Below the pieces are notes generated by a model, which had not been told where the DNA came from, did no database searches, and worked only from the letters and a program-made list of their open reading frames with translations. This document shows positions 1-64,000 of a stretch of 64,000 nucleotides of DNA, in pieces. The stretch spans positions 161,896 through 225,895 of the forward strand of contig NIVC01001881.1 in assembly GCA_002269645.1 (NCBI GenBank), written 5' to 3'. The number at the start of each line of letters is the position of its first letter. Within the stretch, counting starts at the first letter, position 1. Position numbers and translations under genes: made by a program. Source of the DNA: Macrostomum lignano (taxonomy: Eukaryota).

Positions 1-167
1 CCTTAGAGGATCTAATCTAATCGAATCCTTAGAGATGAGATTTCCCGAATCCTTAGAGGTGAGATTTCCCGAATCCTTAGAGGTGAGATTTCCCGAATCC
101 TTAGAGGTGAGATTTCCCAGATCCTTAGAGGTGAGAATTCCCGAATCCTTAGAGGTGAGATTTCCAC
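1..167. repeat. 24-bp minisatellite (GAGATTTCCCGAATCCTTAGAGGT), intronic in HDAC6
   Basis: About 6 tandem copies visible, upstream of the acceptor AG at 359-360. Confidence 0.9.
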
Positions 168-360
168 GTTTTTCTCAATCTGTCACTGTGAGATTTGCAA
201 GTGTGTCTCATTATGTCAGTGTGAGATTTCCAAGCTTGTCTCACTCTGTTAGGTGAGATTTCTAAGGAATCTGTCAGTTTCTAAGGCAGATATCCAATAC
301 TAACCCAATCTAATTGCGATGAGAGTTGATCCAGTCGAAAACCCGCAACCGATTTTTCAG

Positions 361-3300
361 CTGTCCTACGATGCCGCTCAGCTGAGCTGCGGCACTCTGC
401 TCTCAGTGGTGGAAGAAGTTTGCTCCGGCCGCAGCAGAAACGGTTACGCAATAGTCCGCCCGCCTGGGCATCACGCAGAATCCGACAAGCCTCGAGGCTT
501 CTGCTTCATCAACAATGTAGTGGTGGCGGCTCGTTACGCTCAGACTAAACATTCTAATAAAGTACGCCGCGTACTTATCCTAGACTGGGACGTGCATCAC
601 GGAAACGGAGTTCAAGACGCTTTCTATAGTGACGACTCTGTGCTGTACATCAGCCTGCACCGCTACGACTTTGGTCGCTTCTATCCTGGTAGTAGCGGCG
701 CTAAGGAGAATGTCGGCTGCGACAAAGGATTGGGGTACAATGTTAATGTGCCCTGGAATGTGAGTCAGTTCTAATGTTATGGTAGTGGGTCCGGATTCTG
801 GGTCAAGGGGTCCAGATTCAGGGTCAGTGAGTCTAGATTCTGGGTCAAGGGGCCAGATTCTGACTCAATGGGTCTAGATTCTGACTCAATGGGTCTAGAT
901 TCTGACTCAATGGGTCTAGATTCTGACTCAATGGGTCTAGATTCTGACTCAATGGGTCCAGATTCTGACTCAATGGGTCCAGATTCTGACTCAATGGATC
1001 TAGATTCTGACTCAATGTTTCTAGATTCTGACTCAATGGGTCCAGATTCTGGGTCAGTGAGTCTAGATTCTGGGTCAGTGAGTCTAGATTCTGGGTCAAG
1101 GGGCCAGATTCTAACTTAATGGGTCCAGATTCTGACTCAATGGGTCCAGATTCTGACTCAATGGGTCTAGATTCTGACTCAATGGGTCTAGATTCTGACT
1201 CAATGGGTCCGGATTCTGACTCAATGGGTCCAGATTCTGGGTCAGTGAGTCTAGATTCTGGGTCAAGGGGCCAGATTCTGACTCAATGGGTCTAGATTCT
1301 GGGTCAGTGAGTCTAGATTCTGGGTCAAGGGGCCAGATTCTGACTCAATGGGTCCAGATTCTGACTCAATGGGTCTAGATTCTGACTCAATGGGTCCAGA
1401 TTCTGGGTCAGTGAGTCTAGATTCTGACTCAATGGGTCCAGATTCTGACTCAATGGGTCCAGATTTTGACTCAATGGGTCTAGATTCTGACTCAATGGGT
1501 CCAGATTCTGGGTCAGTGAGTCTAGATTCTGGGTAAAGGGGTACAACTGGGTCAGTGGGATAACGATTTTGAGTAAATGAATCTAAATTCTGGGTCGGTG
1601 AGTCTAGATTCTAGGTCAATGGGTTGAGAGTGTAGGTCAATGGGTCCAGAATCTGGGTCGGTTAGTCCAGATTCTAGGTCAGTGGGATGGACGTTCTGGG
1701 TCGGTTAATCCAGATTCTGGGTCAGTGGGATTTAGATTCTGGGTCAGTGGGATTTAGATTCTGGGTCAGTGGGATTTAGATTCTGGGTCAGTGGGATTTA
1801 GATTCTGGGTCAGTGGGATTTAGATTCTGAGTCAGTGGGATTTAGATTCTGGGTCAGTTGAGATTCTGGGTCAGTGAGTCTATATTCTGGGTCAAGGGGT
1901 ACAACTTCTGGGTCAGTGGGATTTAGATTCTGTGTCAATAGATACAGATTCTGGGTCAGTAAGTCCAGATTCTGTGTCAGTGGGATTTGAGGTTCTGGAC
2001 CAGTGGGGATTAAGATTCTGGGTCACTCAATGAAAACCTCAGGATTCCAATGATCAATCATACAGTCACCCGTCCCAAGTTCAATTCTCAGCCTCAACTT
2101 TGCCCCCCCACCCACCTGCACTCTCAAATGCACAGGGCAGAGTCGGGGACGCCGAGTACTTGGCCGCTTTCCACCACATTGTGCTGCCAATTGCTCAGTC
2201 GTTCAATCCCGACCTGGTCCTGGTCTCCGCTGGCTTCGACGCAGCAGTTGGCGACCCGCTGGGCGGATTAAAGCTCACCCCTGCCTGCTACGGTCACCTG
2301 GCTCACCTGCTGTGCGGCCTGGCTGGTGGGCGGGTCGTGCTGGCGCTGGAGGGTGGCTACAATCTGGCGTCTATTGGCGAGGCCTCGTGCCATTGTGTGG
2401 CTTCTCTGCTGGGCCTGCCGCCCCTGCAGCTGCCCAAGCAGCTGGTGCCAAACGTTCAGTGAGCTGATGGGTTCTATTCGCATTCTATCCTGATTCTATT
2501 CGACTTCTATCCAGATTCTATTCGCATTCTATCCTGATTCTATTCGACTTCTATCCAGATTCTAATCGGGTTCTATCCAGATTCTATTCGACTTCTATCC
2601 AGATTCTATTCGCATTCTATCCAGATTCTAATTGGATTCTATCCAGATTCTATTCGACTTCTATCCAGATTCTATTCGCATTCTATCCAGATTCTAATCG
2701 GGTTCTATCCAGATTCTATTCGACTTCTATCAAGATTCTATTCGCATTCTATCCAGATTCTAATCGGGTTCTATCCAGATTCTATTCGACTTCTATCCAG
2801 ATTCTATTCGGATTCTATCCAGATTCTAATCGCATTCTCTCCAGATTCTAATCGGATTCTATCCAGATTCTGATTGGATTCTATCCAGATTCTACTCGGA
2901 TTCTATCCAGATTCTAGTCGGATTCTATCCAGATTCTAATTGGATTCTATCCAGATTCTACTCAGATTCTATCCAGATTCTAATCGGATTCTATCCAGAT
3001 TCTAATCGGATTCTATCCAGATTCTAATCTGATTCTATCCAGATTCACTCTCGTGTTCAATATACATTCGACCAGACGTATATTTGATTGATATTTATTA
3101 AATCCAATATTAAAACTTTTCAGTGGTGTCAGAGCAATCAGGGAAGTGATCGATATTCACAAGGCTTATTGGAAGCATCTTAAGTTTTCAGGTATGAGTT
3201 TTGCTTAAAATATTGTGAATAAAGGCATATTTTTGAGTTGCTAAATTTTAATTCCAGATGACATCCCGAACTGGGTGACCAGCCTGCCAGAGGATGCTAA

Positions 3301-4004
3301 TAGGTGAGAGGTTATTTTTTTGTTTTTTTATAGTCTAGCCACGCAGACATATGTACAATGCGTTTATTGGGTCTAGTAGCACAGATCCGCTTTTACGTTC
3401 ATTATTGTTCAGTTTAAAAGCATTGACGTATAGAATTAATACTGTGCAGACTAATATGTTTCATTAATTCCCTCTCGTAACCCCGTGCAGATCAGCTGAC
3501 AGCGTCAACACTTCGGTGGACCAGCTGGCCCGAGAACTCGACAATTTGGACGTTTCCGCCGCCGCAACGTCGGTGACAGACTTCATCGAAGCTTCTTCAA
3601 CTGCTGCTGCTGCTGCTGCTTCTGGCGGAGCTGTCGGCGGTTTTGAATTTCTTCTTCTAGAGGATCAGCAATTTTTTGCCGTTCATCCTCGATCGGATTG
3701 TCCTCACGTGATCCAGCCGAGTCACGTGACTCGCATAGCCGACGGTCGCGGAGTTGACGCTCGAGCAGTCTGTCAGACTTGCTCGGATGGCAGCGAGAAC
3801 TGGCTCTGCCTGGCCTGCCTGGAGACCCACTGCGGCAGGTACGTGTCTAAGCACATGCTGAGCCACAGCGAGTCTACTGGCCACGTCATCGCTCTGTCAT
3901 TTAGCGATCTGTCTGTGTGGTGCTACCACTGCGACTCGTACATTGTGTCGCCTGTGGTGGAGCCGTTCATTGCCGCGGCTGCCAGGTCCAAGTTTGGCGA
4001 ATAA
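361..4004 (+). CDS. HDAC6: Histone deacetylase 6, 3' part (second deacetylase domain + ZnF-UBP). Exons 361-759, 2136-2458, 3124-3191, 3258-3303, 3491-4004; 5' exons lie outside the window
   Basis: Motifs [22 protein letters not shown] and LEGGY, plus a C-terminal ZnF-UBP ([22 protein letters not shown]...VWCYHCDSY). All introns are GT-AG with matching phases (0,2,1,2). AATAAA at 4072-4077. Confidence 0.95.
787..2030. repeat. 21/22-bp minisatellite (AGATTCTGACTCAATGGGTCT grading into AGATTCTGGGTCAGTGGGATTT) in HDAC6 intron
   Basis: Tandem periodicity read directly from the sequence. Confidence 0.95.
2470..3046. repeat. 22-bp minisatellite (GATTCTATTCGACTTCTATCCA) in HDAC6 intron
   Basis: About 26 tandem copies. 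Confidence 0.95.
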
Positions 4005-4721
4005 ATTTTGCTATGCGAATATGCACTACTGATGTCAGACTGTCCGGCTTTAATTATATTCTAAGATAATCAATAAAATCATATCTAATTGTTACTGTTT
4101 TGCTGAATTTTATTATTTTTATTTTATTATAATCTTATTTTATGCTGCAGATGAAATTAAAATTCCCTACTTGAAATCTGGTTAATTTAATTGATTAATT
4201 CGGCAAGTTTGAAAATCAATATATTGAAATGCATAACGTTGTTGCTTCATTGTCTAGTTGTTTTAGGGGCTGATCTCCAAGGCACAGAGAGTGTACATGC
4301 CTGACGATTAGGGCCACTGTACACCCTGTGTGAGCGTGTGTGTGACTGCGTGCTTGCATACAGTATTGGAAGTTAGTGGAATGGGCAGAAGTGGTGTGTG
4401 GGGGACACAGCCGTCCTGCAAATATTTGCTATTTATTGTTTCGTGGGAAACAAGTATTTTCTTGGTGCTTTCACAACTGGCAAATTTAAGCAAACTGAAA
4501 AGCAACAAGTGAAACATGAATTGCTGCGCTCTCTGTGCTGGATAGTGCTTCACCTTGCGGATTTATTTCCAACATACCGTCTCAAAAGAGATCGGTAAAT
4601 TTTGGGGTAGTTCTACGCAGGTATACAATTTTGTAATGCATTCAAAAGTTTAGATGTATTTGTCTTGACTACAGGTCGATGGTTGCTTTCGTCGACTCGT
4701 CTATTTCATTTGGTGTTTTGC

Positions 4722-5969
4722 TTAGTACAGATAGGCAGGTACAAGCCATTTTTTGTTCCTGAAGCCGTCGGAGAGCCACTTCTTGTTCCTGAAGCCGTCG
4801 GAGGGCCACTTCTTGTTCCTGAAGCCGTCGGAGAGCCACTTCTTGTTCCTGAAGCCGTCGGAGAGCCACTTCTTGTTCCTGAAGCCGTCGGAGAGCCACT
4901 TCTTGTTCCTGAAGCCGTCGGAGAGCCACTTCTTGTTCCTGAAGCCGTCGGAGAGCCACTTCTTGTTCCTGAAGCCGTCGGAGAGCCACTTCTTGTTCCT
5001 GAAGCCGTCGGAGAGCCACTTCTTGTTCCTGAAGCCGTCGGAGAGCCACTTCTTGTTCCTGAAGCCGTCGGAGAGCCACTTCTTGTTCCTGAAGCCGTCG
5101 GAGAGCCACTTCTTGTTCCTGAAGCCGTCGGAGAGCCACTTCTTGTTCCTGAAGCCGTCGGAGAGCCACTTCTTGTTCCTGAAGCCGTCGGAGAGCCACT
5201 TCTTGTTCCTGAAGCCGTCGGAGAGCCACTTCTTGTTCCTGAAGCCGTCGGAGAGCCATTTCTTGTTCCTGAAGCCGTCGGAGAGCCACTTCTTGTTCCT
5301 GAAGCCGTCGGAGAGCCACTTCTTGTTCCTGAAGCCATCGGAGAGCCATTTCTTGTTCCTGAAGCCATCGGAGCGCCACTTCTTGTTCCTGAAGCCATCG
5401 GAGAGCCATTTCTTGTTCCTGAAGCCATCGGAGAGCCACTTCTTGTTCCTGAAGCCATCGGAGAGCCACTTCTTGTTCCTAAAGCCATCGGAGAGCCATT
5501 TCTTGTTCCTAAAGCCATCGGAGAGCCACCTCTTGTTCCTGAAGCCGTCGGAGAGCCAATTCTTGTTCCTGAAGCCGTCGGAGAGCCACTTCTTGTTCCT
5601 GAAGCCGTCGGAGAGCCACTTCTTGTTCCTGAAGCCGTCGGAGAGCCACTTCTTGGTTTCTTGTCGATAGTCTGCCACCTCATGGACTCCGGTTACTCCA
5701 TCCTTGGTCTGTAAAAATGAAGTTGAAATTTAAATAGCACTTCAACCCAGAATGGCCATAAATTTCTATAACTGTCTAAATCGAATTTCGCACTTACGAT
5801 GTCACCTGAGGCCCCGTCGACAGAAGCAGTTGAGAATGCAAGAACTGAAAATGGTAATGATGCGAATCAAGCAACGTGAAACTTCATTAAACCTTGGAAT
5901 AAGCAAATACGAGCGATGTGCCATGATGCACATACCACAAGCGGCAACAAGCCAAGCAGTTGGTCGCAT
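4722..5969 (-). CDS. Putative neuropeptide precursor (~355 aa): signal peptide + 30 x KK-WLSDGFRN. Exons 5969-5936, 5844-5798, 5708-4722
   Basis: Spliced N-terminus MRPTAWLVAACVLAFSTASVDGASGDI|TKDGVTGVHEVADYRQETKKWLSDGFRN.... Donors GTATGT and GTAAGT with phase-matched acceptors. Most repeat variants are synonymous in this frame (GAC/GAT, TTC/TTT, AAG/AAA). Minus-strand AATAAA at 4562-4567. Confidence 0.85.
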
Positions 5970-6854
5970 CTTTGCCGGTGTTGCAAGAACACTGTTCGTT
6001 TAGTTTTATTATTTTCTTTAAATTCTGACAAAGAGGTTGGATTTTATTCAGCTGATTGAAGTCTCTTGATTCCTTGACTCAGCGAAGGAAAAGCGAAGGT
6101 ATTTCGCAGACTTACATGGAGGCGTCCATGCGCCTCCGCTCCGCATCCAGTTAAAGGTCTTGTCGGTGCTTCGACCAATCAGAAATGTTCGCCCAAATTT
6201 ATCAGTTTTAACGACAGTGAAGCCGCCTGCCAAGTTAAAACAGTCAGTTTTAACGCATTTTTCGTTGTGTCAATAGTTGAATTTCCGTTTAAACAAAAAT
6301 GCATTGTTTGAGTTGTATAAGGTTCTAGAGTGAATGCAGTGTCTGTGCTGATTCCCTTGCAAAATTCTGCATAGAAAACTGCTGTCAAAGTTAATTTGGC
6401 AGCCGGTTCCGCCTTCGTCAGCTGTGCTCAATTTTCCGTGTATATCAAATTCTTCATCAAACTATATTCTGCTGGGGAACACAGATTGCTTGGCCCGGTA
6501 AAGGAGCCTCCTGATTGAATTTCCTGCATAGCTTGGCTTCTCCCGGAACAATATGTGCTCTTCTAGCGGAGCCTTGCATGGCTTGACTTTGGCTTGTTCG
6601 AGATGCAATCTGCATGCGTCCAAGAGTTGCTTGCAACATTGATCAGATTAAGCGGCCACTCTTTCAGGGCAATCTTTTCGGCTATTCAGGTCGAGGTTCA
6701 GATTGTTTAATCGCAACAAAGTACACCATATATTTCAACATGAATTTTCAGTAACATAACACTCGTTCACCCGACCGTCAAATCAGTCATCGAAAAAAGT
6801 CAAGACGCCCGGTTAGCATTTTAGTATACTCCCGTCGTGTCCTAAGAAAAATAT

Positions 6855-7455
6855 GGCCACTTCAGGACATAGGTTTCCACTTCAGGACATAGGTGGCAAC
6901 TTCAGGACATATGTGGCCACTTCAGGACATAGGTGACCACTTCAGGACATAGGTGGCCATGCACTTCAGGACATAGGTGGCCACTTCAGGACATAGGTGA
7001 CCACTTCAGGACATAGGTGACCACTTCAGGACATAGGTGGCCACTTCAGGACATAGGTTGGCACTTCAAGACATAGGTGGCCACTTCAGGACATAGGTGG
7101 CCACTTCAGGACATAGGTGGCCACTTCAGGACATAGGTGGCCACTTCAGGACAATAGGTTGGCACTTCAGGACAATAGGTTGGCACTTCAGGAATAGGTT
7201 GCCACTTCAGGACATAGGTGGCCACGTCAGGACATAGGTGGCCACTTCAGGACATAGGTGGCCACTTCAGGACATAGGTGGCCACTTCAGGGCATAGGTG
7301 GCCACTTCAGGACATAGGTGGCCACTTCAGGACATAGGTGGCCACTTCAGGACATCGGTGACCACTTCAGGACATAGGTGGCCACTTCAGAATATAGTTG
7401 CCTACTTCAGGACACACGTGGCCAATTCAAGACTCGGCTGGTCACTTCAGGATAC
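6855..7455. repeat. 20-bp minisatellite (GGCCACTTCAGGACATAGGT)
   Basis: About 29 tandem copies. Confidence 0.95.
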
Positions 7456-9368
7456 ATGTGTTTACATGCACTTTAGGATATAGGGTGTCTACATGTGTAT
7501 GTAATTTAATTTCAATTTAAAAAAAGGAATTTACATTTAAAGTGTTCGATATTTAGTTTGCTTCTATCTTCCTTGCATTTTATCTTGATTGACCTACTTG
7601 GCTGCGATCGGAGCTTTCAACTTCTACTTAACATGCGGCCAGAGAAGTTTTTGGTGTCAGGTGTTAGCTTTCGGGCTCTTAATTGTGACCTCGCACTGAG
7701 TTACGAAGCTTGGAAGAAGCTAGCCAAGAAAGTCTGACTGAAAAAAAGGGATCGCCACGTATCGTGAAGTAATGATTTTTCGGTCGGATTTATTTAAAAG
7801 TTCTGTAAGCTCGTACAAGTGTAGAACACAAGGGCTAAAAGTGATAAGTTTAGGGACGGCTACTAATCGATCGATAGAAATGCCTGCGAGTGATTTTTTG
7901 TTCGTATCCTTTTAAGGCCTTGGTAAATTCTAATATTCAATACATTGGGTCACTGAGTACAGATATATGGTTTATAGGCTCGTAAAAACAGCTATCAACT
8001 AAAAAGCAAAGGTCCGATAGCTATAGGTAATTAAATTTCAGGCAACAATGATAAGCAAAAACGCGTTTCTCAGCCAAATATCAATAATTTCTTAGCTTAC
8101 TACTCACTGAGACAGCTAAGTAGTATGAAAGTAGCGCATAAATTCTGGTAATTTCTCTATTTCCTAGAATATGCGGTGTGCCTATGGCAACAGAAAAAAA
8201 TTAATGTGGTTTGCGCGGGCATGAAAAGAGAGACAGGGACTGCGTGAGAGTTTTGTATTGCACATTGGTAGAAATATTAAGCAACGTACTGAGTTTGCTG
8301 GGTGAGCATATAGAGTATACACCAAAATGGAGAAGAGAGAATGACAGGGGTCGTTCGTTCAGCTAAAGCTATAGACTGCTTTTTAAAAGAGGCTCTTTAA
8401 TTTATTGCCAAGCTTCTGGCAGCAGAGACTTAGTGGTGTTGCCCCACAGGGGGCAGGGAGGGATAGAGCATGTACATGTACGTACAGTAGATACTAATAG
8501 CTATACTCAAACGAAGCTCCGAGCTATACTAACTGCACAGCGTGAGGTACGTAGCAGCAATTATATGCGCAGATATAAGCTACTCGTAACCTCTCGTACA
8601 ATAGCTCCGAATACATAAGACACAGCGCAAGAGTGCAGACATTTTGTAAAGCTTCACTTTCTGATCTTATTGTCGTAAGTTTCCAGCGTCTGACCCGCGC
8701 GACTAAATTAAGAGCATATCCAGAGAATCTTCTGTGGCCTGAAAACTGTAAGCTGCATGTTTGACCGCTGCTAAAGCTAGTTTACTGCATGCATTTAATA
8801 TTTCAGCTCAAATTAATGGGGTACTGCTGCGAGGCAATTATGTCATATATAAGTTCGCTAGCTCCAAGCCACAGGGTGCCTCAAAACTTTTAAGCACCAC
8901 TTTCTGCAAGCTATACCCACCAGCCCGCAATTATGAAGACCGCGGTTTCAAAGGGCATGCATCGTTTCGAAGATGGGTGGAGATTCAGATGGGCGAGCGA
9001 CTGTCCAGATGTCCAGATCGATGCGTCTTGCCATCAGGCACAATTGAGATTCAAGCAGGTTTGCCTGCCGCACCTCCCGAATTCGGTACAAAGGACCCGA
9101 CAGAATTCCCGCTCCAAGTTTCACTCTCTCTGCGAAAGATGGCACAATTAAGTGTGACTATACGGAAGATGTACGTGCGACCCTGAGCTTTAGACTGAGC
9201 AGTTCTTGCGTCCGTCTTGTCCGCGAACTTATGACACAATTATCCCCCGTAGGGGTACTACGAGTACAGTAGTCATGCATTACAGAAAATTTCACCCCAA
9301 AAACAGAGTCCAGGAAATAACGGCCGATCGATCTCTTCCGGAAGCCAGCTACATAAAAGCACAATATA

Positions 9369-11848
9369 ATGGCGGAAACGAGTGAATGGCGGGAGGACAT
9401 GCGAGATACATTCAACATGTTCGACAAGAACGGAAATGGAGAAATCGAAGTGAACGAGCTGAGAACCGTTATCCAGTGCCTGGGACAGAATCCCACCGAG
9501 AAGGACGTACAGGTAAGAATCAGATAGAACATGATTAGGGTCGAGGGATGAGAAGAATATTGACTGCTAAGGATAGAAAAGATATTCGTACAAAGTAAAG
9601 ATAGTGAGACAATTAGGGTGGATGAGTGTGGTAAATGGTATGGTACTAGAGTAAAAAAACTCGGCGTGTGGTAAATAGTATGGGAGTGCGGTAAAGACTA
9701 GGCGGAGTTTTAAAGATTAGGGGGTGTAGTAAATAGTAAGAGTGGGGTAAGAATGACAATAAATGCATTTCCAAAGTGAGATTATTACACAGCCGTGTTT
9801 GCAACATAAAATTTTAATGCTTTTCTGCAGCTGATGATTCAAGAGTACGACCTAAACAAGGATGGTACAATCAATTTTGAGGAATTCTGCCAGGTGGGTG
9901 ATGTATTGTCAGTCACTCAAACATGTTTATGATAATCTGATTATTAATAATTTAATAATTTTTATTCAATCAATAAAAATCAACTCCAGATGATGAAAAA
10001 TCGAATCAAAACGGTCGAGTCCAAGCAGAACGAAATGAAGGTGGCGTTTCAGATGTTCGACAAAAATGGCGATGGGTGAGGGCTCGATCAGGTGTACTTA
10101 CCGCTTTCTGATGCATTGTTAAGTACAGGTCGCCATCGGGGGGGGACCCGATGGGTCATGTCCCTCTCACAGTAAAAGCTTTTGGGTAGACTGCAATGCT
10201 TTGTCACCTCCACCTAATTGTGACCCGTTGTGAGGAAATCAAAAGTTTTTCTTCAGGGCGCCAAATTGAGTGCCTGCCTGCGCGCCAAAATGAGTGCCTG
10301 CCTGCGCGCCAAAATGAGTGCCTGCGCGCCAAAATGAGTGCCTGCCTGCGCGCCAAAATGAGTGCCTGCAGCGCCAAAATGAGTGTCTGCCTGCGCGCCA
10401 AAATGAGTGCCTGCCTGCGCGCCAAAATGAGTGCCTGCAGCGCCAAAATGAGTGTCTGCCTGCGCGCCAAAATGAGTGCCTGCCTGCGCGCCAAAATGAG
10501 TGCCTGCCTGCGCGCCAAAATGAGTGCCTGCAGCGCCAAAATGAGTGTCTGCCTGCGGCGCCAAAATGAGTGCCTGCCTGTGGCGCCAAAATGAGTGCCT
10601 GCCTGCGGCGCCAAAATGAGTGCCTGCAGCGCCAAAATGAGTGTCTGCCTGCGGCGCCAAAATGAGTGCCTGCCTGTGGCGCCAAAATGAGTGCCTGCCT
10701 GCGGCGCCAAAATGAGTGCCTGCAGCGCCAAAATGAGTGCCCGCCTGCGGCGCCAAAATTAGTGCCTGCCTGCGGCGCCAAAATGAGCGCCTGCAGCGCC
10801 AAAATGAGTGCCCTGCCTGCGATGCCAAAATGAGTGCCTGCGGCGCCAAAATGAGTGCCCTGCCTGCGGTGCCAAAATGAGTGCCTGCGATGCCAAAATG
10901 AGTGCCCTGCCTGCGGCGCCAAAATGAGTGCCTGCAGCGCCAAAATGAGTGCCTGCAGCGCCAAAATGAGTGCCTGCGATGCCAAAATGAGTGCCCTGCC
11001 TGCGGCGCCAAAATGAGTGCCTGCAGCGCCAAAATGAGTGCCTGCAGCGCCAAAATGAGTGCCTGCGGCGCCAAAATGAGTGCCTGCAGCGCCAAAATGA
11101 GTGCCTGCAGCGCCAAAATGAGTGCCTGCGGCGCCAAAATGAGTGCCTGCCTGCAGCGCCAAAATGAGTGCCTGCAGCGCCAAAATGAGTGTCTGCCTGC
11201 GGCGCCAAAATGAGTGCCTGCCTGTGGCGCCAAAATGAGTGCCTGCCTGCGGCGCCAAAATGAGTGCCTGCAGCGCCAAAATGAGTGCCCGCCTGCGGCG
11301 CCAAAATAAGTGCCTGCCTGCGGCGCCAAAATGAGCGCCTGCAGCGCCAAAATGAGTGCCCTGCCTGCGATGCCAAAATGAGTGCCTGCGGCGCCAAAAT
11401 GAGTGCCCTGCCTGCGGTGCCAAAATGAGTGCCTGCGATGCCAAAATGAGTGCCCTGCCTGCGATGCCAAAATGAGTGCCTGCGATGCCAAAATGAGTGC
11501 CTTCGATGCCAAAATGAGTGCCTGCCTGCGATGCCAAAATGAGTGCCCTGCCTGCGGTGCCTAAATGAGTGCCTGCGGCGCCAAAATGAGCGAACAACGC
11601 CAATTCTCAGAATATTGTACATGTAGGAATAGTCATGTAGAATGCTTGCTGTCCCCCCCCCCTACAATAAAATCCATGCGACAAAAAACTCCAGGAAAAT
11701 CAGCAGCAACGAGCTGATGGAGGTGATGACGAAACTCGGCGAGAAGCTGACCATGGACGAAGTCAAAGAGATGATTACCGAGGTTGACGTTAACAACGAC
11801 GGGTTCATCGACTATGGAGAGTTCGTGCAGATGTACGCGACCAACTAG
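9369..11848 (+). CDS. Calmodulin-like protein, 148 aa, four EF-hands. Exons 9369-9512, 9831-9893, 9990-10075, 11695-11848
   Basis: Canonical loops [36 protein letters not shown] and [16 protein letters not shown] introns in phases 0,0,2. Too divergent to be canonical calmodulin. Confidence 0.92.
10257..11590. repeat. Variable 20-25-bp minisatellite (GCCAAAATGAGTGCC[TGCC/CTGCC]TGC) in calmodulin-like intron 3
   Basis: More than 50 units of mixed length, which breaks any reading frame. Confidence 0.95.
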
Positions 11849-12315
11849 AGCCGGAGAAGCTATTGTTATTTGTTACTGTTGAATCAGATCGTAGTTTATA
11901 AATTGCTAACTTTTTACTAAACGGCTATATACTTTTCAGCTATACAAAATCTAAATAAATGCGCGTCTATATCTATATAAACTTGGCTCTAGCGCTGCTA
12001 CTTAATTTATCAAAATGTTTAACTCAAACACAGAGAGCATTTTTCATTACTTCGAGCGTTTTAACTTGGGATGCAAAGTGTAACACCGGTAGGAAATAAC
12101 CAGGAGCAAGCAGTGCATGACTGCATGACTATATTTGAATTTAAGATCAGAGTCTTCTGTTTATGTTGTCGACATTTTCAGGCTGGCTAAGGCCTGTAAG
12201 ATTGGGAAAATAATCGAGGCGTAAAACGCGGTGGTTTGTTTGCTTTGGTTTTTGCTTTGATTGTTTTCCGTGTGGAAAAGAAGAGGCTTGAATAATTGCG
12301 CGTTAGGGTGCTGTA

Positions 12316-12511
12316 TATTTATATTCGTGTTAATAGAACATTCCGGAATCCGGAAAGTTCGAGAAGCAGTTTCTAGAAAGGTGTGCGCGGGAGTTCAAAA
12401 TACAAATATAGAAAGTGAGTGTTTACGCGGAAGTTTCTAGAATACAAGTATTGTACTGTACGCTATCTTATACCGTATACGCGCGTTGTTTAGTTGGAGA
12501 ACTTTCCAGAA
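12316..12511 (-). promoter_or_regulatory. Heat-shock-element cluster with TATA box
   Basis: GAAnnTTCnnGAA at 12336-12348, 12353-12365, 12430-12442 and 12499-12511. TATAAATA on the minus strand at 12316-12323. Confidence 0.75.
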
Positions 12512-13197
12512 TATTAAGATTTAAGCATGTTATGGAATATTATAGAAAATACAAATACGCTACAATAGTTATAATATAGTGAATACGCTACAGGCCTACA
12601 TGTATAGCTTGTTGGAAAAGGGGGTGATAATGTAGGACAAAAGTCCCGACTTCAAACGATGATAGCTGAGCCATGCAGTTATGGTGTCGCATATTGTATT
12701 TTTGATTTAAAATGATTATTGACAATTCATAAAACTGAGTAAGCATTTCGGGATTAGAAATTAAAGGTTGTTGCGACTCAGACCTCAGTTCTCAACAGAT
12801 CGATGGCTAATCAAAGAAATTTATAATTGAAATCTATTTGGTGTTTAAAATGGAATTTGCAATGCAATTTATGCAATAAATTATGCAATATACTACACAT
12901 TCAATTTATAGTAGAAAAACAACTGTCGATTTTAATAGTTGAAAATGTTATAAAAATGAAAAAGGTTAAGAAATGAAAATTTACGTATTACGTTAGTTTT
13001 AAGTCGAGTTAAGGGGAAAGTTTGTCTTACACTTTGTTATCCAATGAATATGCAGTTGGATTCGTGTTAGATTAACGTAGGAATACTGCAGGCTTGATAA
13101 ATATAGCTGGGATGAATTATGATTAAAACATTAACGGCAGCAAAAACCATGTTTGTTAGAGAAAAATATGGTTGAGAATCTGATCTTTCAAAACCTG

Positions 13198-15459
13198 TCA
13201 AATATACATCATCATCTTGATGAAGTTGTCCTGCTCCAAAGCCTCCTTTGTCTTCACAGTCGCTTCGTAGGTAGTAAAAGCGGTCCTCATTCGCACCGAT
13301 AGCAGGATGAAATCCTCGAAGCTCACGACGCCCTTAGTTGGGTCCGTATACCGCATGGCAACCGTCTCGAACACCTTGTTGCTCAGATTGTAGCCGGCAG
13401 CTTTCAAAGCGTCGCGCAGCTCGAACGAGTCAAATGAGCCATTTCCATCGGCGTCTTTCTCTTTGAAAATTGTCTTTAGCAGGCGGATCTGGTTCCAAAG
13501 CACTTTGAACTCGTCGAATTCCATGTAGCCGGACATGTTCAGGTCCATCAGAGCAAGCATGCTGCGACAGGCTTCGGCGCTGAATCCGGAAAACTCCTTC
13601 ACCTCTTTGCCGAAGGATCTGTTCAAGATCTGCTGCAGCTGGAATGCGTGAATTCGACCCGCGCCGCCGGAGAAGCCCTGGAAGGCTTTGCGCAACGGTT
13701 CCTCGTTCTCCGGTGCGCTGACGGGGGCGGCGATGGCCGGACTGACCTCCATCTTTGTCTCCGAGTCCAGCACAGCCGCGAGGTTCGGCTTTTCGGAGAA
13801 CATGCGCAGTATGAATTGCGCCTCCTCGTTCGGATTAAAGGTAGAGGGCACGATCACGTATCGACCCGGGGGTAGCTTGTGCCGGCCGCTCACCTCGCGT
13901 TGATTTACAAACGCCGACTTATCCGTCTGTTTGTTATAGCGGAAGAACTTCTGGTCAAGGGGGCTGTCATTATGGCCTCTCAGCTGGTAAATAGCATAGC
14001 CAATGGTGAAATATTCGCCGCCAACTGTGATCTTGCGCACGTCCTTCTGCATTAGGCCGACAATAATGGTGCCCAGATTTTCATCGTCTTCTTCATCCGG
14101 GTCGACAATCTCCACGCGGAACTGCTGATTAGTGTGGAAGCTGTCAATGAAGTTCCTGCAGCCGCCGGCGCTCACGTTCTTCTTCCACTCGCCCTTCTCT
14201 ATGCTGATCTCCCAGCGGCGCTTCTTGGCGGCGGCGCCCTTCACAGTGCCGGACATGGTCTCTGGGCACAGGTGGCAAATCTCCAGTTTAGTGAACTCCT
14301 GGACAAAGTCTTTGAAGGCCATCCAGAACTCGCCATCATCGCTGGCGTCCATTTTCAGCCGGGATTTCTCATCCGCGTTGACTTGGTTCCACAGGGGGCT
14401 CCGGTCGCTCCAGTCGCCCTTCCACTCGCACTCGTTGCCCCACGGGTTGCGAACCCGGACTAGCGATTCTTCCTGGCCGTTTTTCAGTTTGCAATTTCTG
14501 ACGTCAGTCACAGAGTAAGCGTGTCCAGTGATCAGGCCGTTATCTAGTTCGCCCTCAATCTCCTCGCTCTCAATGCTGCATCCCATTAGAGACTCGCTTT
14601 TGTTGGCCTGAAACATCACGTTAAACAAGTCGGCCGGTGCCTTGTTGAGATCAAAGTTTTCGCACAGGCCGCCGGTGAAGTCCTCCATAGCCTCGGACTG
14701 GCTCCCACCTGTCAGGGCCTCATAGCTACCGTTGACTTTAGCGTAGGCTTTCTCTAGTAGGGCCGACCAGAACTCGTTGCGATCCTGGCTGCGCATGAAG
14801 CAGAGCCGCCCCGCCTTAGTAGGCAGCCGATCATCGACAACCACCTCTTTCCAGCGGCCAAAGTGCCAAAACCGGAAACGGAACATTCCGCAATAGCCTG
14901 CGTCGAAATCCTGACCGGGAGGAACCACTCGGTCGAATAAACTTTTGTTCATAGAAAGGGAAGCAATTGAAGCCAGTAGCCAACAATCGCCCAGTTCTCC
15001 TTGTTTAACATCGAACCGGCTGACACCATCGCTAATAAACATTGGCGATTGGCAGATTTCTTTCGGCCGCTTCCACACATACCTCTGATTAGGCCTCGAA
15101 GGAAAAATGCTGCGACCCTCTGCTGGAAATTTGGGATCCTCGTACAATTGCTTGGATTGAATCAGATTCTTTCTCAGCTCCTCAAAGTCTAGCTTTTTTA
15201 CAACTGCATCTTGCAAATTTCCAGTGGAGGCGGCGACTAAAGCACGAGGTGATTTGTTAGCAGATCCGATGGCGGGTTTGAGTGCGTCCTGTTGCCGAGA
15301 TTGCGGCTGTTGCGGCGGCTGTTGTTGCGACGGCGCCGGCTGCTGCGGCCTCGGCTGAGCCTGGCTTGAAGCTGTTACAGTAGCTGGACTCGCAGCAGAT
15401 TGCGTCTTCGAGTCGTTGCTGGTGTTCAGGTACTCGCGAACAATCTTGACGCGTGACAT
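13198..15459 (-). CDS. Classical calpain (CysPc protease core, C2-like domain III, penta-EF-hand), 753 aa, single coding exon
   Basis: QGELGDCWLLA (Cys), GHAYSV (His), RVRNPWG (Asn), GGCRNF domain III motif, C-terminal EF-hands, Q/P-rich N-terminal extension. Confidence 0.96.
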   Translation of the reverse strand: MSRVKIVREYLNTSNDSKTQSAASPATVTASSQAQPRPQQPAPSQQQPPQQPQSRQQDALKPAIGSANKSPRALVAASTGNLQDAVVKKLDFEELRKNLIQSKQLYEDPKFPAEGRSIFPSRPNQRYVWKRPKEICQSPMFISDGVSRFDVKQGELGDCWLLASIASLSMNKSLFDRVVPPGQDFDAGYCGMFRFRFWHFGRWKEVVVDDRLPTKAGRLCFMRSQDRNEFWSALLEKAYAKVNGSYEALTGGSQSEAMEDFTGGLCENFDLNKAPADLFNVMFQANKSESLMGCSIESEEIEGELDNGLITGHAYSVTDVRNCKLKNGQEESLVRVRNPWGNECEWKGDWSDRSPLWNQVNADEKSRLKMDASDDGEFWMAFKDFVQEFTKLEICHLCPETMSGTVKGAAAKKRRWEISIEKGEWKKNVSAGGCRNFIDSFHTNQQFRVEIVDPDEEDDENLGTIIVGLMQKDVRKITVGGEYFTIGYAIYQLRGHNDSPLDQKFFRYNKQTDKSAFVNQREVSGRHKLPPGRYVIVPSTFNPNEEAQFILRMFSEKPNLAAVLDSETKMEVSPAIAAPVSAPENEEPLRKAFQGFSGGAGRIHAFQLQQILNRSFGKEVKEFSGFSAEACRSMLALMDLNMSGYMEFDEFKVLWNQIRLLKTIFKEKDADGNGSFDSFELRDALKAAGYNLSNKVFETVAMRYTDPTKGVVSFEDFILLSVRMRTAFTTYEATVKTKEALEQDNFIKMMMYI

Positions 15460-16282
15460 TTTGCTGGATCTAATTTTTTACCCTATTCAGAATGTCGCTT
15501 TTGGTGTAGCCAAATTTTTGTAGCCAAATAGCGCTTTTCTATATCATATTCGGTGTCTCTAAAACTTATAGTTTTTTTAACAAAAGGGGACGAACAGAAG
15601 AGATGGCTGGAACGGAGACTTAATTTAAAAGCCTCGTGCATGCCACACAGCTATAAGACTGCCTGTCCATTGTTCTCAGCAATCCGCTCTTACCCAACTG
15701 TACTGCAGCAACTTGCCGGTTTGAATATGAGCGAATTCGCCCACTGAGCCCCCCCCCCCCTGGAATTGTGTTCAGCGCAAAGCAACTGCGTACGACATTC
15801 TGTCGCCCCAACTTAAATATTGACCATTGTATAAGCATAACGAATGAGTAATGCAATTTTGCGACAAGTGACGGAGGAGCTCACATACGCTCGGACGCAT
15901 CTAATTGAGGCCGGTTCAAACTACCGCTAGTGGCTTCGCGGGCCAAAGATTGCTCAATGAATCAGCCACTCGCGGTAAAGTGAACCGCGGCTTAAGCCAG
16001 CTAAAGTGATGCAGATTTGCAGTGAATAGTTAACTGTCAAATAATAAAAGAAAAATACCAAAACTAAGGCTCGAAGAATAATAGTGATTGATATACTCAA
16101 CCGCTTCAATAATTTAATTGTTTATTACCCCACCACCAATTGTCCGTTTTAAAGGTGACAAAACAGAATCAGTTCGGTTTGTTAATGTCAACTAACACTG
16201 CAACTAGTCATTGGTTAGTATAGATTCCTTCATCGAATACAAGCTTTGGTGGATTAGAACAGACATTTCCTTTGCCACGAGA

Positions 16283-17385
16283 TTAGTAAGATCCGTAGCT
16301 TCCCTTATCACCAGACGGATAAGGATCGTAGCTTCCAGTGCCGCCAGACGGATAGGGGTCAAAGCTTCCAGTGCCGCCGGACGGATAGGGGTCAAAGCTT
16401 CCAGTGCCGCCAGACGGATAGGGGTCAAAGCTTCCAATATCGGCAGACGGGTAGGATCCATAACTTCCATAATCCATATCCCGTTTCTTCCAATACGAGC
16501 TGCTTGGGTAGTAAGAGGAGTAGCTGCTTGGGTAGTAAGAGGAGTAGCTGCTTGGGTAGTAAGAGGAGTAGCTGCTTGGGTAGTAAGAGGAGTAGCTGCT
16601 TGGGTAGTAAGAGGAGTAGCTGCTTGGGTAGTAAGAGGAGTAGCTGCTTGGGTAGTAAGAGGAGTAGCTGCTTGGGTAGTAAGAGGAGTAGCTGCTTGGG
16701 TAGTAAGAGGAGTAGCTGCTTGGGTAGTAAGAGGAGTAGCTGCTTGGGTAGTAAGAGGAGTAGCTGCTTGGGTAGAAAGAGGAGTAGCTGCTTGGGTAGA
16801 AAGAGGAGTAGCTGCTTGGGTAGAAAGAGGAGTAGCTGCTTGGGTAGAAAGAGGAGTAGCTGCTTGGGTAGAAAGAGGAGTAGCTGCTTGGGTAGTAAGA
16901 GGAGTAGCTGCTTGGGTAGTAAGAGGAGTAGTAGGAGCTATATTCACGCTTCTTGTAAGAGTACGAGTAGGTGGGGTAGCTGCTGCTCGGGTAGTACGAG
17001 TAGGTGGGGTAGCTGCTGCTCGGGTAGTACGAGTAGGTGGGGTAGCTGCTGCTCGGGTAGTACGAGTAGGTCGGGTAGCTGCTGCTCGGGTAGTACGAGT
17101 AGGTCGGGTAGCTGCTGCTCGGGTAGAAAGAGCTGTATTCACGCTTCTTGTAAGAGTCATCGAAGCTTGTTGGATAGTAGCTTGGATCGTAGTATGAAGA
17201 AAAATCGTTTAGCGGTTTCTAAAATTTTCACAATAGTTTTTTAAAAAACATTAACGATGACATAAAACCGAACGAGTATGAGCAAACAGAAGAATGAAAT
17301 ACATTTATTAGTTGATTGCACTTACCGCATCAGCGGCAGCAGATGCCAGAATCAAGAGTGCTGTCAGCAAGCAAACCTGACGCAT
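16283..17385 (-). CDS. Secreted Tyr/Ser/Pro-rich repetitive polyprotein (~331 aa) with three KKR sites. Exons 17385-17326, 17218-16283
   Basis: Exon 1 is MRQVCLLTALLILASAAADA followed by GTAAGT. Exon 2 is open for 312 codons in phase 0: KPLNDFSSYYDPSYYPTSFDDSYKKR, (YPSSSYPTYSY)x5, KKR, (YSSYYPSS)x18, WKKR, DMDYGSYG(GSFDPYPSGGT)n. Minus-strand AATAAA at 16121-16126. Confidence 0.85.
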
Positions 17386-18109
17386 GATTGCTAGTGATCA
17401 GATACTATATTAGCTTCAACCTATTATAAAGAATAAACTTTCTGTTGGTTAAGTTTTTAGGAAAAATTCAACAGCTATATATGCTAGAAGTTTGATGGCA
17501 CAGCTGCGAAGGAACTTAACTGTTTTTGCTGACGTGTTGCATTCTATATGCGGTTGACGCGGAGAAAAAACTTGCTGTTGTCTTAGGCGACTGACAGGTA
17601 GGCGAAGTAGCAGCTATCTACTATATTTGCCCTTCAATAGTGCAGCTGAAGGTCTGGGTAGCAAATTTGCTTTCACCCACTAATTGACTCCACTTCCGGT
17701 AGTTAAATCACGAATCAGTCAGTCAATTAGATTTATATTTGTTTAGCTTCTCTAGCCAAGGGTGACAAAACCAAAGCCAAGCACTAAATAAAAGAATAAA
17801 CAGTTTTTTTAGAGAAGCACTTCTTCACTGATGAACCAGCTGGTCCGAAAAGCAAATTTTGAGAACGGGACTTTACTTAACTTTTGCAGGTGAACAGGTG
17901 AAAATTTCATTGAAATCTCCTTAAAACGGCAGATCAATAAAATGAAATCAATGAAAGTCAAAACTGAAACGATGCATTTTTTGTTGTTTATTAATGATTG
18001 TGCAAATTTCATAGTTGATTCGCATGCAGCATTGTACAATTATTTTTTTAATCGCGTCATGTCAAACATAAAACAAGCGCTATTTCAAAAATGAAGGCAG
18101 CGTCAAAGA

Positions 18110-18480
18110 TTCAATGGGGAATTCTCTAGGATTTCAAGGCTCATGGGAAATTTCTGAGATGTCAAGGCATATGGGGGAATGCTGAGATGTCAAGGCTTAT
18201 GGGGGAATTGCTGAGATGTCAAGGCTTATGGGGGAATGCTGAGATGCCAAGGCTTATGGGGGAATGCTGAGATGTCAAGGCTTATGGGGGAATGCTGAGA
18301 TGTCAAGGCTTATGGGGGAATGCTGAGATGTCAAGGCTTATGGGGGAATTGCTGAGATGCCAAGGCTTCGGAGGGATTGCTGAGATGCCAAGGCTTCGGA
18401 GGGATTGCTGAGATGCCAAGGCTTATGAGGGAATGCTGATATGTCAAGTCATGTGAGGGAATGCTGAGATGTCAAGGCTT
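18110..18480. repeat. 28-29-bp minisatellite (GCTGAGATGTCAAGGCTTATGGGGGAAT)
   Basis: Tandem copies; the same family resumes at 22040-22195. Confidence 0.9.
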
Positions 18481-21400
18481 ACAGGGTTCAGCACGCCTGT
18501 GTAGCATGAGACAGACCAGGCCTACGAGTTAAGGTCTGCGATCCTACACACCTGCACCCCCTCTATTCTGGTGCAGGAATGGCAGAACTCTCTCCAAGCT
18601 GACGATCACAAGCCGACCCAGGGGTTCACGCCCCGCATGTGTTCAAGGCAGCTCTAGGGCTGCTGGACTGACTGGGCTCCGGCGGCGGCAACCCATCCGT
18701 GGCCAGCTGGCCAATTTGGGTACGGGCCCCGCCCGGAAGTGAACCTGTGCGTATCAGGTACCTCTGGCCACGGCTCTGAGGAACAGGTATCACCCTCTGA
18801 CTTTAACAGGGTATGCGGCCAGTCCGCAGGCTCCGGGGACAGCCTCTTGTCCCCCTCAAGTGTTAGCACCGCGCTGATGGTCCTTTGGTTCGGCCTCTGG
18901 TTTTTCCAAGCCGGGCTCTTAGCCGGGGAGTTTCTCGGTTGCTAGCGGTCGGGCCGGTAAGGGCTTAAGCCACCCCCCGGTCGCTACCTCTTGGCCTGGC
19001 TGTTGGGTTTGGGGTTACGGCCCAGCGGCTTCTCACCTCAGATAGTCCCTAGGCCTTTCAGCGACTCATGGAGTATTCATTTACTTCCGACACGTCTGAA
19101 GCTGCTGGAGTACCAACCGAGGTTGGTACCGCGGCCCAGCCGGACATTCGCAACACCGGAACCCCCAGTGCCTCTCAGTCAGCCCCTGCCGCCGCTCAGG
19201 ATAATACCGGAGTGGCTGGACAAGACAGCGGACCTCAGATTTCTAAAAAGAAGGCCCGTAGCATTGCTCGCTACAAAGCTTTTCTCCAACGCAAAGCGGA
19301 GGAACGGAGGAATGCGAAAGCCGCCCCTCCGGCCGCCTCCGAGGAGGGTGCCGGTAACTCTGCGAACCCCGCGGAGGAGCCGACATCCGACAAGGGGGTG
19401 GACCCCGCGCGCCGGTCTGATGCGTCAGGTGCCGCCGAAGCTCCTGGTGCGGCTGGCCCCTCTCGTGACGGGACCTCTGCCCGTGTGGAAGCTCCCACGG
19501 CCGTGGAGGGATCCAAAGCGGGGGGTGCTGGCCAAACCACCGAGCCAAAGTGCACCTATGCGGCTATGGCCAAGAGGCAGCCGGCCCTGATTATCCAAGG
19601 CCAGGAGACGCCTCTTAAGGCCGAACAGCTCGACCTACTCTGGCGCAGGTCGGACTCCCACCTGGTCTAGATGGCCTTGAGTGGTACCGCTATTCAAGTC
19701 CAAAAGACGAAAGTCGAGGACCAAGCCCTCCATATCCAGCCCGCCGACAGTCAGTCGGGACAGCAGCTCCTCGAGATGCTGAAAGCATTCGACTGGGGTA
19801 CGGAGTTGAAAAACCTGTTTATCTATAAGGAGGACGAGCGACCCCGGACACACCGGCACCGTGCCTGGATTCCGGCTCGCAGCTGCATCACCAAGGCCGA
19901 CGAGCTGCGTCGCCTGCTAGTGGCTACCAACCCGGAGCTACCGGCAAACGGTGTCGTAGTTCACGAGACCATCTCCAAGCCGGGCGGAGACGGTTTCACG
20001 GCTATTCTTGGACTGTCGGATAGCTGGATGCTCCGCTATCCGGACATGTCCATCATCTCTGTCGGGCTGATGCAGATTCAGCTCTTTAGCTTTGAGTCTG
20101 ACGCCACCCGCCCACCGCCCCCGGAGAAGCGTAAGCGGGCAGTCGGGGGCTCTGCCAGGCAGAAACGCCCAGGAAAAGAAGCTCCCGTTCGTCTCGACCC
20201 CTCCGAGGACGTGGACCCTGTCAGAGGGAAAGCCGCGAAAGCTGCAGCAACAGGCGGACGTGGAAAGGGCCGGAAACCCCTCCCCCCCCGGAACACTATC
20301 CGCTCTGGTCTGACTCAGCGCGCGAAGCAGCTGCTGGGCACCGCCAGGGCCAACAACCGCAGCAACCCCCAGCCCAGTGTCACCACTGCGCCCCCCTGGA
20401 AAACCGGGCCGAGAGCGAGAATGCCGCCCTTGTGGTGGCCCCGCCCTCGACCATGGAGACCATCCGGGAGGAGCCCATGGAACTGGAGCCTGGAGCTATC
20501 GACTAGGCAGAAGAGACAGCTCTCCTGCACAACTCGCCCTGAACCGGCAGGAAGCTGCGCGGACCACTCGTGGAATCCCCAGAGTGGACATCCTGCAGCT
20601 AAATCTACACCACTGCATCGCGGCCTCGACCAACCTGATGCAGGTGGCAAACTTTGTAAAACCTTCTCCAGGAGCCCTGGACGAAGAAAGGTAAGATCCC
20701 GAATATTCCTACTGGTTTTGACTGTTTTCAGGACCCCCAAAACCCCAGAGCAGCCATGTTTGTGTCTATCCATCTCAAAGCTTGGCACAGACCGGACCTC
20801 TCTGACAGAGACCTCTGTGCCATTCGGTCCAACCACATTATCACCAACCGCACGGTCATCATCGCCTCGATTTATATCCCTGGCGATGGCCCCGCGGTTC
20901 CACCCAACCTCACCTCCCTCGTGGACTACTGTTCTAACCGTAGGTTCGAGCTGCTGGTGGCGGGCGACGTCAACGCCCACCACGCCCACCAAACCCACTG
21001 GGGCAGTAATACCTCCAACAGCAGAGGCGAGGAACTCCTTGCTTACATCTGCACCACCAACACTGAGTTTTGCAACATTGGTGGAACCCCCACTTTGACA
21101 ACTGGCGTTGGACGGAGGCCCTCGACGTTACCCTCGTCTCCCATGGCTTGGCTCCTTTAGTCAAGGACTGGGAGGTGTGGGACGAAGAGGAGTCTCTGTC
21201 TGACCATCGCTTCGTTTGTTTTCGATTGCAATCCTCTTGCCCCAAGCCTCACATCCTGTGGAAAAGTAACGTTCGGAACACTGACTGGACGGCTTTTCGC
21301 GGAAACCCTGAAATGTCAGACAGATCAGCTGACCAATGCCGCTCAAACCACCTGTCAGGAAGTGGATGACCTTGCAGACTTGATCAGCAAGACCGTCCTG

Positions 21401-22026
21401 ACAGCCCACGAGGCTTCCTGTCCTCTCAAAGCCTACAAAGGCAAAAATCCGCCTCCTGGTGGCACCCGGCGCTTGGATCCCTTCGGCGCAAGGCAAATTG
21501 CCTCCAACGGAAAGCTCGCAAGAGCAAGGACCCAGCCGACCTGGCCGCCTATAAAGACGCAATCCGCGACTTTAAGCGTGAAACCAGGAAAGCCAAGTCC
21601 GACAAATGGCGCCAATGCTGCGCGGAGTAAGAAGGCACCCGCCCTATTTACCGCGTGGTTAAGGCTCTCACCGTCGACAAAATGTCAAAGCTCTCATTTA
21701 TTAAAAGACCGGACGGCCGGCTTGCTGAGAACCCTGGGGAATCGCTGGACATCATGCTCACCAGCTCTTTCCCACGTGCCGCACCGCAGCTAGGCCCACC
21801 GGGTACGTGCCAAGAGCCTGACAAGAGGTTACGGTAGTCTTCATACCCAAACCAGGGAAGGGAGACTATCATATCTGCCAAAGCTTACCGCCGTATCAGT
21901 CTGACGTCTTTTTTCCTCAAACTGATGGAACGGCTGGTGCTCTGGCGCCTCCTCCTCGTGGAGCAGAAGAACTCCCCGCTCTCCCCCAATCAGCGCGCCT
22001 TTCGTCCTGGACGCTCCATCGAAAGT
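18481..22026 (+). mobile_element. Decayed non-LTR retrotransposon, probably LOA/R1-type: 5'UTR, ORF1, AP-endonuclease, start of RT; 3' half missing
   Basis: ORF1 from 19068 (TYAAMAKR...HRAWIP; in-frame TAG at 19668). ORF2 motifs ILQLNLHH, LQEPW, AGDVNAHH..WGS..SNSRGEEL, SDHRFV and VVFIPKPG..AYRRISLTSFFLKLMERLV..NQRAFRPGRS. Multiple frameshifts and an internal deletion. Confidence 0.9.
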
Positions 22027-22039
22027 GTAAGTCAAGTAA

Positions 22040-22195
22040 GTATGGGGGGATTTCTGAGTTGTCAAGGCTCATATGGGAAATCGTTGAAATGTCAGGGCTC
22101 ACGGGGGCAATTACTGAGATGTCAATTAAGGCTCATGCGAAATTTCTGAAATGTCAAGACTAATGAAGGAATTGCTGAGATGTCAAGGCTGAGAG
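22040..22195. repeat. Degenerate continuation of the 18110-18480 minisatellite
   Basis: GCTGAGATGTCAAGGCT core in the same orientation. Confidence 0.75.
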
Positions 22196-23372
22196 GTCAG
22201 AAGCTATGTGTATTATAATGTACTGTGTAGTTTATCCAATTTTTTATCCCATTCTTTGCTGCCTCCCAAGTGGGGGGCGCTGATTGCTAGTCCACTTTAC
22301 TAAAAATGAAGCACGAACGAAGATGCCAGTGAAAGACAAACTTTTCATATCTGATACATTTGTTTAAGTTCTTTAGTAATCAGTTGGAAAACAAATATTT
22401 AATTAGGATGCTTGAAATCATGCGCTGGCTTGTCCTTAGAATTCGTATACAAAATAAATTATAAATTTTGGCACAACAAATAATTTTCTATTAAATAAAG
22501 CATAATGTCTTATCTTATTACATGTAAGCAAAACAAACAAGTCAATGAAATATTTTTAAATACGCAAAACGCATACACTTTACGAGTATAGTCGCTGTAA
22601 GTATATGCCTTTTTATTTTTTAAAACTATACCCCAATTTTTAATTTTAATTGTATTTAAAGTTCTAGAGATAACACAACCAGCTCATTAAATGGAAAGCA
22701 TTGTGAAAAATAAACAGTTGGTTTTTGAGAAATTAGTAAGTCAGTCAGTCTAATTTACTGAGTAAATGTACATTATTTTGACTTATTTTATACCAGGGTT
22801 GGCAAACTCCGGCCCGCTAAAGGTTCATGTCTCCTCTCAGCTCCCTTCTCTACAATCTGCTCTCCTTTTTCATCTCTCTTCTTCTCTCGTCCTATTTTCT
22901 CCTTTATTCCCTTGTTTCTCCTTTCTCCCCTCCTCTGGCTGCTTGCAGACATGCGCTGGATTTTCTACAAGGTGTGTTACCCTAGAGGTATTAAAGGTTA
23001 CCGACCCCTGATTTGTATAAAGCTAAGTACAGCATGTAGGTACATGTACATGCACCTACGCGTAAGGCGTACAGTCCGAACGGATAATGTGAAGTCGGTT
23101 AGAGATATACCTATCTTATTAAAGTTACACTTGAAATACTGTGCAGCAAATTATTTACAGTCCGAATAAAGATTAGGTCACGATAATTCAAGACAGTTAC
23201 GTAAAGTATTCAACGGTCGGGTGGGATACGCTACGACATATACTGTATACGTGTATGTTTGTGTTGATACTTCAGAAACCATAATAGTTGTTTTATTTAA
23301 ATTTGAAAGCTAAACATTGGCAAAGCTAATATAATGTGAAAGTAACTTTAGTAGCCAAAATATTAAAGCATA

Positions 23373-24086
23373 TCACGCGTCAGCGGCTACTTCTAATATA
23401 AATAACAATAATCTACCTAATCGAACCAATAACTGGTATAACAATGAACCTAGTGTTTCTGATTGACCATTATTATCATTGTTATTATTATCCGATTGCG
23501 ACGTGAATATAGACTTTTGCCTGCGACTGTCAAAAGCTCCGCTCATAAAATCATCATAGTCGTCTACAGAGCCGCCAGACTGCGACTCAATTTGATTTCG
23601 AATCCGACTGTACTCATCTAACAGTGTATCGTGTTTATACAACTCCAATAAGAAGGTGGAATTATCGCTACTCTGAGGCGAAGCGTAGATCAACACGGAT
23701 ATTGGCGGCTTTAATTCTTCCGGCACAAACACCAAGTCAAGTGAGAAGTTCTCACTTTTGAGGTCATAATCGTCTGGCGTGGGGGACCGACCGTAGCTGG
23801 ATACGTAAATATCAGCATCGCCGACATCTGATCGAAGCACAAATAACAGAGGCGGCTGATAATCAAATCTGAACAAGTAGCCTTTGCCGCTATCTAAATT
23901 GCCGTTGTGTTGCCGAACTAATCGACCAGTATTGAGCAGGTATTGAGCAAAGCCCTCCGTCATTATGTAAGTGGCCGCGGCGCAACCAACGCTTATAGAT
24001 AATACAGCAACGATCAGTATAGAAATTATTGGAAGAAGAAAAAGCAGCGACAAAGGCTGCCAGGACAATAGACGCCCAAGCCGCAT
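23373..24086 (-). CDS. C6orf120: UPF0669 / C6orf120 homolog, 237 aa, single coding exon
   Basis: Hydrophobic N-terminus. LRSDVGDADIYVS..PTPDDYDLKS resembles the recalled vertebrate MRSLKGDADLYVS..PSFDDYELQS. C-terminal SLLYQLLVRLGRLLLFILEV helix. Confidence 0.85.
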   Translation of the reverse strand: MRLGRLLSWQPLSLLFLLPIISILIVAVLSISVGCAAATYIMTEGFAQYLLNTGRLVRQHNGNLDSGKGYLFRFDYQPPLLFVLRSDVGDADIYVSSYGRSPTPDDYDLKSENFSLDLVFVPEELKPPISVLIYASPQSSDNSTFLLELYKHDTLLDEYSRIRNQIESQSGGSVDDYDDFMSGAFDSRRQKSIFTSQSDNNNNDNNGQSETLGSLLYQLLVRLGRLLLFILEVAADA

Positions 24087-24217
24087 GCTTGCAACGGTAC
24101 CCTGAGAACACTGGCGATCTTTCCTGACAGTATCTGAGCTATGCTGTTGTTTGAGGCTGATTTAGTATCGAACAATATCGTGCCACTTCGTTGGCAGCTT
24201 GCATCGGGAATAAGCAT

Positions 24218-24571
24218 TGAGGAAACATATTTCAACCTTGAAAACACCGATTTTCACAGCAGCAATAGGGTTTTACACTTACTGAGCTGGGCTTAAGCTT
24301 AGGCTATACTCAGCAACAGAAAACCCCCTTCTCTCAACTGACTCTGTCACGCGGACAAAAGTGAAGTAATGCTGAGGCAGACCCTATTTTGAATGAGGAA
24401 ACATATTTCAACCTTGAAAACACCGATTTTCACAGCAGCAATAGGGTTTTACACTTACTGAGCTGGGCTTAAGCTTAGGCTATACTCAGCAACAGAAAAC
24501 CCCCTTCTCTCAACTGACTCTGTCACGCGGCACAAAAGTGAAGTAATGCTGAGGCAGACCCTATTTTGAAT
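24218..24571. repeat. Tandem direct duplication of ~176 bp (24218-24393 / 24394-24571)
   Basis: Two near-identical copies read directly. Confidence 0.92.
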
Positions 24572-24730
24572 CACCACTACCTACCTTCTTAATTAATTTT
24601 TGTTTGTATTATTGACCACCCTTTGTTTTAATGACCTGCCCCGCGCACCCTTCACCCCGGCTTCACACCTCCGCATTCCGACTAAATAAACAGAAGTTTC
24701 TCCCGAATTGTCTATGGCTCGCATGCATCC

Positions 24731-24999
24731 ATGAAACGTTCTATTGAGAAGCTGTGGTAATTGAGAAAAAGAAATTTCTTTGGTACAGTTTTAAAATGCT
24801 CTTAAATTTTGGCAGGCACTTCAATAGAACAAACGTGAAAGAGAATTTTGAAACACTCCCTCGTACAATGTCTTTAATGCGTCGTTTCAGTATCGTGTGT
24901 AGGAACCACCACGAGCATGTAAAAGTGCCATCACTTATCAGAGCCACAGTTGATGAGCTCTTCGCTTTACGAAGTCCCAGACATTCTCGATGGGGCTAA
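24731..24999 (+). CDS. Possible small 2-exon gene (~69 aa; exons 24731-24756, 24816-24999), product unknown
   Basis: GTAATT...TTTTGGCAG intron with matched phase 2; AATAAA at 25173-25178; no recognisable motif. Confidence 0.3.
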
Positions 25000-25405
25000 C
25001 TTTGGTCTGGAGACTTTGACGGCCTGTTTAAAAGTGCAAATCGGGTTGCGCAACATCCTCTCCCAACCGGTTTGCGCTGTCATTTTAGCTTGAAGCGGAG
25101 TAGAGTGTTATCATTTAAGTTGTTCTCATCGGCAGGTGTAGCATCTTGTTTTGTTTTATTGTTTAATTGATGAATAAATAAGACGCGTTAATTATCCGCT
25201 AACTACTCAACCCCAGGCTATACCCACGGAGGACCAAATACTTTCAATGCCAAAATAAGCAAACAAAAAAGCCGATATTAAACACGACTAATTGATTAAG
25301 CGTATTTATTCAACAGATGATAAATCGGAACAATATTGAATGCGTAATAAAAACCATAAAGCAGAATTTTATGAAGACGTGAGCTTGAAACTAAATCAAA
25401 AGTCT

Positions 25406-25624
25406 TTAGACTGCTTCAGTAGGAGCATTGAGCTCTGCGTCAATCAGATGAGCCAGAGCCACAGAGCCAAAAAAGAATGCCGCACCCTTCACAATGGACC
25501 ATTTCCACTGCTCAGTGTACCAGCTCAGCACAGATTTTAGCCACGGATGCTTCGGTGGCGGCTGCGGCGGTCCAGCAGAACGAGCTGTTGTCGCCACAGT
25601 CGATGGAGCAGGTGGACGAAACAT
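25406..25624 (-). CDS. TOM6-like mitochondrial outer-membrane small protein, 72 aa
   Basis: HPWLKSVLSWYTEQWKWSIVKGAAFFFGSVALAHLIDAELNAP follows the size and single-TM pattern of metazoan TOM6 as recalled. Acceptor-like TTTTTCAG upstream; minus-strand AATAAA ~25305-25310. Confidence 0.6.
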   Translation of the reverse strand: MFRPPAPSTVATTARSAGPPQPPPKHPWLKSVLSWYTEQWKWSIVKGAAFFFGSVALAHLIDAELNAPTEAV

Positions 25625-26566
25625 GACTTCAATCGAGTGGTTTAATGCACCTGAAAAATAATAAGGCACGAATTTCTTCTACAACGTTTTATTTATGACA
25701 CCATTTTTTAGTCCTCAATCCAAGCCATTATTAAATTATGTACACTAAAAACTAAGCTTAATAACTCTATACTAAGCATAACTATTTACTAATATATATT
25801 CAAAATTGAAGCAATTAGAACTAAAAAATAGTTTGTTTAAAAACACTGATTCAGATTAAGTATTTGATAAACAGTTTCAATGTATTTGATAGTACACAGA
25901 CATAAAAAAAACAGATTTCTAAAAATAAACAACACACGCTTTTATTACTACTAACAAAGCAGTAGCAAAAAGACAATTTTTTAACAGTTCAATATATGCT
26001 TGGGAAAGTCAATAATTGCAAGTAAAAAAGAACTCGAGGGTAAGTCTGTACAAAGGACCCAAGAATGTTTTAGGTTTATAACTTTTCATCAGCAGAAATA
26101 GAAGACACAGCCAATGTGATGTTTATAAAAGCTGGAGTGCACCTAAGACAAGAAGTATAGGTCAAAAAAACAAAATGTATCGTATCAAACGAATTATTAA
26201 AGACAAAACAAACTACGATTAAAACATTAAAATATCTTTTCTGGAATTTTGGACGGACTATTTATTAATTGAAACTCAATTAATTATAAAAATCACCCAA
26301 CAGTTCACCCGACAATTCGGATAGCAAACCAAAATGCAGGCAGCAGTAACTCAATTAAAAACAGCGTAAACTTGAATGTTTATTAATAAGAAGAAAAAAG
26401 GCTTCTTTTTATAGCGCTGAACCTTTATTTTTTAAAATCAATGATAAATAAAATATCAAGCAATTATTACAGGTAAAACAGAGCAGCTAGTTTAATAAAC
26501 ATGCAATTTCGGAACATTATTTATAAGGATTAATCAAGAACTAATTAATCCAAAGATTGGGACGGA

Positions 26567-26745
26567 TTGGCGGCTAGATCAAAGAAGTGGATAATTTGGG
26601 TCGGAATGGCGGCAAGATCAAAGAAGTGGATAATTTGGGTCGGAATGGCGGCTAGATCAAATAAGTGGATATTTGGGGTCGGAATGGCGGCTAGATCAAA
26701 GAAGTAGACAATGGGGAATGGTTGGATTTGCGGCTAGATCAATGA
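26567..26745. repeat. 39-bp minisatellite (GGCGGCTAGATCAAAGAAGTGGATAATTTGGGTCGGAAT)
   Basis: 4-5 degenerate tandem copies. Confidence 0.85.
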
Positions 26746-26828
26746 ACAAACTGATAAATCGCGGGTACACATTAGGCGGCATGATAAAAAGAAAAAATTA
26801 AATCAAAAGCAATAAAAACACCCGGCTC

Positions 26829-29800
26829 TCAGTCTTCCAGTCGCACAAACACCTTAGGCCTTGAGAACACTTTGACAGCTTCGTCAAGCTCAGCCAATTG
26901 ACGCTCCAATTCCACTCGACGCTGGCGCGCTCGAAGAGTGTCAGCCGTGATTGGCAGCCGGTTGACTTCGCTAAGCAGCTGGGCCTGTACAGCGAGTGAT
27001 TGACAATTTTAATAAATAAAAGTGCCGAATTCAATGTAAATACTCTAATTGAATCTTCTAATTAGACAATCGAAATACTACTGGACTAGAAAGCAAACTT
27101 TAAGGTTACTCTAATCGAAACTAATCAACTCAAAACTACTCAACCTCAAATCTGCTCAAATCAAGGCTACTGAACTCAGGCTACTAAACTAAAATCTGTT
27201 CAATCAAGTACTGAACTAAGCTACCTAGCTCGTAAAGCTAGTACAACACGAAAGCTATTCAAAGGTACTCCAACTAAAGCCTACTAACTAAAGCTACTAA
27301 CTAAAGGCTACTAAACTCAAAGCTACTAACTAAAAGCTACTCAACTAAAGCTACTAACTAAAAGCTACTAGAGGTCACGGAGTACTAAATAAGCTAGATA
27401 AAGGTCACGAAGTACTAAATAAGCTACATAAAGATCATGAAGTACTAAATAAGAGCTACATAAAAGTCACGGAGTACTAAATAAGCTACATAAAGGTCAC
27501 GAAGTACTAAATAAGCTAGATAAAGGTCACGAAGTTCTAAATAAGCTACATAAGGGTCACGGAGTACTAAATAAGCTACATAAAGTTCACGGAGTACTAA
27601 ATAAGCTACATAAAGGTCACGGAGTACTAAATAAGCTACATAAAGGTCACGAAGTACTAAATAAGCTAGATAAAGGTCACGAAGTACTAAATAAGCTACA
27701 TAAGGGTCACGGAGTACTAAATAAGCTACATAAGGGTCACGGAGTACTAAATAAGCTACATAAAGGTCACGGAGTACTAAATAAGCTACATAAAGTTCAC
27801 GAAGTACTAAAAGCCTATCTAAAGTTCATGAAGTACTAAATAAGCTACCTAAAGTTCATGGAGTACTAAAACGCCATCCTAAACAAGCCTTACCGTCAGC
27901 TTATGCTCCGGTGCAGTTCTAGGAAACGGCGCCACAGGATGATCGTCAAGCGCCGGATTTGGGCCAGTTTTCTCGTGCGCTCTCAAATAAGCGCCACGAC
28001 TGGATGGCCGGTCGGTCCGCTGACGATCCGAGGCCGCACCATCTGCCCGATAGCGATACCTGTCCGGCACATCTGTATAAACTCGCGACGCTACGTGGGC
28101 AAATTTGGAATCTCGTTGTTGCAAGGAATCCCGGCCAGTGTCCAAACATCCGCTCTCAGAGCCCCTGCGGCTGCGTGCGTGCGCGCTGTTTGATCGCAAT
28201 CGGCGAATATTTTCTCGAACAAAATCTCGCGACGAATCCGAAGTTGGGGGCGGACTGACTGCGATTTTTAGTGGGTTGAAAAATAACTTTAGATTAGGCT
28301 GCATGGATCTGTGTGTGCTAGCTACCCTAACCATGGGATCTGTGTGTGCTAGCTACCCTAACCATAGGATCTGTGTGTGCTAGCTACCCTAACCATGGGA
28401 TCTGTGTGTGCTAGCTACCCTAACCATGGGATCTGTGTGTGTGCTAGCTACCCTAACCATGGGATCTGTGTGTGTGCTAGCTACCCTAACCATGGGATCT
28501 GTGTGTGTGCTAGCTACCCTAACCATGGGATCTGTGTGTGTGCTAGCTACCCTAACCATGGGATCTGTGTGTGCTAGCTACCCTTACCGTGGGATCTGTG
28601 TGTGCTAGCTACCCTAACCATAGGATCTGTGTGTGCTAGCTACCCTAACCATAGGATCTGTGTGTGCTAGCTACCCTAACTATAGGATCTGTGTGTGTGC
28701 TAGCTACCCTAACCATGGGATCTGTGTGTGTGCTAGCTACCCTAACCATGGGATCTGTGTGTGTGCTAGCTACCCTAACCATGGGATCTGTGTGTGTGCT
28801 AGCTACCCTAACCATGGGATCTGTGTGTGCTAGCTACCCTTACCGTGGGATCTGTGTGTGCTAGCTACCCTAACCATAGGATCTGTGTGTGCTAGCTACC
28901 CTAACCATGGGATCTGTGTGTGCTAGCTACCCTAACCATGGGATCTGTGTGTGTGCTAGCTACCCTAACCATGGGATCTGTGTGTGTGCTAGCTACCCTA
29001 ACCATGGGATCTGTGTGTGCTAGCTACCCTTACCGTGGGATCTGTGTGTGCTAGCTACCCTAACCATAGGATCTGTGTGTGCTAGCTACCCTAACCATAG
29101 GATCTGTGTGTGTGCTAGCTACCCTAACCATGGGATCTGTGTGTGCTAGCTACCCTTACCGTGGGATCTGTGTGTGCTAGCTACCCTAACCATAGGATCT
29201 GTGTGTGCTAGCTACCCTAACCATGGGATCTGTGTGTGCTAGCTACCCTTACCGTGGGATCTGTGTGTGCTAGCTACCCTAACCATAGGATCTGTGTGTG
29301 CTAGCTACCCTAACCATGGGATCTGTGTGTGTGCTAGCTACCCTAACCATGGGATCTGTGTGTGCTAGCTACCCTAACCATGGATCTGTGTGTGTGCTAG
29401 CTACCCTAACCATGGATCTGTGTGTGCTAGCTACCCTTACCGTGGGATCTGTGTGTGCTAGCTACCCTAACCATAGGATCTGTGTGTGCTAGCTACCCTA
29501 ACCATAGGATCTGTGTGTGTGCTAGCTACCCTAACCATGGGATCTGTGTGTGTGCTAGCTACCCTAACCATGGGATCTGTGTGTGTGCTAGCTACCCTAA
29601 CCATGGATCTGTGTGTGTGCTAGCTACCCTAACCATGGGATCTGTGTGTGTGCTAGCTACCCTAACCATGGATCTGTGTGTGTGCTAGCTACCCTAACCA
29701 TGGGATCTGTGTGTGTGCTAGCTACCCTAACCATGGGATCTGTGTGTGTGCTAGCTACCCTAACCATGGGATCTGTGTGTGTGCTAGCTACCCTAATCAT

Positions 29801-30139
29801 GGGATCTCTCTGTGTGTGTGTGCTAGCTACCCTAATCATGGGATCTGTGTGTGTGTGTGTGCTAGCTACCCTAACCATGGGATGTGTGCTAGCTACCCTA
29901 AACATTAGATTTATGATGAATAACTATTCTACTTAAAAAATATACAATAAAGCATTACCTTGCCGACCCCATGGCAAACCAGAAGCAGTGGCATTGGCGG
30001 CAGCAGCATCAGCAGCAGCTGCTATCCTGCGTATGCGAGCACTTCGGGCCTGACTATCAAGGTCAGCATTGATTTCATAGAGTGTATGAGCTGGTATTGG
30101 GCCAGATATGCCAGATGCGACCCAGCCACTCGAGGACAT
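26829..30139 (-). CDS. ENKD1: Enkurin domain-containing protein 1. Exons 30139-29959, 28258-27894, 26984-26829 (233 aa; central part apparently absent)
   Basis: ISGPIP, DFVRENIRRLR, SKFAHVASRV, YLRAHEKTGP and C-terminal LPITADTLRARQRRVELERQLAELDEAVKVFSRPKVFVRLED match recalled ENKD1 motifs. GT-AG introns in phases 1 and 0. Confidence 0.88.
27370..27870. repeat. 30-bp minisatellite (ATAAGCTACATAAAGGTCACGGAGTACTAA) in ENKD1 intron
   Basis: About 16 tandem copies. Confidence 0.95.
28305..29900. repeat. 31/33-bp minisatellite (GGATCTGTGTGT[GT]GCTAGCTACCCTAACCATG) in ENKD1 intron
   Basis: About 50 tandem copies with variable GT number. Confidence 0.95.
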
Positions 30140-30334
30140 TGCTGAAGTAGAGATCTATAGGTTAATACATAACACAATAGAAGATTTATAAATCAAAGAG
30201 GCTGAGATGAGATGTTTTGATATTTTTCTTTGACTAAAATTCTCAAAAGTTTAGGTCAAAGGGTATGTGTAGATATAAGGGCTAAAAGCAAAAGGATCTA
30301 GATTCCAGACAAGAATTTACTAGTATGATAAATA

Positions 30335-30612
30335 TAATAATAATTATTATTGATTACAACTGCCCCAATGGGGCCAGTTTTGCAGCCGACAGCTAAAAAG
30401 ACTACATATGGCTATTCAGTCCAAGGACTGGGGTCCCATGCACACCCTTAATCACCCCACCTATTGCTTTACCCATTTTACAGCTAGGTGAACTGAAGCA
30501 ATGCAGAGTTAAGTGTCTTGCTTAAGGGCACAAATTGTTTCTAGCGGGATTGGGAATTGAACCCCTTAATCATCAAGTTGCAAGTCCAATGCTATAACCA
30601 CTAAGGCACTAA
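30335..30612 (-). mobile_element. tRNA-derived CORE-type SINE
   Basis: Minus strand: A-box-like TAGTGGTTATAGCATTGG, B-box GGTTCAATTCC, CORE-like CCTTAAGCAAGACACTTAACTCTG..TCAGTT..CTGTAAAATGGG, (TAA)n-like tail. Confidence 0.75.
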
Positions 30613-31231
30613 GCTATAACTGTAGAGATTCATTCCTTCAGAAATGCTACTATAAGTAGAGTAAACCAAACATGTGCAGCAAAACTAAAAAATGATTTTA
30701 TGTTACCATTCAATAATGAAAGAGATTGATAATGATTACCTTTTACAGGGTAAACAATGAATTATGACCCCAACAAGGGTAAATGATATTCCCACTCCTA
30801 CCATATTTACTAGAATTATTTTTAACTGTCAGTTAAATTCCTAAGATTGAACCATTTCAGTCTATCAAATTAAACAAGAATAAACCAGTTTTTGTAAAAC
30901 TTTACTGTAGAATACCAGCACATCTCTAAAATAAATATGCGCTATTAGAAAAGCCTTCTAAATATCTTTGTTCTTTGGTCATTAAGAGCTATGTTATTAT
31001 TAGTGGTTGTTGATCAAGTGATTTCTATTGAGTTATTTAATTAAAGGTCTCCTTTTTTATTAGAGGCAGGGGGGTTGTGTGCACCCTGGCGCACTTTAAG
31101 TGACATAGGCACACAATCGGCAAAAGGCATTACTGCCCATTCTGCCGACTCCCCTGAGCAGGCACAAAAGTGCACGGATACATATGCAGGCACACACTCA
31201 CACAGTAGTGTACAGCAACTCTAGCTTTATA

Positions 31232-31410
31232 TTATTATTAGGCATGTACACTTCACTGCGCCTTGGGGGGTTGGCTCTCAAGGCCATTAATTGCACGAGC
31301 GGAGCCAAGCTGAGATTTCAATTCAGCCCCAAATTAATGTGACTGCACTTGGAATTGAGCCTGGGTTGCTGGCACACCAGAGCAGTTGCGCTACTGCTGG
31401 GCTATAGCCC
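31232..31410 (-). mobile_element. Second tRNA-derived SINE family
   Basis: Minus strand starts GGGCTATAGCCCAGCAGTAG, has GGCTCAATTCC (B-box-like) and ends in TAATAATAAT. Confidence 0.65.
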
Positions 31411-32865
31411 TCCTTATTCCTAAGGGATTGGATAGGATCTTTTGGATCAATTCTAATATTCTTAAATGATTATTGAGTTCTGATTGACTTTTGGTACCTT
31501 TAGAACGATAAATAGGCCTAGGGGCTTATGGTTTCAATTCTATTATTTTTAGAAGATGCCTTTCTAGAAGACCTTGTGGTTAAAGAGTTAATTATATTAT
31601 TTGGGTGCATTTTTATATTGATTTTTGAGCTTAAGAAAAGCATAAGTATCAATGATTCACAATGAATAGAATCATTACTATAAGTTTTGAGGCTATTTTT
31701 TAAACAGTTCCAAGGTCCATACTTTATAGATACAACTATCATGTCTATAATATTAGCAGTGTTGGGCAAAGTTCTGGCACTTCTGGCACTTTTAGTACCG
31801 GAGGTTACTTTTTTTTAAAGCAGCACTTTTTCCAGTTCTTTTTTTCAGAATGCCAGACTAAGGTAATGGAAGTTACTTTTTAATAAGTCCAGTCCTCTGG
31901 CACTTTAAAATGAAATTTTAGCTGCCAAAAACAGCCAATTTAGAACTAAATATTTCCCAAAAGTGCAAAACTTTAACCAAAATACTCGTAGTACAATTAT
32001 AAAAAGGTAAAAAAGAGACGATCCTAGTTTGTGTGGTTTTTTACTTTTAAGTTAAAGCATGTTTCATTGTTTCAAGCATCCTAAAATCATAGAATTAAGT
32101 AATTATTGGTAACTAATGCTAAAAACAAGACACTTCCAAAACAATAAACATCCTTTAACAACTCCTTACAAAATTTTGATCTAACAAGGATAACCAGCAG
32201 TACACTAGGATGCTACACACATGATTTGTGGAAAATCTTTTGAAGGCCGATTTCTTTATTTTGATGTTTGTACAGGACAACACAAATGATGCATTCTAAG
32301 AGTGATACATTTAAAGAGTATTTTGACTTTTAACTCCTGAGGCTAATTATAATTTTCTGATTGCAGCACATGGCACACTAATAAAGTTATTTTAAGTCTT
32401 ATGCATTAGTCCATCTATCAAATTCTATCCATTTGTTGTCCAGGTATCTTTTTTCTTAATTGTTAACTGGCATTTCCAAGGCTGCCAGAATATTATCACT
32501 GATTCTAAATGAGTCAGCTGTCCTGTGCAAAAGTACACTTACACTACTGTAAAAGTATAGCTGTTTTAAAACTACAGCACTATACTAGTATGGGAACGAG
32601 AATGACCCACAAAAACTATAAGTCATCTAAAGAAGTATTCTACTCATTGTCACACCCACACTCAGGAAGGTTACATGTAAGCTATAATTTTCTGGCGTAC
32701 CATTGAGAAGTTTGGCTATTTTGGCGTACCACTTGGGTGTACCACTTTGAGCTTGAGAAATTTTTGGCGTACCAATTTTGGTGAATAAATTGATGCTGTG
32801 TATAAAAATTGTAATGAAAATTAACCCTTTTTAGTTTTTACGTAAAATGAAGGAAAATTTATATA

Positions 32866-35558
32866 GGGTGCGTTCGAGTGACTCAAAATGACTTAAACTG
32901 CCATTTTAACGTCCTTAGTAAAACAAATGTTAAGCAGACTAAATGTAAAAATAATCTAGGTAAATGATAGTCAAATTACAATTAAGAATTAATTCAATTT
33001 CTAAAACCGGTCTAAGATTAAAAAAACGTCGCCTATACTTCTTCCAACTCAACCTGAACGCCTAGGCACCGTTTTAACTTCGCTCGCAATTACCACATTT
33101 AATCGTAATTGAATATTTTGTATTCTTCACCTTTGTTCTATCATTTGCTTTCACGTCTTTTTGCTCAGTTCGCTGCCCGTCATTATAGTCTTTGAATAAT
33201 TGCTTAGTACTAATATTGTTTATTTATTAATTGTTATTACATAGTAGTTTATTTGGACTTGGAATATAGTCACTATTATTGTTGCTACTGTTATTATTTT
33301 TCTATTGGAGTTTTGTACTTTTTCAGCTTGGTTCTTATTCTTCAATATAGTATCTGAGTGAACTTCATGTTATAGTTTTGTCTTTCTATTTATTCCGTAG
33401 CTATTGTAATAACAAGGAATTATTCACTTTGGTTAAATCATATTATTTTATTGCTATCTGGCCTATTTTTTTCTCAATGAATAGTTGACTGACTTACCTT
33501 GTTTTTTATTCTTTTGCTTGTTTGAATATAGTAATTAGCTCCTTATTTATTATCTTTATTCATCACAGTCAACTTATATAAACCAAAAAAACATTTCTTT
33601 CAAATATACCTCTGCTTAGTTAGAAAGATTAGTAAGAATTAAAACGGATTAACAATTAACGTTAATTGTACTTCAGAGAGAAATTGTGCAGGCAGCATAT
33701 TGATTCAATTAGCTTGCAGGTGGACTCCATGCTGTCCGAATTTATGTAATTGATTCGTTGCCATCGACTTGATAAAATTCCAAAAGTTCTCTCGACACAC
33801 TGACGCAGTTTACTAAGCTTCTTATTGAACTGTTTTTTCCCCGGAGAAAGATTGCGTCCCTTATATGGTGTTAGCAAGTAGTCGGAACATGGATATGCCG
33901 AATCACCAATCAGAAGAAATCCCCACTGGACGTGTAAATGCTGTATTTCTTGTCGAGCAGAAGAATATTGAAAAGCTCTTGCATCGTTCGAACTACCGGG
34001 CCAGCCAATGAAGTAGTCAATGATGTAGGTCGAACTGGTGCTAATTACCTGTAACTTGACGGAATGAAATTGCTTCCTGTTGTAATATGACTCGCCATTG
34101 TCAGACGGACATCTTATTTTGACTTCCTTTACGTCAATGGCACCAATAATACTTGCTGTAAAGAAATTTTTAGATCGCTGACTGAATAACTGAGCATGCT
34201 TGTGGCACTCTTCATAGGATGGAAATCGAACCAGATCTCTGCAAAATCCACTCTCGGACATTGCACTTAGAACCCTTCGGATTATAAGACAAACCGTGCT
34301 CTTAGATAAGTCAAAAACTGTTCCAATAGATTCGTAGGACTCCTGGGTTGCTAAATAGCGAAGAAAAACCAAGACCATTGAAATAGCGGTCGTTCCTTTT
34401 GGCGAATGCAGAGTTAGGAACGTTGCTAGTTGCAGAACTAACGACTGGACAGCAGTTCGAGGCAATCTAAAATAATCTCGGAACTGGTAGTCGTTGAAGT
34501 GGTAAACAGTAGTATCAACGAACTCGGCTACTTTTGCTCTAGGTTCCTTAATGGACCTGGCTACAATAGCTTGAACTTCACTTACAGAGTCACATTGTTG
34601 CTGTACAAAGTCACGAACTTCACCAGTAAAAGAATTTGCTGGTTCCATTGCAAAATTTAAATAATAGAGGACAGCAATATACAATCTATAGAAAATATGA
34701 TTTGGTATACTTCGTATATAAGTTGACTGTGATGAATAAAAAATAGTGACAATTAATTTCAACCAATCAAGAAACAAGTCAACAGAAGCAAAGAAATATG
34801 ACAAATTAAGCACAATATATAAATTAATAACTAGTAATGTCCAATGACAATGAATGAGAGCTAATTACTATATTCAAACAAGCAAAAGAATAAAAAACAA
34901 GGTAAGTCAGTCAACAATACATTGAGAAAAAAATAGGCCAGTTAGCAATAAAATAATATGATTCAACCAAAGTGAATAATTCCTTTGTATGATAGAAAGA
35001 CAATACTATAGAAAACTATAGATACTATATTATAGAATACAATATACAATACTATACTATAGATACAATACTATAGAATAAATAGAAAGACAAAACTATA
35101 ACATGAAGTTCACTCAGATACTATATTGAAGAATAAGAACCAAGCTGAAATAGTGACTATATTCCAAGTCCAAATAAACTACTACGTAATAACAATTAAT
35201 AAATAAACAATATTAGTACTAAGCAATTATTCAAAGACTATAATGACGGGCAGCAAACTGAGCAAAAAGACATGAAAGCAAATGATAGAACAAAGGTGAA
35301 GAATACAAAATATTCAATTACGATAAATGTGGTAATTGCGAGCGAAGTTAAAACGGTGCCTAGGCGTTCAGGTTGAGTTGGAAAAAGTATAGGCGACGTT
35401 TTTTAATCTTAGACCGGTTTTAGAAATTGAATTAATTCTTAATTGTAATTTGACTATCATTTACCTAGATTATTTTTACATTTAGTCTGCTTAACATTTG
35501 TTTTACTAAGGATGTTAAAATGGCAGTTTAAGTCATTTTAAGTCACTCGAACGCACCC
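32866..35558 (-). mobile_element. PIF/Harbinger transposon with ~680-700-bp TIRs
   Basis: Termini GGGTGCGTTCGAGTGACT; arms 32866-33541 and 34858-35558 are inverted copies; 3-bp TSD ATA; encloses the transposase ORF. Confidence 0.92.
33662..34648 (-). CDS. Harbinger (DDE_Tnp_4 / HARBI1-like) transposase, ~328 aa from first ATG
   Basis: FRDYFRLPR, FLRYLATQESY, IGAID, YYNRKQFHSVKLQ, GWPGSSNDARAF, LIGDSAYP, RQCVERTFGILSSRW, CCLHNF; no frameshift. Confidence 0.93.
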   Translation of the reverse strand: MEPANSFTGEVRDFVQQQCDSVSEVQAIVARSIKEPRAKVAEFVDTTVYHFNDYQFRDYFRLPRTAVQSLVLQLATFLTLHSPKGTTAISMVLVFLRYLATQESYESIGTVFDLSKSTVCLIIRRVLSAMSESGFCRDLVRFPSYEECHKHAQLFSQRSKNFFTASIIGAIDVKEVKIRCPSDNGESYYNRKQFHSVKLQVISTSSTYIIDYFIGWPGSSNDARAFQYSSARQEIQHLHVQWGFLLIGDSAYPCSDYLLTPYKGRNLSPGKKQFNKKLSKLRQCVERTFGILSSRWQRINYINSDSMESTCKLIESICCLHNFSLKYN

Positions 35559-36859
35559 ATAGTCTAGAAAGTCAGTGATAAACTTTTTGCTTTTTTACAA
35601 TTAACAATGAATAAAACTTGTGTCAATTATTGCTAACAATATAAATTTTGCATTCTTTTTTCTGTAGGTTTAATTTAAGTTTGTTTAAAATGAAAATATT
35701 TGTAATATTTGAAGGAATTTTCATACAAAAGCCTTTCTTAGAAAACTGTACTCGTGAAAACTGAATGACCTTTTTAGGAGGAATTTTTGGCATACATTTT
35801 AGGTAATTTTTTTGTTTTTGGCGTACACTGGTGTACATTTAGCTGAGATAGGATTCTTGTTCCAGCATACACTACTACATGATCCAAACTGTGGTGTCAC
35901 ACACCTATTAGACAAAAATTATCTTCATTCATACTTTTCAAAAGTCAGAATCAACATTTGAAAATCGGCCTCCAATTTTTTTTCTATGAATTGCAAGTGT
36001 AGCGTCCTGATATATCAGATGCTGCTAATCTTTGTTTTGTAAAGGTTTTGTTTATTTACTCAAATTTTGGATATGATAATAAAAAATATTATGTAGCTTC
36101 TTTTTTTAGAAATAACAGCATGTATAAGTCTTGATCAACAAATAATTTCTGTTTTTTTTCTAAAGACATGTTTGAGCACTTTTTAATTGGCAGTTCTTTA
36201 GACTAAAGGACCAGTAACGGAAGTAGGCCTACTAAAAATTACTTTTTTTAAAAAGTACAGATATTAGAACTAGTGCCAGAAGTTACTTTCCTTGGAACTA
36301 GAAGTTACTTAACCGGAAGTTATTTTTTCAAAGTAACTTGCCCAACACTGAATATTAGAGCCTAAAGACATGTGGTGAAGGTGATGTCCATAATATAAAG
36401 TGTATCTTATATTAGAGAGTTTTAAAAACAATAGCTATGTCAATAAAGCCTGCATAGTACTAGCAACTATGTCAATATCAAATGGGTTCACACTTGAAGA
36501 TAACAAGAATAGCCTTATCCTTACTATAGACAGTGTTGGGCACCAGTCCGTTAATAAGCGTTAATCCGTTAATAAGCGTTAATAAGCGTTAAGATTTTTC
36601 ATTAACGTTAACGGACTGTCGTTAAGATTTTTTTGAACTAACGGATTAACGAATTTGCGTTAAAAATTTTGTGAATTAACGATAAATTCATCGTTAACGG
36701 TAGTGTCTATGTCAGTGACCAAAGACGCAAAGAAGGAACAAAAAATACATGTCTTACAAGAAGTTTAAACATTACGAACGTATTTGAGCTTACCTATATG
36801 CCTAAATATAATCTCTTTATTTATGACGATGATCATACAGACGTACATGTAATTAACAA

Positions 36860-39800
36860 CCCAGTAAAAAAAGGTAGTCGGAATTCGATTGGAATCTGAT
36901 TGGAATTTAATCAGCAGTCGGAATTTGCCGGAAAAGGTTTAAACCACAATATTTTGTTTTATATAACACGTTACTATGATAATAAGCATAAAGTAAATTC
37001 AAGAAAATTTTTTCGAGCTATATTTGCGCAATCGGAAATTAGTTGGAAACCATCTCTTCTTCTTCCGATCGGAATTTGTACTCATTTTTCTTCCTACTTT
37101 CCGATCCAGCCATATTCATAACGCATGTGCTGTACTAAACATGTTTTCTTGCTTTTATGTATTTCCAGAATGTGCATATCATATACTTTTATGATACAAA
37201 AAATTACTACAATAATTCGGTTTTTGTTTTGATGCCACAAAAAAATGCTGGCCATCCAATTTATATCAAACATACATGCGCAACTGCTGGCCGACCTGGC
37301 CGATCTGGCCACCGTAAATTGTGGTGGATCAGGGGTAAGTCGCAAAAATGCCCACCCCAAAGAATACGGACGTAGTACTAATTAGATGACGAGGCATTTA
37401 GCCCTTTTAAGACAGTTATAGTTACTCCTGCCGTTTACCCAAAATTGCGTTAATGTTGCTCTAGGGTTTCTTTCACAGGTAAGTCGCATTTTTGGTCAAA
37501 AAGTAAGTCGCATGGCCAGTGTAAATCAGGGGGGTTGCGCATGTATGATATCAAAAGTATTTAAAAAGCGATTTATTTTTTACCTAAATATCTGTCTATC
37601 TAACCTTTTCGTTGAAATATTTTAACATATTTTTGCTTATAGCGTCTTTCCACTGGCACTAGCACTGGCACTGGCAAAAAATATTACTAAATGGTTAGTA
37701 AAAACCTACTTAATGCCTAACCACTATCTTATTAATTATTGCTAATTGCAATACTTCTAGGCCTACTCCTATTGCAATTCCTACTTTACTAGGCCTAGCC
37801 TATTTTGCTACACATTTTTCTCAAGATTGTCTTTAAAGCAGTATTTTCATTTAACTACAACTACAACTTATACCTTGTTTTTCTTATATATAAAATTAAT
37901 ACTACCTAGTTTTAGGCTTTTAGTCATTGAATCAAAAAATATAGGGCCTTAGCCAGGCCCTAGTTAAACTTACTTTAGACATTTAGTGTTTCTTATTAGG
38001 TTTACTCAATATACCTAACAATCAATAGACATTTGTTTAGGCTAAGGCATTTAAGCAAAGTAATTGAATGATTCTACAGTTTACAATTGTATATTATAAT
38101 TTGCTTTTAGATAAGACTTTCTTTTTAGTATTATAATGAAGAATTATTAACTTATGATTTATAGACTAGGCCTAGTAAGTAAATAATATAGGCCACATCC
38201 CACATGTCAATAGCTATTTACACTTGCTTATAAAACATTTCTATGCCTAGAACTCTAGAACTCTAATTAAACTAAGACTCTAGACTCTGGAATGTTATAT
38301 GTATGTCAGAAAATTTGGGTATGCAAATGTCAAATGACTCATTTTAAAGTTGGCATACAAATTTTGGTGTACAATTTATACATTTTTGGCATACAAATTT
38401 TGGTATACAAATTCACATCCATTTTTGGCCTACAACTTTTGGTGAATAAATTTATGTCGAACATGAAAATTTCAATGTAAATTAATGTTTTAGGTAAAAT
38501 AAAGAAATATTTGTATACTCAAGAAATTAGTAATAAACTTTCTGCTTCTTTAAAATTAAAAATGATTTAGATTAGTAAAAATATTATTAAAATGTAAATG
38601 TTGCATCATTATTTTTATAGGTATAATTAAGTTTGTCTAAAACAAAAATATTTATAATATTTTAAAGAATACTTTTCATACAAAAACCTTTCTTAGGAAA
38701 CTCAACTTGTGAAAACCAAATGACCTTTTTAGGAGGCTTTTTTAGTTTACATTTTAAGGATTTTTTTGTTTTTGGCATACACTGGCATACATTTAGCTAA
38801 GATAAGATTCTTGTTCTGGCATACACTATTACACAATCCAGACCCTAGCTAAGACTTAGAATAATTTGGTCTTTTAATTTTGCCTTTAGAAATATTAAGA
38901 TTCAGTATATTTAGATAAATAAAGTACTATATATCTCAATGTCAAATGAAAGTTCTAATAGAGAACAGGTCAATGAGATAAAAAATACTCAGGACATTAT
39001 ATCCTTAGAATACATTATTTATAATAGTAAATATGATTGTACATTTTGATTATGCTAGTATTAATTTTTTATTATTTATATTATTTCTCTTAGTTATCAT
39101 AGGGCACTGTTAGACTAAGACTAGGCCCCTAGTTCTAGCTTTACTAAGCATGCTATAGCTTGTATTATTATCTTATCAATGGCTTCTGCTTCTATTTCAG
39201 ACACTGCTGGTCTAGATATGGTGCATTAGTGCAAAGGTGCCACAGTCTGTTTGCTACATAATGGATGGGATCTCTAGGTTCAGTTCAAGACTGGGGAAAA
39301 GGATCCTGGAAGAGCTGACTAGGCCTAGCTAACAAGGATCAAAGGTCAAATTGTCTTTGAATATGTACAAGCATACTTTGGCGAGATCTTCAAGGGTATG
39401 TGTTCTTTGTGTTTTTATTCTTATAGTATATTCCAATTGCTTTTATACCAGTTTTAAAGATTGCAAATGTTAAGTTTTTTCTTGTCTTGCCTGAAGACAA
39501 CTATTCTCCTTATTTTTTATTTCCAAATCTTTCTAATGACAGTGAAGGTGCCCAACTGGTCTGCTGTTCATGCCATTAACTCTCTAAATTACTCAATGCA
39601 GGACCATATACTCCGAGTTCTCTGGATTGCATCAAAGGCCATTTAGAGCTTCTACGATGGCGTCTGAAAGTGCAAGAGCTCCAGACCAACAATCGTGGAG
39701 TGTCAGTGGGGGAAGCAATTGCGACAATGAAGCGCCTCTGCCGCCACCTACATGTGATGACAAAGCATGTGATGACTCTGGCTGTAAGTTTGCTGACTGA

Positions 39801-40365
39801 TAATGCAGCCGTTTGGTTCACAACATTTATCTAGCTAGCTAGCTTTTTTGCATTCATGTGTTGTTCATCAATCATATTATTGTATTATTCTGCATTTGTT
39901 TTCTGTATCTTATTATTTGTTTTCGGCACTCATTTTCTGCATATATTGCATTATTATTATGCTCTTTCTCGATGTTTCCTTGCATCCACATGTAATATAG
40001 TTACTCTCTTGACGTGTTGTGCAGAAATTGCTTACTGTAATCTTTACAATTGCATAATATACAATGCATTGAGTAAATTAAATAGCCAATCATTATTGTG
40101 CTTCACTCTTCAAGCAGAATACTATTTTAAATAATGTATTATTTTGCTAAGCACTTTGAAAACCGATTTGTTTATTTTTTACGCAAGCTAGCCGATGCAA
40201 AAGCAAATTCTGAAAAATACAACCTAATCGTAATTTAGTCGGATATTAGCGTCACATTCCGATCGGAAAACTCCGACTAGAAAACGACCGGATTGCACGA
40301 GCCACTTTGCTGACAAATTCCGACTGGACATTCCGATCGGATTCCGACTACCCTTTTTTACTGGG
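36860..40365. mobile_element. CACTA/EnSpm-like non-autonomous element nested in hAT-2
   Basis: TIR CCCAGTAAAAAA(A/G)GGTAGTCGGAAT, 2-bp TSD AA, TCGGAAT/ATTCCGA subterminal repeats; superfamily inferred from termini only. Confidence 0.7.
38280..38845. mobile_element. MITE; uninterrupted copy of the element split by the Harbinger (~32640-32865 + 35559-35900)
   Basis: Shared TTTTGGC(G/A)TACA motifs; colinear similarity across the Harbinger insertion point. Confidence 0.65.
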
Positions 40366-40987
40366 AACTTCTTACAAATAAACTTTAAAATAATGAATTA
40401 AAATAGTGTGAAACTTTATTTCTTGCGCGTGAGCATCGATCGCTTTGATTCACTTCTGTCCCAATCTTTCGCAACTTTTTGCTGCGCCTGCTAATGGTAC
40501 TGAAACAACCTTCCTATGCGTATTTAATTATGAATTTCTCGCTATTAGCTTTTAAGTTTCAAATAAAATAAGTTACTTTTTTACCATATGCTTTACTTTT
40601 AGTAGTATTATGTATGCAAGTTTTTAAAATGATTATTTATTACTTTTTTAGCTTTCAAATCGCTTAGATGACCTCTGTGTTTCGCTAAAAAGATGGAATA
40701 GCAAAGACATGCAATACGAAGTCTGTTTTGGAAAAAACGTGCAAGATTTCCATATTTTCTGTGTTAACTTTAACGGATTAACGCTTATTAACGATTATCA
40801 GTTAACTTTCAGTTAACTTAACGAAATTAGGAGTTAAAAGGTTAAGATTTTTTTGTTTTAACGCTAACGCTTTTGCTATTAACGGAAGTTAAGATTTTCA
40901 TTAACGGTGCCCAACACTGACTATAGAATCCATTTGACATTAGAGATGGCCCATAGTTTAGATTGTATATTAATATATACCAAGTTA

Positions 40988-41472
40988 CCAGGATGGAATT
41001 CTTGCACAAAAATTGCAATGAATTTTTGCATTTGGGAAAAAAATTGCAAAAAATTACGAACGCAAAAAAAATTGCGCACCTGTACAGGCTGAAAAAAGCG
41101 ACAAAAATTGCGAATTATTTTGCGACTATTTGCACAGTTTAAATTACTAACTTTACTGTATTAAATGTAGAATTACTACAAAAATGTAACATTTTTATAG
41201 TTTGTTATTTACAAACTGTTCAAATTTCTCTACTTAAAATTCTCTATTTAAAAGAACAAAGATAATCAGTTTAATATTTATTGTAACAAGTTGTCAAAAA
41301 ATGCAAGTATAAGACTATTGCAAAACATTATTTTGACAATTGGTAATGTTAAAAATTGCGTCACTAAATTTAGTTTAAGATTGTAAAATTGCATTTGGTT
41401 CAATATGGAATTGCGCACAAAAAAAGTTGCAATTTTCCATTTTATATGCCAGATGCAAGAATTCCATGCTGG
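40988..41472. mobile_element. 485-bp MITE
   Basis: TIR CCAG(G/C)ATGGAATTCTTGCA; perfect 8-bp TSD CCAAGTTA. Confidence 0.85.
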
Positions 41473-43919
41473 CCAAGTTACGTGCTAGAAAAAATTACAA
41501 GACCTTGTTGCCTTGTTTGTATGCCAGAACTAAAAAATGCATCACTGACACAATATTTCCACTATGTTATGTATGCTGTATGCAGGATATATGCAGATAT
41601 ATGCTAAAAATGGCAAGTAAGTAGGCCTATCCTTATTGTATGCTAGGAAATCCTAGCATAAATGCATATGGCTTTCCAAACAATAGGAGATGTCAGCTAT
41701 CTCTTTATTGCCAAAAACTGCTAAGAATAAAAAAATAGTTTATTTTTTAGCTTTGTATTTAAAGATGACTTTTCTACTAGAAGAAACTACTTTTTTCAAT
41801 TTTATATTACTTAAGTCCCTACTTTTTGTAAGTGTGAAAGTTTCCTTAAAAGCCATTTCTATAAAATATGACAATGTTTATCACATAAGATTTAGACCTT
41901 ATAGTAATAAAAGCTAGATCAATATTAAAACATTATTCCATGTCAAAGTAGAAAAAGGTCTAAGTAAAGTATTTTTTCTTCCCGTTTATATAAGTTTTTA
42001 TTTAATTTATTAGCATTGCAATTATTAACTTGCAAACTATTTTTTAGTAAAAATTCTTTGCAAAATACACTCGTATATAGGCCTAACGCAAGAAGATGAC
42101 CTTAGAGGCCATTAGACCTAGGACTAGGCCCTATGCTGCTGCTGAGTCAATTTTTTTTACTTAATTTTATTTCAGCAAGAAATATTTTCGATTCGAATTC
42201 ACGCAAATTTCCTTCAACAGCCAGTAAATAGTCTAAACACGTCATTGTTTTTCTTTTATTATGTTTTTTAGATGAATAAGTCAAAATTAGGATAAATAGT
42301 TTATTACAGATTTTGCAGTCCGGGTGAATTCTGTTTGTACGAACGGCTAAAATTCCGGTGTAGCTCGTAAACATGCCTGGAATCACTTATTTAAAGTTTG
42401 GAAATTTTAAATTCCGACTATTATTCGCGATTTGAAATAAATTAAATATCTCTTTAGGTTTTACATGTATTCTCTGTGATGAGTGTGACTGTGATGTTTC
42501 CTTTATCTAATCTACGACAAAATCCGAATTATCCTAGAATGAATTTTTCTGTGCTGCAATTTCTTTTCTCAGTATAAAGAACATAAGACTAGCTACTTAA
42601 ATTATATTTAAAGTGAACAGTAAGACAAAAGAAGTAAGTGAGGCGTAGGGCCAAAACGGGTATATTTATAAGACATTAACTCAAGGGGCCCGTAATTATT
42701 GCAAATTTTCAAGCCATTACATTTAGCAAGTCGAAGAATATGATGTATTTTTTAAACATTTTCCCAGATATTCTTCCCAGATAGCAGTGGGGTTGAGTCC
42801 AGATAAGGAGGGTGGAGTGCACGCGACTAAGGAAGAGGCGAGAATGGAGATCCCAATCAGAAGGCAGTAAAGGGAGCTGAGGGATATAATAAGAACAATA
42901 AGATTGAACTAAATCAGAGAGGAAGAAAACATGGACAACTAGTTGTCCATGGAAGAAAAATAGAGTAATTGCAGAGTAATTAAACATGCAGTCACAAGTG
43001 CAGACGAACTGAAGAAATGACTAAAAAAGGCGCGACAAGTGTAAAAGTTGTAAAAGTGACCGCGATTTGTAAAAGTAAAACTTGATTTGGCATGGGATAT
43101 CGTGATACTATAGTGAATGAATTATATTCTCATCACTCATGCTCAATCATTCTAAGTCTATTAGGTCTATGTACCATTGTAGGTTGAGTCCAAGCAAAAT
43201 GTAGTGAACTTGGAAATTGGAAGATCAAAGCCGAGCGTACATATGCATGTAAAACTAGATTGTGTTGGACAAATCGCAGAGTTCGCGAATACTTTTAGTG
43301 ATATCCGACGTCCAATGAAAATAGGGTACATGTAGTACATGCGAGGGAGAAAAAAGGCCGCGATGATAAAGCTTTCAAAAGTTATACCAAATGACGAAAG
43401 TCGCAGAGACCACTACTAGCTGTTTCACCCTGCATTTATCTACTTTGTCTCGCACTCATCTCTCTAGCCCGGTCTCTGCCGTCAGACAATAGGGTGAATA
43501 CGATCGTAGAGATCATGTGTCAGTATAATTTGAATTTTAATTTGAATTCATTTAGCCTCCAGAATGGAAGCAGATTTTTTTATCGCAGCGGCGCGTTCTC
43601 TCGTTCGGATTACAAGATCGAATTGAATTCCAACCATGCATTAATACGTCCAGCACTATAATAAGTTGACCCCCCTTCTGCTAACGTATTAAAGGCGACC
43701 AAAAGCAATTAATTTTTTGAATTTAAATATTCTTTGCAGCCGGGGCGTAGCTAAATTAGCCAGAGGGCAAAAGGAACCGTGCCTCGCCTCAATTACATGT
43801 ACATGTAATAGGCTGACAAAAATTACCGTTGTGTGTGGCACCCATCACAGGTTTAAACCCGATCCTGTTCCTAAATTTTATAGCAACTCCACAGACCAAA
43901 GCTTTAGGGCTTTGGCGCC

Positions 43920-44290
43920 ACCACTGCTGGCGCTCCTGATGCTGGTGCCTCTGGTACTAAAGCCCCTGGGTGCTAAAGCCGCTGGGTGCTAAAGCCCCTG
44001 GGTGCTAAAGCCCCTGGGTGCTAAAGCCCCTGGGTGCTAAAGCCCCTGGGTGCTAAAGCCCCTGGGTGCTAAAGCCCCTGGTGCTAAAGCCCCTGGGTGC
44101 TAAAGCCCCTGGGTGCTAAAGCCCCTGGGTGCTAAACCGGTGGTGCTAAAGCCCCTGGTGCTAAACCGGTGGTGCTAAAGCCCCTGGTGCTAAAGCCCCT
44201 TAATGCTAAAGCCCCTTGGTGCTGGCGCCCCTGGTGCTAAAGCCCCTTAATGCTAAAGTCGCCTGGAGCCCCTTGTGCTGGCGTCACTGG
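43920..44290. repeat. 15/16-bp minisatellite (GCTAAAGCCCCTG[G]GT)
   Basis: Reverse complement of the 44995-46326 array. Confidence 0.9.
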
Positions 44291-44498
44291 TTCTGGCGCC
44301 CCCAAAAGTGGCGCGTCTAAAATGGCGCCCCTCATTATAGCGCTACTAGCTCCCTCACTGGCGCATCCAAATGATTTTCCAACACATTCCCCAGTCAATT
44401 AGCAATTAAAGATCGCTTCAAGTAAAATTGAAATTTGCTGTTGTGTTTATTAGTAGGAGCAATAAACATTTATCCTCCTTGCATAGGCAATCACTGGT

Positions 44499-46448
44499 TT
44501 AGACTTTACCGCAACTATTAAACAGCCTTGTATCCGGGCAGCCGAACCTCGACTTGAGGAAAGTGTCAAACACAAGCATTGTTTTCAAGCCGCCGCACAA
44601 TTGCTGCTCGTTCCCTGAGCACAGATGTCTGCACGAACTGATCTCATACAACAGAGAATCTTTGGTCTGGATGGTACTGTCGCAATAGCATTCTGAGCCC
44701 TTCATCAGACCGAAGTACGTGTATCCTGCGCCCTTGCAAGCGGCCTGACAGATACTGTGCGACATGAACTTTTTGCCGACTGGATCGGTCATTTTGTTCT
44801 GCAGAGCCAGTTTCGATGCGTCAGACTTAAAACAGCCGATTAGTTGCCCTGTAAAATTGATGGATTTTGGCGAATACAATTGTTTTAGATAAATTGTAAA
44901 CAGATTACAAATACACCTCATTGCTTGGTTATGGGGCCTGAATTTCTTAGCATCAGGTATCTCTGAGGTGACGCACATGGACTGATCTGTGCAGCGGCTT
45001 TAGCACCAGGGGCTTTAGCAACAGATTCTTTAGCACCAGGGGCTTTAGCACCAGGGACTTTAGCAACAGATTCTTTAGCACCAGGGACTTTAGCAACAGA
45101 TTCTTTAGCACCAGGGGCTTTAGCACCAGGGGCTTTAGCACCAGGGGCTTTAGCACCAGGGACTTTAGCACCAGGGGCTTTAGCACCCAGGGGCTTTAGC
45201 ACCAGGGGCTTTAGCACCAGGGACTTTAGCAACAGATTCTTTAGCACCAGGGGCTTTAGCACCAGATTCTTTAGCACCAGGGACTTTAGCAACAGATTCT
45301 TTAGCACCAGGGGCTTTAGCACCAGGGGCTTTAGCACCAGGGGCTTTAGCACCAGGGGCTTTAGCACCAGGGACTTTAGCACCAGGGGCTTTAGCACCCA
45401 GGGGCTTTAGCACCAGGGGCTTTAGCACCAGGGACTTTAGCAACAGATTCTTTAGCACCAGGGGCTTTAGCACCAGGGGCTTTAGCACCAGGGGCTTTAG
45501 CAACAGATTCTTTAGCACCAGGGACTTTAGCAACAGATTCTTTAGCACCAGGGGCTTTAGCACCAGGGGCTTTAGCACCAGGGGCTTTAGCACCAGGGGA
45601 TTTAGCACCAGGGGATTTAGCACCAGGGGATTTAGCACCAGGGGATTTAGCACCAGGGGCTTTAGCACCAGGGGATTTAGCACCAGGGGATTTAGTAACA
45701 GGGGCTTTAGCAACATGGGCGCCAGCAACAGGGTCTTTAGCACCAGGGGATTTAGCACCAAGGGGCTTTAGCACCAGGGGATTTAGCACCAGGGGCTTTA
45801 GCACCAGGCTTTAGCAACAGGGGCTTTAGCAACAGGGGCTTTAGCACCAGGGGCTTTAGCACCAGGGGATTTAGCACCAGGGTCTTCAGCACCAGGGGAT
45901 TTAGCACCAGGGGCTTTAGCACCAGGGTCTTTAGCACCAGGCGATTTAACACCAGGGGATTTAGCACCAGGGGCTTTAGCAACAGGGGCTTTAGCACCAG
46001 GGGCTTTAGCACCCAGGGGATTTAGCACCAGGGGATTTAGCAACAGGGGCGCCAGCAACAGGGGCTTTAGCACCAGGGGATTTAGCACCAGGGTCTTCAG
46101 CACCAGGGGATTTAGCACCAGGTGCTTTAGCACCAGGGTCTTTAGCACCAGGCGATTTAACACCAGGGGATTTAGCACCAGGGGCTTTAGCACCAGGGGC
46201 TTTAGCACCAGGGGATTTAGCACCAGGGGATTTAGCAACAGGGGCTTTAGCACCATGGTCTTTAGCACCAGGGCTTTAGCAACATGGGCGCCAGCAACAG
46301 GGGCTTTAGCACCAGGGGCTTTAGCACAATGAGCGGCAGCTTGAAACTCACACTTTAAATTCTCCGTTTCCAAATATCCGATTGACCATGCAGTATGCAG
46401 CTGGCAGCTCAGTGAGAATAAAAGGATGCAAAGGTAGACGCAGTTCAT
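44499..46448 (-). CDS. Secreted single-WSC-domain protein A (~148 aa). Exons 46448-46352, 44848-44499; optional symmetric exon 44986-44915
   Basis: Signal peptide MNCVYLCILLFSLSCQLHTAWS. WSC motif LIGCF..MSHSICQAAC..YFGLMKGSECYC..CRHLCSGN..LCGG. Phase-1 GT-AG intron. Confidence 0.85.
44995..46326. repeat. 15-bp minisatellite (CTTTAGCACCAGGGG) filling the WSC-A intron
   Basis: About 85 units. Confidence 0.95.
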
Positions 46449-47109
46449 TTCGATTAGTCAACAGTTTGATAACACGAGCTGGAAGTATAGAAAAGAGACG
46501 AGATATCTTGTGTGGCTTAAAAAAAAGAATCAAGTTTTCATAATGAACTTTCATAAATAACAGAACTGGAATTAGTAGGAAATTTTTTTACAATTTTTTT
46601 TATAATTTAAATATTTTTTTTAAACTAAACGGAATGCAAAGATCCTTTTTTAATCGTTGCAGGGTTGTATTTTTCGATTTCAAGAATAGACTCGAAAAAA
46701 TGGTGAAATTAACATTCCTGGAACAGTCTTTGCAGGGTAAAGACAGCTACTAGCAATTTAGTTATATTGCTGATTACTTGTGGGAGGTCAACGTAAATTG
46801 TTTATGTTGCTGCTGGGGGGATTTACCCTGGAAATAATTAACATCGCCGTGAAAAATAATATGGAACAGCATGAAGTTTATTTTGTCAATAAACCTCCGA
46901 ATTGTAATTAATGTTGTTTTTATAAAACTACTAGACATTTAGTTCTGGCTCCTTATCTTTACAATTGGCGTGGCCTCATGAGGTAAAAATCGTTTCTACT
47001 CCAGGTTGCTAATTATAAAACTCATTGGGTCCAACAAGCATCAATTTGGTCCATAGCTTCATTTGCAACTGCTGCGGAGGAGCAAGATCAGCCCCAGAAT
47101 TGTGGATCA

Positions 47110-47545
47110 TATGCTGGGCTGTCGAACGAATGCCATTGGCTTGTTGTGATCGAAGCGCTCGACAGGGGTGAACACCCAAAGGACATTGCAAGGTTGATGA
47201 ATATAGAAGAAAATATATTCATCGTTTACAACTTTCATTCACAACCACTGCCGGCAGAGGTCACCTGCGAAAGGGTGGCAATCGCCAAGGCAAGTTGCGA
47301 GAGCCTCAGGTCCAACTGCTACTCGATGCAATTATGACGAACCCTTTGCTGACGTTGCAGAAAATGCAGGTTATCAGATTTTGACTATCAGCAGAGCTCT
47401 GGAAAAGCGACAGAAAATTGTTGGTAGAGACGCTGACATTCCAGCGGTACGCAACAACCTGCAGACGGTTGCGAGAAGGCAAGAGTTGGCCGAATGGCTC
47501 ACTAGCGTTTGGACCAAATTGATGCTTGCTGGACCACCAAATTAA
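47110..47545 (+). pseudogene. Frameshifted IS630/Tc1/mariner-like transposase relic (N-terminal HTH region)
   Basis: EALDRGEHPKDIARLMNI; GGNRQGKLREPQVQLLLDAIMTNPLLTLQKMQ; VRNNLQTVARRQELAEW in shifting frames; no DDE domain seen. Confidence 0.55.
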
Positions 47546-48249
47546 ATGCTGCTGTGCCAGCCTTTCTACCATAGACAAACCAGTGACTACACCATTTTAC
47601 CCTCGATTTTGAACAAGGAGAACTTCGAAACTGACAAACTCCTCTTCAATATTGACACTCTATGGTCGAGCACTCAAAATCTACAATCAATATTGACAGA
47701 TCAAGCTTCATTTTTGACAAACTCTGGTTCAATTTTGACAATGCACGTTTAGTCAACTTCTCCTGGGAGAATTCGGTAACAAAGTAATCCAATGAAAGCC
47801 TGAACGGGGCTGAAGTGAGCTGTGCAAAATCAGCTTATTCTGACTTTGCTTTTTGGATCTACAAGTATTGATAAAATTTATTTTTCTCTATCCTTTACAC
47901 ACAGACTAAAATAGCCTGACTGGTTGGGCTGCAAAGTCTGATTCTATTTTGACAGAGTTGCTTCAAAACTGACACTCTATGGTTTGTGTACCTAAAAAGT
48001 CCGCTTCATTTTTGACAACTCCGAATCAATATTGAACAGTTTACAATCGATTTTGACTAAGAAAAGATTTTAACAATTTTTACTAAGATTTCTCTCCTGA
48101 GGGGGGGGGGTACTTGCTATTTGGGAGAGGGGGTACTGGCTGCATGTATCTACGAGTACATGTATGGGAATATTTCTATCCAGGGATGCTTGCTAGAGTC
48201 CCTGCTCTCTCAAGGGACTCTAGCAAAAGGCCGGTCATTTAACATCCCA

Positions 48250-48550
48250 AGACAGCAAGCATCCACCCAGATAGCAAGCATTCACCCAGATAGCAAGCAT
48301 CCACCCAGATAGCAAGCATCCACCCAGACAGCAAGCATCCACCCAGATAGCAAGCATCCACCCAGATAGCAAGCATCCACCCAGATAGCAAGCATCCACC
48401 CAGATAGCAAGCATCCACCCAGATAGCAAGCATCTACCCAGATAGCAAGCATTCACCCAGATAGCAAGCATCCACCCAGATAGCAAGCGTGCACCCAGAT
48501 AGCAAGCATCCTGCAGATAGCAAGCATCCCCCAGATAGCAAGCATCCCCA
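48250..48550. repeat. 19-bp minisatellite (AGCAAGCATCCACCCAGAT)
   Basis: About 15 tandem copies abutting the duplicated ENKD1 exon. Confidence 0.93.
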
Positions 48551-49116
48551 AAAAAATATACAATAAAGCATTACCTTGCCGACCCCATGGCAAACCAGAA
48601 GCAGTGGCATTGGCGGCAGCAGCATCAGCAGCAGCTGCTATCCTGCGTATGCGAGCACTTCTGGCCTGACTATCAAGGTCAGCATTGGCTTCATAGAGTG
48701 TATGAGCTGGTATTGGGCCAGATATGCCAGATGCGACCCAGCCACTCGAGGACATTGCTGAAGTAGAGATCTATAGGTTAATACATAACACAATAGAAGA
48801 TTTATAAATCAAAGAGGCTGAGATGAGATGTTTTGATATTTTTCTTTGACTAAAATTCTCAAAAGTTTAGGTCAAAGGGTATGTGTAGATATAAGGGCTA
48901 AAAGCAAAAGGATCTAGATTCCAGACAAGAATTTACTAGTATGATAAATATAATAATAATTATTATTGATTACAACTGCCCCAATGGGGCCAGTTTTGCA
49001 GCCGACAGCTAAAAAGACTACATATGGCTATTCAGTCCAAGGACTGGGGTCCCATGCACACCCTTAATCACCCCACCTATTGCTTTACCCATTTTACAGC
49101 TGGGTGAACTGAAGCA
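48551..49116 (-). pseudogene. 566-bp duplicate of 29935-30500 containing ENKD1 exon 1 (48755-48575) and a truncated CORE-SINE
   Basis: Near-identical, about 4 substitutions; no copy of ENKD1 exon 2 follows. Confidence 0.9.
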
Positions 49117-49709
49117 GTACGTGGACACTTTTCAATGTTGCTGAGTGTATCTGCCACAAATTGAACGAGCGCTAAAAGATAAATTAAAGCTAAGGAAAAG
49201 GGTTTCTTGGCCATTTTCATCCATTTCTTAAGGTGGGACGACGATTTTCTATTGGTCGGCAATGTCCACCGAAAATTTTTGTGCTGATTAGTGAGAGTCC
49301 AATGTCTCTACTTGTAGAAGTCAAATTGCTAGGAGATAGCCTAAAATGCAATCATCATTCACCACTCCTCTCTCCCCTCCTCTGGCCCCACAAGTCATGC
49401 ACTCGATTCTGGGATAAGTCTTTGAGGATAGGCCTTTGATGATTTCAGGTCCTCTTTAGAACCCCCCTCCCCTAACCCTAGCAGCGAGAAATTCCGTGAT
49501 GGACTCCATCACCTGATTGGCGAAGGCTTGATTTTTAACTAGTATAATAGATTAATTTAGTCATACATTCATCATTGATTAATTTAGGCCAACTTTCTAG
49601 TTCTAACTTTTCATGGGAATTGACGCATTCAACGAGAATTTTAATTATTGTTTTTGCTGATTTCAGCAAGAACATGTAAGATCTACTGCCTATAGACCTG
49701 GAAAAGAAG

Positions 49710-49965
49710 ATGACGCCCCTTGGATAAATCGATGGCGCCCCTCGGATAGCGATGTCGCCGTTTGAATACCGATGACGCCCCTTGGATATTGATGGCGCCC
49801 CTCGAATAGCGATATGACGCCCTTTGAATATCGATGTCGCCCTTTGGATAATGATGGCGCCTATCGATGGTGCCCCTTATGGATATTGATGGCGCCCTTT
49901 GATCATATCGATGGCCTCTTTTGGATATGATGGCGCCCCTTGGATAGCGATGGCGCCCCTCGGAT
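49710..49965. repeat. Degenerate ~20-bp repeat (GATGGCGCCCCTTGGATA)
   Basis: About 12 imperfect units. Confidence 0.8.

Positions 49966-64000: not shown

What the first reader, a model, noticed from the sequence alone, without database searches (positions are those of the whole stretch)
4722..5969. Hidden 30-copy neuropeptide prohormone (WLSDGFRN)
Seen: what looks like a 30-bp satellite is the third exon of a gene. Two short upstream exons with consensus splice sites and matching phases build a signal peptide (MRPTAWLVAACVLAFSTASVDG...), then a short spacer, then 30 units of KK-WLSDGFRN. The recurrent substitutions (GAC/GAT, TTC/TTT, AAG/AAA) are silent only in this frame, one variant keeps a dibasic site (KR), and a poly(A) signal follows. 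28 units are exact, with single WRSDG and WPSDG variants and one KN junction. Established: signal peptide plus dibasic-flanked tandem peptides is the architecture of invertebrate neuropeptide precursors. Inference: prohormone convertase releases a non-amidated octapeptide (no C-terminal Gly; calculated [M+H]+ about 994.5). I do not recognise this peptide as belonging to a named family.
Basis: partly seen in the sequence, partly recalled or inferred. Interest (0 to 1): 0.9.

Follow-up and report, generated by a model that had tools for sequence, protein, structure and literature searches.

The report
Flatworm multi-copy secreted peptide precursor
The 30-bp "satellite" is the last exon of a real, spliced gene of the flatworm Macrostomum lignano. 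It encodes a signal peptide followed by 30 lysine-flanked copies of the octapeptide WLSDGFRN. This makes it a plausible new neuropeptide or hormone precursor, but where it is expressed and whether it is cleaved remain untested.

Summary
Minus-strand exons 5969-5936, 5844-5798 and 5708-4722 are joined by GT..AG introns of 91 and 89 nt. They give a 355-aa protein with a hydrophobic signal peptide, an acidic spacer, 30 KK-WLSDGFRN units and a short tail.

The window is Macrostomum lignano contig NIVC01001881.1. The same assembly holds two near-identical paralogous loci with 24 and 37 units.

Older UniProt models of M. lignano use the same frame and the same exon 2/3 junction; one is named "Secreted protein". 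One model holds a divergent paralog, KK-W[IL]GDGFRS x11.

At the window locus itself, the deposited coding sequence is in the wrong frame.

No homolog outside M. lignano, no Pfam family and no literature mention were found. The precursor architecture is therefore well supported. Cleavage at the KK sites and neuronal expression are inferred only, and an intact, strongly basic secreted repeat protein remains a serious rival.

Verdict: a new member of a known kind, of moderate interest.

The parts
5936..5969 (-). Exon 1 (coding part): ATG plus the first 11 codons and 1 nt, MRPTAWLVAAC(V). This is the n-region and most of the hydrophobic core of the signal peptide. The start context is caaagATGc, with A at -3.
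   Evidence: translation and phase. Identical in both paralogs, 0/34 differences. The deposited coding sequence of paralog L005 starts at the equivalent ATG.
5845..5935 (-). Intron 1: 91 nt, GTATGT...CATTACCATTTTCAG, phase 1, 40% GC.
   Evidence: The splice sites are kept in L004 and L005 (the donor is GTAGGT in L005). There is a 1-nt indel in L005.
5798..5844 (-). Exon 2: (V)LAFSTASVDGASGDI. It holds the end of the signal peptide, with the predicted cleavage near TAS/VDG or VDG/ASG, and the start of the spacer.
   Evidence: The same exon and the same 3' junction appear in UniProt models P0024 and P0134. Paralog differences are one synonymous and one Gly>Ser.
5709..5797 (-). Intron 2: 89 nt, GTAAGT...CATTTTTACAG, phase 0, 32% GC.
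   Evidence: It carries 5 substitutions and an 11-nt indel (not a multiple of 3) relative to L004 and L005, as expected of non-coding sequence.
5655..5708 (-). Exon 3, pre-repeat spacer TKDGVTGVHEVADYRQET. Together with ASGDI it forms an acidic propeptide with pI 4.4.
   Evidence: It aligns with the spacer of the divergent paralog (HEVSGYDDDERLT-KKW).
4755..5654 (-). Exon 3, array of 30 x 30 nt units, each encoding KK-WLSDGFRN. There are 28 exact octapeptides, one WRSDGFRN and one WPSDGFRN. One junction is KR and one is KN.
4722..4754 (-). Exon 3 tail: KKWLVPAYLY plus the TAA stop (4724-4722). The tail is not conserved; paralog L005 ends KKWLL* after a 1-nt insertion.
4562..4567 (-). AATAAA poly(A) signal, about 155 nt downstream of the stop. 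The same sequence (ggaaataaatcc) is present in both paralogs.
   Evidence: Read.
6116..6146 (-). Alternative upstream first exon (ATGCGGAGCGGAGGCGCATGGACGCCTCCAT|GTAAGT, encoding MRSGGAWTPP-). The older ML2/MAKER-type UniProt models join it to the exon 2 acceptor at 5844. Whether it is actually used is unresolved.
   Evidence: P0024 (A0A1I8FXQ2) and P0134 begin MRSGGAW[TK]PPF+LAFSTASVDG. The sequence was read. Its hydrophobic core is much weaker than that of exon 1.
4706..5683 (-). Range of the coding sequence deposited for this locus: 295 aa, from the ATG at 5683 to the stop at 4706, in the SGSPTASGTR frame. I judge this a mis-framed ORF call inside exon 3.
   Evidence: L002 19777-20754 maps to window 5683-4706.. 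All recurrent variants are replacements in this frame.

Best explanation
This is a three-exon, protein-coding gene of Macrostomum lignano, on the minus strand at 5969-4722. It is one of three near-identical loci plus at least one divergent paralog.

The gene encodes a small secreted polyprotein. It has a signal peptide of about 19-22 residues, an acidic spacer of about 23 residues, and then 30 head-to-tail copies of KK-WLSDGFRN.

Proposed mechanism (inferred):
1. The signal peptide directs the precursor into the ER.
2. In a regulated secretory cell, a PC2-type prohormone convertase cuts after each Lys-Lys, in the context R-N-K-K|W with Arg at P4.
3. A carboxypeptidase E-type enzyme trims the two lysines.
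4. This releases about 28 copies of the non-amidated, net-neutral octapeptide WLSDGFRN ([M+H]+ 994.474).
5. Minor products are WRSDGFRN, WPSDGFRN, an uncut 18-mer at the KN junction, the spacer peptide and WLVPAYLY.

The peptide would act as an extracellular signal. The most likely role is a neuropeptide or peptide hormone. A pheromone or a gland-derived peptide is an alternative within the same mechanism.

The array is a young, unstable coding minisatellite, with 24, 30 and 37 units at the three loci, so peptide dose per transcript varies between copies.

Shown: gene structure, reading frame, secretory N-terminus, repeat architecture, paralogs, and the presence of PC2 in this species. Inferred: cleavage, trimming, cell type and bioactivity.
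For: Organism and locus. The intronless calpain of the window is found only on NIVC01001881.1 of GCA_002269645.1. NIVC00000000 is the M. lignano Mlig_3_7 assembly, and neighbouring proteins are named M. lignano.

Gene model.
- Canonical splice sites and correct phases give 355 aa.
- Exons are 52-56% GC and introns 32-40% GC.
- Paralog L005 has a deposited coding sequence at 7093..5639 of 420 aa, which the same exon model reproduces exactly.
- Only 7 GT-AG models fit that record, and all start MRPTAWLVAA and read WLSDGFRN.
- That annotation derives from RNA-seq-guided transcripts (StringTie/TACO/BLAT) plus TransDecoder (PMC5730564).
- Independent ML2-based UniProt models share the frame and the exon 2/3 junction. 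A0A1I8FXQ2 is named 'Secreted protein'.

Constraint.
- Over 91 units from the three loci there are 15 variant types. The five that are synonymous in this frame account for 66 of 79 occurrences, and the three commonest are all synonymous (chance about 10/455).
- Replacement variants occur only once or twice each.
- One common variant is a stop in frame 3, and all common ones are replacements in frame 2.
- Indels between paralogs (11, 4, 1 and 1 nt) lie only in introns and the 5' flank.
- The divergent paralog A0A1I8IJ38 keeps KK, the 8-residue length and the W-[LI]-x-D-G-F-R-x core through 11 units, while the spacer has diverged (68% identity overall).

Secretion. The h-region AWLVAACVLAF has a mean Kyte-Doolittle value of 2.5. 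It is preceded by Arg and followed by small residues (TAS, VDG).

Processing machinery. A PC2 homolog is expressed in the M. lignano nervous system and is essential (PMC4490696). Signal sequence plus multiple dibasic sites is the criterion that found MS-verified planarian prohormones (PMC2953531).

No stable fold. AF2 on the single sequence gives pLDDT 48.8 and pTM 0.17. This is weak evidence.
Against: - No expression site, no junction reads for this locus and no peptide data could be obtained.
- The sites are almost uniformly KK, which from my own knowledge of convertase preferences is used less often than KR. There is no C-terminal Gly, so the commonest neuropeptide modification is absent.
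- The uncleaved protein would be strongly basic (pI 10.8; 18% Lys, 10% Arg, 9% Trp, 9% Phe). That composition also suits an intact structural or adhesive secretion.
- M. lignano makes many novel secreted gland proteins, for example 38 of the 65 prostate-limited candidate proteins analysed carry a SignalP signal peptide (PMC5977470).
- The first exon is contested: older models use 6146-6116, which gives a much weaker hydrophobic core.
- The array is very young (97% identity), so part of the 'constraint' signal could reflect recent amplification rather than selection. The substitution statistics rest on few independent events.
- No ortholog was found outside M. lignano.
Confidence: 0.55

Rival explanations
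1. The same gene and frame, but the product is not cut into peptides. It is secreted intact as a roughly 40-kDa, highly cationic tandem-decapeptide protein from a gland (mucus or rhabdite, adhesive or cement, pharyngeal, or prostate/seminal fluid). There the Lys/Arg plus Trp/Phe repeats would act through charge and cation-pi interactions, for example cohesion, coacervation or binding to anionic surfaces or sperm.
For: The mature protein has pI 10.8 with 18% K, 10% R, 9% W and 9% F. KK rather than KR dominates and there is no amidation signal. Copy number is free to vary (24, 30, 37), as in structural repeat proteins. M. lignano expresses many lineage-specific secreted gland proteins (PMC5977470). 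Other satellite-containing secreted ORFs lie in the same window. From memory, tandem decapeptide repeats typify mussel foot protein-1.
Against: The unit lacks Tyr, Pro and Cys, which mark known adhesive and structural repeats. The strictly kept dibasic pair at every unit boundary, with Arg at P4, survives in the divergent paralog while neighbouring residues change. That is what a cleavage site predicts, although a structural motif could also keep it. The small size and lack of any domain fit prohormones better than the very large multi-domain M. lignano adhesive proteins (my recollection of the literature). No confident fold was predicted.
Confidence: 0.27
2. A transcribed and translated gene whose repeat is a recent, effectively neutral minisatellite expansion inside a small secreted protein. 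The many copies would have no specific function, and the gene may be on its way to decay.
For: The array is 97% identical at the DNA level. About 15% of this genome is simple and tandem repeat (PMC5730564) and the window is full of minisatellites. Unit numbers differ between near-identical loci. In L005 a 1-nt insertion truncates the C-terminus. Occasional units have lost the KK site (KN, NK, TK).
Against: The frame is kept open over 24-37 units at three loci. The spread variants are all synonymous in that frame. A clearly older paralog (W[IL]GDGFRS x11) still keeps the unit length, the core and KK, so the repeat has persisted through substantial divergence.
Confidence: 0.12
3. The array is not coding in this frame. 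Either it is a non-coding minisatellite, or the deposited frame (MRWQTIDKKPRSGSPTASGTR..., from the ATG at 5683) is the real product.
For: The deposited coding sequences at this locus (295 aa) and at L004 (265 aa) use that frame. Five of six frames are open across the array, so openness does not discriminate.
Against: That ATG lies about 135 nt into the spliced coding sequence, downstream of a good-context ATG in exon 1. Its product has no signal peptide. Every common variant is a replacement in that frame (T>M x35, S>L x20). The paralog's deposited coding sequence and four UniProt models use the WLSDGFRN frame. No homolog was found for the frame-2 product.
Confidence: 0.04

Closest known systems
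Planarian and other flatworm prohormone genes (Schmidtea mediterranea npp/spp sets, Collins et al. 2010, PMC2953531)
   Same: The same phylum and the same defining architecture: a small protein with a signal sequence, no domains, and several copies of a short peptide between basic cleavage sites. Processing there depends on PC2. M. lignano has a neural, essential PC2 homolog (PMC4490696).
   Different: No sequence similarity to any described flatworm peptide was found. The peptide is not amidated, the sites are KK, and the copy number (24-37) is far above what I recall for flatworm precursors. There is no MS or in situ evidence here.
High-copy invertebrate neuropeptide precursors, such as the molluscan FMRFamide precursor (about 28 copies) and cnidarian Antho-RFamide precursors (recalled from memory)
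   Same: Dozens of nearly identical short peptides directly abutting each other, separated only by basic residues, behind a signal peptide and an acidic spacer.
   Different: Those peptides end in Gly and are amidated, and they use mainly KR or acidic/unconventional sites. Those families are ancient and widely conserved, whereas this one is so far confined to M. lignano.
Kexin/convertase-processed repeat polyproteins outside nervous systems: yeast alpha-factor, fungal KEX2-processed repeat proteins such as Ustilago Rep1, and the honeybee apidaecin precursor (recalled from memory)
   Same: A signal peptide plus tandem copies of a short peptide, each bounded by a dibasic site. This shows that the architecture predicts 'processed secreted peptide' rather than specifically 'neuropeptide'.
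   Different: Different kingdoms or functions (pheromone, cell-wall peptide, antimicrobial). WLSDGFRN is net-neutral and too short to resemble known antimicrobial peptides.
Tandem-decapeptide secreted structural proteins such as mussel foot protein-1, and the flatworm adhesive proteins Mlig-ap1/ap2 (recalled from memory)
   Same: A signal peptide, a 10-residue tandem repeat and a very basic, Lys-rich composition.
   Different: There is no Tyr/DOPA, Pro/Hyp or Cys in the unit. The protein is only 355 aa and has no domains. The unit boundary is a conserved dibasic pair.

Membership tests
Multi-copy peptide preprohormone (neuropeptide or peptide-hormone precursor, generic class) | N-terminal signal peptide | tested here: met
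   Heuristic only. MR-PT, then the h-region AWLVAACVLAF (mean Kyte-Doolittle 2.5 over 11 residues), then small residues at TAS/VDG. SignalP was not available. A UniProt model with the other first exon is named 'Secreted protein'.
Multi-copy peptide preprohormone (neuropeptide or peptide-hormone precursor, generic class) | Repeated short peptide bounded by dibasic convertase sites | tested here: met
   30 units: 28 KK junctions, 1 KR and 1 KN, with Arg at P4 in every unit. The same holds in paralogs with 24 and 37 units and in the divergent W[IL]GDGFRS paralog.
Multi-copy peptide preprohormone (neuropeptide or peptide-hormone precursor, generic class) | A spliced mRNA translated in that frame | tested here: met
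   Indirect. The transcript-guided deposited coding sequence of paralog L005 matches the model. UniProt models share the exon 2/3 junction. No reads were examined for this locus.
Multi-copy peptide preprohormone (neuropeptide or peptide-hormone precursor, generic class) | Processing enzymes present in the organism | tested here: met
   From the literature: a PC2 homolog, RNA815_2403.2, is expressed in the M. lignano nervous system and is essential (PMC4490696).
Multi-copy peptide preprohormone (neuropeptide or peptide-hormone precursor, generic class) | C-terminal Gly for amidation (typical, not obligatory) | tested here: not met
   Units end ...FRN-KK, with no Gly before the basic pair.
Multi-copy peptide preprohormone (neuropeptide or peptide-hormone precursor, generic class) | Mature peptide detectable, and dependent on the convertase | not testable with these tools
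   This needs peptidomics for m/z 994.474, with and without pc2 RNAi.
Multi-copy peptide preprohormone (neuropeptide or peptide-hormone precursor, generic class) | Expression in neurons or endocrine cells | not testable with these tools
   No expression data were reachable. Text searches for the peptide found nothing.
Non-coding minisatellite | No frame-specific constraint, and not part of a mature coding transcript | tested here: not met
   The common variants are synonymous in only one frame. The array lies in an annotated spliced coding sequence at the paralog. A diverged paralog keeps the peptide.
Intact structural or adhesive tandem-repeat secreted protein | Signal peptide, short tandem repeats, extreme basic composition | tested here: met
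   pI 10.8, 18% Lys, 10-residue repeat.
Intact structural or adhesive tandem-repeat secreted protein | Cross-linking or adhesive residues (Tyr/DOPA, Cys, Pro/Hyp) or carbohydrate- or matrix-binding domains | tested here: not met
   The unit has no Tyr, Cys or Pro. The only Pfam hit is a low-complexity match to PF05287 in which no individual stretch passes.
Intact structural or adhesive tandem-repeat secreted protein | Gland-cell expression and presence of the intact protein in the secretion | not testable with these tools
   This needs in situ hybridisation and secretion proteomics.
Named bilaterian neuropeptide families (for example pedal peptide/orcokinin, recalled because they are multi-copy, non-amidated and contain D...GF) | Detectable sequence similarity of the precursor or peptide to family members | tested here: not met
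   A phmmer search of 1.84 billion representatives was run. Among the best 150 hits, only M. lignano proteins carry the repeated W..DGF/KKW pattern. The other two motif hits (a fungal protein and a metagenome protein) lack the KK-bounded unit. The peptide is 8 residues, against roughly 12-16 for that family (from memory).

The most novel reading that the evidence does not exclude
WLSDGFRN and W[IL]GDGFRS form a Macrostomum-restricted, previously undescribed signalling-peptide family. Its genes grow and shrink by minisatellite dynamics: 24, 30 and 37 copies at three near-identical loci and 11 in an older paralog. This would be a live example of how a lineage-specific neuropeptide gene arises, and how its peptide dosage evolves, in a recently polyploid genome.
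Probability: 0.35. Interest if true: 0.55.

Novelty: new member of a known kind. Interest (0 to 1): 0.4.

Why it matters
If the peptide is real, it adds a high-copy, non-amidated, lineage-specific signalling peptide to M. lignano. This flatworm is amenable to transgenesis and RNAi, so ligand, receptor and behaviour could be tested directly.

The finding also has immediate curation value. Two of the three deposited coding sequences for this gene are in the wrong frame, and the older models use another first exon. Tandem-repeat masking would also hide the gene from peptide-precursor screens.

More generally, it shows that in a genome where about 15% is simple and tandem repeat, some "satellites" are exons.

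Tried and rejected
- Three word-indexed protein searches were unproductive. The 355-aa product gave no hit. The frame-2 ORF gave only an unrelated bacterial repeat protein and a weak LigB hit. The HDAC6 zinc-finger tail, meant to reach paralogous loci, returned no M. lignano protein.
- Exact look-ups of guessed 295-aa deposited products, of the 355-aa product and of the L004 frame-2 ORF were not in the collection.
P0024 has no contig on record.
- Literature: the exact string WLSDGFRN is in no held paper. A DGFRN/DGFRS substring search was swamped by 'PDGFRs'. McVeigh 2009 and Koziol 2016 are not held. No M. lignano cell atlas was found. The Weber 2018 supplements do not contain the peptide. 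A 2026 differential-expression paper was irrelevant.
- The Pfam hit PF05287 (PMG) is a low-complexity artefact in which no individual stretch passes. Rfam found nothing in the window.
- The motif hits P0121 (ELSDGFRR x9, unannotated metagenome contig) and P0128 (Elaphomyces, QWKSDGFI) were judged chance repeat matches.
- AF2 gave no confident fold, so no fold search was run.
- Counting synonymous versus replacement variant TYPES does not discriminate between frames (5, 2 and 5 of 15). Only their frequencies do.
- Conservation of exon 1 (0/34 differences) is not significant by itself at about 3-7% background divergence.
Full report
1. WHAT IS IN THE SEQUENCE

TRF reports a 30-bp array at 4744-5655 with 30.4 copies and 97% matches. 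It is one of several dozen minisatellites in the window.

They join in frame to 1068 nt, giving 355 aa plus a stop. The introns are 91 nt (GTATGT...TTTTCAG) and 89 nt (GTAAGT...TTTTTACAG).

The product is MRPTAWLVAACVLAFSTASVDG / ASGDITKDGVTGVHEVADYRQET / 30 decapeptide units / KKWLVPAYLY. There are 26 KKWLSDGFRN units and one each of KN-WLSDGFRN, KR-WLSDGFRN, KK-WRSDGFRN and KK-WPSDGFRN.

Exons are 52-56% GC and introns 32-40% GC. AATAAA lies at 4567-4562. The monoisotopic [M+H]+ of WLSDGFRN is 994.474.

Open frames alone prove nothing here. Five of the six frames give ORFs of 266-349 aa across the array.

2. WHERE IT COMES FROM

The intronless calpain at 13198-15459 is found on a single public contig, NIVC01001881.1 of GCA_002269645.1. 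NIVC00000000 is the Mlig_3_7 assembly of the flatworm Macrostomum lignano, and cluster mates of the neighbouring proteins are named M. lignano.

The gene lies tail-to-tail with an HDAC6-type gene (Hist_deacetyl plus zf-UBP). It is divergent from an EF-hand gene, with the calpain beyond that. About 15% of this genome is simple and tandem repeat, and the assembly is partly redundant because of the DV1 karyotype (PMC5730564).

3. INDEPENDENT SUPPORT FOR THE GENE MODEL

(a) Paralogous loci. The calpain cluster led to two further loci with the same gene order.
- L004 (NIVC01004423.1) has 24 units.
- Via the EF-hand protein, which I reconstructed, L005 (NIVC01000084.1) has 37 units.
- At L005 the deposited coding sequence runs from 7093 to 5639 and has 420 residues. 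It gives exactly 420 aa.
- An exhaustive enumeration of GT-AG models with the recorded start, end and length leaves 7 products. All begin MRPTAWLVAA and all read the array as WLSDGFRN.
- That annotation was built from RNA-seq-guided transcripts (StringTie/TACO, BLAT-mapped de novo transcripts) with TransDecoder ORFs (PMC5730564). So a spliced minus-strand transcript with this frame is supported, at a copy about 98% identical to the window.

(b) Older gene models. A full HMMER scan of 1.84 billion representatives found four M. lignano UniProt entries.
- A0A1I8FXQ2 (85 aa, named 'Secreted protein') carries units 1-4 of this very locus, including the KN junction.
- A0A1I8FTA2 is L004-like.
- A0A1I8FF56 is L005-like and frameshifted.
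- A0A1I8IJ38 is a divergent paralog (see section 4).
- All read the WLSDGFRN frame. The first two use the same exon 2 and exon 2/3 junction. However, they start from another first exon, at window 6146-6116 (MRSGGAWTPP-, donor GTAAGT), joined to the same acceptor at 5844.
- That N-terminus has a much weaker hydrophobic core (best 11-residue Kyte-Doolittle mean 1.06 against 2.51).

(c) The deposited coding sequence at the window locus. It spans 5683-4706 (295 aa), and the one at L004 is 265 aa. Both use the other open frame (MRWQTIDKKPRSGSPTASGTR...). That ATG lies inside exon 3 and the product has no signal peptide. I regard it as an ORF-calling artefact. This is the sense in which the gene is 'hidden' at this locus.

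4. CONSTRAINT

Variants within the arrays. Across the 91 units of the three loci there are 15 variant types.
- Counting types does not separate the frames: 5, 2 and 5 are synonymous in frames 1, 2 and 3.
- Frequencies do separate them. The five frame-1-synonymous types make up 66 of 79 occurrences (GAC/GAT 35, TTC/TTT 20, AAG/AAA 8+2, AGG/AGA 1).
- Every replacement type occurs once or twice.
- The three commonest types being synonymous has a chance of about 10/455. This is a rough figure, because the events are not independent.
- TTC>TTT is a stop in frame 3. All common variants are replacements in frame 2.

Differences between loci. The non-repeat coding sequence (135 nt) differs at four sites, two of them synonymous, and exon 1 is identical. 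All indels (11 nt in intron 2, 1 nt in intron 1, and 4 plus 1 nt in the 5' flank) lie outside the exons. These numbers are small and only consistent, not significant.

The divergent paralog. This is stronger evidence. A0A1I8IJ38 has 11 units of KK-W[IL]GDGFRS and aligns from the spacer (HEV..Y...T-KKW) to the terminal partial unit (KKWIA against KKWLV) at 68% identity. The dibasic pair, the 8-residue length and the W-[LI]-x-D-G-F-R-x core are kept, while the spacer has changed.

5. WHAT IT MOST LIKELY DOES

Secreted peptide precursor. The protein has what defines a secreted multi-copy peptide precursor: a signal peptide, an acidic spacer, short identical peptides bounded by dibasic sites, no domain and no confident fold (pLDDT 48.8).
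- The same criteria, signal sequence plus multiple dibasic sites, found planarian prohormones that were then confirmed by mass spectrometry (PMC2953531).
- M. lignano has a PC2 homolog that is expressed in the nervous system and is essential (PMC4490696).
- I therefore propose cleavage after each KK (context R-N-K-K|W), carboxypeptidase trimming, and release of about 28 copies of non-amidated WLSDGFRN plus minor products. All of these steps are inferred.

Main rival: an intact, very basic secreted repeat protein (pI 10.8).
- It is favoured by the composition, by the near-exclusive use of KK and by the absence of an amidation signal. It is also favoured by the abundance of novel secreted gland proteins in this species (PMC5977470) and of satellite-bearing secreted ORFs in this window.
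- It is disfavoured by the lack of Tyr, Pro and Cys, by the small size, and by the conservation of the unit boundary in the old paralog.

Probabilities.
- Right frame and gene: above 0.9.
- Processed secreted peptide precursor: about 0.55, with a neuronal source about 0.35-0.4 overall.
- Intact secreted protein: about 0.27.
- Functionless young expansion: about 0.12.
- Non-coding or other frame: about 0.04.

6. COMPARISON WITH WHAT IS KNOWN, AND NOVELTY

No homolog was found outside M. lignano, no Pfam family applies, and the peptide string appears in no held paper.

By architecture it resembles high-copy invertebrate neuropeptide precursors and flatworm npp/spp genes. More broadly, it resembles any convertase-processed repeat polyprotein. 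It cannot be filed in a named peptide family.

The protein already exists in public databases as uncharacterised entries. The novelty is therefore the interpretation as a candidate new peptide family, and the correction of the frame at two loci: a new member of a known kind.

Copy number differs between loci (24, 30, 37), and in L005 a 1-nt insertion removes the C-terminal tail, so the tail peptide is dispensable.

7. VERDICT

Interest is moderate, at 0.4.

Noticed in passing
window 44499-46448 (-) and 50207-51120 (-): An ORF starting MNCVYLCILLFSLSCQLHTAWS (signal-peptide-like) runs into the 15-bp satellite at 44992-46327. It is followed by an ORF with a WSC domain (PF01822, E 6e-16). A second WSC-domain ORF (E 1e-15) sits beside the satellite at 50732-51120. 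These may be two paralogous secreted WSC proteins with satellite-encoded linkers.
   Followed up: partly
window 4706-5683 (-); L004 15844-16641 (+): The deposited coding sequences for this gene at two of its three loci are in the wrong reading frame (SGSPTASGTR...; 295 and 265 aa). The third locus (L005 7093-5639, 420 aa) is in the right one. This is an annotation error worth reporting.
   Followed up: yes
window 16204-17160 (-) (L002 8075-9177): Another minisatellite pair (24-bp and 33-bp units) lies inside a called gene of 224 aa, with ATPLTTQA-type Thr/Pro/Ala repeats. The paralogs have 372- and 313-aa versions, so here too repeat number differs between loci.
   Followed up: no
window 13198-15459 (-): A complete 753-aa calpain (Peptidase_C2, Calpain_III, EF-hands) is encoded without any intron. 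It has two paralogs in the same assembly: 748 aa, and a 606-aa deposited model on a contig end.
   Followed up: partly
L003 13426-18530 versus window about 9369-11848 (+): In one paralog the EF-hand (calmodulin-like, 148 aa) gene has an intron swollen by a 5.1-kb array of a 56-bp satellite. That array is absent from the window copy, which carries a 21/47-bp satellite (10257-11590) instead.
   Followed up: no
window 33662-34813 (-): An intact-looking 383-aa Harbinger/PIF-type transposase ORF (DDE_Tnp_4, E 4e-33, plus HTH_Tnp_4) lies in an AT-rich stretch of 31-33% GC.
   Followed up: no
window 18000-21600: A GC-rich (58%) block with long overlapping ORFs and an endonuclease/reverse-transcriptase fragment (PF14529, E 5e-9). 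It is probably a degraded non-LTR retrotransposon.
   Followed up: no
window 53510-56186 and 59590-60919: A 2.7-kb (GATA)n microsatellite and a roughly 1.3-kb GA-rich tract. Both produce long spurious ORFs on the minus strand.
   Followed up: no
window 6116-6146 (-): The upstream alternative first exon begins ATG CGG ... GCA TGG (MRSGGAW...). The favoured exon 1 begins ATG CGA ... GCT TGG (MRPTAW...). They have the same phase and nearly the same length (31 against 34 nt). They may be duplicated alternative first exons, or this may be coincidence.
   Followed up: no

What the first reader, a model, noticed from the sequence alone, without database searches (positions are those of the whole stretch)
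12161..12511. Orphan heat-shock promoter aimed antisense at the calmodulin-like gene
Seen: four perfect GAAnnTTCnnGAA triplets within 176 bp, a TATAAATA 13 bp from the nearest one on the minus strand, an A-rich leader (AAAGCAAAAACCAAAGCAAACAAACC), then AAAATG-TCG-ACA-ACA-TAA (12175-12161). No HSP coding sequence follows, and the site lies between two convergent 3' ends. Established: clustered HSEs next to a TATA box is the HSF-inducible hsp promoter layout. Inference: this is either the relic promoter of a deleted or relocated hsp gene, or a heat-inducible lncRNA promoter whose transcript would run antisense into the calmodulin-like gene about 200-300 bp away.
Basis: partly seen in the sequence, partly recalled or inferred. 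Interest (0 to 1): 0.72.

Follow-up and report, generated by a model that had tools for sequence, protein, structure and literature searches.

The report
Solo retrotransposon LTR with heat-shock elements
The "orphan heat-shock promoter" is real, but it is most likely the leftover long terminal repeat of a heat-activated retrotransposon of the flatworm Macrostomum lignano, a kind of element published in 2025, and not the remains of a lost heat-shock gene.

Summary
Four perfect GAAnnTTCnnGAA elements lie at 12336-12511. They are the only four in 64 kb (0.85 expected). A TATAAATA sits 12 nt downstream on the minus strand, followed by an A-rich leader.

The window is Macrostomum lignano contig NIVC01001881.1. 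The site lies between the convergent 3' ends of an intronless calpain gene and a calmodulin-like gene.

The decisive result comes from a second, diverged copy of the locus on NIVC01000084.1. It aligns on both sides but lacks one sharply bounded block. That block is 398 bp (window 12195-12592, sense on the minus strand). It starts TGTAGCG and ends CTTACA, and it is flanked by a 4-bp direct repeat, GGCC. It holds all four elements, the TATA box and the leader. This is the anatomy of a solo LTR.

Ustyantsev et al. (Mob DNA 2025) showed, on this same assembly, that M. lignano LTR retrotransposon families carry one to four canonical heat-shock elements upstream of the LTR TATA box. Four families are induced more than 250-fold by heat, and for the tested Mag LTR the induction depends on those elements. 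Four elements per LTR occur only in the CsRN1-clade families. That clade's hallmarks, a 4-bp target duplication and TGT...ACA ends, match this block.

I could not verify the family, because no other copy was reachable with these tools. The ATG-TCG-ACA-ACA-TAA mini-ORF is flank DNA and unrelated. Heat-induced antisense read-through into the calmodulin-like gene is plausible but untested.

The parts
12195..12592 (-). Solo LTR, 398 bp: 5'-TGTAGCG...CTTACA-3' (TGT...ACA terminal inverted repeat). Equals NIVC01001881.1:174090-174487.
   Evidence: Block absent from the diverged second copy L002, whose flanks align on both sides. Sequence and ends. An identical copy sits in the redundant contig L003.
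12593..12596 (.). 5' copy of the 4-bp target-site duplication, GGCC
   Evidence: L002 has a single GACC at the empty site.
12191..12194 (.). 3' copy of the 4-bp target-site duplication, GGCC
12499..12511 (-). Heat-shock element 1 (distal), TTCTGGAAAGTTC, LTR positions 82-94
12430..12442 (-). Heat-shock element 2, TTCTAGAAACTTC, LTR positions 151-163
12371..12378 (-). Two-unit partial element, TTCTAGAA, LTR positions 215-222
12353..12365 (-). Heat-shock element 3, TTCTCGAACTTTC, LTR positions 228-240
12336..12348 (-). Heat-shock element 4 (proximal), TTCCGGAATGTTC, LTR positions 245-257
12316..12323 (-). TATA box, TATAAATA, LTR positions 270-277, marking the 3' end of U3
   Evidence: The 10-mer ATAAATATAC is shared with the experimentally validated Mag ID206 LTR promoter.
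12285..12295 (-). Predicted transcription start region (CAAGCC motif about 30 nt downstream of the TATA box). Inferred, not measured.
   Evidence: Spacing from the TATA box. The same CAAGCC(C/T)CT..CTTTT string lies at the same offset in the ID206 LTR.
12195..12284 (-). Presumed R-U5 part of the LTR, including the A-rich leader at 12233-12258. Contains no AATAAA.
12597..12604 (.). Unexplained 8-bp palindrome, TACATGTA, between the conserved flank and the 5' duplication copy. Absent from L002.

Best explanation
The block at window 12195-12592 (minus strand) is a solo LTR. A solo LTR is what remains after the two LTRs of an inserted LTR retrotransposon recombine. The parent most likely belonged to a CsRN1-clade Ty3/Mdg4 family of Macrostomum lignano, whose LTRs carry canonical heat-shock elements.

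Shown:
- It is a discrete insertion-type block with LTR termini and a 4-bp target duplication.
- Its U3 part holds four perfect heat-shock elements and one partial element directly upstream of a TATA box.

Inferred mechanism:
- On heat stress, HSF trimers bind the elements and drive Pol II initiation about 30 nt downstream of the TATA box, near 12290 on the minus strand.
- No internal retrotransposon sequence is left, and no canonical poly(A) hexamer follows for about 2.3 kb.
- The transcript would therefore run out of the LTR into the intergenic DNA, antisense to the 3' UTR and last exon of the calmodulin-like gene.

It is a by-product of a transposon's own heat-activation strategy, not a host heat-shock gene remnant.
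For: (1) Species and locus. The calpain next door is 99% identical to an M. lignano protein, and the window maps to GCA_002269645.1 contig NIVC01001881.1.

(2) Presence or absence. The second copy of the locus (L002, NIVC01000084.1; intergenic identity 86-91%) aligns on both sides but lacks exactly this block. It has no perfect heat-shock element anywhere in its 22 kb. The redundant contig L003 carries an identical copy.

(3) Ends. The block runs TGTAGCG...CTTACA and is flanked by GGCC/GGCC.

(4) Layout. Elements, then TATA, then about 100 nt of leader, in U3-R-U5 order.

(5) Literature, on the same assembly. LTR-RT families of the Mag, CsRN1 and Gmr1 clades carry 1-4 canonical HSEs upstream of the LTR start site. 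Four families are induced more than 250-fold. Mutating the HSEs of the Mag LTR abolishes its induction. Solo LTRs of these families exist (PMC12801592). Four HSEs per LTR occur only in CsRN1 families (preprint Table S1).

(6) CsRn1-clade hallmarks. TSD is always 4 bp, ends are TGT...ACA, and LTRs are 146-381 bp in that paper (PMC2582038). The clade's end motifs are 5' TGTGGYG and 3' MSYYAMA; this block matches 6/7 at each end (PMC3601003).

(7) Core promoter. The stretch from TATA to +47 aligns with the validated ID206 LTR promoter, score 15 against shuffles of 9.0 +/- 1.4, reached by 3 of 1000.
Against: - No second copy of the 398-bp sequence was found in any sequence I could reach: the window plus four loci, about 120 kb.
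- There is no canonical AATAAA in the LTR.
- The left junction is not clean. An extra 8-bp palindrome, TACATGTA, is absent from L002. An alternative boundary with TACA as the duplication can be drawn.
- A 4-bp repeat at both ends could in principle also mediate a deletion in L002, and no outgroup was available. The 69%-identical calpain paralogue is not syntenic.
- The LTR is not homologous to the one published LTR sequence, Mag ID206, outside the core promoter.
- Heat induction of this particular copy has not been measured.
Confidence: 0.8

Rival explanations
1. Relic promoter of a host hsp gene whose coding part was deleted or relocated.
For: The layout of heat-shock elements, TATA box and A-rich leader is the classic hsp promoter layout. 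No coding sequence follows.
Against: The promoter is a sharply bounded 398-bp block with TGT...ACA ends and a 4-bp duplication, and it is absent from the second copy of the locus. No HSP-like coding remnant lies on either side. The flank immediately after the block, including the mini-ORF, is conserved in the copy that lacks the promoter.
Confidence: 0.03
2. A host-evolved heat-inducible lncRNA or antisense promoter, not derived from a transposon.
For: It points at the calmodulin-like gene's 3' end. No canonical poly(A) hexamer occurs on the minus strand until 9966.
Against: It is not conserved between the two copies of the locus. It has insertion hallmarks. No Rfam family matches.
Confidence: 0.03
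3. The indel is real but is not an LTR. It could be another kind of mobile or captured fragment, such as a non-autonomous element or a promoter fragment pasted in by repair. Or it could be ancestral DNA that L002 lost by microhomology-mediated deletion between the two GGCC repeats.
For: Only one genomic site (two redundant contigs) was seen. The left junction has an unexplained 8-bp extra. There is no AATAAA and no outgroup.
Against: TGT...ACA ends directly abutting the 4-bp repeat, the size, and the U3-R-U5-like promoter placement all fit an LTR and the CsRN1 end motifs. The species is documented to have exactly such LTRs.
Confidence: 0.1
4. Chance cluster of GAA/TTC motifs with no promoter meaning.
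For: None beyond the fact that activity of this copy has not been measured.
Against: Four perfect 13-mers fall within 176 bp, against 0.85 expected in 64 kb. They sit next to a TATA box, and the core-promoter stretch matches a validated heat-inducible LTR.
Confidence: 0.01

Closest known systems
Heat-activated CsRN1-clade LTR retrotransposon families of M. lignano (Mlig-id55, four HSEs; Mlig-id36, two HSEs; preprint lineages ID2677/ID979/ID2465). Ustyantsev et al., Mob DNA 2025, PMC12801592.
   Same: Same species and assembly. Canonical heat-shock elements upstream of a TATA box inside an LTR. The count of four elements matches. The 4-bp target duplication and TGT...ACA ends fit the CsRN1 clade. 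Solo LTRs of these families are reported.
   Different: Here only the LTR is left, with no gag-pol. Sequence identity to the family consensus could not be checked. The published qPCR primer for the CsRN1 family shares only a 9-mer with this LTR, which is not significant.
Mlig-id115 / ID206 Mag LTR promoter, the experimentally validated heat sensor (KU60 reporter)
   Same: Heat-shock elements of the TTCTAGAAnnTTC type, the ATAAATATAC TATA box, and a CAAGCC..CTTTT string about 30 nt downstream. In that LTR, induction depends on the elements.
   Different: It belongs to a different family. The rest of the LTR does not align: local score 25 against shuffles of 18 +/- 2.3. It has three elements rather than four, and its 5' end is TGTTGTG (Mag type) against TGTAGCG here.
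ONSEN (ATCOPIA78) of Arabidopsis and other Brassicaceae
   Same: An LTR retrotransposon that placed HSF-binding elements in its LTR and is transcribed on heat stress. Its LTRs can confer heat responsiveness on neighbouring DNA.
   Different: It is a Ty1/Copia element of plants and an independent, convergent origin (as stated in PMC12801592).
Helitron1_CE of C. elegans
   Same: A transposon that spreads heat-shock elements through the genome and is HSF-dependent (cited).
   Different: It is a rolling-circle DNA transposon with no LTR.
Host hsp gene promoters (e.g. Mlig-hsp20, Drosophila hsp70)
   Same: Arrays of nGAAn units close to a TATA box, followed by an A-rich, unstructured leader.
   Different: No hsp coding sequence follows. 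The block is bounded by LTR termini and a target duplication. It is absent from the second copy of the locus.

Membership tests
Solo LTR of an LTR retrotransposon | Terminal short inverted repeat 5'-TG...CA-3' (usually TGT...ACA) | tested here: met
   TGTAGCG...CTTACA.
Solo LTR of an LTR retrotransposon | Flanking target-site duplication of 4-6 bp | tested here: met
   GGCC at 12593-12596 and 12191-12194, with a single GACC in L002. Caveat: an extra 8-bp palindrome at the left junction, and an alternative TACA reading.
Solo LTR of an LTR retrotransposon | An empty site exists in a related locus (insertion polymorphism) | tested here: met
   L002 aligns on both sides and lacks the block. The direction, insertion versus deletion, is not fixed by an outgroup.
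Solo LTR of an LTR retrotransposon | U3-R-U5 organisation with an internal promoter and a polyadenylation signal | tested here: inconclusive
   The TATA box at LTR 270-277, with about 100 nt downstream, fits U3/R-U5. There is no AATAAA or ATTAAA in the LTR. The published ID206 LTR fragment also shows none.
Solo LTR of an LTR retrotransposon | Other genomic copies, including direct-repeat pairs flanking gag-pol with PBS and PPT | not testable with these tools
   No copy in the window or in L001-L004 other than the same locus. No RT/RNase H/protease motifs in those sequences. The six-frame peptide search and the metagenome scan were empty. The whole M. lignano assembly cannot be searched by DNA here.
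CsRN1 clade (Ty3/Mdg4) | 4-bp TSD and TGT...ACA ends | tested here: met
   One search compared with PMC2582038.
CsRN1 clade (Ty3/Mdg4) | LTR end motifs 5' TGTGGYG and 3' MSYYAMA | tested here: inconclusive
   6/7 at each end. This is a better fit than the Mag A, Mag C, Sushi or rGmr1 motifs, but the motifs are short.
CsRN1 clade (Ty3/Mdg4) | tRNA-Trp primer-binding site, CHCC Gag motif, pol phylogeny | not testable with these tools
   A solo LTR keeps none of these.
Published heat-activated HSE-bearing LTR-RT families of M. lignano | Canonical nTTCnnGAAnnTTCn elements in the LTR upstream of the TATA box and start site | tested here: met
   Four perfect elements by the same pattern the authors used.
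Published heat-activated HSE-bearing LTR-RT families of M. lignano | At least 80% nucleotide identity to a family consensus | not testable with these tools
   The consensus sequences (Additional file 5) are not held. Against the only printed LTR, Mag ID206, there is no homology beyond the core promoter, so this is not that family.
Published heat-activated HSE-bearing LTR-RT families of M. lignano | Heat-induced transcription | not testable with these tools
   No expression data for this copy. The neighbouring calpain was not found in the stored part of the DE table. The one induced calpain listed there has different domain scores.
Host heat-shock gene promoter | Drives an HSP coding sequence downstream | tested here: not met
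   No HSP domain in any downstream minus-strand ORF. The 4-codon ORF is flank DNA shared with L002.
Host heat-shock gene promoter | Conserved at the paralogous or orthologous locus | tested here: not met
   Absent from L002.

The most novel reading that the evidence does not exclude
The solo LTR has been co-opted. On heat stress it fires a minus-strand transcript that runs antisense through the 3' UTR and last exon of the calmodulin-like gene. Alternatively, it acts as a heat-responsive enhancer on the calpain or calmodulin-like genes. Either way, this copy of the locus would respond to heat while the LTR-less second copy (L002) does not, a ready-made natural experiment on transposon-driven divergence between duplicated gene copies in a hidden polyploid.
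Probability: 0.12. Interest if true: 0.5.

Novelty: already known. Interest (0 to 1): 0.2.

Why it matters
It shows that a textbook-looking heat-shock promoter with no gene behind it can be transposon debris rather than a lost gene. This is useful for annotating this genome and any other genome with heat-shock-element-bearing transposons.

The kind of element was described for this species in 2025, so the finding adds one located instance with exact boundaries. It also adds a presence/absence contrast between the two copies of the locus. That contrast could be used to ask whether such solo LTRs rewire the heat response of neighbouring genes.

Tried and rejected
- **Other copies nearby.** I looked for other copies of the block in the window and in all fetched loci by BLASTN. 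Only the same locus came up.
- **Peptide search.** I concatenated all six-frame peptides of the LTR and searched 5.8 billion proteins, hoping that spurious gene calls on other LTR copies would lead to full-length elements. There were no hits.
- **Metagenome scan.** An exact 27-mer from the HSE3/HSE4-TATA region found nothing in JGI metagenome contigs.
- **Published Mag ID206 LTR.** Aligned against the only printed LTR, it is not homologous overall. Only the core promoter is similar.
- **Published qPCR and cloning primers.** Only a 9-mer (ACGCCTCGA) is shared with the CsRN1 forward primer. I estimate chance at about 0.08, so I did not use it as evidence.
- **Neighbouring genes in the preprint's differential-expression table.** The locus tags are absent. 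The one induced calpain has Peptidase_C2 at 264.8 bits against 409.6 here, so it is a different gene. The table is truncated in storage, so this allows no conclusion.
- **Outgroup.** The 69%-identical calpain paralogue is not syntenic.
- **Larger intron in L002.** I suspected a transposon in the larger calmodulin-like intron of L002. It is only a 56-bp minisatellite.
- **Local reverse transcriptase query.** RT, RNase H and protease motif scans of the window and loci, meant to yield a local pol query, found nothing.
- **Known RNAs.** Rfam and tRNA scans of the window found nothing.
- **Third protein search.** I left it unused. No query was available that would bring up M. lignano CsRN1 pol proteins, and I did not type any retroelement sequence from memory.

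Full report
**Observation**

The four perfect GAAnnTTCnnGAA elements lie at 12336-12348, 12353-12365, 12430-12442 and 12499-12511. They are the only perfect matches in the 64-kb window. Dinucleotide-preserving shuffles give 0.85 expected, and none of 100 shuffles reached four. A fifth, two-unit TTCTAGAA sits at 12371-12378.

On the minus strand a TATAAATA (12323-12316) follows the proximal element after 12 nt. Then comes an A-rich leader. The cluster is real and far beyond chance.

**Where we are**

The large intronless ORF to the right (13198-15459, minus) is a classical calpain, with Peptidase_C2 at 409.6 bits, Calpain_III and EF-hands. It is 99% identical to a Macrostomum lignano protein. 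An exact look-up places the window on contig NIVC01001881.1 of assembly GCA_002269645.1 (Mlig_3_7). Window position x corresponds to record position 161895 + x.

To the left is a 148-aa EF-hand (calmodulin-like) gene on the plus strand, at 9369-11848. Its intron holds a 1.3-kb minisatellite. The calpain gene has ATTAAA at 12936 on the minus strand. The calmodulin-like gene has AATAAA at 11954 on the plus strand.

**The decisive comparison**

The same assembly holds two more copies of this locus.
- L003 (NIVC01004423.1) is 99.9% identical over 1.6 kb, and identical across the block plus 40-45 nt of flank on each side. It is evidently a redundant or allelic contig.
- L002 (NIVC01000084.1) is a diverged second copy. 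Its calpain is 99% identical at protein level and its intergenic DNA is 86-91% identical. The species is described as a hidden allotetraploid.

In the alignment of L001 with L002 both flanks align well, but L002 lacks one contiguous block of about 410 bp. That block contains every heat-shock element, the TATA box and the leader. L002 has no perfect element anywhere in its 22 kb.

It is present in L002 as well, as ATGTCGACAACGTAA, so it is unrelated to the promoter.

**Anatomy of the block**

Read on the minus strand, the block is 398 bp (12592 down to 12195). It starts TGTAGCG and ends CTTACA, and it is flanked on both sides by GGCC. L002 has a single GACC at the corresponding point. TGT...ACA termini plus a 4-bp direct duplication are the signature of an LTR integrated by a retroelement integrase.

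Inside, the order is as follows.

| Feature | LTR position |
|---|---|
| Four heat-shock elements plus the partial one | 82-257 |
| TATA box | 270-277 |
| Start-site-like CAAGCC | about 30 nt after the TATA box |
| A-rich leader, running to the ACA end | about 95 nt |

This is a U3-R-U5 layout. No gag-pol remnant lies anywhere near, so it is a solo LTR.

**Literature**

Ustyantsev et al. (Mob DNA 2025, PMC12801592; preprint 10.1101/2024.12.18.629116) mined LTR retrotransposons in this same assembly. They found families of the Mag, CsRN1 and Gmr1/Osvaldo clades with one to four canonical elements in their LTRs, upstream of the start site. Four families are induced more than 250-fold at 37 C. 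Mutating the elements in the Mag (ID206 / Mlig-id115) LTR abolishes induction in a reporter. The authors also mention solo LTRs of these families near host genes.

Four elements per LTR are reported only for CsRN1 families: Mlig-id55, and preprint lineage ID2677 with a median of 4.

Independent descriptions of the CsRn1 clade state that the target duplication is always 4 bp and that the LTRs end TGT...ACA. LTRs are 146-381 bp in that paper (PMC2582038). A survey of LTR structure gives the CsRN1 end motifs as 5' TGTGGYG and 3' MSYYAMA (PMC3601003). The block has TGTAGCG and TCTTACA, 6/7 each. The published M. lignano Mag LTR starts TGTTGTG, which fits the Mag A motif and shows that these motifs carry over to this species.

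**Sequence comparison with the one printed LTR**

The Mag ID206 LTR promoter, taken from the preprint supplement, is not homologous to this block overall. The local score is 25 against 18 +/- 2.3 for shuffles, reached by 10 of 500. This is therefore not that family.

Restricted to the core promoter, the two share ATAAATATAC and a CAAGCC(C/T)CT..CTTTT string about 30 nt downstream. The score is 15 against 9.0 +/- 1.4, reached by 3 of 1000 shuffles. That supports the inferred start site and a common core-promoter design.

**What could not be done**

The tools give no DNA search of the M. lignano genome. I therefore could not show other copies, or a full-length parent with this LTR at both ends. 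The attempts all failed:
- local BLAST;
- a six-frame peptide search;
- a metagenome scan;
- motif scans for a local pol query.

Assignment to a CsRN1 family rests on the element count, the duplication length and the end motifs. It is an inference. I did not build, print or recall any full-length retroelement sequence.

**Weak points**

- The left junction carries an extra 8-bp palindrome, TACATGTA, that L002 lacks. It equals the LTR 3'-terminal TACA plus the LTR 5'-terminal TGTA.
- An alternative boundary with TACA as the duplication can be drawn, but it gives a non-canonical 3' end.
- The LTR has no AATAAA.
- No outgroup fixes insertion versus deletion, because the next calpain paralogue is not syntenic.

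**Mechanism (inferred)**

Heat activates HSF. Trimers bind the element array in U3, and Pol II starts near 12290 on the minus strand. Nothing of the retrotransposon remains downstream, and the first canonical poly(A) hexamer on that strand is at 9966. The transcript would therefore read through the flank, antisense to the calmodulin-like gene's 3' UTR (from about 11975) and last exon (11700-11848). Whether this happens, and whether it affects either neighbour, is untested. The accessible part of the published expression table does not resolve these genes.

**Verdict**

The proposed origins, a relic hsp gene or a dedicated host lncRNA, are not supported.

The best explanation is a solo LTR of a heat-activated retrotransposon, probably of the CsRN1 clade. 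This is a phenomenon already published for this species, so novelty and interest are low. The one feature worth a follow-up is the contrast between the LTR-bearing and LTR-less copies of the locus. It offers a natural test of whether such solo LTRs rewire neighbouring genes.

Noticed in passing
window 33662-34813 (-), within the AT-rich stretch ~30000-43000: A 383-aa ORF with a PIF/Harbinger-type DDE_Tnp_4 transposase domain (E 4e-33) plus HTH_Tnp_4, sitting in a 13-kb block of only 31-33% GC. Likely a DNA transposon copy.
   Followed up: partly
window 10257-11590; L002 13286-~18500: The intron of the calmodulin-like gene holds a 1.3-kb minisatellite (units of 21-25 or 47 bp). In the second copy of the locus the same intron carries an array of 56-bp period about 5 kb long, so the gene spans 6.9 kb instead of 2.5 kb.
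   Followed up: partly
window 12597-12604: An 8-bp palindrome, TACATGTA, lies between the conserved flank and the 5' target duplication of the solo LTR and is absent from L002. It reads like an LTR-end/LTR-start junction (TACA+TGTA). Also, the LTR 5' end TGTAGCGTATT recurs at LTR positions 29-39.
   Followed up: partly
window 19068-21098 (+): Two consecutive long ORFs (200 and 475 aa) in a 58% GC stretch, with no Pfam hit and no annotated gene. Possibly an ORF of an unclassified repeat or retroelement.
   Followed up: no
whole window (e.g. 786-1984, 4744-5655, 28310-29888, 44992-46327, 53510-56186, 59590-60919): Very high density of tandem repeats: 67 TRF rows, including many 15-34-bp minisatellites of 0.5-1.6 kb, a 2.7-kb (GATA)n and a 1.3-kb GA-rich tract.
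   Followed up: no
L003 5559-7379 versus window 13198-15459: The redundant contig NIVC01004423.1 is 99.9% identical at this locus, yet its calpain is annotated as 606 aa instead of 753 aa. This is an annotation or assembly discrepancy between redundant contigs.
   Followed up: no
literature sequences (preprint supplement; PMC6371448): The leader of the validated Mag ID206 LTR (...AATTCAACAACAGAACAATG) and the 5' UTR end of Mlig-hsp20, read from its cloning primer (...AGTCAACAACAGCATG), share TCAACAACAG just before the ATG. This could be a shared leader or start context, or a hint of promoter capture.
   Followed up: no
window 319-774, 3516-4004 (+); 23373-24086 (-); 44499-44978 (-): Other genes in the window: exons of an HDAC6-like gene (Hist_deacetyl, zf-UBP), a UPF0669/C6orf120-like gene, and a WSC-domain ORF.
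   Followed up: partly
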